Shown piece by piece: positions 1 through 64,000 of a stretch of DNA of 64,000 nucleotides. How positions within the stretch are numbered: the stretch's first letter is position 1; each line of letters begins with the position of its first letter. The notes beneath the pieces are model-generated. The model saw only the letters and a program-made list of their open reading frames with translations, had not been told where the DNA came from and did not search any database. The stretch comes from a virus, in the IMG/VR virus record IMGVR_UViG_3300016445_000001; one strand, written 5' to 3'. The translations under genes and the position numbers were made by a program.

Positions 1-532
1 CCGCTCGGCCGCGAGGCCGGATAGAGCTGCCCACCAGGGCGGCGCGGTATCCCCTGACTCACTCACCAGACCCGGGCAGCCGGATTTCCGAGCGGTGACC
101 ATCACGCCGCCGGCGGCCTGGGAACAGGCGGGAGTATCCCTTAGCTGGTGGCCGGTCACAGAAGCCGGACTAAGAGGCGTACATACGCCGCCAGCAGCCT
201 GGTCGGGATCAACGAGAGCAGCGAGCGCAAAGCCAACGCACCGGAGAATCCGTAGTTAGACCCAGTGGCATCGGTAGGGGCGACCCGAATCCGTTGTGAG
301 TCCCCGCGGCAGCGGTATCCGGCAGGCGGGTGGAGGCGAGGCAGCAAGTGCGCGGACATCCCGAGGTGAGGTGGCCGGGACGTGTCTGCCAGACAGCCCC
401 TGAGCCCGGACGGGCGTTGAAGGGGACCACCGGCCACCACACCACCGCAGGTGCCCTCAATTCGGGAGTGCTCCCGAACGTAGGCCCCACCGGTCGCGCC
501 GCGGCGCGGAGATTAGGAGGGCATACCGGCTC

Positions 533-970
533 TTGGCCGAGCTGGAGGAGGGCCGCAGCGGCGAGCCACGGCTCCGTAACACCGAACACGGCTGGAGCCC
601 GGACCGTCTGCGGCCCGAATTGAGGGCATCTGCAAACCGATCGACCACGACACAGACACAGGAGATGATCATGGGAATGGCAGCCACGCACGAGCTGGGC
701 CAAAACGACCTGGAGCGGCTCGTGGAATGGTTCACCTACTCCATGCCGATGGACCAGCGCCACCGCCTGATGGCCGAGATGCCGGTCCTGTACGCCAAGC
801 TGTTCCCCGGCGTGCGCCCGTCCGCGGTGACCGCAGAGGTTGCCGTCGGGATCGAGCGCGTCCGCGAGGAGCAGCGCACCAAGCGGGCAGCCCAGCTCGA
901 TGGGATGCTCGCGGCCGAGCTGTACTGCGAGGCCGAGCTGGACCCGGCTCTGCAAGAGCCACCGTTCTAG
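533..970 (+). CDS. hypothetical protein (start uncertain: TTG 533, or ATG 665/671)
   Basis: ORF track 145 aa. Leader GACACAGGAG (655-664) plus TGATCATG (666-673) favours the shorter form. GC-rich third positions. Confidence 0.5.
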   Translation: MAELEEGRSGEPRLRNTEHGWSPDRLRPELRASANRSTTTQTQEMIMGMAATHELGQNDLERLVEWFTYSMPMDQRHRLMAEMPVLYAKLFPGVRPSAVTAEVAVGIERVREEQRTKRAAQLDGMLAAELYCEAELDPALQEPPF

Positions 971-976
971 GAGCTG

Positions 977-1225
977 ATGATGACCCACACGCACTACGAG
1001 GTGCGCGCTGCTGATCACCGGCCGGGCGAGCACGTTGCCCGGACCGGTGGCAGCACCGAGAAGGAGTTCGACTACGCCTCGGGCACCCTGGCCCGGCTGG
1101 CGTCAGAGGCCGAGCCCGGCCGCACCTGGCAGGTCCGCTACCGCGGCCACCCCGGCCAGGGCAGCGAGGATCTGCTGGTGGCTGCCTGGCTGGACGGCCA
1201 GCGGATCGAGCTGAGCCACCTATGA
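977..1225 (+). CDS. hypothetical protein
   Basis: 82-aa ORF preceded by AGGAGCTGA (969-977). Its stop overlaps the next start. Confidence 0.6.
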   Translation: MMTHTHYEVRAADHRPGEHVARTGGSTEKEFDYASGTLARLASEAEPGRTWQVRYRGHPGQGSEDLLVAAWLDGQRIELSHL

Positions 1226-1524
1226 CCCTGACCAAGCGGCAGGCACCCGCCAGCCCGGCACCACGCCACCCGGCGTGGTGGACGGTCAGCACCACCTGGG
1301 ACTGGCACGGCAAGCAGCTCACCAAGGGCTGGACCGTGCGGATCAGGGACCAGCGCGGCACGCTCGGGTTCATCGAGCACGTGATCGCGCCGCCCCGCCC
1401 AGGCTCGGGCAAGCGCCTCACCAAGGAGTGGGTGACCCTGATGGGTCCGACCGGATACCGCAGCGTCACCCCCGACAAGATCACGGCGGCCTACCCGCCG
1501 ATCAAGACAAGGAAACGATCATGA
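1222..1524 (+). CDS. hypothetical protein
   Basis: 100-aa ORF with ATGA-type overlaps to both neighbours. Confidence 0.6.
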   Translation: MTLTKRQAPASPAPRHPAWWTVSTTWDWHGKQLTKGWTVRIRDQRGTLGFIEHVIAPPRPGSGKRLTKEWVTLMGPTGYRSVTPDKITAAYPPIKTRKRS

Positions 1525-1895
1525 ACACCCCCGTGGCCAACTGCATGGGCACCGGGCGCAAGTGGCGGGACGCACCGGGCCGACGCCCGGTGTGCCCGTT
1601 CTGCCGCCGCGGCCCCAAGTCGCTGGGCATGGCGCGCACGCCGCGCCGCCTCGGCGATGGCTACGCCGGCCAGGTGCCACCGCACCAGGATCTGCGGGTA
1701 GCCCCGCTGGCCGGCCTGTACCCCGTCACCAGTGACCTGGCCGCCGGCTGCACGCAGGCCGGCGAGATCGTCATCGTGACCACCGAGGGCACCAGCCGCG
1801 TGGCGGTGCCCGACCCCCGCAAGCTCCAGCTCGCGCTGGACGCTGCCACCCGGCAGCAGCGCAAGATCCGCTACCCAAGCAAGGAGACATCCTGA
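1521..1895 (+). CDS. hypothetical small Cys-containing protein
   Basis: In-frame ATG at 1521 within ORF 1275..1895, directly after the upstream stop. N-terminal C-x18-CPFC arrangement suggests a zinc ribbon. Confidence 0.55.
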   Translation: MNTPVANCMGTGRKWRDAPGRRPVCPFCRRGPKSLGMARTPRRLGDGYAGQVPPHQDLRVAPLAGLYPVTSDLAAGCTQAGEIVIVTTEGTSRVAVPDPRKLQLALDAATRQQRKIRYPSKETS

Positions 1896-2530
1896 TGACT
1901 GACAAGGAGCGCCCGGCCTGGCGGCTGGTGACCAGCTCGCCAAGCTCCACCGCGCATGAGCACAACTACGACGGCCAGACGCTGCGCCACAGCCACGAGG
2001 GCGGGCGCACTCCCCACGGCTACTTTGAGCACACCGAGGACGGCCACCCGCACGCCCACACCGAGGATGGCCCCGAGGGCTGCCACCGGTGCCAGCTCCT
2101 GCGGGACCTGGCCGGCGTGGACTGGGCAGCGATCGAGGCCGCCGCGGTGCGCGGCGGCTCCGGTGGCGTGCCGATCGAGATCGACCACGCAGAGGCCGCC
2201 CGGGTGATCCGCAACCGGCTGCGCGCCGAGCTGGGTGAGCCCGGCTGCGGCATGGGCATGCAGGTGCAGGAGCCCGAGCAGGAGGGGAGCCCCGGTCCTG
2301 GCCGGTTCGCACACCAGGCGTCCGCCCTGGCGGTCGAGCCCCGCAACGTGGAGCTGTCCGAGAGCCGGCGCATCAAGCTGCTGGCCGGCCTGCTGGGCCT
2401 GGACCCCGCCACCCGCGCCGACCTGCTGGAGCTGGTCGAGCACTGGGCGTTCAGCGGGTTCGTGGACACCGAGAAGCGGGACGCGCAGAAGATCATGATG
2501 CAGCTCTACGAGAAGGGTGGCCTGAAATAG
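1895..2530 (+). CDS. hypothetical His-rich protein
   Basis: 211-aa ORF. Its start overlaps the upstream stop. His/Glu-rich N-terminus (HEHNYDGQTLRHSHEGGRTPHGYFEHTEDGHPHAHTED). Confidence 0.6.
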   Translation: MTDKERPAWRLVTSSPSSTAHEHNYDGQTLRHSHEGGRTPHGYFEHTEDGHPHAHTEDGPEGCHRCQLLRDLAGVDWAAIEAAAVRGGSGGVPIEIDHAEAARVIRNRLRAELGEPGCGMGMQVQEPEQEGSPGPGRFAHQASALAVEPRNVELSESRRIKLLAGLLGLDPATRADLLELVEHWAFSGFVDTEKRDAQKIMMQLYEKGGLK

Positions 2531-2554
2531 TCCCCATTGTCAGTGGCCTATGTT

Positions 2555-2570
2555 AAGCTGTTGACAGAGA
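2555..2570 (+). promoter_or_regulatory. conserved 16-bp element AAGCTGTTGACAGAGA (contains TTGACA), copy 1
   Basis: Exact 16-mer also present at 7202-7217. Lies in the gap between genes ending 2530 and starting 2586. No convincing -10 at 17-18 bp here. Confidence 0.35.
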
Positions 2571-2585
2571 AGGACAAGGACCAAG

Positions 2586-2903
2586 GTGAAGATGATGACT
2601 GAGACGCAGACCCCGTGCCCGAGCGGCCACACCGCGGAGGAGCACAACGCCTACCTGGACCACCTGGCCGACGTGGTGGTGACCAGCGCGTTCCGCGCCC
2701 ACCCCGACTGCCCGGACGCAGCTATCGCCTGCGCCCTCCAGCTCGTGGACGCGCTGATGGTGCCCGCGCTGCTGGAGGAGTGCGGCCGGCCGGAAGCGTC
2801 CGACCACCCGGTGAAGATCGGGAAGTGGACGCCCGGCCTGCACGGCGACGATGACGGCCAGGCGGCCCGCGAGTTCGACCTGATCGAAAGAGGTGAGCTG
2901 TGA
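2586..2903 (+). CDS. hypothetical protein
   Basis: 105-aa ORF (GTG 2586, alternative ATG 2592). Overlaps the next start. Confidence 0.55.
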   Translation: MKMMTETQTPCPSGHTAEEHNAYLDHLADVVVTSAFRAHPDCPDAAIACALQLVDALMVPALLEECGRPEASDHPVKIGKWTPGLHGDDDGQAAREFDLIERGEL

Positions 2904-3415
2904 CCCCCGAGCAGCTCGTGCGGACCGCAGAGCGCGGCGGCCAGGTCCCCCTGGACCTGGCGCTGCGCGCCGTCCGCCAGGCCGGGAAGCACCCCGGCAT
3001 AGACGCCATGACCCACGCAGGCGACCGCCTGGTGCGCCAGCTCAGCCCGGACGCCCGCCTGGTGGTGGACGAGTCCTGCTGCATCGTGCTGGTGACGCCG
3101 GGCAGCCGGATCACCGTGAGCAACGTGGCCGACTGGCAGGAGGCCCTCGGCGAGGGCCGCCAGTTCGCCGCGATCTACGCCGAGGACGCCGAGCAGGCCC
3201 GCCGCGAGGCCAGCCTGGAGCACGGCCGGCGCTGGTGGGAGGCCCGCCGCCACATCTGGCACCTCTACAAGGCGTTCCGCACGATGGACAAAGCCGGGCA
3301 GGACGCGCTCACCGAGCGGTTCCTGGCCGACTACGACGCCAGCGACACCCAGCTCTCCATCGAGGACTGGGCACCGCACTGGGCGCTGGAGCGGACCGAT
3401 GGCCAACAAAGCTAG
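2900..3415 (+). CDS. hypothetical protein
   Basis: 171-aa ORF with a GTGA overlap to the upstream gene. Confidence 0.6.
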   Translation: MTPEQLVRTAERGGQVPLDLALRAVRQAGKHPGIDAMTHAGDRLVRQLSPDARLVVDESCCIVLVTPGSRITVSNVADWQEALGEGRQFAAIYAEDAEQARREASLEHGRRWWEARRHIWHLYKAFRTMDKAGQDALTERFLADYDASDTQLSIEDWAPHWALERTDGQQS

Positions 3416-3629
3416 CGCCCACCCCCGCGGTGAGCTGGCCAAGCTGTGGGCCATCGCGGTCCAGGCAGGATGGTCTGTCACCCGCTGCACCGGCAGCGGT
3501 CACTGGCGCTGGTCCCCGCCGCAGGGTGGCAAGCCGGTCTACACCGGCAACACCCCCGGCGAGGGCCGCGCCCACGCCAACGCGCTCGCCCGGCTGCGCC
3601 GGGCGGGCCTACGAGTGAACGGAAGATGA
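3399..3629 (+). CDS. HicA-like small protein (YcfA/HicA fold candidate)
   Basis: 76 aa. Pattern AGWSVTRCTGSGHWRWSPPQGGKPV...ALARLRRAGL resembles the HicA signature (GW..., GSxH, ...L+xxGL). Motif-level only. Confidence 0.45.
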   Translation: MANKASAHPRGELAKLWAIAVQAGWSVTRCTGSGHWRWSPPQGGKPVYTGNTPGEGRAHANALARLRRAGLRVNGR

Positions 3630-4432
3630 TCATGCAGTTCTGGCATGACAACAAGATCGAGGGCCAGTGGATCGGCGACCCCGCCGACCTGGCCAAGCAG
3701 TTCTGGCAGAGCAAGACGGTCTGGCCCGGCCGGGCCAACGACCCGAACGACCCCATGAGCACCGACGGCGCGCTGCGCCGGTGGATCTCCGACCCCGACG
3801 GGCTGAACAGCTCGTGGGATGACGCCACCGACTACGCCGCGCTGCTGGAGGTGGTCCGCCGCGCCCGGCCTACCGGGTACAGCGCCGCGCTCGGCCGGGA
3901 GATCACGGTCGGCGAGGTGGAGGACTACGTGGCCCAGGCCGCTGCCGGGCTGGAGCGCGAGCGCCACCCGCTCTACCGCATCGAGGTGCCGCCGCTGAAC
4001 CCCGGCACGCAGGAGCGGGCCGCCGCTGCTGGCCTGATGCCGCGCCCCGCGGTGGCACCCAAGGAGATCCAGCTCCTCGGGCTGGATGACGAGGAGCTGG
4101 CCAGGGCGGTGCTGGACGCCGCGGAGGCAGCCCATGACCACCGGGCCGCCACGCCGGTCCGGTCCGGTGCCGCCACGATCGCCTGGATCGTGCCGCCCGC
4201 CGTGGCGGCGCAGATGACCGAGCTGGCCCATGACGAGGTGCCGGTGCTGATCGAGCTGGACAGCTCGGGGCAGCCGGTGCCCGCTGCTGAGGGGCCGGCG
4301 TTCGACTGGCCCGAGGGCGACGATGCCACATCCCTGGACGCCGGCACGCCCGGCGTCACCCACCCGCACCGGGCCGGCGGCGAGCCGCCCAGCGATGGAG
4401 AGGAGGCACCCGGTGACAACTACATCGCCTGA
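3626..4432 (+). CDS. hypothetical protein
   Basis: In-frame ATG 3626 (or 3632) inside ORF 3446..4432, at an ATGATCATG stop-start junction with the upstream gene. Confidence 0.6.
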   Translation: MIMQFWHDNKIEGQWIGDPADLAKQFWQSKTVWPGRANDPNDPMSTDGALRRWISDPDGLNSSWDDATDYAALLEVVRRARPTGYSAALGREITVGEVEDYVAQAAAGLERERHPLYRIEVPPLNPGTQERAAAAGLMPRPAVAPKEIQLLGLDDEELARAVLDAAEAAHDHRAATPVRSGAATIAWIVPPAVAAQMTELAHDEVPVLIELDSSGQPVPAAEGPAFDWPEGDDATSLDAGTPGVTHPHRAGGEPPSDGEEAPGDNYIA

Positions 4433-4976
4433 CGTCAAGCTGGCCAACCGCTGGCACTGCGTCCACCGCGGCAACCCCGCGGCCGGGCTGCGGCATGACG
4501 AGGGCATGGGCAAGCCGCCGCGCCAGAAGTGCTCGGGCTGCGGTGGCGAGTTCGTCCACGAGCAGGGCCTGCTCGGCGTGTTCGCCTGGCGGCAGGACGG
4601 GCGCTATCCCGCGGGTGACTCCCGCGGCACGCGGCTCACCGACCGGGCCGCGCAGCGGCTCGCCGACAAGCTCAACGCCGAGGACCCCGACGGGGCACCC
4701 GCTGGCGGCTACGTCGTGCGCTGGATACCCGAGGGCATGCTGGGGGAGCCCGCCACTCCCAAGCCTGCCTGGGTCCGCGTGGAGCCCGGCTGGTGTACCT
4801 GTCACATGCCGCCCGAGAAGCACGATCGGTGGGAGATCAAGGACCCCAACGGGAACGGCAAGAACTACCTGATCTCCGACGCGGCGATCCGCACGTTCGG
4901 CCGCCGCCACATCGAGGAGCTGCTGTCCCGTGCTGTGCCGGGCGTGCCGCTGCCCGAGGAGGCGTGGCAGGTATGA
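4413..4976 (+). CDS. hypothetical Cys-containing protein
   Basis: GTG 4413 lies 6 nt after AGGAGG (4401-4406), in frame with ORF 4323..4976. Confidence 0.55.
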   Translation: MTTTSPDVKLANRWHCVHRGNPAAGLRHDEGMGKPPRQKCSGCGGEFVHEQGLLGVFAWRQDGRYPAGDSRGTRLTDRAAQRLADKLNAEDPDGAPAGGYVVRWIPEGMLGEPATPKPAWVRVEPGWCTCHMPPEKHDRWEIKDPNGNGKNYLISDAAIRTFGRRHIEELLSRAVPGVPLPEEAWQV

Positions 4977-5434
4977 CCCTCCCGCCGAGCGGCCGGACCA
5001 AGCGCACCGCCCCCGTGGACTCGGGGGAGATGGGCTGGGTGGTGACGTTCCACTACGACCGGCCGATCGGCGCGGGCCGCCCGCGCGTCACCCAGGCGCA
5101 GCACACCGTGGTGTGGTTCGCCCAGCACCGGCTGATCGCCGGCATACTGGAGATCGAGGCCGGCACGCACAACCGGATCAGCGCGGCGTTCGCCGCGATC
5201 GGCGCGGTCGCTGACATCGGCCGGCTGGAGCCCGGGGACAAGAACCGGGAACGGATGCGCAAGCAGCGCGCCGCCTCCGGGCACTGCAACATCTGCCAGG
5301 CGCAGCGGAGGCTGCGCCGGTACAGGACACTGACACTGACACAGGAGCTGATCACCGATGGGGGAACGACCCAAGGGGCCGATCGACCGGAGCTGGACCC
5401 CGCCGAGCGCGTGGCAGCAGGCGCTGCTGCGTGA
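4973..5434 (+). CDS. hypothetical protein
   Basis: ATG 4973 overlaps the upstream stop (ATGA). Its 3' end overlaps the next gene by about 77 nt. Confidence 0.45.
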   Translation: MTLPPSGRTKRTAPVDSGEMGWVVTFHYDRPIGAGRPRVTQAQHTVVWFAQHRLIAGILEIEAGTHNRISAAFAAIGAVADIGRLEPGDKNRERMRKQRAASGHCNICQAQRRLRRYRTLTLTQELITDGGTTQGADRPELDPAERVAAGAAA

Positions 5435-6362
5435 CATCATCGCGCGGCTCAACCAGCACAATGACGAGGACACCCTGCCGCGCAGCCCCCGCGGCCTGTT
5501 CTACGACCTGCGGCCCAACGGGATGGGCAACGGGCTGACCTACGTCAAGCAGCCGCAGATGTGGTGCGTCCGCGGCGAGCACGTGATCGAGGGCGAGGGC
5601 CGCTGCCAGGCGCACCGCGGGCCGAGCCGCCGCGTGGACGAGACGCACATCAGCCCCAAGCACGTGCAGGAGACGCTGGTGCTGGCCCGCCGTGCCGGGC
5701 TCGTCCGCGAGAACTGGATCGAGGACACCCGGGCACCAACACCGGACGTCCCCTACTACTCCGACAGCTATGCGGAGGATCTGGTCGATGCCCTGGTGGA
5801 CGAGATCCGCCACCCCAACATCACCTGGTCCCCGCAGAACGGCCAGGACGTCTACCTGGAGGTGCTGGTCGAGGCGGCCGGCCTGATCGGCCGCACCGCC
5901 CGCGTCTGCCGTCCCTACGGCGTGCCGGTCTACTCGGGCGGCGGGTTCGATGGGCTCAAGGGCAAGCGGGCGTTCGCCTCCCGCGCGGCCGAGCGGCAGG
6001 TGCCGACGGTGGTGCTGCGGATCTCCGACTACGACGATCACGGGCTGATGATGTCCGAGAGCACCGCGGCCGACTGCGAAGCCTGGGCGATCATGTACTA
6101 CGGCTGTGACCCGGACAAGCTGACGTTTGAGCGGATCGCGCTGACCTACGAGCAGGCCGACGCCAACGACCTGCTGGACGCCGCGGGCAAGGCCGAGGCC
6201 GACGGGCTCCCGGTGCCGGTGATGGACGCCATCCTCCGCGATGCCATCGAGGCCCGCCAGGACCCGGACATCGCCGCCCGCAACATCGAGCGCGCCGAGG
6301 AGGAGACAGCCCGGGTGACCGAGCTGGTGCTGGCCGCGCTGAACGGTGGCGAGGACGAGTGA
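5358..6362 (+). CDS. Spo11/topoisomerase VI subunit A-like protein (CAP-Tyr plus Toprim motifs)
   Basis: 334 aa. PRGLFYDL resembles the Spo11/Top6A catalytic-Tyr motif. YLEVLVEAAG supplies a Toprim-type Glu and VVLRISDYDDHG a DxD. Behind leader GACACAGGAGCTGA. Confidence 0.45.
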   Translation: MGERPKGPIDRSWTPPSAWQQALLRDIIARLNQHNDEDTLPRSPRGLFYDLRPNGMGNGLTYVKQPQMWCVRGEHVIEGEGRCQAHRGPSRRVDETHISPKHVQETLVLARRAGLVRENWIEDTRAPTPDVPYYSDSYAEDLVDALVDEIRHPNITWSPQNGQDVYLEVLVEAAGLIGRTARVCRPYGVPVYSGGGFDGLKGKRAFASRAAERQVPTVVLRISDYDDHGLMMSESTAADCEAWAIMYYGCDPDKLTFERIALTYEQADANDLLDAAGKAEADGLPVPVMDAILRDAIEARQDPDIAARNIERAEEETARVTELVLAALNGGEDE

Positions 6363-7027
6363 TCATCCTTGACGGCTGCTGCGGCGCAGGAGGAGCTGCC
6401 CGCGGCTACACCGACGCCGGGCACGAGGTGTGGGGCGTGGACAGCGAGTGGCAGCCCAACTACCTCAAGTCCGGCGCGGTCAAGGTCTGGAAGGGGGACG
6501 TCCTGCGGGCGCTGCGCGTCCGGTCGCTGATCGAGCAGGTGGGCCTGATCCACCTGAGCCCGCCGTGCCAGCGCGGCTCCAAGATGACCAACTGCCGGCC
6601 CGGCCTGGCGGCCACCTACCCGGACCTGGTGGCCGCCGTCCGCGAGGCGGCGATCGAGACGGGCCTGCCGTATGTGATCGAGCAGCCCGAGCACGGCACC
6701 CCGCTGATCAACCCCACCACCCTGTGCGGCTGGATGTTCGGCTACGAGACGTACCGCCACCGCTGCTTTGAGGCTGGCGGCGGGCTGGTCCTGGCGCAGC
6801 CCCCGCAGCCGCCTGCGGGCAGCACCGGGCTCCGGTCATGTGGCTGGCCCCACCCGGTGGCCGCGGCGCGAGCGGGGCACTGGGAGCCGGGCAAGTTCGT
6901 CTCGGTGGCCGGGCACGAGCGGGTGACGCAGACGCGGCGGGTGATGGCGATCGACTGGACCAACCGCGAGGAGCTGGCCGAGGCTGTGCCGCCCTACATG
7001 ACGCGCTGGATCGGGGAGCAGCTATGA
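6359..7027 (+). CDS. DNA (cytosine-5) methyltransferase
   Basis: Motif I ILDGCCGAGG, motif IV SPPCQ, C-terminal AEAVPPYM. 222 aa, short phage-type enzyme. Confidence 0.88.
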   Translation: MIILDGCCGAGGAARGYTDAGHEVWGVDSEWQPNYLKSGAVKVWKGDVLRALRVRSLIEQVGLIHLSPPCQRGSKMTNCRPGLAATYPDLVAAVREAAIETGLPYVIEQPEHGTPLINPTTLCGWMFGYETYRHRCFEAGGGLVLAQPPQPPAGSTGLRSCGWPHPVAAARAGHWEPGKFVSVAGHERVTQTRRVMAIDWTNREELAEAVPPYMTRWIGEQL

Positions 7028-7239
7028 GGAGACTGCGCCGGCTGCTGGACAGCCTGGCCATCATCTGGATCTTGGTCGCCGCCTACGCCACCTGGATCGG
7101 CAACGGGGCCGCGGTGGTGTGGTCCCTGGTCGCCGCGCTCGGCGCGGTGCTAGGAGCGGGCGTCTGCTACTGGCTGGAGGGCCGGAATAAAAAGGCACGG
7201 GAAGCTGTTGACAGAGACGTAGGCAATAAGCCACAATAG
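7024..7239 (+). CDS. small membrane protein (2 TM)
   Basis: ATG 7024 overlaps the methyltransferase stop. Two hydrophobic helices (IIWILVAAYATWI, VVWSLVAALGAVLGAGVCYWL). Confidence 0.6.
   Translation: MRRLRRLLDSLAIIWILVAAYATWIGNGAAVVWSLVAALGAVLGAGVCYWLEGRNKKAREAVDRDVGNKPQ
7202..7237 (+). promoter_or_regulatory. candidate promoter: AAGCTGTTGACAGAGA (copy 2), TTGACA 7208-7213, CACAAT 7232-7237
   Basis: TTGACA with an 18-bp spacer to CACAAT. Followed by GACACAGGAGCTGA and ATG 7267. Confidence 0.4.
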
Positions 7240-7266
7240 AGATAGACCAAGACACAGGAGCTGACA

Positions 7267-7479
7267 ATGGCAAGGATCACCGGCAGGGGCCACGGCGTCA
7301 AAGCCGCAGGCGTCCACCAGGTGGTTGCCACGCAGGACGAGATCGCCGCGTGGCGCAAGCGTTACCCCCGCAGGCACCCGCCCTACCGGATCGCGTGCGA
7401 CTCGTGCGGGACGCGGATGTGGCTGTCGGGCATCGGGCTCGGCGCACACCGCCGTGCATGCAAAGGGAGGCAGTCATGA
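7267..7479 (+). CDS. hypothetical small protein
   Basis: 70-aa ORF behind AGGAGCTGA (7256-7264). Confidence 0.55.
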   Translation: MARITGRGHGVKAAGVHQVVATQDEIAAWRKRYPRRHPPYRIACDSCGTRMWLSGIGLGAHRRACKGRQS

Positions 7480-7889
7480 ACCTGGACCCCTCGCTGGCGT
7501 TCACCGCGCTGCTGGACTTCTGGCCGGGCCTGACGTCCGACCAGTCCGACGCGCTGATCGCCGAGCTGGCCCCGGCCATGACCGCGGCCAACCCCAAGGA
7601 CCGCTGGACGTTCGCCAAGCGGTGGATCGAGGGCCGGCGCGAGCTGGCCGAGAACGGCGACTGCTGCTCGGAGTGCGGCGGCCACCTGGCGGTCAGCCCG
7701 GAGTCGGGCTGCTGCTGCCTGGTCTGCCCGGACTGCAAGGGCTGGGTCATGCGGGATGAGCCGGTGCATGACTTCACGATCATGCTGGCCCCGCCCATCA
7801 AGATCGCCGGCGCGGTGGTCGGCCACAGCGACGTCCGCGAGTGCCGCTGGTGCGGTCACCAGGTCCCTGCCGCGGCGGTGACGTCATGA
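7476..7889 (+). CDS. hypothetical Cys-rich protein
   Basis: ATG 7476 after GGGAGG. Cys clusters CCSECGG, CCCLVCPDC, CRWCG suggest zinc binding. Confidence 0.6.
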   Translation: MNLDPSLAFTALLDFWPGLTSDQSDALIAELAPAMTAANPKDRWTFAKRWIEGRRELAENGDCCSECGGHLAVSPESGCCCLVCPDCKGWVMRDEPVHDFTIMLAPPIKIAGAVVGHSDVRECRWCGHQVPAAAVTS

Positions 7890-8128
7890 CGCCCAAGCTC
7901 GGCGAGCAGTACCAGGCCGGGCACCTGCCCGCCGGCAGCGTGGTCACCACGAGCACCCGCGCGGAGTACGTTATCGGCCGGTCCGGGCTGTGCATGAAGT
8001 GGGAGCAGCCGATCCCCCTCTCCGACACCTGGCGGGTGACCTACGCCGGGCGGCTGCCCTACGGCATCTGGATGACGCACCGGGAGCGCGCCGAGGTGGA
8101 CGAGGCCCGGGAGAGGTGGGCGGCATGA
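7886..8128 (+). CDS. hypothetical protein
   Basis: ATG 7886 overlaps the upstream stop (ATGA). 80 aa. Confidence 0.55.
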   Translation: MTPKLGEQYQAGHLPAGSVVTTSTRAEYVIGRSGLCMKWEQPIPLSDTWRVTYAGRLPYGIWMTHRERAEVDEARERWAA

Positions 8129-8415
8129 CTGACAAGACGGTGATGGTGGCCTGCCGGCCACGCGAGCTGCGGCCCGGCATGGTCGCCGAGGCGTTCAGCG
8201 CCCGGGACGGCGGGTGGGGCCACTACGAGATCGAGAAGGTCGAGAAGCGGCCCGGCCGCCGCGAGCGCGGCCTGGAGCCTGTGCCCACCCGCTACTGGGT
8301 CTGGTACAAGGGCATCCCCGGTCGGCGCACCCTGACCCCCACGGCGACGGTGACGATCACCGCCGCCAGCTACTACAAGATCACCGAGGACCAAACCAGG
8401 GCGGGCTCTAGCTGA
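8125..8415 (+). CDS. hypothetical protein
   Basis: ATG 8125 overlaps the upstream stop. 96 aa. Stop codon lies inside the hairpin 8396-8426. Confidence 0.55.
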   Translation: MTDKTVMVACRPRELRPGMVAEAFSARDGGWGHYEIEKVEKRPGRRERGLEPVPTRYWVWYKGIPGRRTLTPTATVTITAASYYKITEDQTRAGSS

Positions 8416-8426
8416 GCCCGCCCTGG
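8396..8426 (+). terminator. stem-loop (13-bp perfect stem CCAGGGCGGGCTC / GAGCCCGCCCTGG, 5-nt loop)
   Basis: Read directly at the end of the rightward early gene string. No T-tract, as is often seen in GC-rich actinobacterial DNA. Confidence 0.55.
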
Positions 8427-8455
8427 CCTGCATTCCCCACGCCAAGAGGAGAAGC

Positions 8456-8920
8456 ATGAAGATCCGTACCCTGATCGCCGCCGTCTGCACCGGAGGCGCG
8501 CTGCTGTTTGCCGCGCCCGCGGTCGCATCGGCGGCACCGGTGGCTGGCCCGTCCAGCCACGCCACGTTCCTTGCCTCCGCGCCCGGCCGGCAGAGCTGCA
8601 CGCCGGGCGCGATCGGCACCGACGTCTACTGGCGACAGCCCGGCAGCGTCACCGTCTGGTGGAAGTCCAAGGCCACGCCGACCGACGGCTGCGCCTGGAT
8701 CGCCCCCGAGGCCCAGGACAGCGGCGGCCACGACACCTACGGTGGCAAGATCCACTATGACAACGGCGTGCAGTCCAAGGCCACCGTGTTTGACCAGGGC
8801 TACCTGGGCAAGGGCTGGGTGGTCGAGTGGACCGGCGCGAGCTGCTGGAAGCAACGGCTGTACCCCACGCAGACGGCGTGGCAGCGGCGGACCAACAGCT
8901 ACTGTTCCGGCCTGCCCTAA
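8456..8920 (+). CDS. secreted protein of unknown function (Sec signal peptide)
   Basis: MKIRTLIAAVCTGGALLFAAPAVASA|AP is a typical signal peptide. Four Cys in the mature part. RBS AGAGGAG. Bracketed by hairpins. Confidence 0.7.
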   Translation: MKIRTLIAAVCTGGALLFAAPAVASAAPVAGPSSHATFLASAPGRQSCTPGAIGTDVYWRQPGSVTVWWKSKATPTDGCAWIAPEAQDSGGHDTYGGKIHYDNGVQSKATVFDQGYLGKGWVVEWTGASCWKQRLYPTQTAWQRRTNSYCSGLP

Positions 8921-9105
8921 CCGGCCCCGCCCCGAGCGCCGCTCTCCCCCGGGAGGGCGGCGCTTGGCGTTGCCAGCAGCAGCCGGATCGCCACCCGGAA
9001 GCCGTCGGTATTGGAGATCCCCTCCTCACGGCACCTGGCCAGGAACGGCAACCACAGCTCGTCCTCGATCCGGCCCGCGCTGCGGTTGGGCGTCTCGGCC
9101 ATCAT
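8917..9105 (-). CDS. small DNA-binding-like protein (ribbon-helix-helix candidate)
   Basis: 62 aa. GRIEDELWLPFLARCREEGISNTDGFRVAIRLLL resembles the strand-helix-helix layout of CopG/Arc-type proteins. Divergent from the operator-like site at 9135-9148. Confidence 0.4.
   Translation of the reverse strand: MMAETPNRSAGRIEDELWLPFLARCREEGISNTDGFRVAIRLLLATPSAALPGESGARGGAG
8935..8964. terminator. stem-loop between convergent genes (about 12 bp, one G-U pair)
   Basis: AGCGCCGCTCTCCC..GGGAGGGCGGCGCT. Overlaps the 3' end of the minus-strand ORF 8917..9105. Confidence 0.45.
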
Positions 9106-9134
9106 CAGCTCCCCGGCGCTACAGTAGGTATGTG

Positions 9135-9148
9135 GCTGTAAGTACAGG
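9135..9148. promoter_or_regulatory. operator-like near-palindrome gCTGTAAGTACAGG
   Basis: Core TGTAAGTACA recurs at 43564-43577 and 43583-43596, and inverted at 57337-57350. Lies in the divergent intergenic region 9106-9176. Confidence 0.6.
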
Positions 9149-9176
9149 GCAGCGGGAGCCCGTGCTTCCCGGGAGC

Positions 9177-9824
9177 GTGAGCGCCGCGGACAGGGCGGTC
9201 GGCGTGGTCAGCGTCGGTGCCACCGTGGCCGCCCTGGTGCTGTCCTATCGGAACCTCCTTGACTTTGCCACGGCAACGATCTACAAGATGCCGCTGGCCC
9301 TGATCTTTCCATTGATCATTGACTCGTTCGTGGTCTACGGGGAGCTGCGCCTCTACAGCGCCACCTGGCGCAAGGAGGACAACTGGATCAAGGCCAGGAT
9401 GTGGGCGATCACCATCGGCGGGCTGGCCGCCTCAGTGCTGGCCAACGGGTGGAAGTACGAGCACTCACCAAGATCATTCTGGCTCGCTGCGGCAGCGGCC
9501 CCGCTCGCCGCAGCGATTGGCCTGGGCGTCGGGCTCGGGCTGGTGAAGCGGAACGCGCAAGGGGCTGATCACTCCAAGCAGGAACAGCAGGGCATCCCCG
9601 CTGGTGCAGCCGAGCCCCGGTCGGTGGCGGCAGCACGCCCTGTGTCCGCAGACACTAGCCCGGCCCGGCGTCCAGCCGGCAAGGCGGACCCGGACCTGGT
9701 GGCCAAGCTACTCGCCGACCGGCGCGAGGGGCTCCCCCTCGGGCGGGTGAGGGTGGTCGAGCGGCACGGCGTCACCGAGCATGCGGCGCGGACCGCGCTG
9801 CGCGAGCTGAACGGAAGCGCATGA
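9177..9824 (+). CDS. DUF2637-like integral membrane protein
   Basis: GTG 9177 after GGGAG (alternative GTG 9162). VLSYRNLLDFA...LIFPLIIDSFVVYGELRL pattern and four TM segments are typical of DUF2637 proteins of actinomycete mobile elements. Confidence 0.6.
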   Translation: MSAADRAVGVVSVGATVAALVLSYRNLLDFATATIYKMPLALIFPLIIDSFVVYGELRLYSATWRKEDNWIKARMWAITIGGLAASVLANGWKYEHSPRSFWLAAAAAPLAAAIGLGVGLGLVKRNAQGADHSKQEQQGIPAGAAEPRSVAAARPVSADTSPARRPAGKADPDLVAKLLADRREGLPLGRVRVVERHGVTEHAARTALRELNGSA

Positions 9825-10051
9825 GCGACCAGCAGGATCTCTACCTCCAGCTCAAGGAGGCCCGGCCGGCGCACCCGTGGCAGGAGCTGCACGTCAAGGA
9901 CGGCGTGTGGGAGGGCCACCGGGCGATCGTCGTTACCACCGGCCCGGATGACGCCGCTGCGGTGTTCATGTTCGACTCGGCCGGCAACCTGACGCACCTC
10001 TCGGTGGTCGAGGCCCACGGCGAGGAGGAGGCCCGCTGCGGGCCAGGCTAG
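9821..10051 (+). CDS. hypothetical protein
   Basis: 76-aa ORF with an ATGA overlap to the upstream gene. Its stop shares CTAG with the convergent gene. Confidence 0.5.
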   Translation: MSDQQDLYLQLKEARPAHPWQELHVKDGVWEGHRAIVVTTGPDDAAAVFMFDSAGNLTHLSVVEAHGEEEARCGPG

Positions 10052-10272
10052 GGATCACACATCCCGGCCTGGGCCAGCGCCCTGATCTCGGCGGGGGTGA
10101 CCGTCACCTCGCCCCCGCCGTCCAGCTCCACCGTGATGTGCCGCGGCGGCTGGCCGCCCGCCGCGTGGTGCCAGTCCATCGTCACCTCGCCCATCGACCA
10201 GTCCTGAACGTCCAGCAGGACGCGCCCCCTGCCGTGGGGAGTCTCCACGCGGTCGCCTGGCAGGAACTGCAT
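10048..10272 (-). CDS. hypothetical small protein co-transcribed with the GntR regulator
   Basis: ATG 10272 overlaps the GntR TGA by 1 nt. 74 aa (MQFLPGDRVETPHGRGRVLL...). Confidence 0.55.
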   Translation of the reverse strand: MQFLPGDRVETPHGRGRVLLDVQDWSMGEVTMDWHHAAGGQPPRHITVELDGGGEVTVTPAEIRALAQAGMCDP

Positions 10273-11012
10273 CACATCTCCAAGATCAGCCGAGCCCGGT
10301 CCCCGGGCCAGCGCGTCACCGACACGAACACCACGCCGCCAGCATGCAGCCCGGTCCGGTGCTCGACAAGCAGCGGCACCCCTGGCGGGATCTCCAGCAC
10401 GCCCGTCTCGGCGTGGTCGGGCATCCGCGTCTCGATCTCCACCGTGATCGTGTCCGGCGACTGGCCGATGCCGGACAGGTAGGGGATCGAGCCCTCGGGG
10501 ATGTCCTCGGGGTAGGCCAGCTTGGTGCCCCGGGCCAGCACCCGCGGGAACGTCCACGTGACCAGGTTGTGCGGCTTGCCGTCCACCAGCCTGAGCTGCT
10601 CGCGGGTGATCACCGGCGTGGCCATCGAGAGGCCCAGCCGCCGCGCCAGCTCGCCCGCCTCGTGGGAGCGCACCCACAGCCGCACCCCCGGGACGTGGCC
10701 CAGGTCGGCGACGTCGTGCGCCCAGGAGTCAGCACCGGGCGTGGGGGACTGGTGGTTGGCCACCCGGGAGGCCGGGCGGGTGACGTGGACCTGGAGCAGC
10801 ACCCGCGGGTCCGCCACCTGGCGGCGGGCACCTCCTGCCCCGCGCACCAGCCCCCGGTTCTCCAGGTAGCCCAGCGCCTGGCGGACGGTAGACCGGGCGA
10901 GCTGGTGCTCCCGCGCCAGATCCGCCTCCGACGGCAGCAGGTCACCCGGCTTGAGTTCACCGCTGGTGATCTGCGCCTCGATCAAAGCCGCGAGATCCGA
11001 CCACTTGGGCAT
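10272..11012 (-). CDS. GntR-family transcriptional regulator, HutC subfamily (wHTH plus UTRA-like domain)
   Basis: LPSEADLAREHQLARSTVRQALGYLENRGLV is a canonical GntR wHTH. About 170-aa C-terminal effector-type domain. GGGAGG RBS before ATG 11012. Confidence 0.88.
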   Translation of the reverse strand: MPKWSDLAALIEAQITSGELKPGDLLPSEADLAREHQLARSTVRQALGYLENRGLVRGAGGARRQVADPRVLLQVHVTRPASRVANHQSPTPGADSWAHDVADLGHVPGVRLWVRSHEAGELARRLGLSMATPVITREQLRLVDGKPHNLVTWTFPRVLARGTKLAYPEDIPEGSIPYLSGIGQSPDTITVEIETRMPDHAETGVLEIPPGVPLLVEHRTGLHAGGVVFVSVTRWPGDRARLILEM

Positions 11013-11025
11013 GGAATCCCTCCCG

Positions 11026-11049
11026 CCTGTAGGGACTTGTACGAACAGG
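11026..11049. promoter_or_regulatory. degenerate operator-like copies CCTGTAGGGACTTGTACGAACAGG
   Basis: 11036-11049 matches CCTGTACTTACAGG at 11/14 and 11026-11039 matches at 10/14. Lies in the divergent region between the GntR gene and the 11095 operon. Confidence 0.3.
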
Positions 11050-11094
11050 AAGCGTACACTGACGGTCTGACCACACACAGTGAGGGAGGCGGCG

Positions 11095-11283
11095 ATGGCA
11101 CAGCGTGACGCTGAGCTGGAGCACAACGGCCGGCACGTTACCACTCTGCGCGTGGACGCCGACGCCACCCAGGACGAGCTGCGGGACGCTGCCCAGGACT
11201 GGCTGGAGTCCGACGGCTGGGACCGGGACCGGTTCCGCGAGTTTGAGCTGGTGTCCGGGCGCACCAGGGTGAGGGCCGCCTGA
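11095..11283 (+). CDS. hypothetical small acidic protein
   Basis: ATG 11095 after GGGAGG. First gene of the operon diverging from the GntR gene. Confidence 0.55.
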   Translation: MAQRDAELEHNGRHVTTLRVDADATQDELRDAAQDWLESDGWDRDRFREFELVSGRTRVRAA

Positions 11284-11531
11284 TGGCCGGGCACCGGGCA
11301 CGTCTTGCCGACGGCACCCGCGAGCCCAGGCGGTCGGACATGCGCGCGGTGAATCGCGGAGGCCACCGCGCTCGTGTCCACGCCGAGCCGACGGCCGAGG
11401 GCCAGTTCTACGCCGCGTACAACTGGCTCACCTCGGCCGCGGCCGGGCACCCGGGCCGCGCCGACGCGCTGCACCGTGTGGCCACGCTGATGGCCAACGA
11501 GGCCGCGGGCCTGGAGAGGAGCGCGGCATGA
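11283..11531 (+). CDS. hypothetical protein
   Basis: 82-aa ORF overlapping both neighbours. Confidence 0.45.
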   Translation: MAGHRARLADGTREPRRSDMRAVNRGGHRARVHAEPTAEGQFYAAYNWLTSAAAGHPGRADALHRVATLMANEAAGLERSAA

Positions 11532-11926
11532 GCCCGCCTGCCCAGGCAGAGGTGATCGAGCTGCCCCGCCGGCCACCCGCAGAGCCCGGAAGCGGTGGGG
11601 CCAACGCGCAGGCACGCGCGCCTGCGCGCGAGGAGCGCCGGCACCTGATGCCGTCCGCCACGGCGGTGAACGGGGTGCTGGCCGGCAGCTCGGTGCTCCA
11701 CACGCCGCCCCCGGCGATCATGGCCGTGTGGGCGCAGCACTGTGCTGCGGCCCGCTACTACAACGGGTGGATCTTGCGCTGGCCGCGGTTCATCTACGGG
11801 GCCTGGCACACCTGGACGGTGGCCGCGCCCGCCTACTTCATCGTGTGGGCCACCGACTCGATGCCCAAGCTGATGGCCACCGTGGCAGTCCTCGCTCTCA
11901 CCGTGTGGCTGCTGGCCGGGAGGTGA
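11528..11926 (+). CDS. membrane protein (Spd-like candidate)
   Basis: 132 aa with C-terminal hydrophobic helices. ATGA overlap. Confidence 0.55.
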   Translation: MSPPAQAEVIELPRRPPAEPGSGGANAQARAPAREERRHLMPSATAVNGVLAGSSVLHTPPPAIMAVWAQHCAAARYYNGWILRWPRFIYGAWHTWTVAAPAYFIVWATDSMPKLMATVAVLALTVWLLAGR

Positions 11927-11927
11927 C

Positions 11928-12344
11928 ATGTCCCTGACTCCGACTGAGCTGGGCGCGCTGCTGATCGCGCTGTCGATCACCGCCTACGCGCTCGGCCGCC
12001 TGCCCAAGGCCCGCGCCGTGGCGATCTTCCTGGGCGTGGTGCTGCTCGGCCTGTCCGGCCACCTGGTCAGCATCGCCGCCAAGGGGATCACGATCTTGCA
12101 GAGCCTGGGCGGCACCGCCACCGCGTGGGCGTTCGGCGCTGCCGTGCCCGGCCTGCTGGTGGCCGTCGGCGGGTTCATCCTGATCCACGACGTGATGCCC
12201 AAGCACAGCGCCAAGCGGCGCACGTTCTGGCTGGCGCTGGCGCTCGGCGTGATCGTCGCCGCGGGAGCGTCCGGTATCCCGGCGCTGTCCAACCTGGCAC
12301 CCGCCACCCGCACCGCGGTGACGCAGACCACCTCGGCAGGCTGA
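11928..12344 (+). CDS. polytopic membrane protein (Spd-like candidate)
   Basis: 138 aa, four hydrophobic segments. Confidence 0.65.
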   Translation: MSLTPTELGALLIALSITAYALGRLPKARAVAIFLGVVLLGLSGHLVSIAAKGITILQSLGGTATAWAFGAAVPGLLVAVGGFILIHDVMPKHSAKRRTFWLALALGVIVAAGASGIPALSNLAPATRTAVTQTTSAG

Positions 12345-12345
12345 C

Positions 12346-13206
12346 ATGCAACTGCTGCTGCTGGTAGCCATCCTGTGGGCGTGCCGGGAGGCGTGGAACA
12401 CCACCCACGCCGCGGCCGGGAGAGCCCGCACCCGCGCCCGTTCGGCGGCAACAGCACGGGGTGGCCACTACAACCGGGAGGCGGTCAAGCGCCGCGCCGC
12501 CCGCCAGGCGACCGTGGGCTACTGGGCGCGGGAGGCCCGCCACGGGTTCCCCGACACCCGCCACGGGTTCCGCGCCGGGTGGTCGGACCACCAGCACTCG
12601 GTGGCCGAGCATGACCGGGACGAGGCCACCCGGGAGGCCGACCGCGAGCACGAGCGGGCGGGCTGGCGGGAGCAGGCCGCCGAGCACCGCCGCCGCCTGG
12701 AGGAGGCGGCCCGCAAGCGGCGCGAGCGCGAGAAGGACTCCACGCCAGGAGATGGCGGCGGGGGACGGCCTGACCCGCCGCCCCTCGCCGACGGCACGAC
12801 GGCAGGCGCACCACACCCACCACCGAGCAGCAACGGGAAAGGACCACCAGTGACTACACCACCAGGCGGCGGCAGCGGCAGCGGCGGCGATGGCACCTAT
12901 GACGAGACACTCGCTATCTGCAAGCGGGCGGTCGAGCTGTGCGACCAGATGGCCGCGGACATGGACCTGGGCGCGGTCAAGGCCCTCGCCGACCAGCTCG
13001 GCGCGATGGTCCCCGAGGACAAGACGACACTGGGCATGGCCGGGGAGATGGCCACCGCGGCGCACGACGTAGAGACAGCGATCCGCGAGCTGCAAGAGCG
13101 CGCCCAGGCGCTGCACGATCGGGTCGAGCAGACCTACGGCCAGGTGCAGGAGGCCAAGGACGCCAGCGGCGAGAAGCTGCCCGAGCCTGAGTTCGTGGAG
13201 CACTAG
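12346..13206 (+). CDS. membrane-anchored protein with charged, Gly/Pro-rich and helical regions
   Basis: 286 aa. N-terminal TM (LLLLVAILWAC), Arg/Glu-rich segment, Pro/Gly linker, helical C-terminus. Confidence 0.55.
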   Translation: MQLLLLVAILWACREAWNTTHAAAGRARTRARSAATARGGHYNREAVKRRAARQATVGYWAREARHGFPDTRHGFRAGWSDHQHSVAEHDRDEATREADREHERAGWREQAAEHRRRLEEAARKRREREKDSTPGDGGGGRPDPPPLADGTTAGAPHPPPSSNGKGPPVTTPPGGGSGSGGDGTYDETLAICKRAVELCDQMAADMDLGAVKALADQLGAMVPEDKTTLGMAGEMATAAHDVETAIRELQERAQALHDRVEQTYGQVQEAKDASGEKLPEPEFVEH

Positions 13207-13207
13207 C

Positions 13208-15013
13208 TTGGCCAAGGCCCCCGACCCCAACCGGCCCCGGCGTTCCAAGCCAGGGCCGGTTGTGGTCACGGGGCCGGACGCGGACAAGATCGCCAAGCAG
13301 ATCCACCGCAACACCAAGCCCGAGCTGCGCCCGTTCCGGTTCCGCTACCAGCTCGCCCCGCTTGGCTGGGCGGGCCTGGCCGCCAGCGGCCTGGTGATCA
13401 CCTGGAGCGTGGCCGCCGTGGCGGGCCTGGTGGCCGCGGGCATCACAGTGGCGGCCACCCGTCACCGCGGCGCGTTCGCCAGGCGGCACTGCCAGGCGAT
13501 GGCAGCGTGGGCCGCCTGCTGGATGTTCGTGCTGAGCGTGGCCGGCCCCGGCCCGTGGCTGGCGGCAGGGCTGCTCGGCTGGGCCATCCCGTCGGCGTTC
13601 TGGCTGCACCACTACCGGTGGCGGCCCGCCACCTCGGAAGCGGCCCGGGAGCGGACGGTCGAGGAGAAGTGGGCGCTGCTCGCCGAGCGGATGAAGTGGG
13701 CGGCCGGGCTCAAGGTAATCGGGGCCATCGAGGGCGGCGAGCAGTGGGAGATCGTCTGCAACGGCGCGGTGACCCACATCGGCAAGATCCTCACCGCCCG
13801 GGATGACATCGCCGCGGCGTTCCACGCGGCGATCACTGAGGCGTATGCCGAGCCCCACCGGGACGGCAGGAGGCACCACGGGCTGCTGACCATCCTGCGC
13901 GAGGGCACCCTGGAGAAGGTCCGCGAGTGGGACGGCGGCACCATCGACCCGGAGACAGGGCTGGCGGTGATCGGCCGGTTCCCCGACGGCAAGCCGGTCC
14001 ACGAGCGTTACCTGGGCCTGCCCGAGGACGGGGTGAAACACACGATCATCGCCGGGGCCGACGGCAGCGGCAAGACAGCGACGATCAACCTCGGCCTGTC
14101 CATCTCGGCCACGTCCGGCCTGATCGCCCCGGTGATCTTGGACCCGCAGATGGGCCAGGCGCTGCCCGACTGGCGGGATTTCGTGCCGTATGCCTGCGGC
14201 GTGGACGAGTGCATGACCTGGCTGCGCGGGCTGCACGCCGGGATGTTCGCCCGGTCGGAGATGCTCGCCAACATCGCCTGGACCGACGCCAAGGGCCGGC
14301 CGCGGCGCGGCTTCCGGTTCTTCAACCCCTACATGCTGGCCAAGCTCGGCCTGGACGTGCCGATCATCGAGATCACCATTGACGAGGCCCCGATCCTGCT
14401 GGCCGTCAAGGGAGCCTCCGCGCTGATCTTGGACATCGCCAAGCTCGGCCGCAAGGCCGGGTTCCGGCTGCGGCTGGCCGCCCAGGTGCCCAGCCTCGCC
14501 GAGCTGAAAGCGGGCGAGCTGCGCTCGATCCTCAACGGCGGGAACGTGATCTGCCACCGCACCGGCGACAAGGTGAGCAGCGGGATGCTGAACATCCCGG
14601 CCAACCCGCACGAGCTGCCCAAGCAGTTCGCCGACGGCAGCCTGACCTACGGGCTCGGGTTCGCCGGCGGCCCGGACGCGCGGCCCTCGGTGACGATGCG
14701 CTCGGACTGGGTGCCCGACCCCTACGACGTCGCCGCCACCACACCGGTCCGCCAGCCGGACGAGCTGGTGTGGGAGCGGGTGCAGCACGCGGTGGCCGCT
14801 GCCGGCCAGGTGCTGCACGAGCTGCGCGAGGCGGCCGACGTCCAGAAGCTGCACGAGCTGGAGATCCTCGCCGCGCTCCAGCGGCCGATGGGACTGGGCG
14901 AACTGATCAGCACCGTCGATGGGATGACGGTCAGCCAGGTGGCCGAGGAGGTTGGCCGGCTGCGGGATGCTGGCAAGATCCGCGGAGACGAGCTACTGGA
15001 GGCAGTGACGTGA
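13208..15013 (+). CDS. FtsK/SpoIIIE-family DNA translocase, TraB/TraSA-like
   Basis: 601 aa, TTG start. N-terminal TM helices, Walker A GADGSGKT, Walker B IIEITIDEAP, C-terminal wHTH-like segment (GELISTVDGMTVSQVAEEVGRLRDAGKI). Confidence 0.85.
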   Translation: MAKAPDPNRPRRSKPGPVVVTGPDADKIAKQIHRNTKPELRPFRFRYQLAPLGWAGLAASGLVITWSVAAVAGLVAAGITVAATRHRGAFARRHCQAMAAWAACWMFVLSVAGPGPWLAAGLLGWAIPSAFWLHHYRWRPATSEAARERTVEEKWALLAERMKWAAGLKVIGAIEGGEQWEIVCNGAVTHIGKILTARDDIAAAFHAAITEAYAEPHRDGRRHHGLLTILREGTLEKVREWDGGTIDPETGLAVIGRFPDGKPVHERYLGLPEDGVKHTIIAGADGSGKTATINLGLSISATSGLIAPVILDPQMGQALPDWRDFVPYACGVDECMTWLRGLHAGMFARSEMLANIAWTDAKGRPRRGFRFFNPYMLAKLGLDVPIIEITIDEAPILLAVKGASALILDIAKLGRKAGFRLRLAAQVPSLAELKAGELRSILNGGNVICHRTGDKVSSGMLNIPANPHELPKQFADGSLTYGLGFAGGPDARPSVTMRSDWVPDPYDVAATTPVRQPDELVWERVQHAVAAAGQVLHELREAADVQKLHELEILAALQRPMGLGELISTVDGMTVSQVAEEVGRLRDAGKIRGDELLEAVT

Positions 15014-15408
15014 GAGACATCCCGATGCACACCGGCCCGGCGCAGCAGCTCGCCAACGGCGGCCCGCGGGTCCACTGGCTGGACGAGGACCAGCGGGTGC
15101 AGGACTACGACGGCGCGCTGCCCGCCTCGCTGCGGGTGATCGTCCGCGAGGTGTTCAGCCGCTCGACCGCCGACGGAAACGGTGAGGTCTACGTGGTGTT
15201 CCAGCTCGTGGAGGAGATCGACACCGGCGAGGAGGGCAACCGCCCCGAGGTGGTCACGCTGAACAGCCACGACAAGATCCTCAACCACCTGATCGCGGAG
15301 GCCGAGCCGATGGGCTCCGATGTCCAGGCCGCGGTGGTCCACGCCTACGGCGAGGGGATCAAGACAGGCAGGCATGGAGTGGTCGATGATCGCCAGCCTC
15401 CTGGTTAG
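15010..15408 (+). CDS. hypothetical protein
   Basis: GTG 15010 overlaps the translocase stop (alternative ATG 15025). Confidence 0.5.
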   Translation: MRDIPMHTGPAQQLANGGPRVHWLDEDQRVQDYDGALPASLRVIVREVFSRSTADGNGEVYVVFQLVEEIDTGEEGNRPEVVTLNSHDKILNHLIAEAEPMGSDVQAAVVHAYGEGIKTGRHGVVDDRQPPG

Positions 15409-15781
15409 CCGGGAGACGCGGCGGCGCTACCGGCACGGGCGGCCCCGTTCCAAGCAGCGCAGCTCGCGGATCAGCAAGCGGCTCCGCGCCCGGGTGATGC
15501 GCGCCGACCGGAAGCGGTGCGTCTACTGCGGCAGCAGGCAGCAGCCACAGATCGACCACGTGATCCCGTGGATCATGGGCGGCCTGACCTGGTATCCCAA
15601 CCTGTGCGTGCTGTGCAAGGAGCACAACGGGATCAAGGGGATCTACTGGGTGAGCCCGCAGGGCAAGACGTACTACAAGCCCGCGTGGGGTGCCCGCTCT
15701 GACGTGGCGATGGCGCGGGACATCCACGCCGCGGAGATCAGGGCTCGGCTGTCTCTTGGCCGGGCGTTCCGGGCGGGGTGA
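15374..15781 (+). CDS. HNH endonuclease
   Basis: CVYCGSRQQPQIDHVIPWIMGG...NLCVLCKEHNGIK is the HNH (H-N-H, Cys4) signature. Confidence 0.85.
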   Translation: MEWSMIASLLVSRETRRRYRHGRPRSKQRSSRISKRLRARVMRADRKRCVYCGSRQQPQIDHVIPWIMGGLTWYPNLCVLCKEHNGIKGIYWVSPQGKTYYKPAWGARSDVAMARDIHAAEIRARLSLGRAFRAG

Positions 15782-15995
15782 CCGGCAGGCACCCGGTGAT
15801 CGGGTCGGCCCGCGGGTCGCGGGGCTCGGTGTGCTCCCCGTCCGGGTCGAGCTGCTCCAGCACCAGCCGGATCGGCACGTCGGTGTGCCCGCCGGCCTGG
15901 AGCGCGCTCAGCACCCTGACCGCCTCGGCCACCCGCTCGCGCTCGGGGCACTTGTCAGCAGCGGGGGGCTCCTGCTGCCGCCAGGGGAGCCTCAC
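15738..15995 (-). CDS. hypothetical protein (last gene of the lysis/late operon)
   Basis: 85 aa. GTG overlaps the endolysin TGA (GTGA). Nearly every third codon position is G/C. Overlaps the convergent HNH gene by 44 nt. Confidence 0.5.
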   Translation of the reverse strand: MRLPWRQQEPPAADKCPERERVAEAVRVLSALQAGGHTDVPIRLVLEQLDPDGEHTEPRDPRADPITGCLPVTPPGTPGQETAEP

Positions 15996-16852
15996 TCGTT
16001 GCTCGTGTAGAACACCCAGCCGACCGGCATCTTGGCGTCCTGCTCGGCGTCAAGGTCAGTCTGCGTGACGTTCTGGACCATGTGGGTCCACACGGTCAGC
16101 ACCTGGCTGTTGCGCAGCGCGGCCAGCTCCTTCATCGAGGTGGCCTGGGTGAGCACGTGCCGGTAGGGGCCGCCTGGCTTGGGCTGGGTGGTGGTGAACG
16201 GCCGGGCCACCTGGGCGGGCGCGGTGGAGTGGTGAGGCGGGCTGGCGTAGGTGAGCCCGAACATGTTCTCCAGGTCGGCCTGGCTCATGCCGTCGGCGCT
16301 GTTCAGGTCCGAGCTGCCAAACGGCGGGGTGTTGGCGTTGTCCATGAACTGGTGCGCGAACTTGCCCGGGTAAGACGGGTTGGAGCCGTAGGCGGCGACC
16401 ACCAGCCGGATGCCCTGCGGTTTCTGCGGCCACAGCGCGTTCAGGTCGGAGGTGTTGCCGTAGCCGACCACCCGCCGCTTGTCACCCAGCCACCGGGCCA
16501 GCTCCTCGTACTGGGCGTTGATCGCGGCGGACTGGTTGCCGCCGATCTGCCCGCCCGCGGACTCCACGTCGATCATCACGGTGAGCTTGGGGTCCGGGTG
16601 GCCCACCCGCTGCATCAGCAGCCCGGCCCCGTTGAAGCCCGGCCGGTAGAAGTAGTAGACCATGAAGCCCCACAGCTTGCCGCTGTGAACCGCGCCGCGA
16701 GCCCAGGCCAGGTTCTGCGGGAAATGATGGTCCTCGTAGCTGCCATCGTTGGACCGGAAGCACAGGAACTGGTGCGGATACCTGTTGTCTACCGGGATCT
16801 GAAACTCGCTGACGTCCGACCAGAGCGTGTCAACCACAGCGGCTCCCGCCAC
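15992..16852 (-). CDS. endolysin, GH25-like (TIM-barrel lysozyme-type) with C-terminal extra domain
   Basis: WSDVSEFQ...FLCFRSNDGSYEDHHF...MVYYFYRPG...MIDVES pattern resembles GH25/DUF1906-type muramidases. Sits after the tail genes next to small membrane proteins. Confidence 0.6.
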   Translation of the reverse strand: MAGAAVVDTLWSDVSEFQIPVDNRYPHQFLCFRSNDGSYEDHHFPQNLAWARGAVHSGKLWGFMVYYFYRPGFNGAGLLMQRVGHPDPKLTVMIDVESAGGQIGGNQSAAINAQYEELARWLGDKRRVVGYGNTSDLNALWPQKPQGIRLVVAAYGSNPSYPGKFAHQFMDNANTPPFGSSDLNSADGMSQADLENMFGLTYASPPHHSTAPAQVARPFTTTQPKPGGPYRHVLTQATSMKELAALRNSQVLTVWTHMVQNVTQTDLDAEQDAKMPVGWVFYTSNE

Positions 16853-16894
16853 CCAGGCGGGGACTGGCTTGGCTTGCCGCCCAGTATTGCACCG

Positions 16895-17056
16895 TCACCG
16901 GCCTGTGTTACAGCCCACCACGATCAAATGCTCGGTGACCGCCAGGTGACAGACCTGCATCCGCAGCACGTGGACGTCATCGAGGAGCGACCAGATCACG
17001 ATCGCCTGGAGCACGCACGCGGTGGCGACCGCGCAGAAGATCAGCACCACCGCCAC
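16895..17056 (-). CDS. small single-TM protein (holin-like candidate, start uncertain)
   Basis: GTG 17056 inside ORF 16895..17167. Hydrophobic AVVLIFCAVATACVLQAIVIW. No clear RBS. Confidence 0.3.
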   Translation of the reverse strand: MAVVLIFCAVATACVLQAIVIWSLLDDVHVLRMQVCHLAVTEHLIVVGCNTGR

Positions 17057-17073
17057 CCAGGCCCAGCCCGGGA

Positions 17074-17370
17074 TCAGTGATAGGACTTGAGATGCAGGAA
17101 CGCGATCACGGCGGTGGTGAGCAGGGGCAGCACCAGGCTCCCGATGAAGATCATTACCAGCGCCCACGTGCGCTCCCTCCTTGACGCCTCCGCGCCCGCC
17201 TCGGACTTGCCCGCCGACTCCAGCGCGGTGATCCGGGCGGACAGCGCCTCGTGCTCCTGCTCAGCACCGCGCAGCCCCTCCAGCTCGTGCTCGGCGTTGC
17301 CGAGCCGCCGATCGTTCTCGCGCTGGGTGGCGTCGAACAGATCCCGGGTGACCGGGCTGCCGTTGGTCAT
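17074..17370 (-). CDS. coiled-coil protein with C-terminal TM anchor (lysis-associated candidate)
   Basis: 98 aa. Helical charged N-terminus, then TWALVMIFIGSLVLPLLTTAVIAFL. Immediately upstream of the endolysin. Confidence 0.5.
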   Translation of the reverse strand: MTNGSPVTRDLFDATQRENDRRLGNAEHELEGLRGAEQEHEALSARITALESAGKSEAGAEASRRERTWALVMIFIGSLVLPLLTTAVIAFLHLKSYH

Positions 17371-17675
17371 ATCGGGCCAATGACCTGCTTGATGTTGACC
17401 AGGTAGTCATGCGCCCCGGTCGGCTGCGGGTAGCCAGCAGGGGGCAGCCCGTTGTAGATGATCGCCCGCGCGGCCATCCCGTCGGCGTAGGCGCTGCGCA
17501 GGAACGTGACATCCTGGGCGGTGAAGCCCATCGCCTCCAGCGTCGGATCGTCCTGGGCGGCCAGCCAGTTCTGGAAGTTGGACATATCATCCATCGCCTG
17601 CCGCCACCGCAGGAAGATGTCCTGGGTGCGGTTCATGATGTTGGGCTGGCTGGCGTTGTCAGCAAACATGATCAT
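17367..17675 (-). CDS. hypothetical protein
   Basis: ATG 17675 at a TGATCATG junction with the fibre gene stop. 102 aa. Confidence 0.55.
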   Translation of the reverse strand: MIMFADNASQPNIMNRTQDIFLRWRQAMDDMSNFQNWLAAQDDPTLEAMGFTAQDVTFLRSAYADGMAARAIIYNGLPPAGYPQPTGAHDYLVNIKQVIGPI

Positions 17676-19987
17676 CCAATCTGCGTGAGGGACATCCGCG
17701 AGCCCGAGAAGATCCGGGTATTGGTGCCCGAGCTGGTGCCCTGCGCCCACCAGAACTGGACCGGGCCGGCCACCGAGCCCATGAACACGGTGCCGACGAT
17801 CTGGAAGCCCCACGCCGGGTTGGCGGTGCCGTTGGTGTAGGCGATCTTGGTGGGCGCGATGTAGGACGTCTCGTTGTAGACCGGGGCGTTGGAGGTGTTC
17901 ATGTAGACCGGGACGAGCCAGTCGATCTCGGTGCCGCTCGGGCTCACCATCGTGAACTTGAGATTGGAGCCGCCGCTGGCCGCGCCGCTGTAAAAGATCA
18001 CCATGTCCAGGTCGTAGATCGCGTTGGCCAGGCAGTTGATCGACAGGTACGGGTCCGCGGCCAGGGTGGTGGTGGACGCCCGCCCGTAGCTGGTCGCGCC
18101 GGACGGCGCGTAGCCCGCCATCGTCATCAGGTTGAGCCCGTTGCCGTAGATCGCTGGCGTGTTGCCGGTCGGCACCGACTGGAGCAGCAGCGCGGAGGCG
18201 ACGTCGGTGGAGAGCGTCTTGGGCGAGGTGAGCTGGAGCTGCTCAGCAGCGGGGGCCTGCACCTGTCCCGGTGCGCTCTCCCCGGCCTGGCCCTGGAGCT
18301 TGATGGTGGTGTTGTTGAACACCTCAAACCCGGCCGGGCACGCCAGGCCCAGCAACGGGTCTGTGCTGGCGAGCCCGCACAGCGAGGCGACCAGGCTGTT
18401 TCCGGTCGGGGTGAAGGTGAGCCGCAGCCATCCCGGCTGCCCGTAGGCCCCGACGTGGCCACCGGACGGGCCGGCCCCGCCACCGCCGCCGTAGCCGCCG
18501 CCGACGTCCCCGGAGTCGTTCAGCGAGCCGCCGCCGAAGCCGTTGCCCCCGGAGCCGCCACCCGGCACGGCGGACGCGCCGTAGCCGGTGTTCGGCGCAT
18601 TGTTGCCAGACGCCGACGGGCCGGCCGAGCCGCCCCCGCCACCGCCGTGACCGGATGGGCCGCCGTTGACCGTCGGCGCATAGCCGAGCCCGCCCGGGTG
18701 GTGGGTGGTGTTGGTCGAGTAGACCGGCGTGGCGTGGCTGCCGGTAGTGAGCCCGCCGCGCCCGCCGTTGGCCACCAGGCTGACCGCATCGCCGGGGAAC
18801 ACGATCTGCCCGCCGTTACCGCCGTTGACGCTGCCGAGGATGCCCTGCCCGCCAGGTGACCCGATCGTGAAGGCGTACCCGCGGCCGGGGGTCACGGCCA
18901 GGCTGGGCTCCAGGCTGTACTCACCGCCGTCACCTCCGCCGGCCTTGGTGGTGGAGGTGCCGTAGGCCCCGCCGCCACCGGGGGCCAGGCCCTCGGTCCG
19001 CACCGTGGTGACGCCGGGCGGGGCGATCCAGGTGCCGCTGGCGTAGAAGGTCTGCGTCGTGGTGCCGCCCTGGCTGTAGGCGTAGATGCCACCCGTGGTC
19101 CCCGAGATCAGCAGGTTGGAGGCGTTGATCGTGGTGCCGTTGATCGTCAGCCCGTTGATCGTCATGCCGTCGATCGCGCCCGCGGCGACCAGCCCGGCGA
19201 CGATCTGGTTGCCCGCGATCAGGTCGGAGGTGATCGAGCTGGCGACGATCGCATTGTGGCCGAACTGGTAGGGCAGCCACGCGGTCCCGTTCCATTGGTT
19301 CATCACGTAGCCGTTGGTCGCGTCGAACCACAGGTCGCCCGGGTTGGGCGCACCGGGCGGGTTGGGTCCGATGGCCACGTTGACGCCACCGGGCGTGGCG
19401 ATCTGGAAGGTGACCATGCCCGGGGTGATCGAGGACGGCGGGATCTGGTCCACCACGCCCTGAGCTATCGCGGACATGTAGTCCGACGTCGGCCCCTGCA
19501 TGCCGGCCTGGTTGGTGACGATGAACAGGACGTAGTAGAGCGTGTCCGGGGTGAGCCCGGTGATCTGCCGGGTGCCCGCGGTGCCCATCAGGAACTGGAG
19601 CGTGGCCGAGCCCGGGATGAAATTGGCCTGGGTCGAGCAGTGGACTTGGACGCCGGCGAAGTCGGCCAGCGGCGGGGAGCCGTCGGACATGTTGCCGTCC
19701 CAGCTCACGTTCAGCCCGTTGACCGCGGGGTAGAGCACCGGGTCCGACGGCTGCGGGGGCGTGCTGCCGGTGAGCTGGAGGTGGGCGAACGTGCCGTCGG
19801 CCTGGAGCCCGAGGATGATCTGCGGGTTGCCGTTGGCGTCGTTGATCGTCAGCGCGCCGTTCTCGATCGAGGACTGGTCGAGCTGGGTGCTGTTCGCGCC
19901 GCGCTCCAGCATGGTGATCCGCCGCTGGAGCGTGGCCAGCTCGCGGGACAGCCGCAGCATCTCGGTGCCCAGGTTCGGTGTCGTCAC
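17672..19987 (-). CDS. minor tail / tail fibre protein with FN3-like and glycine-rich domains
   Basis: 771 aa, GTG overlaps the upstream TGA. N-terminal coiled coil, FN3-like segment (LNVSWDG...LTPDTLYYVLFIV), long Gly-rich tract (GGGGGGSAG...GGYGGGGGAG). Confidence 0.75.
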   Translation of the reverse strand: MTTPNLGTEMLRLSRELATLQRRITMLERGANSTQLDQSSIENGALTINDANGNPQIILGLQADGTFAHLQLTGSTPPQPSDPVLYPAVNGLNVSWDGNMSDGSPPLADFAGVQVHCSTQANFIPGSATLQFLMGTAGTRQITGLTPDTLYYVLFIVTNQAGMQGPTSDYMSAIAQGVVDQIPPSSITPGMVTFQIATPGGVNVAIGPNPPGAPNPGDLWFDATNGYVMNQWNGTAWLPYQFGHNAIVASSITSDLIAGNQIVAGLVAAGAIDGMTINGLTINGTTINASNLLISGTTGGIYAYSQGGTTTQTFYASGTWIAPPGVTTVRTEGLAPGGGGAYGTSTTKAGGGDGGEYSLEPSLAVTPGRGYAFTIGSPGGQGILGSVNGGNGGQIVFPGDAVSLVANGGRGGLTTGSHATPVYSTNTTHHPGGLGYAPTVNGGPSGHGGGGGGSAGPSASGNNAPNTGYGASAVPGGGSGGNGFGGGSLNDSGDVGGGYGGGGGAGPSGGHVGAYGQPGWLRLTFTPTGNSLVASLCGLASTDPLLGLACPAGFEVFNNTTIKLQGQAGESAPGQVQAPAAEQLQLTSPKTLSTDVASALLLQSVPTGNTPAIYGNGLNLMTMAGYAPSGATSYGRASTTTLAADPYLSINCLANAIYDLDMVIFYSGAASGGSNLKFTMVSPSGTEIDWLVPVYMNTSNAPVYNETSYIAPTKIAYTNGTANPAWGFQIVGTVFMGSVAGPVQFWWAQGTSSGTNTRIFSGSRMSLTQIG

Positions 19988-21684
19988 ATCGTCCCCGCCT
20001 GCCCGCTCTGCGCCAGGTAGGTGAAGCTGTCCGACCTGGCGCACGTGAGCGTGATGATGTCCTCCTGCGGGTTCTGGCTCATGGAGGTGATCCGGCACCA
20101 GATCCCGGCGTTGCGCCACCCGGTGGCCATCGTGACCAAAATGTCATCGCCGCACCTGAACGAGCCAAAGGGCGCGTTCGGGTGGTTCTTCACCACCACC
20201 GTCTGCGGCGTGTCGATGGCGATCCGGCTGGTGAGGATCGCCTGCGCCCGGGACTGGAGCCGGGCCTGGGTGCGGATGGTCTGGTCGGTGTAGACGAACA
20301 CCCGGCGCAGCGTGTTGTTGGGCGTGCCGATCTGGGCGCGGACCTGGAGGCTGCCCTGCCCCGCGCCGAGCCCAACCACCTCGTTGGCGTAGACCGAGCC
20401 GTCCCGGCTGCCCTGCACGGGCACCGTGATGTTCTCCCCCTCGGCGAACCGCAGCGACGTCTGCCGGACGCCGATCCGCGGGACGCCGAAGTGCAGCGCG
20501 TGCTTGACGCCCTGCCGGGTGGCGTCGGTCCATGTGTGCTGCTCGTAGAAGTCGAACACCGCCTCGGTGGCGATGTTGCCGATCTCCTGGCCGATGTCTG
20601 TGCTGTTCCACCAGTCGAGGACGAACGGGGTGGGCACGTTGGAGCCCGGCCCGCCCTGGATCACCTTGGTGCCCGCGTTGTGGTCGCCGCGGATCGCCGA
20701 CCCGAGGGTGAACACGTTCTTGCTGATCTTGGAGATCGAGTACCAGTTGTTGCTGTCGGCCAGGTTGACCTGGCTGGAGGTGGTGAATCCGGTGGGGTTG
20801 TTGACGGTGATCGTGGTCGAGCCGTCCCTGGCCCGCACCGCCAGGTTGGTGCTCATGAACTGGTTGGACTGGAGCTGCGCGCCGAGCAGCACGCCCGCCT
20901 TGGTGGCATCGAGGACCAGTCCGATGTTGCCGCCCGGCTGGGCCTGCACCCAGGCCCACAGCATCCGCACCACGTCCAGCGCGTCGATCTGCACCTGGCT
21001 GTAGTTGGAGCCCTCGTAGATGATCCCGTTGGCGTAGCCGACGAATCCGGTGAAGGTCGGCGTCCAGGCCGGCCCGTTGTAGGTGGAGGCGGTGAGGATG
21101 CCGCCGAACTTGATCTCGCTGTTCTCCTCCAGGTAGCACGCGGTCTGCCACTCGGTGGGCAGCGGGTTGCCGGTGGAGTCGAGCAGCTCCCGCCGTGGCG
21201 GCTGCACCTGGCAGGAGAACGTGTCCGGCTGGTCCAGGTTCCAGGTGATGTTGGGCTGCTGGATGGCCCGCAGGTCCCGGGTGATCCACGCGCCGGTGAT
21301 CAGGTTCTGGAGGTGCATCCTCGGCATGGTGGGGTTGATGAACGCCTGCGGCGCGGCGCGGGCGTAGAACGCCGGGGTAGGCGCGGGCGCGGTGCCCTTG
21401 ACCACCAGCAGGCCCTCCCACGCGCCCGCTGCCTCGCGGGTGGCGAGGGCGAACGCCTGGGACACGGTGAAGCTGTAGCCGGGGATGTCATCGACCGCGG
21501 CGGCGGTGTCGAACGTGCTGGGCGTCTCGGCGACCGCCAGGCCCCCGGTGTTCTGGTCATCGAGCGCCGCGGCGTCATCGAACACCTGGATCAGGTTGGG
21601 GCTGGAGACAGCCAGGCCGCCCTGGTCCGACGCTGCCGCGCTGTCGGTCAGCGTGATGTTGTGGTAGCCGCCGCCGTCGGGCAT
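19984..21684 (-). CDS. minor tail protein
   Basis: 566 aa in the tail gene string. Start overlaps the stop of the giant gene. Confidence 0.65.
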   Translation of the reverse strand: MPDGGGYHNITLTDSAAASDQGGLAVSSPNLIQVFDDAAALDDQNTGGLAVAETPSTFDTAAAVDDIPGYSFTVSQAFALATREAAGAWEGLLVVKGTAPAPTPAFYARAAPQAFINPTMPRMHLQNLITGAWITRDLRAIQQPNITWNLDQPDTFSCQVQPPRRELLDSTGNPLPTEWQTACYLEENSEIKFGGILTASTYNGPAWTPTFTGFVGYANGIIYEGSNYSQVQIDALDVVRMLWAWVQAQPGGNIGLVLDATKAGVLLGAQLQSNQFMSTNLAVRARDGSTTITVNNPTGFTTSSQVNLADSNNWYSISKISKNVFTLGSAIRGDHNAGTKVIQGGPGSNVPTPFVLDWWNSTDIGQEIGNIATEAVFDFYEQHTWTDATRQGVKHALHFGVPRIGVRQTSLRFAEGENITVPVQGSRDGSVYANEVVGLGAGQGSLQVRAQIGTPNNTLRRVFVYTDQTIRTQARLQSRAQAILTSRIAIDTPQTVVVKNHPNAPFGSFRCGDDILVTMATGWRNAGIWCRITSMSQNPQEDIITLTCARSDSFTYLAQSGQAGTM

Positions 21685-24600
21685 CAGTACACCGGCTGCT
21701 GCCCGACGAACGCCCGGACCGTCTCAGTCGCGGTGTCCACCTCGGACCACACGTCGTAGGTCTGGCCCGCCTGCAACGGCACCAGGCCCCCGCTGCTGGC
21801 CGGGCCAACCGAGCACTGCGCGATGAAGCCCTTGTAACGCCCGGTGGGCGGCAGCCACACGGCGTCAAACCAGGTGACCGGCTCGGCGGGGGCCTGCTCG
21901 TTCATCGAGGACAGCGGCACGGCGAACCGCACCGGGTAGGGGGCAACCGTCGGATCGTCTACCTCGCCGCCGAGATCGGAGTCCCACTTGACGTTGATCA
22001 TCTGCTGGCTGACAGCAGCGATCGGCTTGAAGGCGGCCATGATCACCCTCCACTGTGCCTGGGCAAGGACGGCAGCCCAGCGGGGAGGGCTGCTAACAGC
22101 CTGCCACCGGGATGCGGCCGGTGCCACGGTCCAGGTGCGCAGAGCTGGGCGCGCGAGCAGCGCGGTGCCGCCGCTGCCCGCCCGCCAGGCCGGGCTGTCC
22201 CCGTTGGGGTGCCAGGCGGGCTCTCCCGCGCCGGGCTCGGCGGCGGGCTCGGCGGGCTCGGCGTGCCAGCGTGCGCCCGCTGCTGTGGCGCTCCACCGGG
22301 CCGGGCCGGGGGTGGCCCGCCAAGCCAGCACCCCCGGCCCGGCTGTCCATGTGGGCGATGGGACGAGCGCGGCCGGGACGGCTGCGAAATCGTCCACCGC
22401 GGCGGCCTGGTCGCCGCTGAACGTGTCCAGCGCGGCCTGCACCACAAGGCTGTCACTGGCTGCTGCACGGTCCTGACTGCCTGTCACTGCCGACGCGCTG
22501 AGAGCCTCTGTGACGGCTCCGGTGTCGGGGAGGTGCGGCTGTGCCGAGATGGCCTCTGTGAGCGCCTCAGCCGCCGTGCCCGCGTCCGCCAGGCCCAGTT
22601 GCGCGGAGACGCCCTCCGCGTCCGCGGCTGCCGCGGAATCGGCCAGGGCGACCGCCTCGCCGACGGCGACCGCGATACCGTCGGCAGCACCAGCCAGGTC
22701 GGGGACGCCCGTGGAGGCGGCCGGCACCAGTGTCTCCGCAACAGCCCCCATGTCGGCGGCCTGGCTGGCCACACCGACCCCGAGGTTGGCCACGCCCGAG
22801 CCCGCGTCCGGGTAGGCCACCTGAGCGCCGACCACCACCGTGAGAGAATCGGCGGCACCGGCCTGGTCGCCGGCAGGTGCCGTTACCGCTGCTGTCGCTG
22901 CATCTGTCGCGCCCGCCTGCTCGGCCGCTGGGACGGTAGCTGCCACGGCTAGCAGGTCGGTTGCCCCCGGCTGATCAGCCAGCGTCACCGCAGCGCCGAC
23001 CACGACGCTGAGGGTGTCGGCAGCGCCAGCCTGGTCGGTGGCCCCGGACGCCACTACCGCCGTGAGGGCGTCCGCCGCGGCGGCCTGGTCACCGGCCGGG
23101 CTGGACACGCCCGCTGCTAGCTGCTCGCCAGCTCCTGCCTGTTCGGCGAAAGCGACCGCCTCGCCCACCACCGGGCTGATAGCGTCTGCGGCACTGCCCT
23201 GGTCGGTGAGGCTGACCGTGGCCGTCGGCGCAAGCAGGTCGGCCGCGGCCCCCGCATCACCGGCCGGGGCAGCTACGGTCACGGTGCTAGCGTCGGTAGC
23301 TGCTGCGCTGTCGCCGAGCCCCACCGGAGCGCCCAGTGCGAGCCCGTCGGCCGCAGCACCAGCGTCCGGCAGCGGGAGCGTCCGGGCTGGCGTGTTCAGC
23401 GCGTCCAGCGCCGTCCCCGCCTCGGCCAGCGGCGTGGCAGCAGACACGGCCGGTGTATCTGCTGCCGCCGCGGAGTCCACGAGCGCCACGGTGACTGTGA
23501 CCGCGAGCTGCTCGGCAGCAGCGGCCAGCTCGGGCAGCGGCGCGGCGACCGCGGTGAGCTGAGCGGAGATCCCGTCGGCGGCTGCGGCCCGCTCACCCAC
23601 CGGCACAGCAGCAGAGACGCCCTGCTGATCGGCCCCGGCTGCGGTGTCGGGAAGTGCGGCGGCCACAGTGACCGCGAGCTGCTCGGCCGCGCCCGCCTGG
23701 TCACCCAGCAGGGTGTTGCTGCCCTGCGCAACGGCCAGGGTGTCGGCACCGCCCGCCGTCTCGGGCAGGCCCAGCACCTCGGCGGGCAGCGGCAGCGCGT
23801 CCGCGCCGGCCGCCTGCTCGGGCAGCGGTACGCTGGCGCTCGCCACCGACGCCTCTGCGCTTGCGCCAGCCTCGGCGAGCTGCGCGGTAGCGTTCGCCGA
23901 CCTGCTGTCTGCCGCCGCAGCGGCGTCGGTAACAGCCAGGTTGGCCGCCACCACCGTGGCCTCTGCTGCCGCAGCAGCATCTGCGAGAGTAACCGCGGCA
24001 GTGACGGCCACCTGGTCGGCCCCGGCCGCCTGGTCGGGCACCGGCATCGCCTGGGCCGGGACGGCGAGCGCGTCGGCACCGGCCGCGGCATCGGCCGGGA
24101 CCAGCGTCTGCGCCGGGACGGCGAGGACGTCAGTGGCACCGCCGGCGTCGGCCGGGGTGATCACCGTGAGCGGCGCGGCCAGCGGGAACGTGTAGACCAC
24201 CACGTACCACTGGGCGCTGGTGATCGTGGCGGCGAAGTTCTGCGCCACGCCGTTGGTGCCCGTGCCGAGCTGGTCGAACGCCGCGCTGTTGTAGGGGTTG
24301 ACCCCGGAGTGGTAGGTGGTCACCAGGCTGAACGGCGCGGTGATCGCCGGTGCGCCGCCCGCGTTGGCGTTGGCCAGCAGCGCCACGCACATCTCACTAT
24401 CGGCGCGCGGGGTGAAGCCCCGGGCCGGCGCGGTGCTGCTGCCGTTGCCGATCGAGCTGATGATGTCCACGGCCCCGACGCCGGGCACGTCGATCAGCAG
24501 GATCTCCACGTTGCCGGTGGAGGCGGCCGACGTCGCGGTGAGCGTGTCCGAGGTGCCCAGCGCCGCCGTCGGCCCGCCGCCAGGCCCGCCCGTGGCACCC

Positions 24601-27341
24601 GGCGACCTAAACCAGTAGGACATCGGCACGGCGACCTGCGCCGCGGTGTCCTGGGTGTAGACGTTGCCCTTGCTGTCGGTCAGCGCCGAGATCGTGCAGG
24701 AGGTGTTCTGCGTGGTGATCAGCACCAGCAGCGTGTCCCCGGCACCGGTGGGCGTGCTGACCGCGGCGGTGCGGCTGGAGCCCGCGCCGGTGGTGAGCCC
24801 GGTGGCCGCCTGGTAAGGCGCGATGCTGACCGAGAGCGCCTCGGCCGCGGCGGCCTGGTCGGCCTGGGCGACCGGCTGCGCGCCGCTGACCGCCTCCGCG
24901 TCGGCGGCTGCCGCCTGCTCGGCGAGTGCCAGCGTGACCGCCTGCGTGGCCGCCTCCACCGCGGCGGCGCGCTCGGCGACCGGGACGGCAGCGGAGATCC
25001 CCTCCTGTTCCGCAGCTCCTGCCTGGTCGGCGAGCGCCACGGTCTGGCCGACCACAACAGACAGCGCCTCCACCGCGGCAGCCCGGTCCGGCACGGGGAC
25101 GGCAGCGGATGCCGCGAGCTGCTCAGCAGCTCCTGCCTGCTCGGGCAGCGGAACAGCAGCAGCGACCCCCTGCTGATCCGCTGCGGCGGCGGCGTCGGCC
25201 TGGGCCACGACGGTCGGCGGCACGCCGGTGGTGAAGGTGATCACGCCGCCGTCGTTGGCCGCGGCGGCGGACACGCTGCCCGAGAACGTCTGCGAGGCGG
25301 TGCTGGCCCCCGGCAGGATGTACGCCGTGGTCAGGACCGGGGCTGTGCTCTCGTTCTGGATCAGGGTCCAAGACAGCCCGGTGGGCAGGTTGGAGCCCGC
25401 GAAGTTGACCGCGCCGACGCAGATTTCACCCGGCGCAGACAGCGCGCCGGTCGCCAGCGAGAACGTGGAGCTGCTGGAGCTGCCCGCCCCGGCCGGGTGC
25501 TGGTCCACCGCGGCCATCTTGGGGATACCGAGGACCGTCACCCGGATGGTCTGCGTGACCGCTGGCGTGACCGTGATGCTGTCGGAGGTGGTGAGCGGCG
25601 TCGGGCTGGCCCCGGTGTAGGCGAAGCACGCCGGCCGGATGACGTGCGAGGCGACGTCCACCGTGTAGGCGTTGAGCTTGGTGTCGGTCACCGTGCTGAC
25701 CACCGCGGTGGCCGAGCCGCTGCCGACGCAGACCAGCACCCCATCGCCGGGGGTCAGGGCGGCGGTGATCGGGACGGCCAGCGATGCGACGTTGCCCGAG
25801 CTGGCAGCCTGGCCGAGGATGTAGGGCGCACCCGCCACGGCGAGCTGCTCGGCCGCGGCTGCGGCGTCGGCCTGGGCCACCGGCACCTGCGGGGTGGGCG
25901 AGAAGAACCACGCGCCGAGCCGGTAGGCCCCGGTGTTCTGGTTGGAGGTGGCCTGCTGGTTGACGCCCGCCGTGCCGGGGCCGAGCGCCTGCGCGCTCAC
26001 CAGCAGGTAGGGGCTGTTGGTGCCGGGCTGCTCGGTGAGCACCATCAGCGGCTGCATCGGCGCGTTGATCTCGCAGAATCCGGTGGCGCTGGAGGAGAAT
26101 CCCGCCACCGCCACCATCAGCTCACCGTCGGCGGTGGGCGCAGTGGCGGTGGAGGCACCGGTGGGGCCGGTCGCGCCGACCACGGCGACCGACTTGTCCA
26201 GCGGCCCGTACCAGGACGGCACGTCGAACAGCGAGGCGTAGACGATCGTGTTGCCGCCGCCGACCACCACGGTGAGGGTGATCACGTCGGAGATGCCCAG
26301 CGCCGCGGACGGGCCGCCGCCTGGGCCACCGGTCGCGCCGTCACAGCGCCAGCCGTAGATGATCGGCGTGTTGGTGCTGTTCCAGTAGAAGTCCTGCACC
26401 CAGGTGTTGCCCTGTGTGTCAGTGATCGAGCTGATCGTCAGGGGGCTGGCGTTCGCCTCCGCGGCGATCAGCAGCGTGTCCCCCGCATTGGTGGCCTGGG
26501 ACGGGCTGAACGTCCGGGCGGTGGTGGTGTCGGCCGGGCCAAGCCGGGTGCCGCACAGGACGGGCAGGGCGTAGTCGGCCATGTCCACCGCGGCGGCGCG
26601 GTCGGCCAGCGGGAGCGTCTTGGCCGTGATCGCCAGCGCGTCGGCAGCACCGGCCCGGTCCGCCTCAGCGACCGCGGAGGTGGGGGACTGGAACAGCCAC
26701 ACGCCCAGCGACTGGGTGGCCGCGGTGCCGACGGTGACGGTGAAGGTCTGCGCCACGCCGCCCGTGCCGGTGCCGAGCTGCACCCAGCCCAGCGACGTCT
26801 CGTTGCCGGTGCCCGCGTAGGCGTCGGCCGCTGCTGCCCCGGTGGGCGCGGTGAAGGTGGGGGCACCGCCTGCTGACTGGCCGGTGTAGGCGATGATCGC
26901 CAGCTCGTTGTCCGCCGCGGGCGTGCCGCTCACTGAGTTAGTCAGCGCCGCGGTGCCCAGGTGGACCGGCGTTACCGCCTTGTCGAACGCGCCCGCGCCG
27001 GTGAGCTTGGCCCCCTGGAGCACGTAGACGGCGCTGGTCGAGCTGGTGGTGACCGTGATCGTGTCGGTGGTGGTGAGCGCGGCGGTTGCGCCGCCGCCCG
27101 ATCCCCCGGTGGCTCCCGGGGAGCGGAACATGTACGTCTGCGGGCTGGTCCCCTGGCTGGCGTCCAGCGTGTAGACGTTGCCCTTGGAGTCAGTGCAGGC
27201 GGTGGCTGAGCCGCTGTTGCTGTTGTTGGTGACCAGCACCAACAGCGTGTCGCCCGCGGCCGACGCCGTGGCAACCGTCATCGCCCGGGACGTGACGGTG
27301 CCAGTGACGGTCGCGCTGGCAATCAGTACCGGCGCGGGCAC
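21684..27341 (-). CDS. giant (1885 aa) Ala-rich modular tail-associated protein
   Basis: Four paralogous modules of about 200 aa (GDTLLVLVTNN..., GDTLLIAAEAN..., GDGVLVCVGSG..., GDTLLVLITTQ...). Separated by degenerate Ala/Asp/Glu repeat tracts, then Trp-periodic repeats and a C-terminal globular part. Confidence 0.75.
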   Translation of the reverse strand: MPAPVLIASATVTGTVTSRAMTVATASAAGDTLLVLVTNNSNSGSATACTDSKGNVYTLDASQGTSPQTYMFRSPGATGGSGGGATAALTTTDTITVTTSSTSAVYVLQGAKLTGAGAFDKAVTPVHLGTAALTNSVSGTPAADNELAIIAYTGQSAGGAPTFTAPTGAAAADAYAGTGNETSLGWVQLGTGTGGVAQTFTVTVGTAATQSLGVWLFQSPTSAVAEADRAGAADALAITAKTLPLADRAAAVDMADYALPVLCGTRLGPADTTTARTFSPSQATNAGDTLLIAAEANASPLTISSITDTQGNTWVQDFYWNSTNTPIIYGWRCDGATGGPGGGPSAALGISDVITLTVVVGGGNTIVYASLFDVPSWYGPLDKSVAVVGATGPTGASTATAPTADGELMVAVAGFSSSATGFCEINAPMQPLMVLTEQPGTNSPYLLVSAQALGPGTAGVNQQATSNQNTGAYRLGAWFFSPTPQVPVAQADAAAAAEQLAVAGAPYILGQAASSGNVASLAVPITAALTPGDGVLVCVGSGSATAVVSTVTDTKLNAYTVDVASHVIRPACFAYTGASPTPLTTSDSITVTPAVTQTIRVTVLGIPKMAAVDQHPAGAGSSSSSTFSLATGALSAPGEICVGAVNFAGSNLPTGLSWTLIQNESTAPVLTTAYILPGASTASQTFSGSVSAAAANDGGVITFTTGVPPTVVAQADAAAAADQQGVAAAVPLPEQAGAAEQLAASAAVPVPDRAAAVEALSVVVGQTVALADQAGAAEQEGISAAVPVAERAAAVEAATQAVTLALAEQAAAADAEAVSGAQPVAQADQAAAAEALSVSIAPYQAATGLTTGAGSSRTAAVSTPTGAGDTLLVLITTQNTSCTISALTDSKGNVYTQDTAAQVAVPMSYWFRSPGATGGPGGGPTAALGTSDTLTATSAASTGNVEILLIDVPGVGAVDIISSIGNGSSTAPARGFTPRADSEMCVALLANANAGGAPAITAPFSLVTTYHSGVNPYNSAAFDQLGTGTNGVAQNFAATITSAQWYVVVYTFPLAAPLTVITPADAGGATDVLAVPAQTLVPADAAAGADALAVPAQAMPVPDQAAGADQVAVTAAVTLADAAAAAEATVVAANLAVTDAAAAADSRSANATAQLAEAGASAEASVASASVPLPEQAAGADALPLPAEVLGLPETAGGADTLAVAQGSNTLLGDQAGAAEQLAVTVAAALPDTAAGADQQGVSAAVPVGERAAAADGISAQLTAVAAPLPELAAAAEQLAVTVTVALVDSAAAADTPAVSAATPLAEAGTALDALNTPARTLPLPDAGAAADGLALGAPVGLGDSAAATDASTVTVAAPAGDAGAAADLLAPTATVSLTDQGSAADAISPVVGEAVAFAEQAGAGEQLAAGVSSPAGDQAAAADALTAVVASGATDQAGAADTLSVVVGAAVTLADQPGATDLLAVAATVPAAEQAGATDAATAAVTAPAGDQAGAADSLTVVVGAQVAYPDAGSGVANLGVGVASQAADMGAVAETLVPAASTGVPDLAGAADGIAVAVGEAVALADSAAAADAEGVSAQLGLADAGTAAEALTEAISAQPHLPDTGAVTEALSASAVTGSQDRAAASDSLVVQAALDTFSGDQAAAVDDFAAVPAALVPSPTWTAGPGVLAWRATPGPARWSATAAGARWHAEPAEPAAEPGAGEPAWHPNGDSPAWRAGSGGTALLARPALRTWTVAPAASRWQAVSSPPRWAAVLAQAQWRVIMAAFKPIAAVSQQMINVKWDSDLGGEVDDPTVAPYPVRFAVPLSSMNEQAPAEPVTWFDAVWLPPTGRYKGFIAQCSVGPASSGGLVPLQAGQTYDVWSEVDTATETVRAFVGQQPVY

Positions 27342-27354
27342 AGCTCACGCCGGG

Positions 27355-28050
27355 CTAGCTGACGGTGCCGGACCCCGAGGGGTAGCCGAAGCTGATCGTC
27401 TCGGTTGCCGTCCAGGTCTGGCCGCTGGCCTTGGTGCCCTGCGAGCTGACACCGCGGTTGAAGAACGTGCCGCCCGTGGTGGCGTTGGACACGCTGTCTG
27501 CGGTGCCTGCGTCAGTGCCGAACTCCTGCCAGGCGAAGTTGGCGACCGCCGTGCCGAACACCGAGCTGAACACCAGCGTCGGTGGCGTGGCCGCGGTGCT
27601 GATCGTCGGGGCTCCGCTGACCAGCTTGAAGTAGCTGGTCGTGCTCGCCGCGCCGGTGTCGCCGACCAGGGTGGTCTGGCTGAACGCCGCCGCGGTGGTG
27701 GAGGTGCCGACGCCGATCCGGCCGTTGGTCGCGCTGAACTTGGGCGACATGGTGGTGCCCGCCACGCCGCCGAGCAGGGCTATCCACCCGTTCTGCACGA
27801 TCATGTTGCAGTCGTAGTCGGTGGTGTCACCCCAGCCCGGGGTGGGCGTCACGCCGACGGCGGCGAACCGCCTGGGCGTGAGCAGGGTGCCCGGCGCGTA
27901 GCGCGCCGCCGCGTAGCGGGTCTGGTCCTCATCGAACCGCTGCACCCGGAAATCGGTGTGGACGCCAGCGGCGTCTGCGTGCGGGGCTCCGACCCCGACC
28001 AGCAGATGCTCGCTCGCGCTCGCGGAGTCTGGCCCTCTCGACATGATCAT
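27355..28050 (-). CDS. minor tail protein (function unknown)
   Basis: ATG 28050/28044 at GAAAGGAAATGATCATG. 231 aa, Thr/Ser/Gly-rich. Confidence 0.6.
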   Translation of the reverse strand: MIMSRGPDSASASEHLLVGVGAPHADAAGVHTDFRVQRFDEDQTRYAAARYAPGTLLTPRRFAAVGVTPTPGWGDTTDYDCNMIVQNGWIALLGGVAGTTMSPKFSATNGRIGVGTSTTAAAFSQTTLVGDTGAASTTSYFKLVSGAPTISTAATPPTLVFSSVFGTAVANFAWQEFGTDAGTADSVSNATTGGTFFNRGVSSQGTKASGQTWTATETISFGYPSGSGTVS

Positions 28051-28060
28051 TTCCTTTCGG

Positions 28061-29026
28061 TTATGCGACCGCTGCCTGCTGCTGGAAGGTGGCGACAACG
28101 CTGGTCACGGTCCCCTCGTCGGCGCTCATGACGCCCGTCTGAGTGGCCCGCGTCTGTGCGAACTGGAAGGTCTGTGTCGTGCCGCGGATCGAGGCGGGGA
28201 TGGCGACCGACCCGCCGCCGCCCGTGGTGTGCCGCCAGGGGCCTTGCGCGGACTGGATCGAGATCAGCGTCTGCGGGAAGCTCACCGTCGGCGCGGTCAC
28301 CGAGCTGCCGATCACCGGCCAGATGTTGGACCGCGCCCAGCCGGACACCCACAGGATCTCGTTGACCAGCCAGAGGATGATCATCCTGGTGGCCCAGCTC
28401 GGGATCGGCACCGCCCAGGTGGCACCGGGCGGCCACTGGATGGTTGAGCCCGAGGTGTTCCAGTTGGTGGCGCTGGCCGGGCCGGCGGCTGCCATCTGCA
28501 CGGTCTGCGTCTGCGGGATGGACACCTGGCGGACGTCGTTGATCATCGCCTGGGTGATCGCCGAGGTGGACGCAGGGACGTCGATCCGGGCCAGGGGGAT
28601 GCAGCTCTGCCCGGCCGGCGGAACGGTCGAGCCCGCGGCCACGCCGCTGATCACCCGGGGGAACAGGATCTGCCCGCTGGCCGGGTTGCCCCACGGGGAG
28701 CCGCTCCAGGTCGGGTCCTCCGCGCGGACCACCACCATGTCCGAGCGCGGGCTGCCCGCCGTGGCGGCGATCGTCAGCGTGGTGTCGTTGCCGACGTTCC
28801 ACCCGTGGTAGCTGCCCTGGTAGGGGGCCTCCGCTCCTGATACCACCACCTGGCCGGGGGTGATGACGATCCCGGCCGTCGGCGTCGGCGTGGTGGCCTG
28901 CACCTGGCAGTCCAGGTGGCCGACCACGCCCTGCGCGCCCATCGTCGCGGCGCTCAGCATCATCCGGGCGTAGGCGGCATCGACCATGTTGCCGTCCACG
29001 GCCCAAACAGCAGTTTGAAAAGTCAT
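28061..29026 (-). CDS. minor tail protein
   Basis: 321 aa. First tail gene after the Dit gene and the HNH insertion. Confidence 0.65.
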   Translation of the reverse strand: MTFQTAVWAVDGNMVDAAYARMMLSAATMGAQGVVGHLDCQVQATTPTPTAGIVITPGQVVVSGAEAPYQGSYHGWNVGNDTTLTIAATAGSPRSDMVVVRAEDPTWSGSPWGNPASGQILFPRVISGVAAGSTVPPAGQSCIPLARIDVPASTSAITQAMINDVRQVSIPQTQTVQMAAAGPASATNWNTSGSTIQWPPGATWAVPIPSWATRMIILWLVNEILWVSGWARSNIWPVIGSSVTAPTVSFPQTLISIQSAQGPWRHTTGGGGSVAIPASIRGTTQTFQFAQTRATQTGVMSADEGTVTSVVATFQQQAAVA

Positions 29027-29058
29027 AGTTCACCTGCATAAATGTGACGTGAACGTGC

Positions 29059-29556
29059 ATGTACTATACTGCCCACGTGAGGGAAAGATGGAAGCCGGTC
29101 AACGGTCACAACAGGCGCTATGAGATCAGCAACTTCGGGCGCGTGCGCTCCTGGGTTGCTAAGGGGGTTGACCTGCCGCTCATCATGACCACCCAGCACG
29201 ACCAGCGAGGCAGGCCCCAGGTCAACCTGAGCATCGCCGGGCGGCCCAAGACCATCCGGGTCGCGCTGCTGGTCGCCCGGCACTTCCTGCCACCCCCCGG
29301 CCCTGGCCTGGAGGTCTGCCACAACGACGGCGACCAGTGGAACTGCCGGGCCGACAACCTCCGGTACGACACACACAGCGCCAACATCCTCGATGCAGTG
29401 CGGCACGGAACGCACCGGAGCGTTAGCAGGGACACCTGCCTCAAGAAGAACCACCCGCTGGACGGGCGGAAGACTGATTGGAAGACCGGCCGGATCGTCC
29501 GGTACTGCAAGACGTGCAACCGGAAGCGGGAAGCAGCGCGGCGCGCAACTAGCTGA
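29059..29556 (+). CDS. free-standing HNH homing endonuclease (NUMOD4-like N-terminus plus HNH_3-type core)
   Basis: ERWKPVNGHNRRYEISNFGRVRS (NUMOD4 pattern) and VCHNDGDQWNCRADNLRYDTHSAN (HNH). Opposite strand to the tail operon. Visibly AT-richer 5' flank. Confidence 0.85.
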   Translation: MYYTAHVRERWKPVNGHNRRYEISNFGRVRSWVAKGVDLPLIMTTQHDQRGRPQVNLSIAGRPKTIRVALLVARHFLPPPGPGLEVCHNDGDQWNCRADNLRYDTHSANILDAVRHGTHRSVSRDTCLKKNHPLDGRKTDWKTGRIVRYCKTCNRKREAARRATS

Positions 29557-29557
29557 C

Positions 29558-30490
29558 CTAGGCATAACTTCCCCCGATCGCTGGCCAGGCGTTGCGCCAC
29601 TTGATCTGGCAGGTGGCCGTGCCGGTGTAGTCGGTGCCGGTGAGGCGGACCACGGTCGCGCCCTGCGGCAGTCCGAGGGAGATCATCGGGCTGCCGTTCA
29701 GCAGCCCGGCCACGCTGGCGGTGCCGATCAGCGCGGTGCGCGCCCACGGCCGGGTGTCGAGCACCAGGGACTGGCCAGCAGGGAGCACCCCCTGGTAGCT
29801 GATGGCGATGGCGGTGTTGACGTAGGCGATGCCGGGGAAGCTGATCGGCCCGTTGAAGGTGATCACCGGCCAGGTGGCGATCGGCCCGCTGTTGACCAGC
29901 GCGTTCTGCTGGTAGTTCAGGTAGGCGGACGCCCACTGGAACGGCGGGGTGACCGGGAACGTGAAGGTGCCCAGGTAGGACGGCACACTGGTGAGGGTGA
30001 GGATGCTCTCGGTGTCGGCGTACCAGTTGCAGTCGGCGGCCTGGAACTGGGCGCTGAACGGGACCGCGCCCTGGTTGGCGGTGCCGTAGGTGGGCTGGAT
30101 CTTGCGCCCGCGCCCGTAAGCCACCCGGACCACGTTGGACACCGGGTAGTAGGCGCGGAGCTTCTGCATCTGCCCGTTGACCATCCGGGCGGCCGGGTCG
30201 AGCCACTTGCCGGCTAGCTGGCTGAACGCATCGAGCGCGGCCTTGCCGTTGGCGTTGGCGTAGGCGACCCCGGTCTGCGTGACCACCATCCCGGGCAGGG
30301 TGTCCACACCGAACAGCACGCCGTCATGCCCGACTACCGGGGTGTCCTGGGTGGTCATCGAGCCGGTGTCGGCGAGGGTGTTCTGCACCAGGCAGGTGGT
30401 GCCGTAGCCGTAGACCACGGTGTTCGGGTCACCGCCTGGCATGTCGGTGCCGATGCTGTACTGGCCGAGGGCCAGCACCGGGTCAGCCAT
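29558..30490 (-). CDS. distal tail protein (Dit) candidate
   Basis: 310 aa, immediately downstream of the tape measure gene with overlapping start and stop. Confidence 0.6.
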   Translation of the reverse strand: MADPVLALGQYSIGTDMPGGDPNTVVYGYGTTCLVQNTLADTGSMTTQDTPVVGHDGVLFGVDTLPGMVVTQTGVAYANANGKAALDAFSQLAGKWLDPAARMVNGQMQKLRAYYPVSNVVRVAYGRGRKIQPTYGTANQGAVPFSAQFQAADCNWYADTESILTLTSVPSYLGTFTFPVTPPFQWASAYLNYQQNALVNSGPIATWPVITFNGPISFPGIAYVNTAIAISYQGVLPAGQSLVLDTRPWARTALIGTASVAGLLNGSPMISLGLPQGATVVRLTGTDYTGTATCQIKWRNAWPAIGGSYA

Positions 30491-33400
30491 CAGCTCACCC
30501 CCGTGTATGCCTGCTGCCGGCTCACCCGCAGCATCCAGCTCAGCTCTTGCAGCGCCTGGGTGACGGTGGTGCCCTCGGGCAGCGTCAGGTGGACGTCACG
30601 CAGCAGCGAGTGCCCGCCACCGCCCTGCTTGGAGAGCTGGTGGGCGGCCTCGGCCATCGCCACGAACGCGGAGGACTGCACCGGGTTGAGCACGGCCTCG
30701 GGCCGGCCGGTGGCGTTGGCGTTGACGTTGAGCCCCGGCAGCAGCCACCCGCCGCTGTCCATGAACCGCTGGTAGGCCCCGGAGGTGTAGGTGGTCCAGG
30801 GGGAGAACCCGCCGGCCGCGCGCCACTTGGCCACCGCGGCGCGGGCGTTGTTGAGCGGGTTGAGCAGCGCCTGGTTGATGCCGAACTGCGGCTCGCTGTT
30901 GCCCGGGGTGATCTGCCACAGCCCCCAGCCGGTGGTGGCGTAGGGCTGCCCCTGCTGGATCGCGCCGGGCCGGAACCCGGCCTCGGCACCGGTGATCGCC
31001 GCGGCGATGTGGGCGACCATCCCGCCAGGCCCGCCGGCCTGCATCCAGTAGCCCTCGATCTGCCGCAGGTTCTGCGGGCCGAGCCCAACACCGCCGAGCC
31101 CGCCTGGCGGGATGCCAGTGCCCATCAGCGGCATGCCGTGCAGCGGCATCAGCGTCGGCCCCTTGACGCCCTCGGGGCCGCCCTGGCTGATCACCTGGGT
31201 GGGGGTGCGGATGATCGCCACGTGGCCAGGCGGCGGGCCGCCGCCCGCGGAGACGTAGAACGCCAGGCCGCCCGGCACCGGGCCGGACCGCTTGGCCCAG
31301 GCGTATTGCGCCTCGGACGTCCGCGGCGGGTGGATGCCGAAGTGGTTGTAGACGTCCTCCACGAACCCCGAGCAGTCATCGCCGCTCAGTGAGGTGCCGC
31401 CCCACGTGTAGGGGATCTTGCCGAGGTAGCTCATGGCGAACTTGACGATCGCGTTGCCGTCGGCACCCATCCCGCCGTGCCCGATCAGCCACTTGACCGC
31501 ATCGGCGACCGCGGTCTTGCCCATCCCCATCAGCATTTGGGCCATCTCGGCGGTGGCCCCGCCGACCAGGTTGGTGCCGAGCATGTTCATGATCGCGTTG
31601 GTCAGCGCGGCGGTGTTGCCGGTGGCGACCGCGGCGGTGATCTTGCCGACGTCCTCGGCCTTGTGCCACAGCCCGGAGAAGAAATGCCCGATGCCGCCGA
31701 GCAGGCCCGGCCCGTGCTGGCCCACGTTGTGCGCCGGCCGCTGGGCGTACCGGGCGGACGGGTCGAGCGCGCCGAACCGGCCGCCGGCCTGGTAGCCCGG
31801 CACGCCGACCGCGCGGAACACGTCGGCGAGCATGCCGCTGTGCTCCTTGGACACCACCGTCTCGCCGGACTCCAGCAGCGCCGGGTGCCGGTCGCCGCCG
31901 CCGTAGCCGGGGAGCCGCCCGCCGCGGGCCAGGCCCATCGGGTGGACCGCGCCGATCGGCCTGCCGAGCCCGAGCTTGGAGGTGATCCAGTCGAATGCTG
32001 AGATCAGCCCGTCCAGCACGTGGTCAATCACGAACTTGACCGGGCTGGCTACCACGTTCTCGATGTCCTGCCAGTGCTGCCCGATCCAGCGGACCGCCGT
32101 GCCGAACGCATTGGGCAGATCCTGGGTGAACACCTGCTCCATCGGCTGCACGATGTTGTTGTCGATGAAGTTCCACGCCGCCTGAGCTGCGCCGGTGATG
32201 TCATCCCACGCCTGTTTCCAGTGGTCGCGCACGAACTCGACCGCCAGCCGGATCAGCGTCAGGCCGGGCACCAGCCACTGCCCCCACCCGTGGGTGAGGA
32301 AGTTCCAGGCGTCCATCGTCCAGCTCTTGATGTCGTTCCACACCTGGTGCCAGTGGGTGGACAGGAAGCCGATCACGGCGATCAGCCCGAGCACCGCGGT
32401 GCCTACCGGGTCGATGGCTGCCGCCACGGCGATCAGCACCGGGATCAGCAGGTGGAAGTGAGCCATCCAGGTGACGACAGCAGCGACTACCCCGACCACC
32501 CAGCCGATCAGCTTGGCGAGCAGGACCACCAGCGGGGCGAGGGCATCGAGGATCGCCACCAGGGCGGTGGCGAGCCCGGCCGCGAACATCTGCGCCAGCA
32601 CGTTGATCACGGGCACGAGCTGCTGGACGATCTTGAGGAGCGGAGGCAGCAGCGCCTCGGTGACCTTGACCAGCGGCGGGACCAGCGCCGACACCACCCG
32701 GACCAAGATCATCACAGCGCCGTCAGCGAGGGCACCGATCATCCGCATCAGCGGCGGGATGAACGGCGCGAGCTGGGTCACCAGGGCATTGATCAGGTTG
32801 GCCAGCGGCCGGGCCAGGGACTCCAGGGCATCCGCAAAGACGTTCCAGATGGTGCCGCTGTTCTCCAGCACGTTGAACACGCTGGCCAGCACCTTGGCCA
32901 GGGCACCAAAGGTGGGGGCAAGATCGGCGATCAGGTGGGCGACCGGGATCAGCATGGACATCAGATCCTGCAAGATCGCCCCGGCCAGCTCGGCGAGGAT
33001 CTTGCCCACCAGCAGCAGCGGCGGCTCAAGGATCTTGATGGTCTGCGCAAAGGCGACGATCACCGGGGCCAGCGCCCGCGCCATGATCGCGCCTACCCGG
33101 CCGAGGAGGACCAGGATGCCGCCGAGCGCCTGGAACAGCGCCTTGAGAACGGTCATCGAGGGACCGACGGCAGGGGCCATCACGGCGAAGAACCGCCCGA
33201 TGGACTGGCCGAGCCCGCCCAGGATTCCGGCGAACTCGTGCATAAAGGGCAGGCTGGCCTTGGTGATCGTGGTCAGCCCCGGCAGGATGTTCTTGACCAG
33301 CAGCAGCAGCCCGGTGGTGAGCTGAGCGAACCCCGGCCCGCTGATCCTGGCCAGGTTGCCCAGCAGCGGCAGGATGGCCCGGATGCCACCGGTCAGCGCC

Positions 33401-34329
33401 CGCACAAACGGCTCGACCACGGTCATGGACTGCTGGAAGAACTTGCGCAGCGGGCCGAACAGGGACTCGACCATCGGGACGATCTGGCGCAGCGGCTTGG
33501 CCAGCATCGGCAGCAGGGAGCCGGTGAAGTTCTGCCAGTCGTTTTGCAGCCCGGTGATCGAGCGGAACACCGACGCGCCACCCGGCGCGGACCGCTGGGC
33601 GAACTGCATCGCGCCCTGCATCTGCCGCTGGGCCTGCTGGCGCTGCTGCGGGGTGACCGCCATCTGCATGGCGTTCTGTGCCTGCTGGTACGCCTGGAGC
33701 GCCGGCCCGAGGTTCTGGCTGATCGCCTGGCTGCCCAGGAACCCGGCACCCGCCAGCCCGGCCGCGCCGCCGCCCGCCACGCCGAGCACGCCGCCGAGCG
33801 CGGGCAGCAGGGAGCTGGCCGCTGCGCCGCCGCCGATCCACATCGCCGGGGTGGCCCCCATGCCCAGGAACCCAGGACCGGCCGCGCTGGCGGTCTGCCC
33901 GGCCGCCCCGGGAGCCGCGCCAGCGGCCCCGCCGCCTCCTCCTCCTCCGAACAGGCCGCCGATCATGCCGGGGATGCCCGCTGCCCCGCGCAGCATGCCG
34001 CTGCCGCCGAGCATGCCGGCCAGGACACCGCCGCGGCGGCGCACGTCGTTGGTGAGCTGCTCGTCCAGGCGGCGGTAGGAGTCGCGGATACGGCCGAACG
34101 CCGACTCGTCCACCCGCGGGGTGATCTTCACCTCGCGCTCGTGGGCTACCTCGTCCAGCTTGGCGTCAGCGGCGGCGACGTCGCCGGGCGGGACTTCCGG
34201 CTCGATCTTGGCGGTGCGTGTCTTGGCCGCAGCGTCACCGGCCGTGGAGGCAGCCTTGAGCTTACGGTAGAACTCGCTGTCCTCCAGGTCGAGGCGAGCG
34301 ACGATGGTGCCTGCGTCAAAGGCCATCAC
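30490..34329 (-). CDS. tape measure protein with NlpC/P60-like and lytic transglycosylase-like C-terminal domains
   Basis: 1279 aa with a central run of hydrophobic/helical repeats. YTWGGTSLSGDDCSGFV...GHVAI (NlpC/P60) and GWGLWQITPGN (SLT-like). Confidence 0.9.
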   Translation of the reverse strand: MMAFDAGTIVARLDLEDSEFYRKLKAASTAGDAAAKTRTAKIEPEVPPGDVAAADAKLDEVAHEREVKITPRVDESAFGRIRDSYRRLDEQLTNDVRRRGGVLAGMLGGSGMLRGAAGIPGMIGGLFGGGGGGGAAGAAPGAAGQTASAAGPGFLGMGATPAMWIGGGAAASSLLPALGGVLGVAGGGAAGLAGAGFLGSQAISQNLGPALQAYQQAQNAMQMAVTPQQRQQAQRQMQGAMQFAQRSAPGGASVFRSITGLQNDWQNFTGSLLPMLAKPLRQIVPMVESLFGPLRKFFQQSMTVVEPFVRALTGGIRAILPLLGNLARISGPGFAQLTTGLLLLVKNILPGLTTITKASLPFMHEFAGILGGLGQSIGRFFAVMAPAVGPSMTVLKALFQALGGILVLLGRVGAIMARALAPVIVAFAQTIKILEPPLLLVGKILAELAGAILQDLMSMLIPVAHLIADLAPTFGALAKVLASVFNVLENSGTIWNVFADALESLARPLANLINALVTQLAPFIPPLMRMIGALADGAVMILVRVVSALVPPLVKVTEALLPPLLKIVQQLVPVINVLAQMFAAGLATALVAILDALAPLVVLLAKLIGWVVGVVAAVVTWMAHFHLLIPVLIAVAAAIDPVGTAVLGLIAVIGFLSTHWHQVWNDIKSWTMDAWNFLTHGWGQWLVPGLTLIRLAVEFVRDHWKQAWDDITGAAQAAWNFIDNNIVQPMEQVFTQDLPNAFGTAVRWIGQHWQDIENVVASPVKFVIDHVLDGLISAFDWITSKLGLGRPIGAVHPMGLARGGRLPGYGGGDRHPALLESGETVVSKEHSGMLADVFRAVGVPGYQAGGRFGALDPSARYAQRPAHNVGQHGPGLLGGIGHFFSGLWHKAEDVGKITAAVATGNTAALTNAIMNMLGTNLVGGATAEMAQMLMGMGKTAVADAVKWLIGHGGMGADGNAIVKFAMSYLGKIPYTWGGTSLSGDDCSGFVEDVYNHFGIHPPRTSEAQYAWAKRSGPVPGGLAFYVSAGGGPPPGHVAIIRTPTQVISQGGPEGVKGPTLMPLHGMPLMGTGIPPGGLGGVGLGPQNLRQIEGYWMQAGGPGGMVAHIAAAITGAEAGFRPGAIQQGQPYATTGWGLWQITPGNSEPQFGINQALLNPLNNARAAVAKWRAAGGFSPWTTYTSGAYQRFMDSGGWLLPGLNVNANATGRPEAVLNPVQSSAFVAMAEAAHQLSKQGGGGHSLLRDVHLTLPEGTTVTQALQELSWMLRVSRQQAYTGVS

Positions 34330-35059
34330 TCACCTCCCCGCTGCCGCTGTGCGTCCAGCTCGGCGCGCATCGCGCCCAGGTCGATCACGTCCGCTCCAGC
34401 AGCGGCTGTCCGCTGCTGCGGGCCGCCCGCGCTCGCGGCGGGGAACTCGCCCTCCTCCGGGCGGCTGATCGTGCCGTCCTGCTCCAGCCCGTCCAGGTAG
34501 GCGCGCTGGAGATCCCATCCCAGGTCGTCCCACTCATCGCGGCTGAGGTTGAAGTACCGGCGAGCGAGGTACAGCTCTACCCGGCGCGAGCGGACGGCAG
34601 CGTGATCACTGCCTCCGTCCCAGCGCCGGTCCCGGCTTCCGGGTTGACCACCTCCTGCTGGAGCCAGGCGTAAAACTTCACGCGCACGCGCATCGGCAGC
34701 AGCAGGAGCTGCGCCTTGGTCGGGTGGCCACCGCACAGCCCGGCGAACAGCTCCGCGGTGCCAGCCATGAACTCCACGAACTTGTCCCCGGTCAGCCCCG
34801 ACACGGCCTCCAGCATCTGCTCGGCGGTGACGTCGCCGCCGTCGGTGGGCAGCCCGGACTTCTGCGCCTCCTGGTAGAGGTTCTTGAGCCCGTCTAGGAA
34901 CGCGCCGATCGCCGCGTCCGACGGCTCGGTGATGACGCCCTTGGCGCTGTATAGCTCCTTGGGCCATCCGGGCACTCTCTTGTTGCCCTCACCAGGCAAC
35001 TTGCCGGTGAAATCCCAGTCGAGAGACTCAACAACTGCGCTGGCATCAAAGGCGGGCAT
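34326..35059 (-). CDS. tail assembly chaperone, predicted -1 frameshift product (G-T type)
   Basis: The -1 frame (ORF 34326..34967) stays open across the end of the G ORF and ends overlapping the tape measure start. Slippery heptamer not confidently identified. Confidence 0.5.
34577..35059 (-). CDS. tail assembly chaperone (G-type)
   Basis: 160 aa between the major tail and tape measure genes. Confidence 0.7.
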   Translation of the reverse strand: MPAFDASAVVESLDWDFTGKLPGEGNKRVPGWPKELYSAKGVITEPSDAAIGAFLDGLKNLYQEAQKSGLPTDGGDVTAEQMLEAVSGLTGDKFVEFMAGTAELFAGLCGGHPTKAQLLLLPMRVRVKFYAWLQQEVVNPEAGTGAGTEAVITLPSARAG

Positions 35060-35071
35060 GCGCGGCTCCTA

Positions 35072-35680
35072 CTAGCTGGTGGCGACGGCGGTCAGGTCGG
35101 TCCAACTGATCTGGTTGAACGGGCACGTGGCGTTGAGGGTGAGCGGGTACAGCCGCTGCTGCGCGGCGCGGCGGTAGGCGGTCTGCACCTGGCCGGCGGC
35201 CATCACCTGCGGGATGGACAGCACCCGGGCGTAGCCCTGCTGATTGCGGCCGATCACCGCGCAGGCCATCGAGGCAAAGTTGGTGGAGAGCGTCAGCACC
35301 GACTTGCCTGGCTGGCCCGCGCCGGCCGGGGTGACGGCGATCGAGCCGCCGTTGCCCCACGCCATGTTGACGTTGGTCAGCGTCTCCTCCGACAGCGAGC
35401 ACGTGACCTGGAGCGTGGCCGTGTTGACGATCACAGCAACGGGGGTCGGCTGCTCCTCGATGTTCAGATCCTGCGTGCTCGGGTTGAAGGTGACCGTCAG
35501 GCCCGCCTCGGTCGCGCCCACGTATGCCCAGCCCAGCCCGGTCCAGGCAGACGCAACCCCGAGGTTCTGGTCTGACGGCACAGTGGTGCCAGGGATGGCC
35601 GTGAACAGGATGCCCACGCCGTAGAGCACGTTCTGTGTGGTGTAGTTCGGCGGGGTGTAGACAAGCGGCGGACCGGCCAT
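35072..35680 (-). CDS. major tail protein
   Basis: 202 aa directly upstream of the chaperone pair. Composition typical of siphovirus tube proteins. Confidence 0.7.
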   Translation of the reverse strand: MAGPPLVYTPPNYTTQNVLYGVGILFTAIPGTTVPSDQNLGVASAWTGLGWAYVGATEAGLTVTFNPSTQDLNIEEQPTPVAVIVNTATLQVTCSLSEETLTNVNMAWGNGGSIAVTPAGAGQPGKSVLTLSTNFASMACAVIGRNQQGYARVLSIPQVMAAGQVQTAYRRAAQQRLYPLTLNATCPFNQISWTDLTAVATS

Positions 35681-35681
35681 C

Positions 35682-36041
35682 TCAGCTCTCGCTCTCCTGC
35701 TGCGTTAGGGTGACGCCCGCCTCGGCGGCAGCCTGCACAATCGCGGGCACTATCGAGGCGGGCACCGTGGTGGGGTCGGTGGTGACCGTGACGCCGCCGT
35801 AGGTGAACGCGGCATGCGGCTCCTCCACCGTCATCTGCACCGCCCCGGCTGCAACCGCGGCGGCATCGCGGGCGGCGACCAGCTCGCCGAGCTGCACCTG
35901 CTGGTCGGTGGTGAGCCCTGTCTTGCCCGCTACGCGGGGCTCCTCCTGAGCCGGCGCAGCAGGAGGCGGGGCCTGCTGCTGTGCTGCTGGCGCGGGCGCG
36001 GCTGGCGGCGCTGCTGCCGCTGCCGCTGGCTGCTCAGTCAT
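35682..36041 (-). CDS. hypothetical structural-region protein (Ala/Pro-rich N-terminus)
   Basis: 119-aa ORF in the head-tail joining block. Confidence 0.55.
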   Translation of the reverse strand: MTEQPAAAAAAPPAAPAPAAQQQAPPPAAPAQEEPRVAGKTGLTTDQQVQLGELVAARDAAAVAAGAVQMTVEEPHAAFTYGGVTVTTDPTTVPASIVPAIVQAAAEAGVTLTQQESES

Positions 36042-36049
36042 CGGTCCTC

Positions 36050-36538
36050 CTACGGGGCGACGGGGATCAGGGAGTAGGCCCGCAGCGCGAGCGTCGTGGT
36101 GGTGGTGAAGTCCACAACCACGCAGCCCTGCGCGGACTGGGTGAGTGCCTGGGTGTTGACCGCCCCGGCGTAGGTGATCTGCGTGGGGGCCTGCTGGTTA
36201 AAGGTCGCCGGGGACCACGGGCCGAGCCAGCCCGAGGTGTTGGCGGCGATCGAGCCCGTCTCGGTGGTCGCCGGAAGCACCTGGTTGATCGAGCCCACCA
36301 GGTCGCCGACCAGGGCCTGCCACACGCCGGCCGCGGTCGCGCCGCAGGCAAAGGCGAGGATCACGCTGCCGGGGGTCGGGTTGGGGATCTGCACGCCGCC
36401 CTGGCCGGACCAGGCGGTGATCGCGCTCGGTGAGCCCAGGTCGTAGCCCGGCGAGGCGGCGGTCACCCACAGCCCACCGGACAGCGCCGCAAGGTTGAGG
36501 GGGATCGGCTGGAGGGTGACCCGTGGTCCGACTGGCAT
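36050..36538 (-). CDS. hypothetical structural-region protein
   Basis: 162-aa ORF in the head-tail joining block. Confidence 0.55.
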   Translation of the reverse strand: MPVGPRVTLQPIPLNLAALSGGLWVTAASPGYDLGSPSAITAWSGQGGVQIPNPTPGSVILAFACGATAAGVWQALVGDLVGSINQVLPATTETGSIAANTSGWLGPWSPATFNQQAPTQITYAGAVNTQALTQSAQGCVVVDFTTTTTLALRAYSLIPVAP

Positions 36539-36539
36539 G

Positions 36540-36950
36540 TCAGGCTCCCGTCACGAGGACGTAGTTGCAGGTGAACTCGGTGCGGCGGTCGGCCGGGTCG
36601 AACGGCAGCGGGGACGGGCCACTGCCCGACCGGTTGGCGGCCAGCAGCCACACGCCGTCTACCTGCACCGGGAACAGCGCGCGGGTGATCAGCCGGTCCA
36701 TGAGCTGGGCCTGCTCCTCGGCCTCCAGCGGGGAGTCAGCCGGGCCGCGCACCCGGATCTGGAATGCGGAGGCGTCGGAGGCGGGCTCCTCGGTGGTGAA
36801 CCCGGGGCCACCGCCACCGGTGATGATCACGGCGCGCTCGGGCTCGTCCGGCACGTAGGGACCGGGGAACACCGGGTAACCCAGCTCCTGCCGGGTGTCC
36901 CAGCCCTGCTCGGACAGCCAGTCGATAACCACCTGGGTGAGCGCGGTCAT
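36540..36950 (-). CDS. tail terminator / neck protein candidate
   Basis: 136 aa. Called from position and size. Pattern ...AVIITGGGG...FQIRVRG... is typical of neck proteins. Confidence 0.45.
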   Translation of the reverse strand: MTALTQVVIDWLSEQGWDTRQELGYPVFPGPYVPDEPERAVIITGGGGPGFTTEEPASDASAFQIRVRGPADSPLEAEEQAQLMDRLITRALFPVQVDGVWLLAANRSGSGPSPLPFDPADRRTEFTCNYVLVTGA

Positions 36951-37468
36951 GCGCGCCTCGCCGGTGGCAGGCCCATCCGGCCGCGGACGGTGTTGTGCCA
37001 GTAGATCCAGCCCTTGAGGTTCTGCATGCCCGGCCGGTCCAGCCGCAGCGCGGCCTTGACGCGCAGCTCGGCCTGGGTGAGCCGGTGCCGCTTGGGCGGC
37101 CGGTCGTAGACCAGCTCGCTACCGCGGCGCACCTCGGGGTGCCCGGAGTGCATCAGGTCGCCGAACTCCCACGGCGCGGCCAGCTCGGCCGCGTCGGACA
37201 GGTGCTCCATCGACCGCTCCATCTCGCGCTGGCCGCCGTCATCGAGGACGGTGTGCGCGATCACCGTGAGGTAGTCCCGGTAGTGGTCGAACAGCGGGCG
37301 CTCCAGGTACTTGGGGCCGCCGCCGCGCGGGTGGTGCAGGTCCAGCCGCTCGTGCTGGTAGTGGGCGTAGACCTGATCGACCGTCACGCTGCCGTGCAGG
37401 CCGCCCTTGCCCGCGCCGGTGCGGTGGATCAGCTCCTCGATCCGGTCGTGGAAGGTCGAGACAGGCAT
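36947..37468 (-). CDS. head-tail adaptor candidate
   Basis: 173 aa with overlapping starts and stops in the connector block. Confidence 0.4.
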   Translation of the reverse strand: MPVSTFHDRIEELIHRTGAGKGGLHGSVTVDQVYAHYQHERLDLHHPRGGGPKYLERPLFDHYRDYLTVIAHTVLDDGGQREMERSMEHLSDAAELAAPWEFGDLMHSGHPEVRRGSELVYDRPPKRHRLTQAELRVKAALRLDRPGMQNLKGWIYWHNTVRGRMGLPPARRA

Positions 37469-38013
37469 CAGTACGGCCCCCAGTCATCGAGCAGCCGGGA
37501 GCGGCCGAGCATGTCGGGCGGGGTGCTCGGCATCAGGTAGCCGGTGGAGGGGTCGTAGCGGGTGTTGCTGTCGTCGGGGGTGAAGATGTTGGGAATCTGG
37601 TTGATCACCCTGGCAGCGGGGGCCAGCTCCTCCTCGGCTCCGACGGTGCCGGGCGCGGCGAAGTCCACGCTGATCACGCCCTGGCGGATGTCATCGAGCA
37701 CCTTGGTCGCCGCGGTGTACCGCAAGACGATCGGGTGGTTCGGCCCCATCTCCTTCTGCTTGCTGTAGTAGGTGGTCGCCCACCAGGCAGCCAGGTCCAG
37801 GGTCAGGTCCGCGATCATCGGCGGGAACGTGTCCGCGCTCGGGTCGTACACCTCGCCGGTGTAGGCGGTCACCCGGCCGGTCGCCGCGCGCAGCGCCAGG
37901 CCGAGCTGCTCGTCCGAGAGCTGGGCAGCGGTGCCCGTGCCGGCGTCGGTGCTGTCGAGCACCAGGCGCAGGTCATCGGTGGTCGCGTAGTAGACCGCTG
38001 CCGGGGTGGTCAA
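37468..38013 (-). CDS. head-tail connector (gp6-like) candidate
   Basis: 181 aa. N-terminal YATTDDLRLVL...EQLGLALRAATGRVTAYTG resembles gp6-like connector proteins. Confidence 0.5.
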   Translation of the reverse strand: MTTPAAVYYATTDDLRLVLDSTDAGTGTAAQLSDEQLGLALRAATGRVTAYTGEVYDPSADTFPPMIADLTLDLAAWWATTYYSKQKEMGPNHPIVLRYTAATKVLDDIRQGVISVDFAAPGTVGAEEELAPAARVINQIPNIFTPDDSNTRYDPSTGYLMPSTPPDMLGRSRLLDDWGPY

Positions 38014-38210
38014 ACGTCCTCCTCCACGGGCTCCACGTCCTCCGAGCCGCCGATCATCTGGCTGGCGAGGGGCTCCAGCGCGGCACCGTAGGCGGCCTCC
38101 AGCGCCGAGCCCGCGGGGACGTCCACGACGGTGCCGGCGGGCACGTGGGTGACCACGCCGTCCCAGGACACGTTGACGTCCTGGGTGACCATCCGCGGGT
38201 TTGCAGCCAT
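38010..38210 (-). CDS. hypothetical small protein
   Basis: 66-aa ORF. Confidence 0.5.
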   Translation of the reverse strand: MAANPRMVTQDVNVSWDGVVTHVPAGTVVDVPAGSALEAAYGAALEPLASQMIGGSEDVEPVEEDV

Positions 38211-38219
38211 GCCGGCCTC

Positions 38220-38492
38220 CTAGTTGTGCAGGCCGGCGTGGCCCACCGTGTCCTGCCCGTCCACGAACGGGCGCAGGTTGCCGGCCCCGATCAGCGCGTA
38301 CAGCGGGCCAGCCGGGTCGAGCATGATCACCTGGTTGGGGATCAGGGTGATCGGCATCAGCGGGCCACCCGTGGTAGGTGCGGACCCGAACCCGGCCGCG
38401 CCGCCCGTGCCGGGCTCGCCCGCCACGACGGTCGCCGCAGCACCAGGCGGCACTACCACCTGGGTGGTCACCACGTAGCGGTTGAGGGCCAT
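38220..38492 (-). CDS. hypothetical protein
   Basis: ATG 38492 at a TGATCATG junction with the upstream stop. 90 aa. Confidence 0.5.
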   Translation of the reverse strand: MALNRYVVTTQVVVPPGAAATVVAGEPGTGGAAGFGSAPTTGGPLMPITLIPNQVIMLDPAGPLYALIGAGNLRPFVDGQDTVGHAGLHN

Positions 38493-38494
38493 GA

Positions 38495-38905
38495 TCAGAA
38501 TCCGTAGGGTGCGGCGGGCAGGATGACGTCGCCCGCGTAGGTGGGGTTGATGGCGAGCTGGCCGAACGTCGCGCCGGTCAGGTGGCCGCGGACGGCGGCG
38601 CTGACCGGGATCGAGGTGGCCGAGCCGGTGGCCGTGACGGTCAGCACCTCGGTGAGCTGGCCGGTGTCGTAGAGGACCAGCATCCCCGCGGTGAAGCTCG
38701 CGCCGCCCGACGCCACGGTGATCGCTGTCCCGCCCGCTGCCAGCGCGCCGCTCGCGGTGCCGGTGGGGGCCACCGGGGACAGCGTGTAGTACCACTCGCA
38801 CGCCGAGCAGCGGTAGCTGGTCGCGCCGTCGATCGCCACGAACCGCCGCGGCAGGTGGCAGCGCGGGCAGGTCAGTATGAGCGCCTGCGGGACGGCGACG
38901 GCCAT
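38495..38905 (-). CDS. hypothetical protein with N-terminal zinc-ribbon-like motif
   Basis: CPRC...x16...CSAC at the N-terminus. 136 aa. Confidence 0.5.
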   Translation of the reverse strand: MAVAVPQALILTCPRCHLPRRFVAIDGATSYRCSACEWYYTLSPVAPTGTASGALAAGGTAITVASGGASFTAGMLVLYDTGQLTEVLTVTATGSATSIPVSAAVRGHLTGATFGQLAINPTYAGDVILPAAPYGF

Positions 38906-38908
38906 TGG

Positions 38909-39361
38909 TTACCTCGCTCCTGCTCGTGCAGGCGCACGTGCAGCACGGGCAGCGCGCGGCGGGATGTCCTCCGCGTCCACCTCGGCGGGCACGCCCTGCC
39001 CGGCTGTCTCGTCACCGGGCGCGGGCTCGTTCGCCTCGGGCGGCTCCAGCACCTGGACGGTGGAGCTGCCGGGCGGGTCCGGCCGTGCGCCCTGCGGCGG
39101 GCCTGGCCTGCCGATCACCTGGCCGGTGCGCGGGTTGACCGCGATGCCGAACAGTTGCTTGGGGTGGACGCGCGGCAGCGGGTCGCCGGACTCCTTGGCC
39201 GGGCGGATCATCGCCATCGCCCGGCGTGGCGGCCGGAACAGGTCGGCGGTGTCATCGTCCAGCTCGACCGTTTCGCCGGCCATCACCAGGTCGCACTCCT
39301 TGTTGGCGTCACCCTTGCGGGGCACCGAGAGGTTGACCACTGCCTGGTAGAGAGACATCAC
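38909..39361 (-). CDS. hypothetical protein
   Basis: 150-aa ORF downstream of the capsid gene, overlapping its stop. Confidence 0.5.
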   Translation of the reverse strand: MMSLYQAVVNLSVPRKGDANKECDLVMAGETVELDDDTADLFRPPRRAMAMIRPAKESGDPLPRVHPKQLFGIAVNPRTGQVIGRPGPPQGARPDPPGSSTVQVLEPPEANEPAPGDETAGQGVPAEVDAEDIPPRAARAARAPARAGAR

Positions 39362-40269
39362 ACCCCCGACAGCAGGACGATCGCCAGGGGCTGGTCCAGC
39401 CCGAGGGCGGCTGCCCGCTGAGTGTCGGACCGGAACGTCTTGCGGGGCTCGTCCCGGTAGAGGGGGCCTGCCATGAACGGCAGCTCGTCCGCGTAGAACC
39501 CGCAGCGGTTGCGCTGCATGACGATCGCGTTGCCCGCGGGGATCTGGCGGCTGACCATCACATCGAGGGTGAGGATCTTCTGCGGGAGCGTGCCGGTGTA
39601 GAGCAGGTTCTCGCTGGCGATGTCACCCACGTAGGGAGCCGCGAACGTGTTGCTTTGCAGCAGCGTGTTCTTGGTCCCGTGGTTGATGATCAAGGTGTCG
39701 GCCTCAAAGCCGAGCCACTGCGTCAGCCCCGACGGGGAGAACGTGGCGGCGTTCTCCACCAGGTAGCACGCCTGTGCCAGGTCGGCCCGGATCGTCGCGC
39801 CCGCGCTCGCCCAGGTGTTGGCGACGGCGAGGGTCTGGATCGAGGCGTTGGCCACCACCGCGCTGTAAAAGGCGGTGTTCCACGAGTAGACCATCGTGTT
39901 CTTGACCTGGAGGAGCTGCCTCGTCACCGGGTCGATGGTCTGCCGGCGGCGCATCTCGTCCGACACCATGATCGCCATCGCGCGCTCGTGGCTGAACACC
40001 ACGCGCGGGATGCCGATGGACGTCGGCACGATCGGCACCTCGGCGAACTCGGCGCGGATCTCGGGGAAGTCATCGGCGTAGAGCGGAGTGGATTCGGCGT
40101 ACCGGACCGCGCCGCTCGGGGTGTTCCCGCCATCGCGCAGCACAGAGTCGATCACGAACTCGTTCTGCGTGATGTCGAGAATGAGCTGCGGAATGACCAG
40201 CGGGTCTTTCAGCAGCTCGTTGACGGTAACTCTCGGGCCATCGCTGTACCCGCGTGCGGCGACCGGCAT
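39358..40269 (-). CDS. major capsid protein
   Basis: 303 aa behind GAGGAGCTGA. Lies after the protease/scaffold and decoration genes. Length and composition fit an HK97-fold capsid protein. Confidence 0.75.
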   Translation of the reverse strand: MPVAARGYSDGPRVTVNELLKDPLVIPQLILDITQNEFVIDSVLRDGGNTPSGAVRYAESTPLYADDFPEIRAEFAEVPIVPTSIGIPRVVFSHERAMAIMVSDEMRRRQTIDPVTRQLLQVKNTMVYSWNTAFYSAVVANASIQTLAVANTWASAGATIRADLAQACYLVENAATFSPSGLTQWLGFEADTLIINHGTKNTLLQSNTFAAPYVGDIASENLLYTGTLPQKILTLDVMVSRQIPAGNAIVMQRNRCGFYADELPFMAGPLYRDEPRKTFRSDTQRAAALGLDQPLAIVLLSGV

Positions 40270-40282
40270 CGGTCAGCTCCTC

Positions 40283-40777
40283 TCAGAAGATCCTGGCCCG
40301 GCCCAGGAAGAACGACGATGCTCCGATGCCGCCGATCGGCTGGGTGAGCTGGCCGGCAGCCACGCCTCCGGGGTGTGTGCAGCGGCCGATAACCTGGCCG
40401 AACGTGCCCGCGCCGACCGTGACCACGGTGCCGTTGGCCCCGGCGATCAGCAGCGTGCCCGGGACCACCGCGCCGGCGTACCAGACCCAAATGTCAACGG
40501 GGCCGTGGTAGACGGCGGTGAAGTCATCGAGCACCGAGATGTCAAGCTGCGGCTCGCCGTAGGTGTTGGTTGGCGGCGGGATCTGGCTGGCCAGCACGTT
40601 GGCGTCCTTGGCCGCCACGCCCAGCACGTTGCTCGACCCAGCCGCGCAGGGCTTCACCGTCAAGTCGGTGGTGCCTGCGGTCTGCGTCGTGTTCTCGACA
40701 AGCTGGCCGCCGAAAGTCAGCGCGCTGACCTGGTAGCTAGCCGGTCCCTGCTTGTAGTGCGGGAGAACCGCGGTCAC
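40283..40777 (-). CDS. head decoration protein candidate (DUF2190-like)
   Basis: 164 aa. Pattern NVLGVAAKDA...GAVVPGTLLIAGANGTVV...GQVIGRC resembles DUF2190 capsid-cement proteins. Confidence 0.5.
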   Translation of the reverse strand: MTAVLPHYKQGPASYQVSALTFGGQLVENTTQTAGTTDLTVKPCAAGSSNVLGVAAKDANVLASQIPPPTNTYGEPQLDISVLDDFTAVYHGPVDIWVWYAGAVVPGTLLIAGANGTVVTVGAGTFGQVIGRCTHPGGVAAGQLTQPIGGIGASSFFLGRARIF

Positions 40778-40788
40778 GGCTGAACCTC

Positions 40789-40989
40789 CTAGTTGCTGTT
40801 GGTCACGGCGGTTGCCTCGCCGAGGGTGTCTCGGAACGCGGTCACCCGGGCGGTGCCACCCGCCGTGGTGACCGCGCTCAGCTCAGCGGCGGACAGCTCG
40901 ACCACCGTCCCGGCGACCAGGGTGCGGGCCGGGTTGGGGCCGGACGCGGGGATGGTCACCGTCTTGGTGATCACCTGGCGGGCCATCAC
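40789..40989 (-). CDS. hypothetical small protein
   Basis: 66-aa ORF. Confidence 0.45.
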   Translation of the reverse strand: MMARQVITKTVTIPASGPNPARTLVAGTVVELSAAELSAVTTAGGTARVTAFRDTLGEATAVTNSN

Positions 40990-42233
40990 TGGGTCCTGAT
41001 CTGGAACAGTTGCGCCCTGGCCCGCCGCAGCACGTCGTTGCGGGCCTCCTCGGCGGCGGTGTCACCCTCGGGCTCGTCCATCTCCGAGCCCAGCTCCACG
41101 CCGATGCCGAGCTGCTGGCCGAGCTTCTGGTACTCGGCGAGGATGCGGCGGACGATCTGCCCGGCGTCCACGCTCTTGCCGTTGGCCAGGTCCACCACGT
41201 GGCCTGCGCCCTCCAGCAGCGGCTGCGCCAGGTCGGCGATGAACGGCGGGGTGCCCGCGCCGACCAGCTTGCGGCGCTCGTTCTGCCACCGCTCGTTGTC
41301 GAGCTGGGCGGTGATGATGCCGAGCTGCCGGGCGTTCTCGTCCACGCCGGCCTGGGCCAGCTCGATCGCCATCGCGGTGCCGTCGGCCGGGTTGGACAGG
41401 CCCGCTCCTGCTGTAGCGGGGGCTCCCTGCTGTTGCTGGCCGCCCTCCTGCGCGTCCAGCTCGGCCTCCAGCGCGGCCAGATCCTCGTCAGACATGGCGT
41501 CAATCGCGGCGGCGATCTGGTCCAGCTCGGCGTCCTCGTCACCGGCCGGCGGGGCCGGGGGCGTAGCCGGGTCGCCGTTCAGCGCGCCCGCCGCACCTTG
41601 GGTGATCCCGGTGCCGCCGCCCGCCTCCAGCAGCGCGGCCAGCTTGTCCGGGTCAAGATCGAGCAGCTTGGCCAGCTTGTCCTGCTGGTCTGCGGTCAGC
41701 TCTGGCATGACATCTCCTGTGAATTGGGCACCGGACAGGTCGAAAGTGATCGACACGTCATTGGCTGCGGCGACGGCTTCCCAGCCGCCCATGCCGGGGA
41801 TTCGGGGGTCGAGCGTGCAGAGCACGTGCTGCACCGCGCGGGGGAAGAACTTGCCGTCGGACCGGTCGAACTGCTCCACGATCCGGGCGGATACGCCGAC
41901 GCCGGGGTTATCCTCCAGCACCGCCTGCCCCCTGCTGGTGGGCACCACCTCGATGTAGAGCCCGTCATCGCCGAGGGTCATGTCTGTGATCTGGCCCCCG
42001 GTGCGCTCCACGTCGTTGGTGTGCTTGTTGTCCGCACCGGCGAGCTGGAATGGCACCTGGTCGTAGGCGCTGGCCTTGAAGCTGTTCACCAGGTCGGCCA
42101 GGTAGCCGCGGGTGAACTTGAGCACCCGGCCCTGGTAGTTGATCTCCCCGATGGGCAGCAGCCGCTTCCGCCACCGGCCGCCGGCCTGCTTGGCCTTGGC
42201 CCCGGTGAACGGGGTGAGGACTGCGATGCTCAC
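40986..42233 (-). CDS. capsid maturation protease / scaffolding protein (Mu protein I-like) candidate
   Basis: 415 aa. N-terminal LLPIGEINYQGRVLKFTRGYLADLVNSF...VPFQLAGADNKH resembles Mu-I-type proteases. Acidic coiled-coil C-terminal half is typical of scaffolds. Confidence 0.55.
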   Translation of the reverse strand: MSIAVLTPFTGAKAKQAGGRWRKRLLPIGEINYQGRVLKFTRGYLADLVNSFKASAYDQVPFQLAGADNKHTNDVERTGGQITDMTLGDDGLYIEVVPTSRGQAVLEDNPGVGVSARIVEQFDRSDGKFFPRAVQHVLCTLDPRIPGMGGWEAVAAANDVSITFDLSGAQFTGDVMPELTADQQDKLAKLLDLDPDKLAALLEAGGGTGITQGAAGALNGDPATPPAPPAGDEDAELDQIAAAIDAMSDEDLAALEAELDAQEGGQQQQGAPATAGAGLSNPADGTAMAIELAQAGVDENARQLGIITAQLDNERWQNERRKLVGAGTPPFIADLAQPLLEGAGHVVDLANGKSVDAGQIVRRILAEYQKLGQQLGIGVELGSEMDEPEGDTAAEEARNDVLRRARAQLFQIRTQ

Positions 42234-43462
42234 GAGCTGGCCTTGGCCGCCATGTTCTCGGCCCGCTTGGCGAACGCGAGCGCCCGGTCTGGCGGGAAGC
42301 CGCGGGCGATCAGCTTCTTGCGGATCGCCTCACCCTTGGCCCCGAGCCCGTTGCTGTTGCCGCTGTCGCCGTTGGCCCCGCTGGTGGTCCGCGGCCCGTC
42401 CCCGCTGCCGTTGGACGGCGTGGCCAGCGCGCGGATCGCCGGGATGCCGAGCCGGCGCATCAGGTCAGACTGCGCGGGCGGCGGCTGGAGCGGCTCACCG
42501 CGGACCACGCGGTCAGCGGTGGGCCGGTGCTGCGGGGTGAGCGCGCCGCGGTTGTGGACGCCGATCAGCTCCAGCAGCGCGCCGCGCTGGCGGGCGTGCG
42601 GCTGGTAGTCCTGGCCAGCCCGGGAGGCTCGCCACCCACCGTCATCGCCGTGCCGGATGCGGCCGATCTCGCCGCCGCCGCGGCGGTGCCGGACCACGGC
42701 CGAGCCGTCCTCGGGATCGCGGCTGATCACCAGGTCGTAGGGGCTGGTGACGGGCAGGATCGTGTCCACGGTGAACTCCAGGGCTGGGCCGGTGTTGGAC
42801 GCGGCCCACGACTGCTTGAGGGCCTTGGACTTGCCGAACCGGGAGGCGGTGCGGCGCAACAGCCGGGCCACCGCGGCCCGCCGTGCCGGGGACTTCACCC
42901 GGCCGATCGCCTGGCGGGCCTTGTCCCACTGCCGCGGGGAAGTGACCGGGAACCCGTGCGGGGCTCCGGGGCTCGGCGGTGCGATGGCCAGGCCGCGCTT
43001 GAATGCGGACGCCCGGCCGCCCTTTGTCTCCGACGCCGGCCCCTTGGCGAGCAGGATCTCCAGCAGCGGGTGCCCGTTGCTGAGCCGCCAGGCACCCTCG
43101 CCCTTGACGATCTCGCTGCCCTGCACGGCTGAGGCGGCGGCCTTGCGCACGTGGGTGATCTCGGCGGCCAGGCCGCCTTTCATCAGCACCTTGCCGATGT
43201 TGTGGTCGTAAACGCCGCGGACCGTGGTGCCGCTCGGGGTGCGCCCTTCCACCACCTGCTTGTGCAGGCTGACGGCGTTGCCGCGGGCCAGCCAGTTGCG
43301 CTTGGCGGTCGCTGATGCTGTGTCGTGGGCCTTGGCGCTGGCCGCTGCTTTGGTGGCGGCAGACCAGTGGTCGCCGTCACCGCCTCGGTGGCCTGCGTCC
43401 CACGCCGCCCAGTCCAGGTCGATCACCCTGGAGGACGTCACATCCCCGCCTCCGGTCGCCAT
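42230..43462 (-). CDS. hypothetical protein (first gene after the tandem operator-like sites)
   Basis: 410-aa ORF. Alternative GTG start at 43441 lies behind GGAGG. Confidence 0.55.
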   Translation of the reverse strand: MATGGGDVTSSRVIDLDWAAWDAGHRGGDGDHWSAATKAAASAKAHDTASATAKRNWLARGNAVSLHKQVVEGRTPSGTTVRGVYDHNIGKVLMKGGLAAEITHVRKAAASAVQGSEIVKGEGAWRLSNGHPLLEILLAKGPASETKGGRASAFKRGLAIAPPSPGAPHGFPVTSPRQWDKARQAIGRVKSPARRAAVARLLRRTASRFGKSKALKQSWAASNTGPALEFTVDTILPVTSPYDLVISRDPEDGSAVVRHRRGGGEIGRIRHGDDGGWRASRAGQDYQPHARQRGALLELIGVHNRGALTPQHRPTADRVVRGEPLQPPPAQSDLMRRLGIPAIRALATPSNGSGDGPRTTSGANGDSGNSNGLGAKGEAIRKKLIARGFPPDRALAFAKRAENMAAKASS

Positions 43463-43563
43463 TCAGGGACCGGCGCACGCGGGGACTTGCGCGCCGACTC
43501 GTCTAGCTCGGCATGCTACGCGCTGTTTTCGTGGTGCGGAAAGGGCAGGGCGAGAATTGAGTG

Positions 43564-43596
43564 CCTGTAAGTACAGGTGAGGACTGTAAGTACAGG
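43564..43596. promoter_or_regulatory. two tandem operator-like sites CCTGTAAGTACAGGTG / aCTGTAAGTACAGGTG (19-bp register)
   Basis: Read directly at 43564-43577 and 43583-43596, in the 138-bp gap upstream of gene 42230..43462. Confidence 0.6.
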
Positions 43597-43600
43597 TGTC

Positions 43601-44086
43601 CTATTCGTCTTGCAGCGGGATCTCGGGCGGCGGTGCGATGCCCTTGGCCGCCATCGCGCTGGACATACCGGAGTAGTCCGTTGCGAGGTTGGCATAGACG
43701 CTGTAGAGGAGGGTGATGAACACGCCAACCACCAGCCAAAAGTCCTGATGCCAGAAGAACAGCCAGACGATCACCGGGAAGTTCAGCAGCCAGTAGAGGA
43801 CGCCGATCCGGTGGACGTGGAACTGGGTGTCGGGGTCTGTCTCCAGCTTGGCCACGGTGGCGCGGCGCTGCTCCAGGGTCGGGATGCGCGGCTTGACCAG
43901 CATCTGGTAGGCCACGCTGATCAGCGCCACGCCGGCGATGCAGGCGACCACCAGGCCCGCGGTGCGCCCGGCGTCCTTGTCGGTGACCGCGGCGGCGACC
44001 AGGAACCCCAGCAGCGCGTAGCGCAGCCAGTGGGTCCTGATCACCGCCCGGACGGTGGACGGGCGCTCAGCCGATGGGCTGGCCAT
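43601..44086 (-). CDS. polytopic membrane protein
   Basis: 161 aa, four hydrophobic helices. Confidence 0.65.
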   Translation of the reverse strand: MASPSAERPSTVRAVIRTHWLRYALLGFLVAAAVTDKDAGRTAGLVVACIAGVALISVAYQMLVKPRIPTLEQRRATVAKLETDPDTQFHVHRIGVLYWLLNFPVIVWLFFWHQDFWLVVGVFITLLYSVYANLATDYSGMSSAMAAKGIAPPPEIPLQDE

Positions 44087-45026
44087 CGTTCATCTGCTCG
44101 GCGATCCCGGGCTCGGGGTCCTCGGGCTCGGGGTCCTGAATGGCGACCGCCTCGCGGTGCCACTCACCAGGCCCGGCCCACTGGACCGTGCCGTCATCTG
44201 TGGTCGTTGCCATCGCCTTGATCCGCTCCTCAACATGCGGGGGCCAGTAGCCGTTGCCGGTGGCGAAATGGTAGGCACCGCCGATCGCGCGGGTGTAGGC
44301 CCCAACCTTCTCAACGTCCTCGGGGGTGTCGAGTATTGCCACCGGGTCGATGTCAATCCGGCCCATGTCGTCATCGTGAAAGACGCCCAGGTGGAACGTC
44401 TCACGCTCCAGCGCCGGGCGGAACTCAGCGAGCGCCCGGTCCATCGCCGCGTTGAACTCTGCCTCGGTGGCGTGCTCGGGCACGCTGATGGTGTGCATGC
44501 CGCGCGGCTTGACGCTGATCGCGTACTTGTCGGCGTTGTGGGCCAGGAACTCGCCGCTGTGGCTGTCGATCGTGGCCCCGCCCCAGCTCTGTTGCGCCTC
44601 GGTGAACGCGCGGTGCTTGATCTCGGCCCAGTGCTGGTCCATGCCGGTGATCGGTGAGGCGTCCCTCTTGCTGCGGTCGATCCAGGCGTTGCCGAGCGCG
44701 GCCAGGTGCTGGAACTCAGCCGAGGACACCGGGCGGCTGTTGCCGCGGTTGCCCTCCTCGCCGATCTCGGGATAGTGCCGGTGCGCCGGCCCGGGGGTCG
44801 GGCCGAGCTGCGGGGTGACGGCGTGCTCGGCACCGGTGCCGGGGATCTTGGTCCACCGGCCCTTGTCGTCGCGGAGCTGGAAGGGGTTGAACACCAGCTC
44901 GATCAGGTTGGCGATTACGTCGCCGGCGTGGTCGGCGGTCAGTGGCGGGTCCGCGCTGCCGTGCGCGAGCACCGCGCCGGGCGGGCCGAGCGGCCCGGAA
45001 TAGTCAGGCGGGAGCCGGACGGTCAT
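44067..45026 (-). CDS. hypothetical protein carrying the short R/D-x-G-R-W linker motif
   Basis: ATG 45026 overlaps the upstream TGA. 319 aa. FNPFQLRDDKGRWTKIPG near the N-terminus, GIAEQ near the C-terminus. Confidence 0.55.
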   Translation of the reverse strand: MTVRLPPDYSGPLGPPGAVLAHGSADPPLTADHAGDVIANLIELVFNPFQLRDDKGRWTKIPGTGAEHAVTPQLGPTPGPAHRHYPEIGEEGNRGNSRPVSSAEFQHLAALGNAWIDRSKRDASPITGMDQHWAEIKHRAFTEAQQSWGGATIDSHSGEFLAHNADKYAISVKPRGMHTISVPEHATEAEFNAAMDRALAEFRPALERETFHLGVFHDDDMGRIDIDPVAILDTPEDVEKVGAYTRAIGGAYHFATGNGYWPPHVEERIKAMATTTDDGTVQWAGPGEWHREAVAIQDPEPEDPEPGIAEQMNDGQPIG

Positions 45027-47905
45027 GCTGCCTCCTGCCACCGTTTCTTGAGATGGCTCATGATGTAGTCCCCCCACCACTTGGCTGGCGGCCGGGGGTG
45101 GCTGGACATCGTGTATTCCTTCCACAGCTCGGCCTCAAGCTCCAGCGGGTCGGTGACCGCGTAGGCCGACACCTGCCGCTTGATCGTGTCCTCGTGCTCG
45201 ATCACCCAGGAGCCTGGGTCGGGGGTCTGGCGGCCTGAGATCGGGTCCTTGAAGGTGTCCGGGGGCTTGACGCCGAGCACCTTGGCCAGGCCGGCCCAGG
45301 AGTCGTTGAGGGCCTGCTGCGGGATGCGGTCAACCACCACGTGGCCCATCTCGTGCGCCACCGTGGTGTCCGCCAGGTTGTACTGCGGATCGCTGGGCGT
45401 CCACCAGCCGCGGGCCTCTACCCGTTTCTTCTCGCGGTCGGACCAGCCACCGGTGAGGACGTTGCTCACGTTCGGCGACACCTCGATCTGGTCGCCGCCT
45501 TGGGTGAGCGTGACGCCCATCACGCCCTTGTTGCCCTCGTACCCCTCGGGCTTCTCGATGCGGATCACCTGGTGCCCGGCGATCTTGGGGATGAACCTGG
45601 ACTGGAGATCGAGGCTGTGCTGGATCTCGGCGATGGCCGCCTGGGCCTGCGCCGGCGGCGGGATCATCCCGGGCAGCACCATCGACACGTCGCCGTAGTG
45701 GCGGCCCGCGGCTGGTGCGGGCACAGCCGGGGGAGCTGGCGCTAGCGGTGCTGGCAGCGGCGTGGGCTCGGGTGCCGGGGGAGCTGGAGCTGGCCGCGGG
45801 CGGGGAGCCCGTACTGTCGCCTTGTCCTTGCGGACCACCAGGACACCGGCGTTCGGCTTGGCATCGTCCTCGTAGATCGCCGGGCCGTTGGGGTCGCGCA
45901 CCACGATGTGGACCCGCTTGCCCCGGTGCCGGACCGACGTCACCTCCATCATGAACGGGCCGATGCCCAGCCGCCCGAACTTGATCCAGTCGCCGCGCTT
46001 GAGCGTGGTGGCCCTGGCCCTGACCGGCTCCTGCTGCGTCACCCAGTCGGGCGGCCGGTCGATGCTGCCCTCCTCGTAGCCCGTATCCCTCATCACCACC
46101 TGGCGATCTTGGACGTGCGCCATCGCCCAGTCGCCGTAGAACTTGGCCGCGGGCCGCGGGTGGCTGGAGGTGGTGTATTCACACCACAGCTCGGCCTGCA
46201 TCTCGGCGAAATTGGTGGTGCTGTACTCCGAGATGTGCGGGGTGATCTCCTCGGCGTAGCCGACGGTCCAGCTCGGGTCGGTGCGCCACTGCCGGGTCAC
46301 CGGGTCCAGCGTCCGGCCTGGCGGGGGGATACCCATGATCTTGGCCAACTCGGGCCACATCGCGTCCATCTCGGCGGGGTCGATGTGGTCGGCCACGACG
46401 TGCCCCACCTCGTGAGACACGGTGCGGTCGGCGAGGCTGACGCCCGGGTCTGACGGCACCCACCACTGCTTTTTGATCTCCGCGGCCAGCTCCTCCTTGG
46501 AGTGGCCGCCGTTGAGCGCGTCAGCGGCGATTGGGGCTATGTCGATGATGTCCCCGTTGGCCAGGGTCACGCCGAACGTCAGCTCGTTGGCATCAGGGAT
46601 GTGCTGCCGTATCTCCACGTCCTGGCCTGCGGCGATGTGCGGCACATACTTGGCCTGCCGATCCAGCCCGGCCTGGATCTCGGCGGTAGCAGCGCGCACC
46701 TGCTCCTCGCTGGCGAACCCGCGGGGCAGGGTGCTGTGGACGCCGGGGTGCGGCTGGTCGAACACCTGCTGCGCGCCGGGCGCGAACCCGGGGAACGCCT
46801 CGCCGGCGACCTTGCCGATCTTGTGGAACGCCGAGCCCAGCGAGGGCTCGGCCCCTCCGGTGCCCTTGATCCACTTGCCACCAGGCCCGCGGGCCTCGTG
46901 CATCCAGGCGTCGTGCCAGGCGAGCAGGAGGATCTGCTCGGCGATCCCCGCACCCTCCACCAGCTTGGTGTTGCCGAGCCCGCGCCCGCCGACGCCCATG
47001 CCCAGCGCGAACCGCTTGGCGTACTCCACCGCGAGATGCACGGGCAGGTCGATCCGCTGCACCTCAACCTGGCTGGACGGCCACTGCCCATTGGCGATCT
47101 TGAGTGCGGCGTCCGCGGCCTGCCGGTGGTGGCCGTCCAAGATGTAGTTCTCCCGGGTGGCCCACAGCGGCTCGGACAGCATGTGGAGGACTTTGGGGTT
47201 GCCTGCCCTGGCGGCGCGGTAGATCCCGGCCACGCTGGTGGCGGTGAGCTGGGTCTGCGTGGCGCGCAGCTCGGACACCGGCACCTGCTCGTTGGTGACC
47301 TGGATTCCGTCGGTGTGGAGCTGGCGGCGGAACTCAGGGTCCAGCTCGATGAACCGGTTGGCCCCGCCGGCCAGGACGGCGGCCTCACTGCCTGGCTGGG
47401 CCGGACCGGAGAGCTGCGGCATGTCCTGCCGCGGAGTGCCGATCGTCTGCTCGTTGAACAGCCGGGTGCCCTTGACGCTGATGTTGGCCAGGTCCCACTT
47501 GGGCTCTGCGCCGGTGCGCTTCATCTCGGCATCGCCCTGGCGGTTGATCTCGTCCATCAGGCCGGGCACCTCGTGGACGCCGTTGAGCCGGACGTGCTGC
47601 CCCGCGGCCATCAGCTCGACCGCGCGCTTCATGTCGCCGCGGACGTCGATCGGGTCGGCGGCGGTGCCTGCCGCTACTCCTTCCGGCCTGCCGGGCCGGT
47701 TCAGCGCCTCGTGCCCGGCAGCCGGTGTCATCGAGGGCCGGTAGACGTCCTCGCCGGCGAACCGGCCGCGGTAGGCGTGGCTCTCCGGGCCGGCCGCGCC
47801 GGGCAGGCTCTCGCCGTGGGTCCACCGGCCGCGGGTGTCCCGCATCTCGTGCTGCCAGAACGCGAGCAGGATCTGCTCAGCTATTCCCGGGCTGCCCACC
47901 GGCAC
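45023..47905 (-). CDS. polyvalent-type protein: ParB/Srx-like domain plus two HExxH metallopeptidase-like modules
   Basis: 960 aa. YILDGHHRQ (aa 255-263). Duplicated modules of about 180 aa with HEVGH (aa 498-502) and HEMGH (aa 851-855). Pro-rich linker. Confidence 0.7.
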   Translation of the reverse strand: MPVGSPGIAEQILLAFWQHEMRDTRGRWTHGESLPGAAGPESHAYRGRFAGEDVYRPSMTPAAGHEALNRPGRPEGVAAGTAADPIDVRGDMKRAVELMAAGQHVRLNGVHEVPGLMDEINRQGDAEMKRTGAEPKWDLANISVKGTRLFNEQTIGTPRQDMPQLSGPAQPGSEAAVLAGGANRFIELDPEFRRQLHTDGIQVTNEQVPVSELRATQTQLTATSVAGIYRAARAGNPKVLHMLSEPLWATRENYILDGHHRQAADAALKIANGQWPSSQVEVQRIDLPVHLAVEYAKRFALGMGVGGRGLGNTKLVEGAGIAEQILLLAWHDAWMHEARGPGGKWIKGTGGAEPSLGSAFHKIGKVAGEAFPGFAPGAQQVFDQPHPGVHSTLPRGFASEEQVRAATAEIQAGLDRQAKYVPHIAAGQDVEIRQHIPDANELTFGVTLANGDIIDIAPIAADALNGGHSKEELAAEIKKQWWVPSDPGVSLADRTVSHEVGHVVADHIDPAEMDAMWPELAKIMGIPPPGRTLDPVTRQWRTDPSWTVGYAEEITPHISEYSTTNFAEMQAELWCEYTTSSHPRPAAKFYGDWAMAHVQDRQVVMRDTGYEEGSIDRPPDWVTQQEPVRARATTLKRGDWIKFGRLGIGPFMMEVTSVRHRGKRVHIVVRDPNGPAIYEDDAKPNAGVLVVRKDKATVRAPRPRPAPAPPAPEPTPLPAPLAPAPPAVPAPAAGRHYGDVSMVLPGMIPPPAQAQAAIAEIQHSLDLQSRFIPKIAGHQVIRIEKPEGYEGNKGVMGVTLTQGGDQIEVSPNVSNVLTGGWSDREKKRVEARGWWTPSDPQYNLADTTVAHEMGHVVVDRIPQQALNDSWAGLAKVLGVKPPDTFKDPISGRQTPDPGSWVIEHEDTIKRQVSAYAVTDPLELEAELWKEYTMSSHPRPPAKWWGDYIMSHLKKRWQEAA

Positions 47906-48035
47906 CTGCCGCTACAGCCTGGTCCACCAGCATGGTGGCCCCGCGCACCGCCTTGACCGGATCTTTCACGCCGGCCTGCTGGAGCCACGCGGCCATCGCG
48001 CCGATCGCCTGCACCCTGATCGCCGGGTCCAGCAT

Positions 48036-50393
48036 CTAGCTCAGCTTCGCAATCATGTCCACCAGCTCCTGAATGAGAGGGGGGCCAGCTCCTGCGGCGA
48101 GCGCGGGGACGGCGGGCAGGCCGACCGCGAGCAGCAGGCACGCGATCACCGTGCCGCCGACGATGATCCCGGCGTGGATGGCGAACGCCTTGCGGCGGCG
48201 CTTCCGGTCCTCCTCTGTCTCGGCCTCGGCCCGCTGGTCGTGCTCCTTGCGCACCTGCGCCAGCACGCCCTTGGTGTGGGTGATGATCCGCTGCTCGGCG
48301 TCCTCCTTGGTCACCGCCTTGGCCTGGATCTGAGCGATCTGCGCCATGAACTCGTGGCGCTGGGCCTCCAGCCGCACCTCCAGCTCGTGCTGGGTGATGT
48401 GCGCCTCGCCGGTGATCTGCTCGCGGTAGCCGGACACCTGGGCGACCATGCCGCTGCCGTACCTGGCGATCTGCTTGGGGGCCTTGTCGCCGCGCGGCAG
48501 GGTGGCGAACCGCGGGGCCGGGGTCGCTGGCTTAGGCCCGCTGCCGCCCTTGATCCACTGCCCTTTTGGGCCGCGTGTCTCATGCAGCCACGCCGCCGCC
48601 GCTCCCATCCCCTCGGCCAGCTCGACCGCCGTGCCGGGCTCGTTGGCCAGGCGGGCCTGCGCGAGCTGCCCGCGGAGCGTGGCGATCTGCGCCCGCACTG
48701 AGGCGATCTTGGCGCGCAGCGCCGCCCGGCTCGCCGAGCTGGTGCTGGCCTTTTTGGCGGTGCTCGCCGTCTTGCTGCTGGCCTTGGCGGCGGTGGACGT
48801 CTTTTTGGCCGCGGCGGCCTTGGTGGACGCCTTGCTCGCGGCTGTCTTGGTGGCCCCGGATGCGGTGGTGCCACGGGCGGCGGCGAGCTGGGACCGCAGC
48901 GTGGCCAGCTCGGACCGCAGGCCGGTGATCTGCGCGCGGATCTTGGCCACCGCCTGGCGGTCGCCAGCCTTGTCCTTGCGGGCGGCGACCTGCTGGGCCT
49001 CGCGCTTGCGCTGGGCCTGTGCCTGAGAGCCAGCTCCCTGCTGAGTAGCGAACCGGCCCCCAGGCCCGTGGTAGGGATTGTAGAAATCCAGCGTCCGGGT
49101 GGCCAGCCCGAGCACGGCATCAAGATCATCCCAGTCCGGGCTCGCGCCGGTGGCCAGCTCGATCAGCGTCTCGGCGATCTCCCACGGCTCCCCGGTGTTG
49201 GTGATCGACTCGGTGACGCTGCCAACGCCGAGCAGGTCGCCGGCCTTGTGCAGGTGACTGGCCACCCGGCCAGCGCCGTGCTGCATCTCGTGCAGCCGCT
49301 TCATCAGCTTGGTGTTCCACGCCACCCGCTCGACCGCATCCCTGACCAGCCCGTGGCCGCCGCTCTCCTTGGGCGCGGTCAGGTGGTCCCGTGTCTCCCG
49401 GTAGTGCCGGGCGCTCGTCTCCAGCGGCATGCCCGCACCTGCGGCTGCGGCCTCGGTGGCCCCGCCTAGCCACTCGCCGCCCTTGCCGCGCTTCTCCAGC
49501 GGGTTGAACGCCAGCTCCAGCGCGCCGGTGCTGCTGGAGTGGGCGTGGGCGCGGGCCTGGCGGGCAAGCTCGCTCGCCTCGGCCCGGCCGGCGGCAGCCC
49601 GCACCTCGGGATGCACGTGGCCGCCGCCGCGCATCCACTTGCGGATCGCGCCGCGGGCGATGGCGTAAGCCTTACCCGGCTCCATGCCGCGCTTTTCGAT
49701 CAGCGCCTTGACGATCTGCTGGAGATAGTCGGTGTGGCCCATGCCCTTGACGTCGTATAGGCCCGGACCACCGGGGCGTCCCCGGGGAGCGGGAGTCCGC
49801 TCCAGCATCGCGGTCCGGGCCGACAGCAGGATGCCTCCGCTGCTGTTGGACAGTGAGGCGTTGAGCTGCGCCTTGGTCGGTGCCCCTCCGGGCGGCCCCT
49901 GCACCGGCACCGGCTGGTCCGAGCCGCGCTGCTCCACGCTGGCCGGGCTGGAGCCGCTGCCGTTGCTGCCGGGCGGCTGCGGCGGCACGGACCCGTTGCC
50001 ACCGGGGGCCTGCTGCTGTTTGGCGGCCTGCTGGGCCTGCTGCCGGGCCTTGACCGCATCGCGGAGCTGGTTGTTGCGGGCGTGCGCGTCCTCGATGTCC
50101 TGCACCGCCAGGCGGTGCCGGTGGACCTGCCCCATGTGGTGCTTGGCGAGCGCGTGCCCCTCGTCATCCTTGATCCCGTGCCGGACCAGGTTGCGCGGGG
50201 TGAGCACCTCCATCGCGGCATCGAGGTGCCGTTTCGCGCCCTCGGTCGAGCCGTGCTCCAGCACCTTGGCGGCATCGCGGACGTGCGCGCCGGCCACCGT
50301 CTCGGGGTGATCACCGTCGATGGTGTTGGCGGTCGCGCGCATCTGCCGAGCAGCGGTTTGCTTCATCGGCGTGAGCGCGACTGGACGCGCCAT
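48036..50393 (-). CDS. large coiled-coil / low-complexity protein with C-terminal TM helix (virion-internal or ejection protein candidate)
   Basis: 785 aa. Ala/Lys/Thr/Ser-rich tract, heptad-like helices, three copies of the short G-x-W/F linker motif, C-terminal IIVGGTVIACLLLAVGL. Confidence 0.6.
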   Translation of the reverse strand: MARPVALTPMKQTAARQMRATANTIDGDHPETVAGAHVRDAAKVLEHGSTEGAKRHLDAAMEVLTPRNLVRHGIKDDEGHALAKHHMGQVHRHRLAVQDIEDAHARNNQLRDAVKARQQAQQAAKQQQAPGGNGSVPPQPPGSNGSGSSPASVEQRGSDQPVPVQGPPGGAPTKAQLNASLSNSSGGILLSARTAMLERTPAPRGRPGGPGLYDVKGMGHTDYLQQIVKALIEKRGMEPGKAYAIARGAIRKWMRGGGHVHPEVRAAAGRAEASELARQARAHAHSSSTGALELAFNPLEKRGKGGEWLGGATEAAAAGAGMPLETSARHYRETRDHLTAPKESGGHGLVRDAVERVAWNTKLMKRLHEMQHGAGRVASHLHKAGDLLGVGSVTESITNTGEPWEIAETLIELATGASPDWDDLDAVLGLATRTLDFYNPYHGPGGRFATQQGAGSQAQAQRKREAQQVAARKDKAGDRQAVAKIRAQITGLRSELATLRSQLAAARGTTASGATKTAASKASTKAAAAKKTSTAAKASSKTASTAKKASTSSASRAALRAKIASVRAQIATLRGQLAQARLANEPGTAVELAEGMGAAAAWLHETRGPKGQWIKGGSGPKPATPAPRFATLPRGDKAPKQIARYGSGMVAQVSGYREQITGEAHITQHELEVRLEAQRHEFMAQIAQIQAKAVTKEDAEQRIITHTKGVLAQVRKEHDQRAEAETEEDRKRRRKAFAIHAGIIVGGTVIACLLLAVGLPAVPALAAGAGPPLIQELVDMIAKLS

Positions 50394-50481
50394 TCCCCGC
50401 CTCCAGGCAGTGCGCTGGGCGGGGAAGCCAGCTAGGAGCTACTGATGCCGAACAGGCCCAGTATGCCCCGCCAGAGGCGGG

Positions 50482-51078
50482 TCAGGAAGGGACCGACGGG
50501 TCTGCACCGCCGTTGCCGGTCACCGTGGTGGTGCCGTCGCCACCGCCCGCGTCCGGTGTCACCGGGCCGTCAGTCGGCGTGGTGCCGCCGTTGCCCGTGG
50601 TGCCGTTGCCGGTGGCCGGCGGCTGCGCGGTGGGGTCCGGGGCCGGCCCGGGGTCAGGCACCGGCGCGATCGGGGCCGCTGGCACCGTCTGGCTGACCAC
50701 GCCCTGCATCGTGGTGTCGGCACCCTGGAGGCTGGCCAGCGCGGTGTTGGCCGCGGTGAAGTCCAGCGGCTGGTTGGCGGCCTGCGCAGCCTGCGCCTGG
50801 GTGATCCAGTTGCCCAGCACCGTCGCGGCGCTGTTCACATGGTCGGCTACCGCCTGCATCGCGGAGCCAAGATCGTTGAGCTGCGCCTGCTCGGCGGCAA
50901 AGTCGGTCATGTCCTGTTCCTTTAGGTCGGCAATCGCGGCGAGGATCTCGCGCTTCATCTCTGCCAGGGCTGCCGGGAGCACCTGGTCGGCCGTCACCAC
51001 GCTAGGCGGGGTGGTGGACAGGTCGATGATCAGGAACTGATCGCCGCTGGCGTCGGTCACGGGCACCGACGCTAGCAC
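50482..51078 (-). CDS. hypothetical protein with Pro/Gly/Thr-rich C-terminus
   Basis: 198 aa. GC3 favours this frame across the 77-nt overlap with the MuF gene. Confidence 0.5.
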   Translation of the reverse strand: MLASVPVTDASGDQFLIIDLSTTPPSVVTADQVLPAALAEMKREILAAIADLKEQDMTDFAAEQAQLNDLGSAMQAVADHVNSAATVLGNWITQAQAAQAANQPLDFTAANTALASLQGADTTMQGVVSQTVPAAPIAPVPDPGPAPDPTAQPPATGNGTTGNGGTTPTDGPVTPDAGGGDGTTTVTGNGGADPSVPS

Positions 51079-51709
51079 CGCCGACCAGCGCCGCGCCAGG
51101 GAACGGCGGGCCTGGCTCGCACCTGCATGACGGGTGGACGGCTCCGGGGTAACCGATCGGCGGCATCTGGTCGGCGCGGAAGTTGCGCCCGTTGGCCAGC
51201 CAGCACTCCAGGCTCGTCTTGGCGTCGATGTGGGCGTACCAGCCGAGCAGCAGCCCGTGCTCGCTGGCGGCGTTGTCCACCGCGGCGGCGGCGTTCTCGC
51301 GTGCCCAGTTGGCGGCCAGGTGCTGGCCGTAGTAGCGGGCCTCCCGTGCTATCCCCCGGGTGAGCGCATCGCCGAGCGGCTCGCCGTGGGCCTGCGCCTG
51401 CGCCAGGTCGGTGGTGATCCGCCTGGCTGCGGCGATCACGAACTGCACCCGGCGCATCAGGTTCAGCCGGGCCACCGTGGCGGTCGCCGGGCCGTAGAAC
51501 CCGGCCGGGGCCGGGGTCATGCGGAACACCACCCGCAGCGCGGCCTCCATCGCCTCGCGGCGGATCTTGAGGTAGGCCAGCAGCGGGATCAGGGTGGCCA
51601 TCGCGCCGGACACCAGCGCGCCGCCGGCGAGTATCGCGGCGAGGGCGTTGGCCAGCCGCTGCTGCGGTGACTGCTGAGGTGGCGGCTGCTGCGGTGGCGG
51701 TGTGGTCAC
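51002..51709 (-). CDS. MuF-like (SPP1 gp7 family) minor capsid protein
   Basis: GTG 51709 overlaps the upstream TGA. Hallmark C-terminal motif HIDAKTSLECWLANGR...PGAVHPSCRC. Confidence 0.8.
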   Translation of the reverse strand: MTTPPPQQPPPQQSPQQRLANALAAILAGGALVSGAMATLIPLLAYLKIRREAMEAALRVVFRMTPAPAGFYGPATATVARLNLMRRVQFVIAAARRITTDLAQAQAHGEPLGDALTRGIAREARYYGQHLAANWARENAAAAVDNAASEHGLLLGWYAHIDAKTSLECWLANGRNFRADQMPPIGYPGAVHPSCRCEPGPPFPGAALVGGASVGARDRRQRRSVPDHRPVHHPA

Positions 51710-52032
51710 TTGGCCGGCGGCTCGGGCAGCGGCACATCCACGGTCGCCTTGCCGCCCTGGATCGGGGTGAGCGCGGTCTGGATCGGCAGCAGGTCCGGCC
51801 GGTGGGTGTGCGGTGCCAGGTAGGCCGCGGCGGTGTGCATCAGCCAGGCCACGCCCATCGGCAGGAACGCCAGCAGCGGGCCGGGGATGCCGTCGTGCCA
51901 GGCCGGTATCCAGTACGTCAGGCCCCACACGATCAGGCCGGTGATGATGCCGGCCCAGCTCCCGATGGCGACCTTGGTTTCGACCAGGCTGTTGGGCGGC
52001 AGGAGGCTGCCGAGCGGATCGGGTGCGGTCAT
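51706..52032 (-). CDS. small membrane protein (2-3 TM)
   Basis: 108 aa between the portal and MuF genes. Hydrophobic WAGIITGLIVWGL and LLAFLPMGVAWLM. Confidence 0.6.
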   Translation of the reverse strand: MTAPDPLGSLLPPNSLVETKVAIGSWAGIITGLIVWGLTYWIPAWHDGIPGPLLAFLPMGVAWLMHTAAAYLAPHTHRPDLLPIQTALTPIQGGKATVDVPLPEPPAK

Positions 52033-53639
52033 GCCATCCTCCCCGGAGGTGGGGTCATCGGCGGCCCGCCAGGTGGCCGCGGCGGCTGGGCCTGCTGGCC
52101 GAGCCCGGGAGCTGGCGGGGTTGTGGGCAGGCCGCCGCCAGGGCGAGGCGGCGGCCCGCCGGCACGGGCGGCGGCTGCCTGGGCCATGCCCAGGCCCGCA
52201 GACGCCATCCCGTTGAGCGCGCCGAGAGTCCCGGCCGCCTGCTGCGGCATGCCGGGCGGCGCGCTAGCCATGAGCTGCTCGGCGCGCTGGTTGGCGGTGG
52301 ACACCAGCGCCTGGTGTACCTGGTCCACATCGAGCTGGAGGATGGACGCCATCCGCTCGGTGATCAGGTCGAGCACGGTCAGGGGGATGTGCAGCGCCGG
52401 TGCGGCGCAGAGCTGGCCGAACAGCGTGAGGAGCGCCTGGATCTGCTCGTCTTGCAGCGGGCCGAACTTCCACGTCGGGTAGGCGGCGTTCACGCCGTAG
52501 TTGAGCATGATCAGCGGCCGGATCACGTCGTAGCTGATCGACTCGGCCATCTCCTTGGCCACCGCCTGGCGGCTCTTGAGGTAGAACGACGATTGATCCT
52601 GGCTGAGCGCGTAGGAGCCCCTGCCCCCGGTAGCCGAACCGGTGAGCGCCATGAACCCAGCCAGGACGCTGTGAGTCTGCCAGCTCTCCAGCCAGCCCAT
52701 CGCGGTCTGGAAGAACTCCCCGCCGTTGCTCGCGCCCTGGAGCACGTCGAACGCCTTCTGCCCCGTCTCCGGGTGGACCAGGCCGACCACGCCACTGCTC
52801 TTGAGCGAGGCGATGTCATCGGCGCGGGTGTTGGCCTCGGTGGGGTCGTTGCCGTAGACGATCGTGCGCGGCAGGGCGGTGTTCTCTAGGAAGTTGTACC
52901 AGAGAAAAAGGAGCTTCATCTTGGTCTGGTAGCACCAGTAGCTGATGTCCATTTCTGAGACACCGCTCATTGGCTCGCGGTGCTTGCCATTCACGTGGAC
53001 AAAGGACCGGATCTGCGGGATGTCCACATAACCGGGCACCTGCTGGTGCTTGCTGATCGTGTTGAGCTGGCCGCCAAACAGCCACACCTGCTGCCGGAAC
53101 CCATTCTTGGCACCGGTGCGGGCGCGATAGCGCGCCTGGCATGTCGCCGTCGGCCGGTAGGCGATCTTGTCATAGATCACCCGGCCGTCGGCATCGCGGA
53201 TCTTCCAGACCTTCTCAAAAAACGACTTGCGGTAAATCTGCGCGCTGGTGATCTGCCCGACGATCTCCGATATGGGCGTCTGCATTCCGCCCTCGGTGTC
53301 GGGGGTCATCAGCACCGACTGCACGAACTCGGCCTCGCCCTTGTCGTCTTTGGCCGGCACAATCGAGTAGTCCGCCTCGCGGATAGGCAGGGTGAGCACC
53401 ATCTCGACCGCGGAGCAGATCCCGTCCCGGCGAAACATCGCTTTCATGTCCCGGGTGGTCCACTCGCCGTAGTCGAATACGTCGCCCGCGCCGAAGTAGC
53501 CGAACAGCCGCTGCCCCATGTCGAACTGGGTGCCCAGCTCCTGGCCGAGCAGGTCCCGACGGGTCGCCTTTTTCAGGTCGGGGAATTGCAGGAGCCGCGC
53601 GGGCTCGCGCTCTGCCGCCGCCGCCATGATCACCGCCAT
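52029..53639 (-). CDS. portal protein
   Basis: 536 aa directly after the large terminase. Start region GTGATCATG embeds the TerL stop (alternative ATG 53627). Confidence 0.8.
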   Translation of the reverse strand: MAVIMAAAAEREPARLLQFPDLKKATRRDLLGQELGTQFDMGQRLFGYFGAGDVFDYGEWTTRDMKAMFRRDGICSAVEMVLTLPIREADYSIVPAKDDKGEAEFVQSVLMTPDTEGGMQTPISEIVGQITSAQIYRKSFFEKVWKIRDADGRVIYDKIAYRPTATCQARYRARTGAKNGFRQQVWLFGGQLNTISKHQQVPGYVDIPQIRSFVHVNGKHREPMSGVSEMDISYWCYQTKMKLLFLWYNFLENTALPRTIVYGNDPTEANTRADDIASLKSSGVVGLVHPETGQKAFDVLQGASNGGEFFQTAMGWLESWQTHSVLAGFMALTGSATGGRGSYALSQDQSSFYLKSRQAVAKEMAESISYDVIRPLIMLNYGVNAAYPTWKFGPLQDEQIQALLTLFGQLCAAPALHIPLTVLDLITERMASILQLDVDQVHQALVSTANQRAEQLMASAPPGMPQQAAGTLGALNGMASAGLGMAQAAAARAGGPPPRPGGGLPTTPPAPGLGQQAQPPRPPGGPPMTPPPGRMA

Positions 53640-55258
53640 GCTCGGACGTTGGCCCTCTCGGGCTGCCGGTCACCTGCCTGGGTGTCATCGGCGGGGGCGA
53701 AGCTGTCCAGGCTCCAATCGGTCCTAGCGTAGGCCCCGCCGTGCGGCTCGGCCAGCCTGCGGGCCGCCTGGCTGTAGCGCGGCTCGCCGACCAGGGCCAG
53801 CTCCTTCTGCGCCGCCCACTGCACCGGGGTGGCGTGCGCCGGCGGCCCGAACACCTTCTTGAGGAACGGGCTCAGCGCCCACACCAGCGAGTCCAGCCGG
53901 TCCGGCGACCGCTCGCCCGCCGCGCCGGTGAACGTCGCCATCTGGTCCTCCAGCTCGGGCATGTCCCGGTCTGGCACCAGGTGCTTGTTGCGGTCCTCGC
54001 GGGTCAGGTGGCAGTGCCGGACCAGGCCACCGTGCTGCTCGTACAGCGCGGACACCGGCTCGGCGCGGGTCCGCTTGGCCTGGCTGGCGTGGATCACCCG
54101 GTAGCGGACGCTGACCTTCATCTGCCGCACCACCTGGTCGAACGTGGCCTTGAGCCACGCGCCGCCGTGGTTCTTCTCGATGATCAGCTCGACCGGGCAG
54201 CCGGGGAACTCGCGCTCCAGCGCCAGCGCCCGCCTGATCACCCGGGTGGCGAACGGCACCGGGGCCTCCTGGCCGCCCCAGTTCTCCATCACCCACAGCG
54301 GCCACGGGTCCTCGGGCATGCCGAGCCCGGCCACCGTGTACGCCTGCTCGTCCGACGTCTCGCCGCCGTCGGAAGGGTCCACGCCGATCGTGATCTGGCG
54401 CAGCGCGGTGGGCAGCACCGGCACCCGGATCGAGTCGAGCAGCGAGCGCGTCCACAGGGCGTTGGCCACGTCATCGAGCAGCTCGCCCTCCAGCTCTTGC
54501 AGCTCCAGGCGGGTGCCCTGAGCTGCGCCAACGACGGCGCGCATGAACTCGGCGGACAGGTTGGCCGCATTGTCCACCGTGCGGAGCCGGCGGACAATGA
54601 CGCCGCCCTCGCCGGGGTCGTTGCGGATCAGCGCCCGGACCAGCTTGCGCGCCGGGCGGCTGGCCTTGGGCGTGCCGGTGGCGATGATCCGGCTGATGCC
54701 CTCGCGGACCGCGTAGCGCAGCGACTCGTTCCAGGCCGTCTCCCACTTCTCCCACAGCCCGATCTCGTCCGCCCAGGCCCCGCGGAGGTTGCGGCCCTGG
54801 ATGCGCAGCCCGCCCTCGGCCGCGGAGTCGATGTAGATCACGATCCCCGACCGCATCACCACCTGGCCGTAGGTCCGCCAGGCGTGGGCGACCAGCTTGG
54901 ACCGGCCGTCGCGCACCTCGGCCATCGAGGTGCCCAGCGCCCGCAGGATGCCCGCCTTGCCCTCCACGCACTTGGTCCAGGCGTCGGCGAACGTCGGGGC
55001 TATGATCCCGTACTCACCGCCCTGCGGGTCCGGGTCATCCTGCACCCACTCGGCCATCCCCTGGCTGCCCGCCCGCGTCTTGCCGCTGCCGCGCCCGCCC
55101 TGGAAGTAGGTCACCCGCCACGTCTCGGACAGCGCCGGCAGGAACTGCTCGGGGCGTCCCCTGCGGCCCTGCCGGTCGCCCATCCGCCACCGCAGCCGCG
55201 GGTCGGAGTAGCCGCCCTTCTCCCGGCCGCGGTAGACGCCGCGCAGCGGGTCAGGCAT
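53630..55258 (-). CDS. terminase large subunit
   Basis: Walker A GGRGSGKT, Walker B-like GAWADE, C-terminal nuclease-type acidic motifs (GVDPSDGG). 542 aa. Confidence 0.9.
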   Translation of the reverse strand: MPDPLRGVYRGREKGGYSDPRLRWRMGDRQGRRGRPEQFLPALSETWRVTYFQGGRGSGKTRAGSQGMAEWVQDDPDPQGGEYGIIAPTFADAWTKCVEGKAGILRALGTSMAEVRDGRSKLVAHAWRTYGQVVMRSGIVIYIDSAAEGGLRIQGRNLRGAWADEIGLWEKWETAWNESLRYAVREGISRIIATGTPKASRPARKLVRALIRNDPGEGGVIVRRLRTVDNAANLSAEFMRAVVGAAQGTRLELQELEGELLDDVANALWTRSLLDSIRVPVLPTALRQITIGVDPSDGGETSDEQAYTVAGLGMPEDPWPLWVMENWGGQEAPVPFATRVIRRALALEREFPGCPVELIIEKNHGGAWLKATFDQVVRQMKVSVRYRVIHASQAKRTRAEPVSALYEQHGGLVRHCHLTREDRNKHLVPDRDMPELEDQMATFTGAAGERSPDRLDSLVWALSPFLKKVFGPPAHATPVQWAAQKELALVGEPRYSQAARRLAEPHGGAYARTDWSLDSFAPADDTQAGDRQPERANVRAWR

Positions 55259-55968
55259 CAGCTCGCCCGGGTCAGCTCGCGGTGCAGGGTCTGCCGGGCC
55301 GTCTCCTGCTCGACCAGGCCCAGGCCCATCCCGGCGAGCACCACGTCCAGCGCCCGCTCGATCCGGCCGATCTGCTCCTCGGTGATCTGCGCCAGCCGCG
55401 CCTCGATGCCCAGCTTGATGATCCCCATGTAGAGCTTGGCCAGCCGCTCGATCGCCCGCTCGTACAGCAGCACCTCGGCGCGGAGCTGCTCACCCACCCG
55501 GTCGTGCGCGTACCTGGTCCGCTCCTGGGACAGCAGGTAGGCGACGATCTCCTGCATGATCTTTTTCCACTCGGCCATCTCGCCCGCCAGGCCGAGCAGC
55601 TCGGTCAGCGGGTTGGCCACGGGAGCCGGGGCCAGCAGCCGGTCCCCGTGCTCGCTCATGATCTGCACCATCCGGTCCATCACGCGGCCCTCAACCACGC
55701 TGCGGGCCGCGCCGCGGGACATCCCCGAGCCCAGGTTCGCGCCGTGCGTCTTGCAGGCCGGCGGGCTGGTGCCCTTCACCGCGTACTGGCGGCAGCCGCT
55801 GCTGTTGCGGCAGCGGCGGATGCCGGTGATCTCCTCGGCCTCCTCCAGGTTCTCGTCCGGCACGTGGTGCAGGCAGAACCCGAGCCCGTCGATCTCGTGG
55901 TTGCCGCAGCCGTCGGGCCAGCCGCACATCAGGATGCCCTCGCCAGGCACGACAGCGCGCATGATCAC
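55258..55968 (-). CDS. terminase small subunit candidate (Cys-rich N-terminus)
   Basis: 236 aa immediately upstream of TerL, overlapping its start. Call is positional only. Confidence 0.45.
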   Translation of the reverse strand: MIMRAVVPGEGILMCGWPDGCGNHEIDGLGFCLHHVPDENLEEAEEITGIRRCRNSSGCRQYAVKGTSPPACKTHGANLGSGMSRGAARSVVEGRVMDRMVQIMSEHGDRLLAPAPVANPLTELLGLAGEMAEWKKIMQEIVAYLLSQERTRYAHDRVGEQLRAEVLLYERAIERLAKLYMGIIKLGIEARLAQITEEQIGRIERALDVVLAGMGLGLVEQETARQTLHRELTRAS

Positions 55969-56026
55969 TCCCGGTTAGGGATGGCCCGGCTCCAGTCCCC
56001 GCTGTTCCAGCGCCGGGCCATCCCGG

Positions 56027-57268
56027 CTACTGGCTGCCGCCGTACTGCTGCGCCGCGTCGGCAGCGGCGGCCCGCATCCCCGCGGGAGCCCAGCGGGCGA
56101 TGTCCGCGATGCCCGCCGAGCACATCCCGGCGATCTGCTCCAGCGCGGCCTTGGGGTCGGCCTCGGGGTCGGTCGCCGCGGCGTAGATCAGCTCCAGCAG
56201 CGCGGCTCCCCTGCTGACCGCGGCCGGCGCGGTCGGCGGCAGCACCGGGCTCTCGTTGGACGTCGGCTGCGCCACCGGCGTCAGGCCCGGCGCAGGGGGT
56301 GCCCAGGCGACCGGTGGCTCCGGTGCGGGAGGTGGCGGCGGCGGTGGGGGAGCACCGTCGCCGCCGCCTGCCGCGGGTGGTGGGCCGTCGGTCGGGGCAG
56401 GCGGGCCAGCGTCGGGCGGGGCATCGGGCGGTGCTGGCGGTGCAACCGTCCCGCCGTTTCCGTTGGAAGTTCCATCGCCAGTGCCAACGTCAGTTGGGGG
56501 TGCCTGGTCCACCGGCTCGGGCATCGGCACCGGCTGGTCCGGGGGCTCGGGCGCAACCGGCGCGGGCGGCGGCCCGGTGTCCGGTGGCGGCGTGGTGTCC
56601 ACCGGGGCCGGTGGCTGGTCCGGCGTGGTGGTCCCGTCGCCGCCGTCCGTAGGCTGGGCGGGTGGCTGATCGACAGGAACGTCCGGGGGCTGCGGAGCCG
56701 GCTGGTCTGGAGGAGCTGACGGCGGCGCTGCCGGATCTGGAGGCGGCCCGTCGGAAGGAGGCGGACCCGCGTCTGGCGGCGCTGGCGGCTGATCTGGCGG
56801 CGCGGGGGCTGCCCCCGGGTCTGGTGCAGGCGTCGGCGCAGGTGGAGCCCCACCCTGATCCGCTGGCGGACCTGCGTCTGAGGGGGGAGCTGCGTCAGGA
56901 GGTGCGGGCGCATCTGGCGGTGACGTGCCCGGGTCTGTCGTTGCGCCCGGGTCTGCTGGCGGCGCTGTCGGATCTCCAGTTGGAGGGGCAGCCGGGTCCG
57001 CTGGTGCGGGGCCTGCCGTCGGGTCTGTAGGCGCTGCGTCCGGTGGAGGCTGATCTGGCGGCGTGGTCCCATCGCCTGGCGCTGGCTGCCCGCCGTCAGG
57101 AGCTGGAGCGGTGGGGTCAGCGCCGGGATCAGGGGCTGGAGCCGTGCCAGTGCCCGCATCCGGGGGTGCCGCGTCAGGAGGTGCCGCGTCAGGCGGCCCA
57201 GCGTCCGGCGTGACCGGAGCGTTCGGATCGGTCGGGTCGGCCGGTGCGGCCGGGTCCGGTGTCGTCAT
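56027..57268 (-). CDS. Pro/Ala/Asp-rich low-complexity protein with small helical C-terminal domain
   Basis: 413 aa. About 330 aa of PPDA/PAPD-type low complexity, then LLELIYAAATDPEADPKAALEQIAGMCSAGIADIARW. Confidence 0.6.
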   Translation of the reverse strand: MTTPDPAAPADPTDPNAPVTPDAGPPDAAPPDAAPPDAGTGTAPAPDPGADPTAPAPDGGQPAPGDGTTPPDQPPPDAAPTDPTAGPAPADPAAPPTGDPTAPPADPGATTDPGTSPPDAPAPPDAAPPSDAGPPADQGGAPPAPTPAPDPGAAPAPPDQPPAPPDAGPPPSDGPPPDPAAPPSAPPDQPAPQPPDVPVDQPPAQPTDGGDGTTTPDQPPAPVDTTPPPDTGPPPAPVAPEPPDQPVPMPEPVDQAPPTDVGTGDGTSNGNGGTVAPPAPPDAPPDAGPPAPTDGPPPAAGGGDGAPPPPPPPPAPEPPVAWAPPAPGLTPVAQPTSNESPVLPPTAPAAVSRGAALLELIYAAATDPEADPKAALEQIAGMCSAGIADIARWAPAGMRAAAADAAQQYGGSQ

Positions 57269-57336
57269 GGCAAGCTCCCCGGGCTAGCTCGTGGGCCAGG
57301 CTACAGGGCCTGGTGACGGTGTTGCCAGCGGGGAGT

Positions 57337-57350
57337 GTTGTACTTACAGT
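57337..57350. promoter_or_regulatory. operator-like site, inverted orientation (gTTGTACTTACAGt)
   Basis: Core TGTACTTACA is the reverse complement of TGTAAGTACA. About 70 nt upstream of ATG 57268. A CTACAGG half-site lies at 57301-57307. Confidence 0.5.
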
Positions 57351-57357
57351 GACGGGA

Positions 57358-57391
57358 ACGGGCGGCCCCCTGCATGCTGAGGGCCGCCCGT
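57358..57391 (-). terminator. stem-loop (11-bp stem ACGGGCGGCCC / GGGCCGCCCGT, 12-nt loop)
   Basis: Read directly, between gene 57523..57933 and the operator-like site. Confidence 0.45.
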
Positions 57392-57522
57392 GGGGGGGCT
57401 TCCACGCTAACACCAGCGGGGCCGTCTTGTAATTACCCGGGTGTCAGCCGCGCGTGGTAGGACGGGCTGACCGCACCCCGAGGGCCACCTCGCGCTGGCG
57501 GCCAGCCCGCCGTGTACTGACA

Positions 57523-57933
57523 CTACGGCGGGACCAGTTCCCACGCACCACCCGCGGTAAACACCAGCTCGCGCCCCGTGTCAGTGGCGCGCAGGATCTG
57601 GCCGGGCTGGGCGTCGGTCGAGTCGAGCGCCGCCTGCGCCAGGTAGGCGTCCGGGCACAGCCACACCTGGTGCGCCGCCTTGATGTCATCGAGCTGCTCG
57701 CGGAGGGACCGCAGCTCGCGGTCGGCCGCCGCGATCAGCAGCTCGGTCAGGTTCGCCAGGTTGTAGGCGACCGCATCGCGCAGGATCTCCGGGCTCAGCC
57801 GGGCCGTTTCCTGCCGCCAGGCGGCACAGATGGCGGCGTAGGACCGCGGGTCAGGACCGGGCACTGAGGGCCTGCCTGCGCCGGTGCTGGTGGAGGAGCT
57901 TGGACGGGGACCGGTGCCGGTGCAGGCGGCCAC
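57523..57933 (-). CDS. hypothetical protein (start uncertain)
   Basis: 136-aa ORF. Confidence 0.45.
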   Translation of the reverse strand: MAACTGTGPRPSSSTSTGAGRPSVPGPDPRSYAAICAAWRQETARLSPEILRDAVAYNLANLTELLIAAADRELRSLREQLDDIKAAHQVWLCPDAYLAQAALDSTDAQPGQILRATDTGRELVFTAGGAWELVPP

Positions 57934-57969
57934 AGCGCCAGAGGCGGCCAGCGCGCCGGTAGCGCGGGG

Positions 57970-58326
57970 TCAATGCGGCCGGTCCAGATGCACCGCGCCG
58001 TGCTGGCTGTTCAGCGCCGCGCGCTCGGCCGCGGAGGCGGGCTGGATGAACCCACCGGTGCGCAGGTCGATCGGCTCGGTGTGCGTCCAGCAGACCGGCG
58101 CGGCCACCCCGATCGTCATGATCCGGCTCCACGCCACCGCCAGCGCCGGGAACCCGGGCAGGTCGAGCTGCACCGTCAGCTCGCCCTCTCCTGATGACTC
58201 ATGGGCCTGGATCTCGGGCTGGGCCTTGAGCAGGCCCTGGTGCTTGGCCGCGCCCGCGCACACCAGGCAGAACCCGAGCGTGCCCGGGGCAGGGTGCGGG
58301 CCGGTGACCGTGACAAAGCCGGGCAT
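57970..58326 (-). CDS. hypothetical protein
   Basis: 118-aa ORF. Confidence 0.5.
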   Translation of the reverse strand: MPGFVTVTGPHPAPGTLGFCLVCAGAAKHQGLLKAQPEIQAHESSGEGELTVQLDLPGFPALAVAWSRIMTIGVAAPVCWTHTEPIDLRTGGFIQPASAAERAALNSQHGAVHLDRPH

Positions 58327-58336
58327 GGCCGGGAGC

Positions 58337-58480
58337 TTACTCCAGCCGCAGCCGGATCAGCAGCACGAGGGCCGCGCCACCGGTGAGGGCGGCCGGGAGG
58401 AGATCGCCGGCCGCGTACAGCGCCAGGCAGGCCACGCCCAGCAGGATCGCCGCGGTCTGCACCGCCCGGTAGGGGATCAC
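58337..58480 (-). CDS. small 2-TM membrane protein (47 aa, below the ORF-track size cut-off)
   Basis: My own translation: VIPYRAVQTAAILLGVACLALYAAGDLLPAALTGGAALVLLIRLRLE. GTG overlaps the upstream TGA (GTGA). G/C third positions. Confidence 0.4.
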   Translation of the reverse strand: MIPYRAVQTAAILLGVACLALYAAGDLLPAALTGGAALVLLIRLRLE

Positions 58481-58752
58481 GGCGGGGACGGCGGGCAGGC
58501 GCAGCCGGGCTCGTGGACCAGGATGCCGAGGGGGGACCGGTAGCAGGGCGGCACCGGCGCGGTCTGCCGCAGGGGCTGGCGGTGCAGGAACGCCGCGAAC
58601 TGCTCGACCGCATCCAGGTCCGCGTCAGTGGGCACCCGGCCCCGGGTCGTGACGCAGATCGCGCCGCGGGACATCAGGTCCGCGGCCCGGTCCCACCGGC
58701 GCTGCTCGTCCGCGGTGGGCTCAGCGGGAGGGCGGGCGCGGCGTCTGGCCAT
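58477..58752 (-). CDS. hypothetical protein
   Basis: 91-aa ORF. Confidence 0.45.
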   Translation of the reverse strand: MARRRARPPAEPTADEQRRWDRAADLMSRGAICVTTRGRVPTDADLDAVEQFAAFLHRQPLRQTAPVPPCYRSPLGILVHEPGCACPPSPP

Positions 58753-59404
58753 GCCTCCAGCCTAGCGGCGGGTGGGGGAGCTGGAAATCGCAGTGCCAGC
58801 AGCGGACCACGATCTGGTAGCGCCAGAGGTGCTTGAGGCGGCGGGTGTAGGTCCGGGTCAGGAGGTGAGATCCCTGGTCACAGGTAGGGAAACAGGAAGG
58901 GCCGGAAATGGTGCCAGTGTGTGAGCGGGGGGTGGGTGGTAGCGGGGCTCGGCCGGGGGGCACCGTGGTGGAGCCGCGCTGAGATCGCTCGATCTCCGCG
59001 ATGCGGAGGGCGACCTGTGCCGCGCGCTCGCTGACCACCCGCCTGAGCACCGGTCGCTGAGCACCATCCAGGGTGGTGCTGAGCGACCGGTCCTGAGCGC
59101 CTGAGCCACCCCCCAGGGTGGTGACCTGCCACAGGCCGGCAAGGTCACCAGTAGGCACGAACAGCTCACCATCCAGCAGCGCACCAGGTGGGGGCAGTTC
59201 CTGCTGATTCGCAGGTACTGGTCGCCATTCCTGCACATCGCCCAGTGGCAGTGGTGACCAGCGTTCTTGCTGGTCAGGCGCGTATATACGCACCTGTTGA
59301 CAGTCGCCTCTATATCGCCTGTGTGCAGCGATCATGCCGATCACGCTGCCAGCAGCGCCGCCAAACAGCGCCGCCAGCAGCGTGATCACAGCATCAGGCT
59401 GCAT
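58721..59404 (-). CDS. hypothetical protein with N-terminal TM helix
   Basis: ATG 59404. AVITLLAALFGGAAGSVIGMIAA is hydrophobic. 227 aa. Confidence 0.5.
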   Translation of the reverse strand: MQPDAVITLLAALFGGAAGSVIGMIAAHRRYRGDCQQVRIYAPDQQERWSPLPLGDVQEWRPVPANQQELPPPGALLDGELFVPTGDLAGLWQVTTLGGGSGAQDRSLSTTLDGAQRPVLRRVVSERAAQVALRIAEIERSQRGSTTVPPGRAPLPPTPRSHTGTISGPSCFPTCDQGSHLLTRTYTRRLKHLWRYQIVVRCWHCDFQLPHPPLGWRHGQTPRPPSR

Positions 59405-60056
59405 CGCCGCCAGGCGGGGTGGTTGCAGCATCCGCCACGGCGGACCACCAGCGCGCCCGCGCAGCGCCGTCTACAGCGGGCGGCTGCTGCTGATCGGCCG
59501 CGCCGTAGAAGGTGACCGGCACCGGTGGTGTGGTTGCCTCCGCGGGCTCGTTCTCGCCGAGCCAGCCCTGCTCCTCGGCGATGGCCATCGCGCGCTGCTG
59601 TGCCTCGCTGCGCACCGCCTCGTCTGTGGCCTGGTCGGCCGCGGCGAGGAGCTGCCCGAGCGGGCGCAGCACGCCGAGCGCCTCGGCGAGCTGGCCCTCC
59701 ATGCGGCCGAGCCTGGCGAACAGCGCCGGCAGCAGCGCCTGGTCGCTGCCAGTTGCAGCGGGCACCTGCTGCTGAGCTGCGGGTGGCGGCTGCTGTTCCG
59801 ATGGTGCCGGCGCGGCTGGCGGCGCTGAGCGGCCCTCTGACGCGCGCCAGCGTTCCGCCAGCTCGTAGCACGCGGTGGTGATGGTCTGCTGGTCAGCGCC
59901 CTGCTCGACCATGGTGGAGACGAGCCACGAGGTGACCCGATCCACGCTGGACACCCTGTCCCGGGCACCCTTGCTGGACTTCCACACGCCCGCTACCTGG
60001 CCCAACGTCCCGGGAGCGCCACTCTGCGTGTCCAGCCATGCACCGAACGTTGTCAC
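59394..60056 (-). CDS. hypothetical protein
   Basis: 220 aa. GTG 60056 lies 7 nt after AGGAGG. Confidence 0.6.
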   Translation of the reverse strand: MTTFGAWLDTQSGAPGTLGQVAGVWKSSKGARDRVSSVDRVTSWLVSTMVEQGADQQTITTACYELAERWRASEGRSAPPAAPAPSEQQPPPAAQQQVPAATGSDQALLPALFARLGRMEGQLAEALGVLRPLGQLLAAADQATDEAVRSEAQQRAMAIAEEQGWLGENEPAEATTPPVPVTFYGAADQQQPPAVDGAARARWWSAVADAATTPPGGDAA

Positions 60057-60262
60057 TGGGCACCTCCTGCTGTGCGCGTGGGCGCGGAGCGCCGAACTGA
60101 CCTGCTCAAACGACTATCCTGCATCTCGATCTTCTCCTTGTCCTTCATCCATGGCTGTAGGTGGAAAGGGTGGGTTTGCCGCATGACTGTTCTATACGTT
60201 TACCCCTCTATCTCTCGTATGCGCGGATGTTGCTGCGTTTCCACCTATTCCACCTAGTGGTA

Positions 60263-60352
60263 GATCGGCTCCTGTGCAGATCCTCGCAAATCCTCGTAGA
60301 TCCGCAGATCCTCGCAGATTCACGTAGATCCCATTCTAGGCAGATCCTCGGA
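60263..60352. repeat. phased array of about 8 short direct repeats, consensus GATCCTCG(C/T)A (iteron-like)
   Basis: Units: GATCGGCTCCTGTGCA, GATCCTCGCA, AATCCTCGTA, GATCCGCA, GATCCTCGCA, GATTCACGTA, GATCCCATTCTAGGCA, GATCCTCGGA. In the 301-bp AT-richer gap 60057-60357. Confidence 0.65.
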
Positions 60353-60357
60353 CATCT

Positions 60358-61938
60358 TCACGTGCCTGGCCACCTGTCTGGAATCCCGTCTTTCAGCTCA
60401 AACCCAGTGAACCACACGTGGTTCTCGTCACCGACCGACTGCACACCGGGCACCATGGCCAGGGTGGCGTAGAACTGCCTGCGCATCAGCAGCGGGGTGT
60501 CGCGCTCGGCCCTCCCCCAGTCCACGTAGCTCTGGTAGCACTCAGACCCGCTCACCCGCGGTCCCGCGCCGTTGGGCACGGTCATCTCGGCGAGCCACTG
60601 CGCGGCGCTGTTCTGCTCGGCGGCGTAGGCGGCTGTCTTGGCTTCCACGAGCCCAGGCTTGACCAGCAGCCCGGCACCGCCGTCCGCCATGGCTGCGGCG
60701 CAGCCCCACATCATCAGCGAGAGGATGCCGTCCCGCTCCTGATCCAGAATCCGCCGCACCATGGCCGGGTCCCGCAGCTCCTCGGGGATGGTCGGACCCA
60801 TCGGGATCACGATGATCCGCCGGCGCAAAGCTGGGTCCAGGTGCAGCAGCGAGGGCATCTCGTTGTTGGCGATGAAGATCACCCAGCTCACCATGGTGTC
60901 GGTCATCGTCTTGTCGTAGAGCAGCTCGACCGCCAGCGACTCCTCGCCGGTGAGCCGCTTGAGCTGCATCTCGTCTATCAGCAGGTGCGCCGCCGTCTCG
61001 CTGATCACGATCAGCCGCTTGCCGCGCATCGTCGCCTCGTGCCGCGGGTGCCGGGCACCATGGCGGCCTGGCGCAGACACCAGCGCAGGCTGCGCCTGGT
61101 AGGCGAGCTGCTGGCCAAGCACTGTTGACAGCACCCGCAGCAGCGCGCTCTTGCCGTTGGCCGTGGGGCCGGTCAGGAAGAACACGAGCTGGAGCGGGTT
61201 GCTGCCCAGCAGCGAATACCCGAGGGCCTTGACCAGATACCAGTAGACGTCCTCCACGCCGCCGACCGAGCGGCGCAGCATCGAGGCGTACATCGGGCAG
61301 CCCTCGTCCGGCCGCTGTGACCATGGCCGCGGGCTCGCAGCCACCAGGTAGGACATCCTGGCCTTGGGGTGGTGCGGCCACACGCTCACGCCGTTGGACG
61401 GCAGCAGCTCGATGATCCCGGCGTCGGTGTTCAGGTGCTCGGGGTAGCGGTCGGCCATGGCATCGGGGCCAACACCGCAGACGTCCATCATGTAGGAGCG
61501 GAGGGCGGCGAGCCCGGCAGCGCCGCGGATCTTCGCGCCGTACTTCACCATGGGCTCCCACCCGCGGATCTTGATCTCAGCGGCCACCGCGCGCCTGATC
61601 ACGTCGTTGCCAGCGCCCGGCCGCGCAGCCATCACCTGGGCGCGGATGTGCTCATGCACGGCCACCAGGAGCTGCTCGTACCAGTGGGTGAAGCCGATGA
61701 TCACCCTGCCGACCTGGTTGCTGTTGTCAGGCCGGTGGTGCTTGCCGTCCCACAGGAACCACTGCTTGTCACCGGGCACGTAGGCCATCTCGTCAGGGCG
61801 GATCTGGTGGTGGATCAGCTCGGCCGCGGTGCGGTCATCTGTCGGGAGGTTGGCCATGGTGGCGGCCTCTGCGAGGGTGCCGCCGTCCCAAAACCCGAGC
61901 CAGCGCCAGGTCCCGGGCTCACCCCTGGATACGGCCAT
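60358..61938 (-). CDS. D5/P4-type primase-helicase (superfamily 3 NTPase)
   Basis: Walker A LTGPTANGKS, Walker B RLIVISE, and a D5_N-like region upstream. 526 aa (alternative start ATG near 61857). Confidence 0.8.
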   Translation of the reverse strand: MAVSRGEPGTWRWLGFWDGGTLAEAATMANLPTDDRTAAELIHHQIRPDEMAYVPGDKQWFLWDGKHHRPDNSNQVGRVIIGFTHWYEQLLVAVHEHIRAQVMAARPGAGNDVIRRAVAAEIKIRGWEPMVKYGAKIRGAAGLAALRSYMMDVCGVGPDAMADRYPEHLNTDAGIIELLPSNGVSVWPHHPKARMSYLVAASPRPWSQRPDEGCPMYASMLRRSVGGVEDVYWYLVKALGYSLLGSNPLQLVFFLTGPTANGKSALLRVLSTVLGQQLAYQAQPALVSAPGRHGARHPRHEATMRGKRLIVISETAAHLLIDEMQLKRLTGEESLAVELLYDKTMTDTMVSWVIFIANNEMPSLLHLDPALRRRIIVIPMGPTIPEELRDPAMVRRILDQERDGILSLMMWGCAAAMADGGAGLLVKPGLVEAKTAAYAAEQNSAAQWLAEMTVPNGAGPRVSGSECYQSYVDWGRAERDTPLLMRRQFYATLAMVPGVQSVGDENHVWFTGFELKDGIPDRWPGT

Positions 61939-62071
61939 GGCTGCACCAGCGGGTAATTTCAGCTACCATCAGCATCGGTTGGTGATCCTTCCGTCTAGGT
62001 CCGCATCTTCATCGGTGGAAAGCCTCGCGCCTGGGTCATCGTCCACGACTGCCTCCGCAACCGCAGTCACG

Positions 62072-62098
62072 CCAGCCCCCGTCCGACCGGGGGTCTGG
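62072..62098 (-). other. stem-loop with hexaloop GUCGGA (minus-strand sense)
   Basis: CCAGCCCCCG tccgac CGGGGGtCTGG. About 10 bp with one bulge. Confidence 0.4.
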
Positions 62099-62127
62099 CA
62101 CTTCTAATTCCAAGATCAAAAGCTCGC

Positions 62128-62168
62128 CTGCGGGGTAAGGCGTAGGTCCGACCCTACGCCTGCCGCAG
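62128..62168 (-). terminator. compound stem-loop (8-bp inner plus 6-bp outer stem) with the same hexaloop, followed by a T-run on the minus strand
   Basis: CTGCGG..GGCGTAGG tccgac CCTACGCC..CCGCAG. Minus-strand downstream sequence is GCGAGCTTTTGATCTT. Begins 10 nt after the stop at 62178. Confidence 0.5.
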
Positions 62169-62177
62169 CTTGATCCG

Positions 62178-62351
62178 TCACCTCCTGGGCGAGTATCTGC
62201 AACCCTCACCATGGCTGATCTCAGCCTCCTGTTCACCTGATCCCTCGCGGCCCTCCGCGGGCACCACCATGGGCTGCTCGCAGCCGGCGCAGACGTACTC
62301 GCCCGGCAGGCCGGGGACCGTTTCCTTGAGCCTGAATCTCGACACAGCCAT
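62178..62351 (-). CDS. small Cys-containing protein (57 aa)
   Basis: ATG 62351 behind AGGAGCTGA, in frame with the tail of ORF 62178..62792. Confidence 0.45.
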   Translation of the reverse strand: MAVSRFRLKETVPGLPGEYVCAGCEQPMVVPAEGREGSGEQEAEISHGEGCRYSPRR

Positions 62352-62353
62352 GG

Positions 62354-62845
62354 TCAGCTCCTGGCGCAGTCTGCACAGATGTGCTTGCCCTCGTCCGGCG
62401 ACCACGCGATGTAGTCGCCGGCCTCCCACCTTAGCCCGCAGCACGGGCAGACACCGCCCCACCGCGAGATCCGCAGCGGGCCGACGTCCGAGCTGACCGA
62501 CTCCTCGGCAAGCTCGGCCATCTGCTCGTGCCAGTCGGGCTCGATGGTGTCGATGCGCAGCACGTTCATCTGCGGCGCGGGCTCGATTCCGGCCATCCGG
62601 CAGTAGTGGCACCAGATGATCACCTGCACCGGCTTGCCCGGGTTGCAGCCCTCGCAGTAGGCCATGGGTCCGGCGTGCTCGCCGACTGGGCAGCCGAGCC
62701 ACCACACCACCGCCGCGGGCCTGCCGCAGCGGCCATCCCCTCCTATCCGGTCGCACGTGGGCGGCACCACCCACCGGCCGCCGACATAGCACTCCCCGGT
62801 GACGCGCTCGATGCCGCCGATCAGGTCCGGGTCAAGCTCAGCCAT
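62354..62845 (-). CDS. Cys-rich protein, paralogue of 62995..63417
   Basis: 163 aa. Shared block W.LGCPVGEHAGPMAYC versus WTIGCTVGEHVGPLEYC. Additional CPCC and CADC motifs. Confidence 0.6.
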   Translation of the reverse strand: MAELDPDLIGGIERVTGECYVGGRWVVPPTCDRIGGDGRCGRPAAVVWWLGCPVGEHAGPMAYCEGCNPGKPVQVIIWCHYCRMAGIEPAPQMNVLRIDTIEPDWHEQMAELAEESVSSDVGPLRISRWGGVCPCCGLRWEAGDYIAWSPDEGKHICADCARS

Positions 62846-63002
62846 GGCTGGGCTCCGGTATAGGCGTGATCAGGGCCAGTGACCTGCCCCCGCTGGTGAG
62901 CCTGGTGGTCCGGCCGATCCCTGTCTCAGCGATGGCCAGCACCAGCGCGGTGAGCAGTTCTGTGCCGCTCAGCGGGCCGATGTCCACCTCCCGGTCATCC
63001 AT
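62838..63002 (-). CDS. small ORF (54 aa) bridging the two paralogues
   Basis: My own translation: MDDREVDIGPLSGTELLTALVLAIAETGIGR... Its start overlaps the upstream stop and its stop overlaps the downstream start. Confidence 0.35.
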   Translation of the reverse strand: MDDREVDIGPLSGTELLTALVLAIAETGIGRTTRLTSGGRSLALITPIPEPSHG

Positions 63003-63417
63003 GGCTCTCGTCCTCAGCAGCGGGCCACACCTGGCGCAGCGCCCACTCCACGTCGGTGTCCGACCCGAGCGCCCACGGGTTGGGCAGCGGGCTCCCGTCA
63101 GGGCGGGTGCGGTTGAACACCCGGATGCGCGCGTGGACGCCGAGCTTCACGCACTGGCCGCAGACCATGGCGAACGGTCCCGCCCGCACAGCCTTGGCGG
63201 CGTGGATCGAGCAATACTCCAGCGGGCCGACGTGCTCGCCGACGGTGCAGCCGATCGTCCACACCTCGGTGACTTCCATGGGGCAGTTGACACCCGCGCC
63301 GTCGATCAGGTCGGCGCAGACGCCCATCAGCTCAGCCTTGCCCGCGCGGTCAGCAGCGGGCCTCTCCCCCAGTCCTGGCGGCGGTGCCAGGGGGTCCGGG
63401 CGCTCCTCGTCCTCCAT
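62995..63417 (-). CDS. Cys-rich protein, paralogue of 62354..62845
   Basis: ATG 63417 lies 8 nt after GGAGG, in frame with ORF 62995..63990. 140 aa. Confidence 0.55.
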   Translation of the reverse strand: MEDEERPDPLAPPPGLGERPAADRAGKAELMGVCADLIDGAGVNCPMEVTEVWTIGCTVGEHVGPLEYCSIHAAKAVRAGPFAMVCGQCVKLGVHARIRVFNRTRPDGSPLPNPWALGSDTDVEWALRQVWPAAEDESHG

Positions 63418-63419
63418 GG

Positions 63420-63692
63420 TCAAGCCTCCGCGGCGCGCGTCAGCGGGGCGTCGGTCGCGTAGATGTGGCCGCCGCCTGGCTGCGGGGTGGTCGCCATGGT
63501 GCGCGCGGACGTCTGCTGGCCGCGGACCTGCTCGATGGTCCAGCGCCCGTCCAGGGTGATGGTGTCGGGGAAGCCGCAGCCGCTGCACACCCGCAGCACC
63601 ACCGTCTTGGGCAGCACCATCCCGGGCATCAGCGGCGTCAGGTGCCAGACGTCCACGAGTGAGTAGCCATGGTGGTGCTTGCGCATGATCAT
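63420..63692 (-). CDS. hypothetical protein
   Basis: 90 aa. ATG 63692 at a TGATCATG junction with the upstream stop. Confidence 0.5.
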   Translation of the reverse strand: MIMRKHHHGYSLVDVWHLTPLMPGMVLPKTVVLRVCSGCGFPDTITLDGRWTIEQVRGQQTSARTMATTPQPGGGHIYATDAPLTRAAEA

Positions 63693-64000
63693 CGCCTGCC
63701 GTAGATCGACTGGTCCCAGGCCGCCTCACCATCGCGCCGGGCTCGGCGGACAAACTCCCGGGCCGAGGTGATGGTGCGGTCCACCTCGGCGCGGCTAAAC
63801 CCTCGCATGTCGGTGGCAGCGAGCACCAGCTCCAGCTCGCCCATGGCCACCCGGTAGCCCTCCGCGTTGTCCGGCAGCCTGCGGAACAGCGAGCACGCCA
63901 GCCGGTGCAGCGTGGTGTTGCGCGAGCCGCGCTCCAGCCCGGTCTGCTTGAGCTGCTCCACGTCCGGCAGCGGGACGCCCGTCTTGCCATGGTCGGTGCC
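63689..64000 (-). CDS. C-terminal part of a replication protein with PriCT-like domain (partial, continues past the window end)
   Basis: Frame stays open to position 64000. ERGSRNTTLHRLACSLFRR...FSRAEVDRTITSA resembles the GxRN...L primase C-terminal (PriCT) motif. Confidence 0.45.
   Translation of the reverse strand, partial: GTDHGKTGVPLPDVEQLKQTGLERGSRNTTLHRLACSLFRRLPDNAEGYRVAMGELELVLAATDMRGFSRAEVDRTITSAREFVRRARRDGEAAWDQSIYGRR

Follow-up and report, generated by a model that had tools for sequence, protein, structure and literature searches.

A candidate TraB-type DNA translocation module in the genome of a tailed actinophage

Genes and operators of the locus

The window, which is the whole stretch of 64,000 nucleotides analysed here (IMG/VR record IMGVR_UViG_3300016445_000001), belongs to a ~80-kb genome; complete contigs of it, circularly permuted, come from very many samples. 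The element is a tailed phage of filamentous soil actinomycetes. Bins of Streptosporangiaceae MAGs contain related contigs, and the host is probably a mycelial member of that family. A complete siphovirus virion module, recognized in a preliminary description made from the sequence, fills the window outside 8.9-15.8 kb; the lysin region, tail fibre, tape measure, major head protein, portal and large terminase were all confirmed by gene identification. The genome carries its own replication set (PolA, primase-helicase and Prim-Pol), and an Lsr2-like gene lies elsewhere in it. We found no integrase and no ParAB in the ~80-kb genome. Among the genes checked, none was recognized as coding for a relaxase or a T4SS, in agreement with the preliminary description. 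Gene coordinates were cross-checked against independent JGI gene calls on identical contigs, and the module genes all lie at or near the positions first described. The features are as follows.

8917..9102, - strand: small protein of 61 aa, encoded divergently to the DUF2637 gene (ORF and JGI gene call)
9135..9148: palindrome GCTGTAAGTACAGG with abutting TGTA/TACA half-sites, a putative operator between the 61-aa gene and the DUF2637 gene
9162..9824 (alternative start 9177), + strand: DUF2637 membrane protein, 220 aa (Pfam PF10935, E 3e-8, above cutoff)
9821..10051, + strand: 76-aa ORF (ORF and JGI gene call)
10048..10272, - strand: 74-aa ORF, downstream of the GntR gene on the same strand
10272..11012, - strand: GntR/UTRA (HutC-type) regulator (Pfam GntR E 2e-12, UTRA E 3e-14)
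11037..11059: inverted half-sites TTGTAC-N11-GTACAC between the GntR gene and the operon
11095..11283, + strand: acidic soluble protein of 62 aa, first operon gene (ORF and JGI gene call)
11283..11531, + strand: 82-aa protein, its start overlapping the stop of the 62-aa gene
11528..11926, + strand: 132-aa protein with a C-terminal hydrophobic helix region (hydropathy)
11928..12344, + strand: polytopic membrane protein of 138 aa (hydropathy, alignment A2)
12346..13206, + strand: 286-aa protein (alignment A3)
13208..15013, + strand: TraB/FtsK-type ATPase, 601 aa from TTG 13208 or 583 aa from GTG 13262
15010..15408, + strand: 132-aa ORF overlapping the ATPase stop (ORF and JGI gene call)
15386..15781, + strand: HNH endonuclease, last gene of the rightward block (Pfam HNH_5, weak; JGI annotation)
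43564..43596: two tandem palindromes, CCTGTAAGTACAGG and ACTGTAAGTACAGG, ~100 nt upstream of ORF 42230-43462 (-)
57337..57350, - strand: further palindrome copy upstream of the Pro-rich ORF 56027-57268 (-)

At the left flank, the 61-aa protein reads by eye as a candidate ribbon-helix-helix-like protein that may bind the adjacent palindrome. Its homologues in four related loci (L005, L006, L007 and L019) are 60-65% identical and have a DUF2637 partner in every case, and the GCTGTAAGTACAGG motif occupies the same intergenic position in all four. The DUF2637 protein, which had been noted as a membrane protein adjoining the operon and is borne out by its Pfam match, has at least three hydrophobic segments by hydropathy, and its C-terminal segment looks, by eye, like a helix-turn-helix. 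Family searches with the 76-aa ORF (9821..10051) gave no match, and the 74-aa ORF has homologues in L005 and L006 (59-60% identical). The TGTAC/GTACA palindrome recurs genome-wide, with exact copies upstream of the DUF2637 gene and of late operons: ORF 42230-43462 precedes the head genes, and the Pro-rich ORF 56027-57268 heads the terminase/portal operon. The tra promoter has a spaced version only. An operator motif common to the module and the virion genes is therefore real, as first described, but it is a genome-wide motif and not a module-specific one.

The GntR/UTRA protein is 35% identical to pIJ101 KorA over the HTH and 28% identical to the GntR of a related plasmid module, which makes it a candidate Kor/TraR-like repressor of the divergent operon. 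The TTGTAC and GTACAC half-sites, kept in the window and in L005, L006 and L019 with a spacer of 10-11 nt, may be the operator of this tra-like operon. The operon itself comprises six genes on the + strand, packed so tightly that neighbours overlap or are separated by 1 nt; they are translationally coupled, as has been described for spd operons (PMC4447253). Homologues of the 62-aa protein occur in eight loci (L005, L006, L008, L010, L013, L014, L017 and L020), whereas the 82-aa protein is conserved in L005 and L006 only. The 132-aa protein at 11528..11926 is conserved in eight phage-like loci, and the 138-aa protein is found in nearly every ATPase-bearing locus. The latter has at least three hydrophobic segments by hydropathy (four as read from the sequence), and an alignment of 13 sequences revealed a conserved H-D-x-x-P-K motif between its last two helices. 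The 286-aa protein consists of an N-terminal hydrophobic anchor, a basic and coiled-coil region, a Pro/Gly-rich linker and a conserved C-terminal helical domain; its two ends weakly match the products of the pair of genes upstream of the ATPase gene on the plasmid (profile, 88% and 52% probability). All three proteins encoded at 11528..13206 have hydrophobic segments, although calling them 'three membrane proteins' was slightly generous because the 286-aa protein has just a short N-terminal anchor. Downstream, the 132-aa ORF at 15010..15408 has a homologue in L006 only, and the HNH gene is found at the same position, 46-51% identical, in L005, L006, L007 and L019.

Architecture and kinship of the ATPase

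The ATPase consists of four membrane helices, an α/β motor, a long helix and a wHTH-like end. Its N-terminal region is hydrophobic by hydropathy, and an AF2 model (pLDDT 88) folds residues 32-117 into four helices. The Walker A (GADGSGKT) and Walker B (IDEAP) motifs do not vary across 29 ATPase homologues. The best structural match of the model is the dsDNA-bound FtsK motor (E 3e-16, ~400 columns), followed by the conjugation coupling protein TcpA and then EccC, with HerA far behind. The C-terminal wHTH that had been proposed is predicted only: a helix-helix-helix-strand pattern is forecast, and wHTH matches in the PDB are weak. Membrane helices joined directly to a single motor and a wHTH-like end, at ~600 aa, match the architecture of TraB, which has a membrane part, a motor and a C-terminal wHTH (PMC4447253). 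Pfam, hydropathy and the AF2 model bear out the originally described set of a kor-like regulator, small and membrane proteins and an FtsK-fold ATPase.

EccC and EssC among the structural matches, and weak EccCa matches in 11 of the 29 family members (best E 2.4e-5), raise the idea of a type VII-like ATPase that exports phage proteins. EccC has three ATPase domains, whereas the phage protein has one; its predicted DNA-binding end and its best match to dsDNA-bound FtsK also argue against protein export, and family scans of the module revealed no WXG100-like or other T7SS component. We consider this reading exceedingly improbable.

Sequence searches point to a small family with TraB as its best named relative. 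The NCBIfam model of plasmid TraB (NF041214) was the best match for 12 of the 29 members (best E 2e-14) and FtsK for one. The phage ATPase itself reaches 37 bits against the TraB model, far below the curated cutoff of 800, and 16.5 bits against Pfam PF01580 (FtsK), below the cutoff of 24. A phmmer search against 1.84 billion representatives returned just 397 matches and did not reach bulk chromosomal FtsK. By hhalign, the ATPase profile matched the plasmid ATPase (E 1e-42) and a Kitasatospora plasmid 'transfer protein' (E 2e-16). E. coli FtsK (E 1.3e-7) and pZL12 Tra (E 1.4e-7) are equally distant, so that it is protein architecture and gene context, and not sequence, that place the ATPase in the TraB group. 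The suggested comparison with TraB-like proteins thus came out in favour of TraB over terminases and bulk FtsK, but at a score far below the family threshold. Two other identities were rejected. The ATPase, a member of a small distinct family, is not the terminase, and it differs from chromosomal FtsK in its sub-cutoff PF01580 score, a phmmer result without bulk FtsK and the lack of a long linker.

The module is conserved as a unit. At least 15 phage-like metagenomic contigs, which carry different terminase families, retain the ATPase, its membrane partners and DUF2637 as a set, so the co-occurrence in related phages that had been anticipated is found. Besides this phage, nine phage-like loci have a DUF2637-like ORF next to the ATPase gene, as do the two plasmid loci that we inspected. 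Homologue searches with the ATPase returned 72 actinomycete plasmid records (Streptomyces, Kitasatospora and Micromonospora) versus one weak phage match, and its closest relatives outside metagenomic phages are encoded by Streptomyces linear plasmids (39-40% identity over the motor). The two inspected plasmids (NZ_CP119148.1 and NZ_CP109321.1) have the same arrangement, with GntR on the opposite strand, DUF2637, several small genes and then the ATPase. Unlike the phage genes, those of the plasmid modules encode larger proteins (ATPase ~700 aa, DUF2637 578-664 aa) and are annotated as hypothetical only. The plasmid modules adjoin core genes of linear plasmids.

This plasmid setting bears on a role in exclusion, already raised in the preliminary description, in which the pump and its membrane partners would keep out or expel DNA entering from competing phages or plasmids. 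The genes belong to the early rightward block, defence systems include FtsK/HerA-type ATPases, and HerA complexes are among the distant structural matches. However, HerA-type structures match far worse than FtsK, PADLOC families gave no match except a weak P-loop match (E 1e-4), and the same module beside linear-plasmid core genes fits transfer better. Exclusion or defence is, in our estimation, very unlikely.

Possible roles of the module

We propose, with about even confidence, that 8.9-15.8 kb encodes a GntR-controlled, membrane-embedded dsDNA translocation apparatus of the Streptomyces TraB type that moves phage DNA between compartments or hyphae independently of virions. The four N-terminal helices would let the ATPase assemble into a membrane ring, its C-terminal winged helix would bind phage DNA, and the FtsK-type motor would pump that DNA. 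The DUF2637 protein, the 138-aa protein with its ~4 helices, the anchored 286-aa coiled-coil protein and the 132-aa protein may form or position a channel at septal cross-walls or hyphal contacts. The cargo would be replicating or plasmid-state phage DNA, passing from the infected compartment to neighbouring compartments or hyphae while the GntR protein may repress the operon. Such a process would correspond to the conjugative transfer and 'spreading' known from Streptomyces plasmids.

The clt-like 8-bp repeats that had been suggested near the 3' end of the ATPase gene did not materialize: there is no such cluster here or in relatives. The best repeat candidate, ACGAGCTG, occurs five times at 14601-15400, which ranks only in the top 8% of windows, and is unconserved in relatives. 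With neither an integrase nor ParAB found in the genome, there is no evident stable donor state of the kind that classical conjugation needs. The earlier proposal of spread both as a virion and by hyphal translocation is therefore weakened on the plasmid side, and the combination is not new, as pZL12 illustrates below.

The lack of a detected ParAB or integrase, together with the replication set and the complete, circularly permuted contigs from very many samples, would also fit a pump and wHTH that replace ParAB and distribute genomes among the hyphal compartments of one mycelium, maintaining an extrachromosomal (pseudolysogenic or plasmid) state. We found no evidence of a repressed carrier state, for which the only repressor candidates are the GntR and small putative RHH genes, and segregation of this kind overlaps mechanistically with intramycelial spreading as part of virion-independent transfer. 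We regard a segregation or maintenance device as quite unlikely.

Alternatively, the phage may take over host development or chromosome handling, with the pump working at division or sporulation septa on DNA of the host or of the phage itself. Possible actions include clearing or trapping DNA, driving phage genomes into prespore compartments, or interference with host FtsK/SffA; the phage would gain by replicating or dispersing in spores, not by inter-hyphal transfer. Homologues of ftsK, parB and ssgA in actinophages have been listed as candidate development-manipulation genes (PMC10117723), and a role in DNA segregation was ascribed to the FtsK-like ORF63 of phage P1312 (PMC4569894); FtsK as the best structural match and the Lsr2-like gene are also consistent with a takeover. 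Against it, phmmer with the ATPase does not reach bulk chromosomal FtsK, the nearest relatives are plasmid-borne in the same arrangement, and dedicated membrane partners with a Kor-like repressor are features of transfer loci. We judge a takeover unlikely and favour virion-independent transfer.

Comparison with known systems

Like the TraB/Tra/TraSA systems of pSVH1, pIJ101 and pSAM2, the module has a membrane-associated FtsK-like motor with a (here predicted) C-terminal wHTH. It also resembles the Tra systems of Streptomyces plasmids and AICEs in its divergent GntR-family repressor, small membrane proteins and translationally coupled operon, and in having no relaxase or T4SS; unlike those systems, the replicon is a phage. 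Resemblance to kor-spd-traB modules, as first described, holds for the gene set, the nearest named family and the plasmid kin. It does not extend to gene order, since tra stands ahead of the spd genes in pIJ101, whereas here the ATPase gene follows the small genes, nor to the partner proteins, which had no detectable homology to SpdA, SpdB or KilB in sequence and profile comparisons. Chromosomal FtsK/SpoIIIE has the motor fold in common, but its long linker is absent here, and the phage gene is a mobile-element gene with dedicated partners.

Other tailed actinophages likewise encode FtsK-like ATPases: gp102 of Streptomyces phage Hiyaa, which has a weak DUF2637-like membrane protein (gp98) nearby, ORF63 of Thermobifida phage P1312 and gp198 of Mycobacterium phage LittleE. 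Their sequence kinship with the ATPase is distant at most: our ATPase profile matched P1312 ORF63 (E 3e-6) and did not match Hiyaa gp102 significantly; LittleE gp198 (442 aa) matches over the P-loop core only, with nothing N-terminal of the core aligning to the family. SpdB2 homologues on actinophages were proposed earlier to help phage DNA spread (PMC4447253).

The closest parallel is pZL12 (phage ZL12, GQ919031), also a tailed-phage genome (90 kb versus ~80 kb here). The virion and replication modules of the two are unrelated at the levels searched, pZL12 has ParA/ParB and integrases that were not found in the ~80-kb genome, and its partner proteins pZL12.72c and 73c share no detectable homology with those of the phage. 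Pfam gave no match for pZL12.71c-73c, and the DUF2637 profile matched none of the transfer-locus proteins. The ATPase and pZL12 Tra are weakly similar from end to end (BLASTP, 24.7% identity over 527 aa), and hhalign aligned them over 370 columns that include the membrane region (94%, E 1.4e-7). In both elements, a GntR gene (pZL12.80 in pZL12, whose transfer locus is pZL12.71c-73c) diverges from small genes, one or more membrane proteins and a terminal FtsK-like ATPase of ~600-725 aa, and this transfer-type operon adjoins virion genes. Conjugal transfer of pZL12 has been reported, with tra and two adjacent genes required (PMC3583192). The combination of a phage with a transfer module already has a cultured precedent in pZL12.

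Gene content of the module

Small early genes make up a rightward block (~0.6-15.8 kb), at the far end of which the module lies; a leftward block follows. Gene calling based on GC3 agreed with independent JGI calls on near-identical contigs, and the gene set and coordinates of the preliminary description were borne out by the ORF map, the JGI calls, Pfam and hydropathy.

Genes of the module (coordinates, strand, product)
8917-9102, minus, 61-aa small protein
9162-9824, plus, DUF2637 protein (Pfam E = 3e-8; three hydrophobic segments by hydropathy scan)
9821-10051, plus, 76-aa ORF
10048-10272, minus, 74-aa ORF
10272-11012, minus, GntR+UTRA regulator (Pfam GntR E = 2e-12, UTRA E = 3e-14)
11095-11283, plus, 62-aa protein
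11283-11531, plus, 82-aa protein
11528-11926, plus, 132-aa protein (one C-terminal hydrophobic segment by hydropathy scan)
11928-12344, plus, 138-aa protein (three hydrophobic segments by hydropathy; four read from the sequence)
12346-13206, plus, 286-aa protein (short N-terminal hydrophobic anchor only)
13208 or 13262 to 15013, plus, ATPase (hydrophobic N-terminal region)
15010-15408, plus, 132-aa ORF
15386-15781, plus, HNH endonuclease

From 11095 onward the genes form one operon, divergent from the GntR gene, with stops and starts that overlap or lie 1 nt apart. The divergent GntR-family protein is a Kor/TraR-like candidate repressor that is 35% identical to KorA over the HTH. A scan of the module for sigma-70 promoters and terminators found none. 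Three membrane proteins had been proposed in this operon; the 132-aa and 138-aa proteins do carry hydrophobic segments, but the 286-aa protein is at most singly anchored. Several homologues of the ATPase span 99-100% of the 601-aa query that starts at TTG 13208, which favours this longer form; the exact 601-aa product is not on record in the protein collection because the collection calls the 583-aa start (GTG 13262). Between these two start codons is a 24-nt inverted repeat (13218-13272; 83% complementary, 7-nt loop) that may control translation of the ATPase. Just upstream of the 61-aa/DUF2637 pair, a plus-strand gene (8456-8920) encodes a 154-aa protein with a signal-peptide-like N terminus (MKIRTLIAAVCTGGALLFAAPAVASA), possibly a secreted protein or lipoprotein moron.

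The ATPase and its partners

To characterize the ATPase, we used an alignment of 29 homologues (A1), in which Walker A (GADGSGKT) and Walker B (DE) are invariant. The best solved structure for the A1 profile was the FtsK motor (E = 1e-7), and its last ~85 positions gave weak winged-helix matches in the PDB (E = 0.06-0.6); the predicted secondary structure of the ATPase C terminus is compatible with a wHTH. An AlphaFold model (mean pLDDT 88) comprises, in order, four N-terminal helices (aa 32-117, pLDDT >90), an alpha/beta domain, a long helix and a helix-helix-helix-strand end. Hydropathy and the model place an N-terminal membrane-association domain directly against the motor. Foldseek ranked dsDNA-bound FtsK motor domains best (E = 3e-16, ~400 columns, target TM-score 0.63-0.66), followed by the FtsK-like conjugation coupling protein TcpA (E = 4e-13) and then by EccC and EssC, with HerA-type proteins far behind.

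Against individual family profiles, the ATPase scored below the cutoff for Pfam FtsK_SpoIIIE (PF01580; E = 0.006, 16.5 bits, cutoff 24), and it matched PHROG 'FtsK/SpoIIIE-like' at E = 1e-4 and NCBIfam plasmid_TraB (NF041214) at E = 1e-9, the latter with 37 bits against a curated cutoff of 800. Across the 29 members, plasmid_TraB was both the commonest and the best NCBIfam match (12/29; best E = 2e-14), as compared with EccCa (11/29; best 2.4e-5) and FtsK (1/29). Plasmid_TraB is the best-scoring family, though below its cutoff. The EccCa and EccC/EssC matches would suit a protein secretion pump; type VII EccC and EssC proteins have tandem ATPase domains, and the 583 aa here hold a single motor domain. 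We rejected that assignment, and protein secretion as the role of the module is extremely improbable.

A phmmer search of 1.84 billion representative proteins returned only 397 matches at E <= 1e-3 (149 at E <= 1e-30), mostly of 600-700 aa. The ATPase therefore belongs to a small and separate family, outside the huge cellular FtsK family. This count and the score below the PF01580 cutoff led us to reject a chromosomal FtsK/SpoIIIE protein, and a packaging ATPase was rejected because the terminase is another gene (53630-55258). A pump that manipulates host septation or chromosome handling would fit the resemblance to dsDNA-bound FtsK motors; given a family that stands apart from cellular FtsK, we regard it as unlikely. 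Sequence by itself cannot tell 'TraB' from 'FtsK' here. Validated Tra proteins are as distant from one another as from this ATPase: the Tra proteins of pZL12 (a cultured Streptomyces plasmid-phage) and pIJ101 are unmatched by BLASTP, and the validated pZL12 Tra has no match to Pfam FtsK at E <= 0.01. The TraB-likeness of the ATPase rests on architecture, plasmid kinship and context.

Matches of the A1 profile to individual proteins
Plasmid ATPase (NZ_CP119148.1), E = 1e-42, 283 columns
Kitasatospora plasmid 'transfer protein', E = 2e-16, 278 columns
LittleE gp198, E = 5e-10, 153 columns, P-loop core only
E. coli FtsK motor, E = 1.3e-7, 189 columns
pZL12 Tra, E = 1.4e-7, 370 columns, from the membrane region on
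P1312 ORF63, E = 3e-6, 182 columns
pIJ101 Tra, E = 1.9e-5, 242 columns

The match of the A1 profile to Hiyaa gp102 was not significant. Megablast of 9000-16000 against 50,697 phage records found nothing, and tblastn of the ATPase against the same records gave one weak match only, LittleE gp198. By tblastn, homologues were found on 72 actinomycete plasmids (61 from Streptomyces) at <=40% identity over the motor. Two linear plasmids share the arrangement, with a GntR gene on the opposite strand followed by DUF2637, several small genes and a ~700-aa ATPase. Scanning IMG/VR with the single ATPase protein yielded no homologue; an alignment-driven scan was needed, which located homologues on three contigs from MAGs and on 14 viral contigs of IMG/VR (17-115 kb). 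Of these MAGs, two are Streptosporangiaceae, and one of their contigs measures 83.7 kb. Contigs thus indicate hosts from the Streptosporangiaceae, in soils sampled by JGI projects 33000318xx.

Genes for the ATPase and the 138-aa and 286-aa proteins co-occur by tblastn in almost all related loci, so that membrane partners do accompany the ATPase in related phages. The 132-aa and 62-aa proteins were found in many of these loci, and the GntR, 61-aa, DUF2637 and HNH proteins in the four closest (L005, L006, L007 and L019). Local HMMs detected a DUF2637-like ORF in nine further loci (within ~0.5 kb downstream of the ATPase gene in seven of them) and short GntR-like genes upstream, on the opposite strand, in four. 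Virion genes lie <=10 kb from the module in L005, L007, L008, L009, L011, L012, L015, L018 and L019. The terminase PHROG families differ (38 in L012; 979 in L011 and L018), and therefore the cassette is retained as a unit in several phage lineages.

The partners had been likened to spd genes. They do resemble them as small proteins with hydrophobic segments, encoded in a translationally coupled operon that adjoins the ATPase gene, but homology to Spd proteins did not emerge. NCBIfam gave no match to SpdA, SpdB, SpdB2 or KilB, comparisons with pIJ101 SpdA, SpdB and KilB by BLASTP and hhalign were not significant, and pZL12.72c and 73c were unmatched. Profiles of the 138-aa and 286-aa proteins likewise gave nothing significant against pIJ101 Spd/KilB, pZL12.70c-79c or the neighbours of the FtsK-like genes in Hiyaa and P1312. 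The 286-aa profile weakly matches two genes that precede the plasmid ATPase gene, one through its N terminus (88% probability) and the other through its C-terminal domain (52%), which hints that the plasmid and phage modules may be homologous beyond the ATPase. The module could also serve in exclusion of incoming DNA; a PADLOC defence scan gave a weak P-loop match only, and we consider this very unlikely.

The TraB protein of Streptomyces plasmids works as a hexameric, FtsK-like pump and recognises 8-bp repeats in the clt (PMC4447253). We searched for such sites by local 8-mer clustering, Markov over-representation, strand skew and Tandem Repeats Finder, an approach that could miss a dispersed or degenerate site. 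None of the four found a significant clt-like 8-bp repeat cluster near the 3' end of the ATPase gene, where the preliminary description had pointed, or elsewhere. The best candidate, ACGAGCTG (five copies in 14601-15400), encodes repeated His/Asp-Glu-Leu codons, and its region ranks only in the top 8% of 800-nt windows. The equivalent position in 12 related loci has no repeat cluster. The densest repeats, GACCCGG-like words at 56.7-57.0 kb, were rejected as clt because they lie inside a Pro-rich minus-strand ORF and read as a coding repeat. This repeat-laden 413-aa ORF (56027-57268), whose codon repeats imitate GACCCGG-type DNA repeats, is followed directly by a 236-aa ORF and the large terminase gene; it has no family match, and a copy of the palindromic operator precedes it.

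The phage genome and its regulatory sites

The window has a G+C content of ~70% all along its length and reads as a single phage genome.

Landmarks of the window (coordinates, orientation where given, product, basis)
15992-16852, putative lysin (translation and position; Pfam without match)
17672-20119, putative tail fibre (translation and position)
30490-34131, leftward block, tape measure (PHROG profile)
39358-40155, leftward block, major head protein (PHROG profile)
52029-53639, leftward block, portal (PHROG profile)
53630-55258, leftward block, large terminase (PHROG profile)
60358-61857, minus, primase-helicase (PHROG profile)

The complete genome is represented by contigs of 80,036 to 80,340 bp that carry the window proteins and whose start points differ on one circle; they were recovered from JGI soil metagenomes and one ENA assembly (L003 and L026-L031). 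One window protein was found in 336 blocks of the collection, 210 of which hold contigs of 50-200 kb. This ~80-kb phage genome is both complete and very common. Its contig numbers are very low (for example, _10000001), and one cluster record names a 141-kb contig. The 16 kb beyond the window encode an SNF2 helicase, a PD-(D/E)XK nuclease, a DUF932 protein, a MarR-like protein, DNA polymerase A, an Lsr2-like protein, a NADAR protein and a Prim-Pol.

Neither an integrase nor ParA/ParB appeared in precomputed Pfam annotation of three loci spanning the non-virion part or in scans of large ORFs, which small or divergent maintenance functions could escape. There were no tRNA genes or Rfam matches. 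Consistent with the earlier claim that relaxase and type IV secretion genes are missing, no relaxase, VirB4 or coupling protein was present among the genes checked, a set that does not include every small ORF. Because the ~80-kb contigs are circularly permuted and no integrase or tRNA gene was found, we rejected both an AICE and a chromosomally integrated prophage. Several cultured actinophages have annotated FtsK-like genes (Hiyaa-like Streptomyces phages, Thermobifida phage P1312 and cluster-J mycobacteriophages), and such genes have been interpreted as segregation (PMC4569894) or development (PMC10117723) genes. A segregation device that works without ParAB would be in line with the scans for ParA/ParB; we judge such a device distinctly unlikely.

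We made several further observations on this genome. An AT-richer non-coding stretch beside the primase-helicase gene (60091-60431) contains some six 10-bp repeats GCAGATCCTC together with TTCCACCTA in two copies, and looks like an iteron-type replication origin. The 10-mer CTGTTGACAG, which includes TTGACA, has four exact copies (2558, 7205, 59294 and 61122), of which at least those at 2558 and 7205 lie in AT-richer gaps directly upstream of rightward genes; it may be an early-promoter -35 context, at a frequency not above chance (5 matches with <=1 mismatch versus 3.1 expected). A 1885-aa minus-strand ORF (21684-27341) between the tail-fibre genes and the tape-measure region, 40-45% identical in its C-terminal part in L005 and L019, is presumed to be a giant tail or host-recognition protein. 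On the plus strand, a 222-aa ORF (6359-7027) resembles by eye a cytosine-5 DNA methyltransferase. The protein encoded beside it (5523-6362, plus) matches PHROG 6247 'DNA topoisomerase' (E = 4.5e-15) and is 67% identical in L019, a Streptosporangiaceae MAG contig.

Exact copies of the palindrome CTGTAAGTACAG(G) (position, setting)
9135, between the 61-aa small-protein gene and the DUF2637 gene
43564 and 43583, tandem pair, ~100 nt upstream of the ORF preceding the head genes
57337, upstream of the Pro-rich ORF heading the terminase/portal operon

A further exact copy lies in the 16 kb beyond the window (L026, 2403). Allowing <=3 mismatches gave 10 matches versus 1.9 expected, and in our reading of the gene map every copy falls between genes. 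The palindrome marks a genome-wide regulon. The preliminary description had the transfer and virion modules sharing an operator; the motif does exist, but it is the DUF2637 gene, and not the tra-like operon, that its exact copies flank. In L005, L006, L007 and L019, a TGTAAGTACA or TGTACGTACA version again separates the small-protein and DUF2637 genes. In L005, a 75-kb relative, the small-protein gene, palindrome and DUF2637 gene (5533-6383) are inverted with respect to the GntR gene and operon, and therefore constitute a separable unit. The region between the GntR gene and the operon matches the palindrome at only 11/14 positions, and its words do not recur elsewhere in the window; half-sites TTGTAC-N10/11-GTACAC are strictly conserved there in the window, L005, L006 and L019. 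We infer that a single regulator reading TGTAC/GTACA could bind half-sites that abut as well as those one helical turn apart. This regulator could be the GntR protein or the 61-aa small protein.

Role of the module and comparison with known systems

Together, these data make it highly probable that the region specifies a GntR-controlled, TraB-like machine for dsDNA translocation. Its likeliest use would be to carry phage DNA from one compartment or hypha of a mycelial host to another with no need for virions. We hold this role to be evenly balanced, since neither donor-maintenance functions nor a clt were seen in the genome. More tentatively, a widespread soil phage without recognisable lysogeny or plasmid-maintenance genes might pass its naked genome through cross-walls or hyphal contacts by a conjugation-type pump, so that a single adsorption event would be enough to infect many compartments, with no virions involved. 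The ATPase, DUF2637, GntR and two or three membrane partners would then make up a mobile cassette, traded between the linear plasmids of actinomycetes and several phage lineages that are unrelated to one another. This full scenario is possible, although we would not call it probable.

Linear plasmids share a distinct TraB-like pump, together with its fixed set of partners, with numerous uncultured tailed phages of filamentous actinomycetes. Should the module move phage DNA, the spread of genomes through a mycelium independently of virions would count as a general strategy, another model of plaque dynamics and burst size would be required for multicellular bacteria, and the boundary between phage and conjugative element would blur. 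The orphan family DUF2637 gains a concrete, testable context.

To our knowledge, Streptomyces-type conjugation is the only known bacterial transfer of dsDNA by a single FtsK-like pump; it has hitherto been treated as a plasmid and AICE trait, with pZL12 the lone phage-linked case. In Streptomyces plasmids, GntR repressors of the TraR/Kor type pair with tra as kil-kor, and Spd proteins are membrane proteins from translationally coupled operons (PMC4447253). Putative SpdB2 homologues of phiC31 and VWB have been suggested as aids to the spread of phage DNA (PMC4447253). The ATPase shares with TraB systems an FtsK-like motor, an N-terminal membrane domain and a divergent GntR gene, and differs from them in that no clt cluster was found and in its score of 37 bits against the cutoff of 800. 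Hiyaa gp98, encoded near the Hiyaa FtsK-like gene, has a weak DUF2637 match.

The closest parallel in a cultured phage is pZL12, a 90.4-kb element recorded under the name Streptomyces phage ZL12. There, the GntR gene (pZL12.80) is divergent from 79c-74c (small), 73c (membrane), 72c and 71c (FtsK/SpoIIIE-like Tra), and virion genes come directly after this transfer locus. Like pZL12, the phage described here carries a virion module and an FtsK-like tra-type locus on one replicon; unlike in pZL12, ParA/ParB and integrase were not found by annotation and large-ORF scans. That a tailed actinophage can carry a Streptomyces-type tra locus is thus already known from pZL12. Three points are new: the ATPase forms a distinct family, whose fixed set of partners includes DUF2637; this family recurs on linear plasmids as well as in many lineages of uncultured phages; and it is found in an abundant phage in which neither integrase nor partition genes are recognisable.

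Follow-up and report, generated by a model that had tools for sequence, protein, structure and literature searches.

The tail operon of an uncultured soil siphophage encodes an 1885-residue protein that is best read, with a probability of roughly 0.55, as an accessory fiber of the baseplate, anchored by its C-terminus and carrying exchangeable glycan-binding heads on acidic spacers. The open reading frame (ORF) is a genuine tail gene and no assembly artefact, and its product takes a familiar design to an extreme. The phage has a genome of ~84 kb with a GC content of ~70%, and it probably infects an actinobacterium of the soil; the Streptosporangiaceae are candidate hosts, as are other soil actinomycetes. 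The window, by which we mean the whole stretch of DNA that was analysed, is 64,000 nucleotides long. The parts of the gene and of its product are:

21684..27341, minus strand: whole ORF, 1885 aa, 182 kDa, pI ~4.05, GTG start
26655..27341, minus strand: head module 1, aa 1–229, with a GATGGSGGG loop
26526..26654, minus strand: linker 1, aa 230–272, 2–3 units of the 18-aa type
25866..26525, minus strand: head module 2, aa 273–492, with a GATGGPGGG loop
25791..25865, minus strand: linker 2, aa 493–517, one repeat unit (VAQADAAAAAEQLAV)
25197..25790, minus strand: head module 3, aa 518–715, the most divergent copy, without the Gly-rich loop
24783..25196, minus strand: short stalk tract, aa 716–853, ~7–8 units of 18–20 aa
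24150..24782, minus strand: head module 4, aa 854–1064, modelled with AF2
22377..24149, minus strand: long stalk tract, aa 1065–1655, ~32 units of 18–21 aa
22050..22376, minus strand: Trp nonapeptide region, aa 1656–1764, ten Trp at 9- or 18-residue spacing
21687..22049, minus strand: C-terminal domain, aa 1765–1885, predicted β-sandwich, pLDDT 63–87

Integrity and genomic setting of the gene

The 1885-residue product is encoded in a single unbroken frame, as the preliminary description had claimed, and the TGA stop codon of the frame shares a TGATG overlap with the ATG of the downstream gene. The GC3 of the frame is 0.88 overall and 0.92–0.97 within the modules; that of a long antisense ORF at 24309–26876 is only 0.66. 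More than 200 independent metagenome contigs, each of ~80 kb and the largest of 83.7 kb, encode the identical product, which appears in 158 indexed blocks of public assemblies (ENA, JGI, Logan). This recurrence and the coding-type GC3 effectively settle the earlier concern that the ORF might be broken in the true genome. The ORF and module 4 had no match among 50,697 GenBank phages (megablast, tblastn), and the whole protein matched no Pfam entry (E ≤ 1) and no PHROG family.

The PHROG and Pfam annotation of the neighboring genes verified the proposed location in a tail operon. The neighbors are:

30490..34329, minus strand: tape measure protein (TMP) with NlpC/P60 and SLT_3 domains
29558..30490, minus strand: Dit-like distal tail protein (phrog_5577, phrog_33)
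28061..29026, minus strand: minor tail protein mtp321 (phrog_25212), conserved at 58–72% in relatives
27355..28044, minus strand: 229-aa protein p229 (phrog_23653), directly upstream of the 1885-codon ORF
19984..21684, minus strand: 566-aa minor tail protein (phrog_1885), the start of which overlaps the stop of the 1885-codon ORF
17672..19987, minus strand: 771-aa protein with weak matches to tail-fiber PHROGs

The operon runs in the order TMP, Dit-like protein, mtp321, p229, 1885-residue protein, phrog_1885 protein, fiber-like protein and endolysin, and this order is kept in ~20 related loci. The position of the gene, between the Dit-like and minor tail genes on one side and the phrog_1885 and tail-fiber-like genes on the other, is conserved. 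A homologue of the Dit-like protein has a weak match to SPP1_Dit. Profile and sequence searches of three neighboring proteins against the PDB returned nothing meaningful, and the window contains no equivalent of a 194-aa gene located upstream of the corresponding gene in one related locus (L001). The 1885-residue protein is not the tape measure protein, since the separate gene at 30490–34329 matches more than 15 TMP PHROGs and the 1885-codon ORF none.

Head modules, repeat stalk and C-terminal unit

Four paralogous modules of ~210 residues, with HMM envelopes at aa 16–229, 273–492, 518–715 and 854–1064, occupy the positions given in the preliminary description and share pairwise identities of 25–44%. 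The expected common motifs were recovered: GD(T/G)(L/V)L and TD(S/T)(K/Q)(G/L)N in all four modules, and GATGG(S/P)GGG in modules 1, 2 and 4 only. Module 1 begins at about residue 3, and the protein lacks an N-terminal adaptor. The AF2 model of module 4 (pLDDT 91.8, pTM 0.88) is all-β with 14 strands, and the modules are predicted to be compact autonomous β-sandwich domains. No further copy of the module was found elsewhere in the window.

None of 24 module copies belonged to a Pfam or PHROG family, profile searches against the PDB gave nothing meaningful (E > 0.5), and a Foldseek comparison of the module model with the PDB provided no significant match (best E = 0.01, TM ≤ 0.31). The best local match, a chain of 172–173 residues from the Tuc2009 baseplate tripod (5e7t), was too weak to be accepted (probability 0.9, TM 0.28). 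The module does not belong to a recognised carbohydrate-binding module (CBM) or lectin family by Pfam, PDB profile or Foldseek PDB search. Therefore, the term glycan-binding draws on the position of the modules and their fusion partners only. The search of BFVD produced 36 matches at E < 1e-3 (TMq 0.55–0.73), many of them "minor tail proteins" from phages of Mycobacterium, Gordonia and Microbacterium; one match carries a CenC-like carbohydrate-binding annotation, and another is labelled a glycerophosphodiesterase. The comparison with fold libraries suggested earlier thus succeeded among predicted structures but found no counterpart in the PDB.

A profile of the module matched 1392 protein clusters. 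Although unmatched in Pfam, PHROGs and the PDB, the module is neither rare nor exotic. Among 137 top representatives of the profile matches, the module is N-terminal in 102 and present as one copy in 111, and a single representative carries four. Possession of four copies is extreme. In two proteins (P0014 and P0017), the module is fused N-terminally to a Dit-like phrog_5577 protein, the family of the Dit-like protein of the window, and in P0005 modules are likewise fused N-terminally to a phrog_1885 protein. Therefore, the module acts like a decoration that is plugged into baseplate cores.

The repeat tracts at aa 716–853 and 1065–1655 are located where they had been reported, and short linkers of 1–3 units lie between modules 1 and 2 and between modules 2 and 3. 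The repeat unit is 18 residues long (range 18–21), and not 12–14 as originally estimated; the spacing between successive D-x-A-G-A-A-D/E motifs is exactly 18 in 22 of 41 cases and 18–21 in 36 of 41. The protein contains ~42 units, of which 32 follow one another without a break, with the consensus D-A-A-G/A-A-A-D/E-x-L-x-V-x-A/V-x-V-P-L-A, which contains alternating hydrophobic positions 9/11/13/15/17 together with Pro16 and Gly4. The periodicity is far beyond chance, since the residue autocorrelation at lag 18 is 0.256 compared to 0.160 ± 0.013 in 2000 shuffles (z = 7.2), and that at lag 56 has z = 8.0. Alanine makes up 24% of the whole protein, which agrees with its description as Ala-rich, and the long stalk tract contains 70 Asp/Glu residues versus 4 Lys/Arg.

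The repeats do not form an RTX or β-roll array (PF00353; GGxGxDxUx, two per 18-residue turn), since there was no Pfam match, the unit lacks GGxG and a 9-residue sub-period is absent from the 18-residue repeat (lag-9 z = 0.1). Collagen-like Gly-X-Y repeats were ruled out, because the unit profile does not have Gly at every third residue. A sequence search of the repeat tract against the PDB found no relative, and no paper on Ala-rich repeats in minor tail proteins turned up in a literature search. In the AF2 monomer model of aa 1436–1885, the stalk and the Trp region have pLDDT values of 25–45, with ~40 for the stalk, and we therefore make no claim about the fold of either.

The preliminary description regarded the repeats as a likely substrate for length variation. 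Such variation is real across the family, in which the repeat number is 16–42 units, but it is weakly supported within the population of this phage. The 1885-residue allele is the one on more than 200 contigs, and indel variants of 36 and 16 residues come from one sample only: P0001 has a 16-residue deletion in linker 1, P0001 and P0177 have a 36-residue deletion in the short stalk tract, and no contig carrying the P0001 variant was found. At the DNA level, the repeat units are only 60–80% alike (TRF, repeat finder) and are therefore poor substrates for slippage; a recent DNA-level expansion was rejected on the same grounds. The short stalk tract contains the sole TRF-detectable array (114 bp × 1.8, 77%).

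The C-terminal 230 residues, made of the Trp repeat and the sandwich domain, had been overlooked previously. The Trp nonapeptide region is about twice as long as that of relatives. The C-terminal domain of ~120 residues has 35 invariant columns among 11 relatives; the 11 domains matched no Pfam or PHROG family, and profile and sequence searches against the PDB found nothing meaningful. Foldseek indicated a weak, non-significant likeness to CBM21, CBM39 (β-GRP) and FN3 sandwiches (E ~0.02–0.09), so that a distal binding tip would fit the domain equally well. No further copy of the domain occurs elsewhere in the window. An Ig-like decoration domain (Big_2, FN3, I-set) was sought, and neither the whole protein, the modules nor the C-terminal domain had a Pfam match to one.

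Comparison of ~30 syntenic soil-phage loci showed that the repeat stalk, Trp repeat and C-terminal domain are kept, with 45–75% identity, and that the N-terminal heads are swapped. The heads comprise zero to four modules, LamG-like inserts or other sandwiches. Two proteins found by means of the repeat tract carry recognisable domains in the head position, Laminin_G_3 at aa 44–147 (P0194) and GH26 at aa 298–400 (P0198). The name trimeric autotransporter adhesin, given by JGI to the homologue P0016, was rejected, as P0016 has no Pfam family and the phage tail-operon context argues against it.

Proposed function and alternative readings

Based on the domain layout and the comparison of relatives, a mechanism can be proposed. 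The protein resembles beads on a string, with four predicted β-sandwich heads within the N-terminal 1064 residues, parted by acidic Ala-rich stalk segments that continue C-terminally beyond head 4; ten Trp nonapeptides and then the conserved, predicted 120-residue β-sandwich end the chain. The protein is presumably incorporated into the virion, where the C-terminal unit of Trp repeat and sandwich would oligomerise and attach it to the conserved baseplate. Serving as spacers, the repeat tracts would keep the heads off the tail tip and apart from one another. The heads may bind cell-wall glycopolymers, resulting in multivalent, reversible adsorption. Because every head is flanked by a like repeat motif, recombination could swap or duplicate heads without loss of the frame, and this would account for the variety of head sets among relatives. 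A host-surface-binding scaffold with multiple heads had been suggested before, and it is favored by the gene position, the module fusions and the presence of a LamG lectin or a GH26 glycosidase in the N-terminal head position of relatives, evidence that is circumstantial.

The proposed C-terminus-proximal polarity runs opposite to that of classical tail fibers. A repetitive shaft that ends in a compact C-terminal sandwich is usual in fibers of adenovirus, reovirus and phages, and is also the layout of the 1885-residue protein. Its N-terminal region might accordingly be tail-proximal and its C-terminal sandwich a distal knob, with a trimeric shaft of 18-residue repeats and Trp nonapeptides, of the triple β-spiral or triple β-helix type, in between. 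The knob would nucleate trimerisation, bind a conserved receptor, or both, and the N-terminal modules would be lateral accessory binders. The alternating hydrophobic residues, Pro16 and Gly4 of the unit are compatible with β-spiral-type repeats, the strict 9-residue spacing of the Trp residues points to a core that is regular and stacked, and the weak likeness of the C-terminal domain to CBM21, CBM39 and FN3 would suit a knob. However, the protein has no conserved N-terminal anchor; its N-terminus, which starts straight with a module, varies more within the family than any other part, the module lies at the periphery of Dit-like or phrog_1885 cores in fusion proteins, and conservation alongside the baseplate genes is found at the C-terminus. 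We consider this arrangement unlikely, although it is the most credible alternative. The conserved N-terminus and variable C-terminus of a classical tail fiber were not seen among relatives, and the reverse was found: the C-terminal 230 residues are conserved and the N-terminal heads vary. Searches of Pfam, PHROGs and the PDB for a known fiber family or fiber repeat gave no match to the protein.

It is a tentative proposal, slightly harder to sustain, that the 18-residue repeat and the in-phase Trp nonapeptides form an undescribed fibrous fold, a C-terminally anchored, tunable stalk with four serial heads of a new family of unsolved structure. The stalk could be, for example, a metal-stabilised β-solenoid or an intertwined β-helix that would display four heads per chain and more per oligomer, with the head-flanking repeat units acting as in-frame recombination joints for head swaps. 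If correct, the protein would represent a reversed-polarity, cassette-type adhesion fiber in soil actinophages.

The protein is very acidic, of low complexity and rich in repeated binding-type modules, features that would also suit a virion decoration with no role in host-receptor recognition, or a non-structural accessory protein that is directed at the cell wall and expressed alongside the tail genes. Such a decoration might stick to soil polysaccharides, biofilm or hyphal sheaths and increase encounters, as Ig-like decoration domains do elsewhere. In agreement with this, the head modules are dispensable, as family members with zero modules exist, and searches of Pfam and PHROGs found no recognisable receptor-binding or enzymatic domain. 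Nevertheless, the gene is strictly conserved in position within the baseplate block and translationally coupled to the next tail gene, and adhesion devices typically have heads such as those of relatives (LamG, GH26, and the Dit-fused module), so that we judge a decoration or accessory role improbable.

Although long spurious ORFs are numerous in high-GC DNA and a few deviant alleles exist in one sample, an origin of the ORF by repeat mis-assembly, fusion of adjacent genes or a chance frame is effectively refuted by the recurrence of the identical product on over 200 contigs of the ENA, JGI and Logan assemblies, the coding-type GC3 of 0.88–0.97, the homologues of like architecture at 45–75% identity, and DNA repeats that are too diverged for assembly collapse.

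Relation to known adhesion devices

As a C-terminally anchored accessory fiber, the protein would be comparable to several known systems. In siphophages of lactococci and streptococci, CBMs decorate Dit, Tal and further proteins (PMC6669499, PMC7533335, PMC7291167). Those adhesion devices (evolved Dit, Tal extensions, BppA/NPS) likewise place β-sandwich modules, often in multiple copies, on tail-tip proteins encoded between the TMP and Dit genes and the lysis genes, and use one module on several carriers, which here are Dit-like, phrog_1885-like and stalk proteins. They differ in that the module of the window has no match among recognised CBM families or solved structures, and that its four heads, with putative binding activity, sit on acidic spacers in a separate 1885-residue chain instead of being inserted into Dit or Tal.

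Mycobacteriophages, the hosts of which belong to the same group if that of the soil phage is actinobacterial, as is probable, have baseplate accessory proteins with solvent-exposed CBM- or Ig-like domains that bind cell-wall glycans; among the examples are Claus BppU, Corndog CFP and gp60, and the Mysterious BAPs, besides Douge and Bxb1 (PMC13252515). As described there, a conserved TTP–Dit–hub core is ringed by diverse accessory proteins with exposed Ig- or CBM-like domains, a layout like that proposed here. In contrast, the window protein has no sequence relationship to these accessory proteins and no fold relationship to the available solved structures, is far larger, and has a repeat stalk, which those proteins are not known to carry.

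The "minor tail proteins" matched in BFVD include those of the Mycobacterium phages Zenon, Shauna1, Gaia, TChen and Hawkeye, the Gordonia phages GodonK and Beyoncage, and the Microbacterium phage ValentiniPuff. They share the ~200-residue β-sandwich fold (probability 1.0), usually at the N-terminus, but have only 12–19% sequence identity to the module. The four copies in the window protein differ from the one copy carried by most representatives of the profile matches.

The antireceptor of Streptococcus thermophilus phages, reportedly described by Duplessis and Moineau in 2001, is said to have variable regions flanked by collagen-like repeats. As in the window protein, short repeats would bracket binding modules and allow in-frame exchange; the repeats of the window protein are, however, 18-residue, acidic and Ala-rich instead of Gly-X-Y. 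Recombination at these repeats is suggested by the variable head sets only. The triple β-spiral repeats of adenovirus and reovirus are ~15–17 residues long, and phage triple β-helices have repeats of 8–9 residues. These shaft pseudo-repeats are similarly short and degenerate; their hydrophobic residues alternate and Pro or Gly occupies the turns, and the 9- and 18-residue registers of the window protein are compatible with stacked β-structures. However, no sequence or model-based match links them to the window repeats, and the two conserved acidic residues and Ala richness of the window unit are not features of adenovirus, reovirus or phage shafts.

The 1885-residue protein does not overturn current concepts. 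It provides an extreme and well-replicated case for the view that arrays of exchangeable glycan-binding modules mediate adsorption in siphophages of Gram-positive hosts, and extends this view to uncultured soil actinophages. It also brings forward three uncharacterised building blocks: a β-sandwich of ~210 residues without a solved structure, present in more than 1000 protein clusters, including many SEA-PHAGES "minor tail proteins"; a stalk of 18-residue acidic repeats; and the unit of Trp nonapeptides and C-terminal domain. If the C-terminal anchoring and the cassette exchange are correct, they would offer a simple rule to predict or re-engineer the host range in this group of phages.

Integrity and setting of the gene

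The minus-strand frame at 21684–27341 is open without interruption for 1885 codons, as claimed in the preliminary description, and its GC3 is of coding type (0.88 overall, 0.92–0.97 across the modules) in a window of about 70% GC. The 855-codon antisense ORF opposite it, with a GC3 of 0.66, is a mere mirror of this frame. The gene begins with a GTG at 27341, 14 nt past the upstream stop. In support of this start, the segments preceding modules 3 and 4 (APYILGQAASSG and APYQAATGLTTG) can be aligned with the N-terminal residues PAPVLIASATVTG. The TGA stop and the start codon of the next gene, ATG, overlap by their shared A (TGATG). Breakage of the frame by sequencing errors or frameshifts had been raised as a concern, and an artefactual long ORF is one that we regard as excluded, with a negligible residual probability, since 158 blocks of public assemblies (ENA, JGI and Logan; contigs of up to 83.7 kb) record the identical 1885-aa product across many independent contigs. 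Cluster members of the same length were found on 93 and 110 contigs.

The location in a tail operon was confirmed by PHROG and domain matches of the neighbours on the same strand.

Big gene and its same-strand neighbours, in the order listed
same strand: tail tube protein
30490–34329, minus: tape measure protein with two cell-wall hydrolase motifs, NlpC/P60 peptidase (aa 973–1048) and lysozyme-like SLT_3 (aa 1104–1180)
same strand: Dit-like protein (phrog_5577, phrog_33)
same strand: minor tail protein (phrog_25212)
same strand, directly before the big gene: phrog_23653 protein
21684–27341, minus: big gene
same strand, directly after the big gene: minor tail protein (phrog_1885)
same strand: protein with weak tail-fibre matches
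same strand: endolysin

Two overlapping minus-strand ORFs of 160 and 213 aa just upstream of the tape measure gene (34326–35059), neither of which has a Pfam match, are probably a tail assembly chaperone pair with a programmed frameshift. A plus-strand gene for a 165-aa NUMOD4 and HNH_3 homing endonuclease (29059–29556) separates the Dit-like and phrog_25212 genes, and looks like a mobile insertion because the same two tail genes abut directly in relatives such as locus L001. A second HNH endonuclease ORF (HNH_5/HNH; 15320–15781, plus) adjoins the lysis genes on the strand opposite to the structural operon.

No GenBank phage has a terminase more than 35% identical to the one encoded here, and the window has no DNA match to GenBank phages; judged by these comparisons, the phage belongs to an uncultured lineage remote from all cultured phages. 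Its genome of about 80–84 kb has been recovered near-identically in very many samples (e.g. L003, ENA ERZ27254850 k141_2722681, 83,679 bp). The binning of a related 83.7-kb contig into a Streptosporangiaceae soil MAG provides a weak hint of the host.

Head modules, repeat stalk and C-terminal region

An HMM built from the four modules originally described detects exactly four copies, at aa 16–229, 273–492, 518–715 and 854–1064, with pairwise identities of 25–44%. All share the GD(T/G)(L/V)L strand and the TDxxGN motif, and modules 1, 2 and 4 carry the GATGG(S/P)GGG loop, so the claim of four related modules of about 200 aa, three of them with the loop, holds. Sequence searches of Pfam, PHROG and PDB with the module gave no match, even using a 24-sequence profile. 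The AF2 model of module 4, calculated from the 24-sequence alignment, is confident (pLDDT 91.8, pTM 0.88) and contains 14 β-strands. The proposed comparison with fold libraries was partly productive: Foldseek found nothing significant in PDB (best E = 0.01, TM ≤ 0.31), but matched 36 predicted viral structures in BFVD (E < 1e-3, TMq 0.55–0.73). Their annotations include many minor tail proteins (from phages of Mycobacterium, Gordonia and Microbacterium), one CenC-like carbohydrate-binding protein and one glycerophosphodiesterase.

Searched exhaustively with the module profile, 1.84 billion cluster representatives yielded 1392 matches at E ≤ 1e-3, including 215 at E ≤ 1e-10. Among the 137 best matches with a near-complete module, the module starts within the first 60 residues in 102, and is present once in 111, twice in 21, three times in four and four times in one. 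The module is therefore a structurally unsolved domain found widely at the N-termini of phage tail proteins, and four copies lie at the extreme of its range. Its fusions are the most telling module result. In homologues P0014 and P0017 it is joined N-terminally to a member of phrog_5577, to which the Dit-like protein of the window also belongs; P0005 has two modules joined to a member of phrog_1885, the PHROG of the protein encoded next after the big ORF. In these fusions, the module behaves like a plug-in decoration on baseplate core proteins.

The degenerate repeat tracts are confirmed, with a period of 18 residues rather than the 12–14 first reported. Motif spacing is exactly 18 in 22 of 41 intervals and 18–21 in 36, and autocorrelation peaks at lags 18, 38 and 56 (z = 7.2, 5.1 and 8.0 against shuffles), with no signal at lag 9. 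Across 170 units taken from nine members of the family, the consensus D-A-A-G/A-A-A-D/E-x-L-x-V-x-A/V-x-V-P-L-A has a Gly/Ala turn between two acidic residues, followed by alternating hydrophobic positions and a proline at position 16. The big ORF carries about 42 units: 32 at aa 1065–1655, seven or eight at aa 716–853, and one to three per short linker. The long tract contains 70 acidic and four basic residues, and the whole protein (182 kDa) has a pI of about 4.05. The DNA of the units is only 60–80% alike, with spacings in multiples of 54 nt; the sole TRF-grade array is 114 bp × 1.8 (77%). A PDB sequence search with the repeat tract found no similar solved structure. In the AF2 model of aa 1436–1885, the stalk consists, at low confidence (pLDDT about 40), of long strands linked by short turns.

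The preliminary description was thus essentially right apart from the repeat period, and it overlooked the C-terminal 230 aa. These begin with a W-repeat (aa ~1656–1764; 22050–22376, minus) of ten tryptophans over 100 residues in strict 9- or 18-residue spacing, modelled with a low pLDDT of 25–30. Its consensus is about xxxxxxARW, and the 9-residue interval is half of the stalk period. A 50-aa insertion with much Pro, Glu and Ala makes the region roughly double the length seen in relatives. The C-terminal domain (aa 1765–1885) has 35 invariant columns among 11 homologues and is modelled as a β-sandwich (pLDDT 63–87). Its best PDB matches by Foldseek, all below significance, are a transglutaminase N-terminal sandwich, the β-GRP/GNBP3 glucan-binding domain, CBM21 and FN3 (E = 0.017–0.09). 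At loci L031 (98–439) and L032 (2426–2863), the domain occupies its own ORF of about 145 aa. An ORF of 467 aa in a different frame directly precedes it, and the arrangement may reflect either a true independent form of the domain or a frameshift in the gene.

Family and length variation

Searches with the C-terminal domain and repeat tract collected a family of about 30 loci or proteins, nearly all from soil metagenomes. The gene order tape measure, Dit, phrog_25212, phrog_23653-like, big gene, phrog_1885-like, fibre-like is kept in the roughly 20 loci with enough flank, and the core proteins of these loci are 50–74% identical. Constant in the family are the repeat stalk (16–32 units), replaced in one relative by a Pro/Arg-rich linker, the W-repeat (5–8 Trp) and the C-terminal domain (45–75% identity). 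The N-terminal region varies, with no, one or two modules, and four only in the window protein; some relatives have a LamG-like insert or other β-rich domains. Upstream of the stalk, P0194 contains Laminin_G_3 (Pfam, aa 44–147) and P0198 contains GH26 (Pfam, aa 298–400). The window protein is the longest member, the other full-length ones having 515–1605 aa. The phrog_1885-type gene of several relatives (L001 14231–16564; L006, L008, L011, L013) has an extra N-terminal extension of 200–500 aa, which does not belong to the head-module family and is missing from the 566-aa protein of the window. It seems that the tail-tip proteins of related phages trade N-terminal add-ons with one another.

The expectation that the repeats vary in length is borne out between family members, which clearly differ in unit number, but evidence within the population of the phage is thin. 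P0001 and P0177 lack aa 769–804 (36 aa, two units); P0001 additionally lacks aa 233–248 and elsewhere has three substitutions in about 930 residues. Both derive from one read set, SRR6516164, and may reflect assembly error because the same set also yields an allele deleted inside module 2. That allele, P0176, has lost about 40 aa in frame (~aa 322–363), including the GATGGPGGG loop, and is either real microdiversity in the sample or assembly noise. The remaining length variants in the cluster stem from start-codon choice, truncation or a frameshifted end.

Proposed role in the tail tip

We propose, with a probability of roughly 55%, that the big ORF encodes a baseplate accessory fibre anchored by its C-terminal W-repeat and sandwich unit, and showing exchangeable glycan-directed heads on acidic spacers. 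Three lines of evidence together point this way: a C-terminus that stays constant alongside a conserved set of baseplate genes, variable N-terminal heads among which are lectin and glycosidase domains, and use of the module as an N-terminal add-on of Dit-like and phrog_1885 proteins as well. The main rival, a fibre of classical polarity whose distal knob is the C-terminal sandwich, is less likely, and a decoration or accessory role other than receptor binding is slightly less probable still. The host-surface-binding scaffold with several heads suggested earlier stays a plausible proposal, now better grounded in synteny, fusions and the lectin and glycosidase heads. Each head of the putative accessory fibre is flanked by the same repeat motif on both sides, and heads could plausibly be duplicated and exchanged when these joints recombine in frame. 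Built from three uncharacterised elements, the gene is an extreme, new version of the modular adhesion protein of the siphophage tail tip.

Follow-up and report, generated by a model that had tools for sequence, protein, structure and literature searches.

The DNA analysed here, called the window throughout, is a 64,000-nucleotide stretch of a viral genome (IMG/VR record IMGVR_UViG_3300016445_000001) with a G+C content of about 70% over its whole length. Its late region is of the siphophage type and occupies the minus strand, with genes for the large terminase (53630-55258), a Mu-like portal protein (52029-53639), a scaffold (40283-40777), the major capsid protein (39358-40269) and the tape measure protein (30490-34329), and a D5-type primase is encoded at 60358-61938. 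The region from 1 to 15 kb is a block of plus-strand genes with mostly unrecognisable products, within which two genes lie on the opposite strand, namely one for a 62-aa ribbon-helix-helix (RHH)-like protein (8917-9105, minus strand) and one for a HutC-subfamily GntR regulator with a GntR wHTH and a UTRA domain (10272-11012, minus strand). Divergent from the RHH-like gene, between it and the GntR gene, lies the gene for a DUF2637 membrane protein (9177-9824, plus strand; PF10935, E=3e-8), which may alternatively start at the in-frame GTG at 9162 and which the operator described below is predicted to control. This RHH/DUF2637 gene pair is conserved in all lineages that carry the module of GntR, DUF2637 and RHH genes.

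A near-identity DNA search with 20 kb of the window against 50,697 phage records gave zero matches, and in the protein search the capsid protein showed at most 41% identity to any record of the phage collection, so that no annotated relative was available for the transfer of annotation. Portal proteins 54-79% identical to ours are encoded on 80 IMG/VR contigs, most of which, judged from their sample numbers, presumably stem from soil metagenomes. Among the relatives, L002 is part of a 75-kb contig, and an 83.7-kb relative is included in a Streptosporangiaceae MAG bin. The window phage belongs to a family of uncultivated actinobacteriophages whose genomes measure roughly 58-84 kb; a close cultured relative is absent. 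No integrase was recognised among the genes scanned of this ~80-kb phage.

Copies of the motif and their conservation

The original prediction held that one operator-like site is common to the RHH/DUF2637 region and to two virion operons and is read by one regulator. Its core, the 10-mer TGTAAGTACA, is present exactly at all four of the sites reported for it, namely 9137-9146 (+), 43566-43575 (+), 43585-43594 (+) and 57339-57348 (-), and each copy indeed lies between open reading frames with coding-type GC3, i.e., is intergenic. Dinucleotide-preserving shuffles of the window gave an expectation of 0.01 copies, and four or more were reached in none of 100 shuffles; the chance expectation of 0.1 copies given earlier was therefore conservative. 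Together with the intergenic-only pattern across 1.18 Mb of related and other DNA described below, the shuffles ruled out a chance origin of the motif. A full-text literature search for the 10-mer returned primers and unrelated sequences only.

Copy 1 (CTGTAAGTACAG, 9136-9147, plus strand) lies in the 71-bp gap that separates the starts of the divergent RHH-like (9105) and DUF2637 (9177) genes. Copies 2 and 3 (43565-43576 and 43584-43595, both plus strand) form a tandem pair in front of the head-assembly operon, where copy 2, reading CTGTACTTACAG on the coding (minus) strand, is the promoter-proximal and copy 3 the distal member. Along that strand, the stop of the gene at 43601-44086 is followed by 5 nt and then by the pair, copy 3 first, and the next gene begins about 100 nt beyond it; the reported 19-bp register of the pair was confirmed, and GGTG follows both copies. 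Copy 4 (CTGTAAGTACAA, 57338-57349, minus strand) precedes the Pro-rich gene heading the terminase/portal operon, 70 nt upstream of the start of this gene at 57268 and 10 nt upstream of a -35-like CTGGCA. To these we add copy 5, the variant TGTCAGTACA at 57513-57522 (minus strand), which was absent from the earlier note and lies directly 3' of the stop of the minus-strand gene 57523-57933; a CCGCCG/CGGCGG inverted repeat encloses this copy in its loop, and a TAGTGT hexamer at 57520-57525 overlaps it. The five copies in the window are spread over 48 kb.

The motif had been given a longer form, the 14-mer CCTGTAAGTACAGG. This is found exactly at 43564 only, occurs with one mismatch each at 9135 and 43583, and is shared by the copy at 57337 in the 10-mer and one flanking base, the rest being different. 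As a conserved unit the 14-bp palindrome was over-extended, since what is conserved is a 12-mer, C-TGTA[A/C]GTACA-G (consensus of 40 unique copies, pooled over window and fetched loci), with nothing conserved outside it and with the flanking C...G extending its symmetry. Its most rigid part is formed by the central four bases, which read AAGT at 28, ACGT at 6 and CAGT at 6 of the 40 unique sites and never contain a TA core (0/40). The usual form is one half-site position away from a perfect palindrome, and the perfect palindrome TGTACGTACA itself occurs at six sites.

That the motif might be as frequent inside genes, or its sites not conserved in relatives, were the two computable objections to which the original prediction had been exposed, and both of them failed. 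In a pooled set made up of the window and 94 non-redundant fetched loci (1.18 Mb, with cellular and module-less loci included), all 44 matches to TGTA[A/C]GTACA or TGTCAGTACA were intergenic, the intergenic share of this DNA being about 15%; five of the 44 had been put in coding DNA by a crude gene caller, and by the collections' own gene calls all five are intergenic. Exact copies were found in 10 of the 80 portal-centred loci, and homologous positions were kept at portal identities of only 60-79%. The gap of the RHH-like and DUF2637 genes holds a copy in all 11 module-bearing phage lineages, about 20-60 nt upstream of the RHH start. Before the head operon, after the p352 homologue and ahead of p410/p415/scaffold/capsid, the motif is present in L002, L016-L019, L027, L068, and L101, and before the terminase operon in L002, L016, L019, L027, and L032. 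The tandem pair of L002 is homologous to that of the window and shares its 19-bp register although the spacer sequences differ, so that the spacing itself appears to be conserved. At 4182, L002 displays the same layout as copy 4 of the window, and at 3829 it carries the variant TGTCAGTACA at the place homologous to copy 5; this variant is also intergenic in L085, L091, and L092. Phage L093/L101, which carries a type-B GntR protein (see below), has a one-mismatch form, CGTAAGTACA, at its head-operon promoter, while the type-B phage L095/L100 has zero copies before its terminase operon. A similar sequence in L082 (at 13248) was rejected as a site, being non-homologous and located in coding DNA.

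Promoter-like elements and the symmetry of the motif

Hexamers of the form TANNNT cluster at fixed offsets around the motif, where about 0.19 would be expected per offset. Eight of them end on the first T of the motif; these belong to early-gene promoters in L088, L091, L093, L095, and L096 and to an inserted HNH gene in L019 and L064. In both latter loci, the HNH gene is reverse-oriented, lies between the terminase and portal genes, and carries a TATGAT/TAGGCT hexamer of its own together with the motif. Five further hexamers begin 2 nt past the motif, and five plus five are formed by the motif arm. Neither a hexamer within the motif nor a fixed distance to one, as for a sigma-70-type core promoter, was found: TANNNT is absent from both strands of the 10-mer, and the distance from the motif to the conserved -10-like hexamer varies between lineages from 2 to 47 nt. 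Scans with the sigma-70 consensus gave nothing at two of the three loci, including the RHH/DUF2637 gap. A plus-strand match, TTGCCA-N17-TACAGT at 57322-57350, overlaps copy 4; it faces away from the operon and was set aside because it is not conserved in L002.

At copy 1, a predicted TACAGTA element (9120-9126) provides a -10-like TACAGT on the plus strand facing the DUF2637 gene and TACTGT on the minus strand facing the RHH gene. It lies 10-11 nt from the operator, upstream of it in the direction of DUF2637 transcription, and TACAGT is conserved in L082. Copy 1 is thus placed, by prediction, over the -35 element and spacer of the RHH promoter and over the transcript start or leader of the DUF2637 gene. 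At the head operon, the -10-like hexamer TAGCAT (43513-43518, minus strand) stands in front of a conserved leader hairpin, CCGGTC-loop-GACCGG (43452-43473, minus strand), which abuts the ribosome-binding site, GGAGG, of the first gene in that operon; in nine lineages this hexamer (TAGCAT, TACGAT or TACCAT) keeps a fixed distance to the conserved leader. The operator lies 2 nt upstream of the hexamer in L016-L019 and L101, while the tandem pairs of the window and L002 are found farther upstream, at 46-47 and 65-66 nt, the copies of the window ending at 47 and 66 nt. At the terminase operon, the predicted promoter of the window consists of CTGGCA, a 19-nt spacer and TAGCCT (57298-57328, minus strand), L002 shows CTGACT-N17-TAACAT at the same place, and L016, L019, and L027 read CTGACT-N18-TAGNNT, the spacer of 18 nt being taken up by the motif.

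Since most sites overlap core promoters, repression is indicated. Three virion-operon sites in the window are located upstream of the predicted -35 element, centred near -52, -64 and -83, and there activation or a roadblock may be possible besides repression. Both the negative sign of the regulation and the promoter positions are inferred.

In another explanation, the motif would act directionally, as part of a promoter recognised by a phage-specific sigma factor or RNA polymerase, or as a signal in the RNA, for example a leader element or a site of processing, and not as a repressor or activator site. Its position at the heads of transcription units would fit this, as would the eight copies directly after TANNNT, which place the motif over the transcription start, and the centre is AG in 16 of the 21 TGTA-NN-TACA copies of the window and the 80 portal-centred loci. 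This preference is, however, not kept at homologous sites. When the tandem pairs of the window and L002 are aligned, the arms are in register, but both copies of the window have CT and both copies of L002 have AG, and the centre of the RHH/DUF2637 copy is likewise flipped between L085 and the window; moreover, six copies are perfectly palindromic. The variable position of the hexamer described above and the lack of a TANNNT within the motif speak against a directional element, too, and so do the zero matches to Rfam at gathering thresholds in the window and the failure to recognise a phage RNA polymerase or sigma factor among the 50 predicted proteins scanned. We regard this explanation as highly improbable. 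Centre flips and perfect palindromes argue instead for a two-fold symmetric protein on duplex DNA, and, as judged from sequence comparison, the motif is a double-stranded DNA operator overlapping promoters rather than a promoter element or an RNA signal.

Candidate binding proteins

GntR, DUF2637 and RHH genes were found together in every phage lineage that was reached, 11 in all, via homologues of either GntR or RHH. When all of IMG/VR was scanned for the RHH signature NRSAGRI[ED], relatives of the RHH protein could be confirmed on no more than three contigs. Among the listed related contigs of at least 56 kb that lack the signature (L024, L042, L045, L055, L057, L060, L062, L065, L071-L073, and L080), none showed the motif within 10 kb of the portal gene. 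This bears on a host-encoded regulator or nucleoid protein as the binder. The membership of the 83.7-kb relative in a Streptosporangiaceae bin could be brought forward for such a factor, as could the fact that both phage candidates are only predicted binders; against it, the motif occurs only in relatives with the GntR-DUF2637-RHH module, has a copy within the module in all 11 lineages, and is absent around the portal genes of the large contigs just listed. A host factor therefore seems very unlikely to us, and the co-occurrence of motif and module argues for a phage-encoded binder. Our main reading, which we hold with a probability of roughly 85%, is that the motif serves as operator for a phage-encoded regulator belonging to the GntR-DUF2637-RHH module. 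The proposal of one regulator for the RHH/DUF2637 region and two virion operons is in this way supported by sites that are exclusively intergenic, conserved, tolerant of flipping and abutting hexamers. As GntR and RHH are both present in all 11 lineages, co-occurrence cannot separate the two candidates.

RHH proteins read bases through their N-terminal strand. In the 62-aa protein of the window, the N-terminal NRSAGR is invariant among 41 aligned homologues, and a G-(I/L/M)-(S/T)-N-T turn is conserved. An AlphaFold2 model based on this 41-sequence alignment predicts residues 1-13 to be extended, followed by helices at 14-27 and 31-44, with block-mean pLDDT values of 93-98 for residues 11-40; the modelled product of 8917-9105 hence would combine a strand, two helices and a G-x-S/T-x turn before helix B, as in RHH proteins. 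The best match of its profile against the PDB was the RHH antitoxin VapB26 (5x3t) with E=0.0066. Foldseek matches were all non-significant (E>0.5), with eight CopG chains superposing at an rmsd of 0.7-0.9 Å over 32-34 residues; 17 of the 20 matches, including VapB26, the eight CopG chains, MazE, AmrZ, MatP and Arc, are proteins that we take to be of the RHH class. Pfam and PHROGs gave zero matches for this protein, and a literature search on RHH proteins in actinophages and on DUF2637 found nothing relevant. Taken together, the model and the profile match support an RHH-type fold.

The other candidate is the HutC-type GntR regulator itself, encoded 1.1 kb from copy 1, whose winged-helix dimer would read GT at positions -4/-3 and AC at +3/+4. 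Both of its domains, GntR and UTRA, were detected, and its gene is found in all 11 motif-bearing lineages. If this protein were the binder, a ligand of the UTRA domain would release it, and the DUF2637 gene, the RHH gene and the virion operons would respond to a metabolite. HutC operators have the consensus NyGTMTAKACNy, with GT and AC 4 nt apart (PMC4494728), and our 12-mer resembles operators of this type, such as the dre sites of DasR and those of NagR (PMC4494728, PMC4333415), in being a palindrome and in having GT at -4/-3 and AC at +3/+4, i.e., exactly the register NyGT-N4-ACNy. In NagR-DNA complexes, the central bases are touched by the HutC dimer through the backbone only, G-4 is read with Arg48, and position -5 is often T where Arg38 is unused (PMC4333415). 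The type-A GntR protein of the window has kept the equivalent of Arg48 and lacks that of Arg38, which fits the T, not G, at position -5 of the motif.

Unlike HutC operators, the motif carries an invariant (A/C)G instead of the TA core of GTMTAKAC, and it stays constant despite a change in the recognition helix of GntR. This helix is of type A, SRxT(V/I)R, in the window, L083, L085, and L092, and of type B, A(R/L)(G/M)TAR, in L088, L091, and L093-L096. Of the six type-B lineages, five have canonical HutC boxes of the GTMTAKAC type (GTATAGAC, GTCTATAC, GTATATAC) upstream of their GntR genes, and the sixth, L091, has split half-boxes only; yet TGTA(A/C)GTACA is unchanged between the lineages of both types, so that the co-variation of site and recognition residues expected of a HutC operator was not found. 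Furthermore, the motif tracks the RHH/DUF2637 pair in every lineage, even in L085, where the pair is inverted relative to GntR.

The region upstream of the GntR gene gives a divided picture. In type-A lineages (window, L083, L085, L092), it contains the 5-bp half-sites of the operator spread apart, in the window as an inverted repeat TGTAC-N11-GTACA at 11038-11058 in the 67-bp gap upstream of the gene, and in L092 TGTCAGTACA additionally precedes the GntR gene by about 54 nt; both would suit a GntR protein recognising these half-sites. On the other hand, there is no intact copy upstream of the window's own GntR gene. A 3-mismatch match at 11036-11049 was considered as an autoregulatory copy and rejected, as the comparison with L082 shows the spaced half-sites TGTAC/GTACA to be conserved and no intact motif. 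The sole AT-core HutC-type box in the window, GCGTATATACGC at 59280-59291, was rejected as a HutC operator as well, its counterpart in L002 lying in an AT-rich, origin-like repeat region, and the other GTNTANAC matches in the window are GTGTAGAC-type sequences at positions taken as coding. On balance, GntR as the protein that binds the motif appears to us possible but doubtful.

The candidate that we prefer as the binder is the 62-aa RHH protein, not GntR, and for it we see about even chances. It is favoured by three points: the invariant NRSAGR strand, the motif remaining unchanged across the GntR helix types, and the rigid centre of the motif. Against it stand the GT-N4-AC register of HutC operators, the TGTCAGTACA copy upstream of the GntR gene of L092, and the chromosomal RHH homologues L097 and L099, which have the same NRSAGRIE strand and are motif-free within 10 kb; the silence of Pfam, the non-significance of the Foldseek matches and the type-B phage L095/L100 without a terminase-operon copy count in the same direction.

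If the RHH protein binds, a circuit can be proposed as follows. A dimeric regulator from the phage's own GntR-DUF2637-RHH module would read the 12-bp near-symmetric C-TGTA(A/C)-GTACA-G, in the case of an RHH dimer with the invariant strand NRSAGR inserted into the major groove where the invariant central bases lie. As copy 1 is predicted to cover the -35 element and spacer of the RHH promoter and also the DUF2637 transcript at its start or leader, the RHH protein bound there would repress both its own gene and DUF2637. It would also occupy the sites at the terminase/portal junction (57339 and 57513) and the pair before the head-assembly operon (43566 and 43585), and the virion operons may thereby be tied to the level of one small repressor.

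Comparison with known repressor systems

Repressors that act at several operators are commonplace among phages, and the operator described here is a fresh instance of such control in an uncharacterised phage family; with the Arc and Mnt repressors of P22, the RHH proteins of archaeal viruses and the many-site repressors of actinophages, the class is a familiar one, and so the circuit of the window belongs to a known kind. What it offers is a testable regulon for widespread high-GC soil phages of 58-84 kb, with one 12-bp operator, two candidate regulators, about five sites and both virion operons. In genomes whose promoters are otherwise difficult to detect, the motif indicates their positions, and operator and repressor would make up a compact pair for use in high-GC hosts.

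Arc and Mnt of the Salmonella phage P22 (immI) are the classic phage RHH repressors, each acting at one locus on a 21-bp or 17-bp operator that is bound by a tetramer. They share with the proposed system a small RHH protein beside a divergent promoter, repression of its own and the divergent gene, and a short, near-palindromic operator overlapping the promoter. Unlike P22, the window phage has five 12-bp copies over 48 kb, including those at the heads of virion operons, and there is no detectable sequence relationship between Arc or Mnt and its RHH protein, whose best sequence match in the PDB is VapB26. Archaeal viruses, too, have RHH regulators, namely SvtR in the Sulfolobus virus SIRV1 and F55 in SSV1, which bind their own promoter and also structural or late promoters, forming a small virus-wide regulon; these systems differ from that of the window phage in their archaeal promoters and their operator sequences and in having no known GntR partner. 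If the RHH protein does bind the motif, the window phage would be an actinobacteriophage with a phage-wide RHH regulon.

A lead only is given by the kil-kor systems of Streptomyces plasmids and integrative elements (KorA/KorB of pIJ101, KorSA of pSAM2), which are conjugative, not viral, and in which a GntR-family Kor protein occurs with a second small repressor and a membrane gene divergent from the small repressor. The arrangement in the window could, as a speculation that we consider unlikely, represent a two-tier ligand-sensing switch, perhaps derived from such actinomycete plasmids, in which the UTRA-domain GntR protein detects a metabolite of the host and controls the amount of RHH protein, and the latter gates the terminase and head operons through the shared operator, so that virion production would be timed or held back by the physiology of the host. 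Late-gene expression could be metabolite-responsive if the GntR protein participates, and the two-tier switch, if true, would mean carrier-state or pseudolysogeny control of a kind not known to have been described for actinobacteriophages.

The stoperators of Cluster A mycobacteriophages are asymmetric sites of 13-14 bp that occur in 20-35 copies, point in the direction of transcription and are recognised by a two-domain repressor acting as a monomer. Like the motif, they belong to actinobacteriophages and represent one short site in scattered intergenic gaps, including those of late genes, by which one repressor can silence distant units. The window, unlike these phages, has five near-palindromic copies, and their orientation flips between relatives.

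Operator copies at inserted and duplicated elements

In the related loci L019 (9560-9943) and L064 (about 1503), the terminase and portal genes are separated by an inserted, reverse-oriented gene for a protein of 119 amino acids; judged by eye from its paired CxxC and His motifs, the product looks like an HNH endonuclease. This gene has its own upstream region, in which a TATGAT/TAGGCT hexamer is fused to a copy of the 12-bp near-palindromic operator (TATGATGTAAGTACA) and is followed by a ribosome-binding site and an ATG. It appears to be a mobile gene brought under the same control. Locus L001 carries operator copies at 10525 and 11092, 567 bp apart and both within a direct repeat, at least about 55 bp long, that is positioned upstream of the p352 homologue and looks like a duplicated promoter-operator cassette.

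In the window itself, an ORF of 161 amino acids (43601-44086, minus strand) separates the p352 gene from the tandem operators. A tblastn search found no homologue in the 80 portal-centred loci or in L081 and L082, and its product matched neither Pfam nor PHROGs. The ORF looks like a lineage-specific insertion directly upstream of the operator pair.

Leader of the head operon and the gap before the terminase operon

The first gene of the head operon has a conserved 5' leader (about 43441 to 43506, minus strand), in which GGCGCG...CCCCGC is followed by a hairpin of the form CCGGTC-loop-GACCGG (43452-43473), whose 3' arm continues into a GGAGG ribosome-binding site. Nine lineages (L001, L002, L015-L019, L101, and the window) share an unchanged stem, which leaves no covariation, and have loops of 4 to 10 nt. 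The hairpin could serve in sequestration of the ribosome-binding site or in stabilisation of the mRNA. The gene itself probably starts at GTG 43441, 7 nt past the conserved GGAGG and matching the start GTG ACG TCC of related locus L002; the earliest ATG of the ORF, at 43462, falls within the hairpin loop.

A second hairpin, G+C-rich and without a T-run (GGGCGGCCC-N12-GGGCCGCCC, 57358-57395), is located in the 254-bp gap preceding the terminase operon, between operator copies 5 (57513) and 4 (57338). It looks like a terminator or attenuator, and L002 has a comparable element, GGCCCCGG...

GntR types and cellular RHH homologues

The GntR proteins of the window and its relatives fall into two types, which differ in their recognition helices and also in the sequences upstream of their own genes (window 11013-11079; L088 7467-7486; L093 about 7905; L094 7906-7926; L095 and L096). 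Type A genes are preceded by TGTAC-N10/11-GTACA, type B genes by GTATAGAC-type canonical HutC boxes. The boxes show GG at -5/-4 where GntR has the equivalent of NagR Arg38 (L088, L091) and TG where it is missing (L093, L096); L094 and L095, also lacking this residue, have boxes that deviate from the pattern.

Homologues of the phage RHH protein with the same NRSAGRIE strand were found in L097 (10001-10228) and L099 (10001-10138). Their settings are cellular, with genes for isocitrate lyase, glutamine synthetase, and an ABC transporter and a 334-kb contig of an actinomycete MAG, and each RHH gene overlaps the end of an ORF upstream of it. No GntR gene, DUF2637 gene, or operator motif was found near either homologue.

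Occurrence of the phage and AT-rich repeats

Proteins 100% identical to the window RHH (61 amino acids, 8917-9105) and portal (532 amino acids, 52029-53639) occur in the collection at 98-99% length coverage, with 112 contigs recorded for each. The longest of these contigs, at 141,270 nt, is well above the ~80-kb genomes of the relatives, so the phage may be abundant and may be present as a prophage or concatemer.

Downstream of the primase region, AT-rich stretches of short iterated units were seen in L002 (1750-1960; units including GCTATAT and GCGCATAT), in the related locus L100 (1090-1355; three copies of TCTCTATCTTC), and in the window (about 59270-59320), where 59280-59291 forms the 12-bp palindrome GCGTATATACGC. 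All three may be replication origins.
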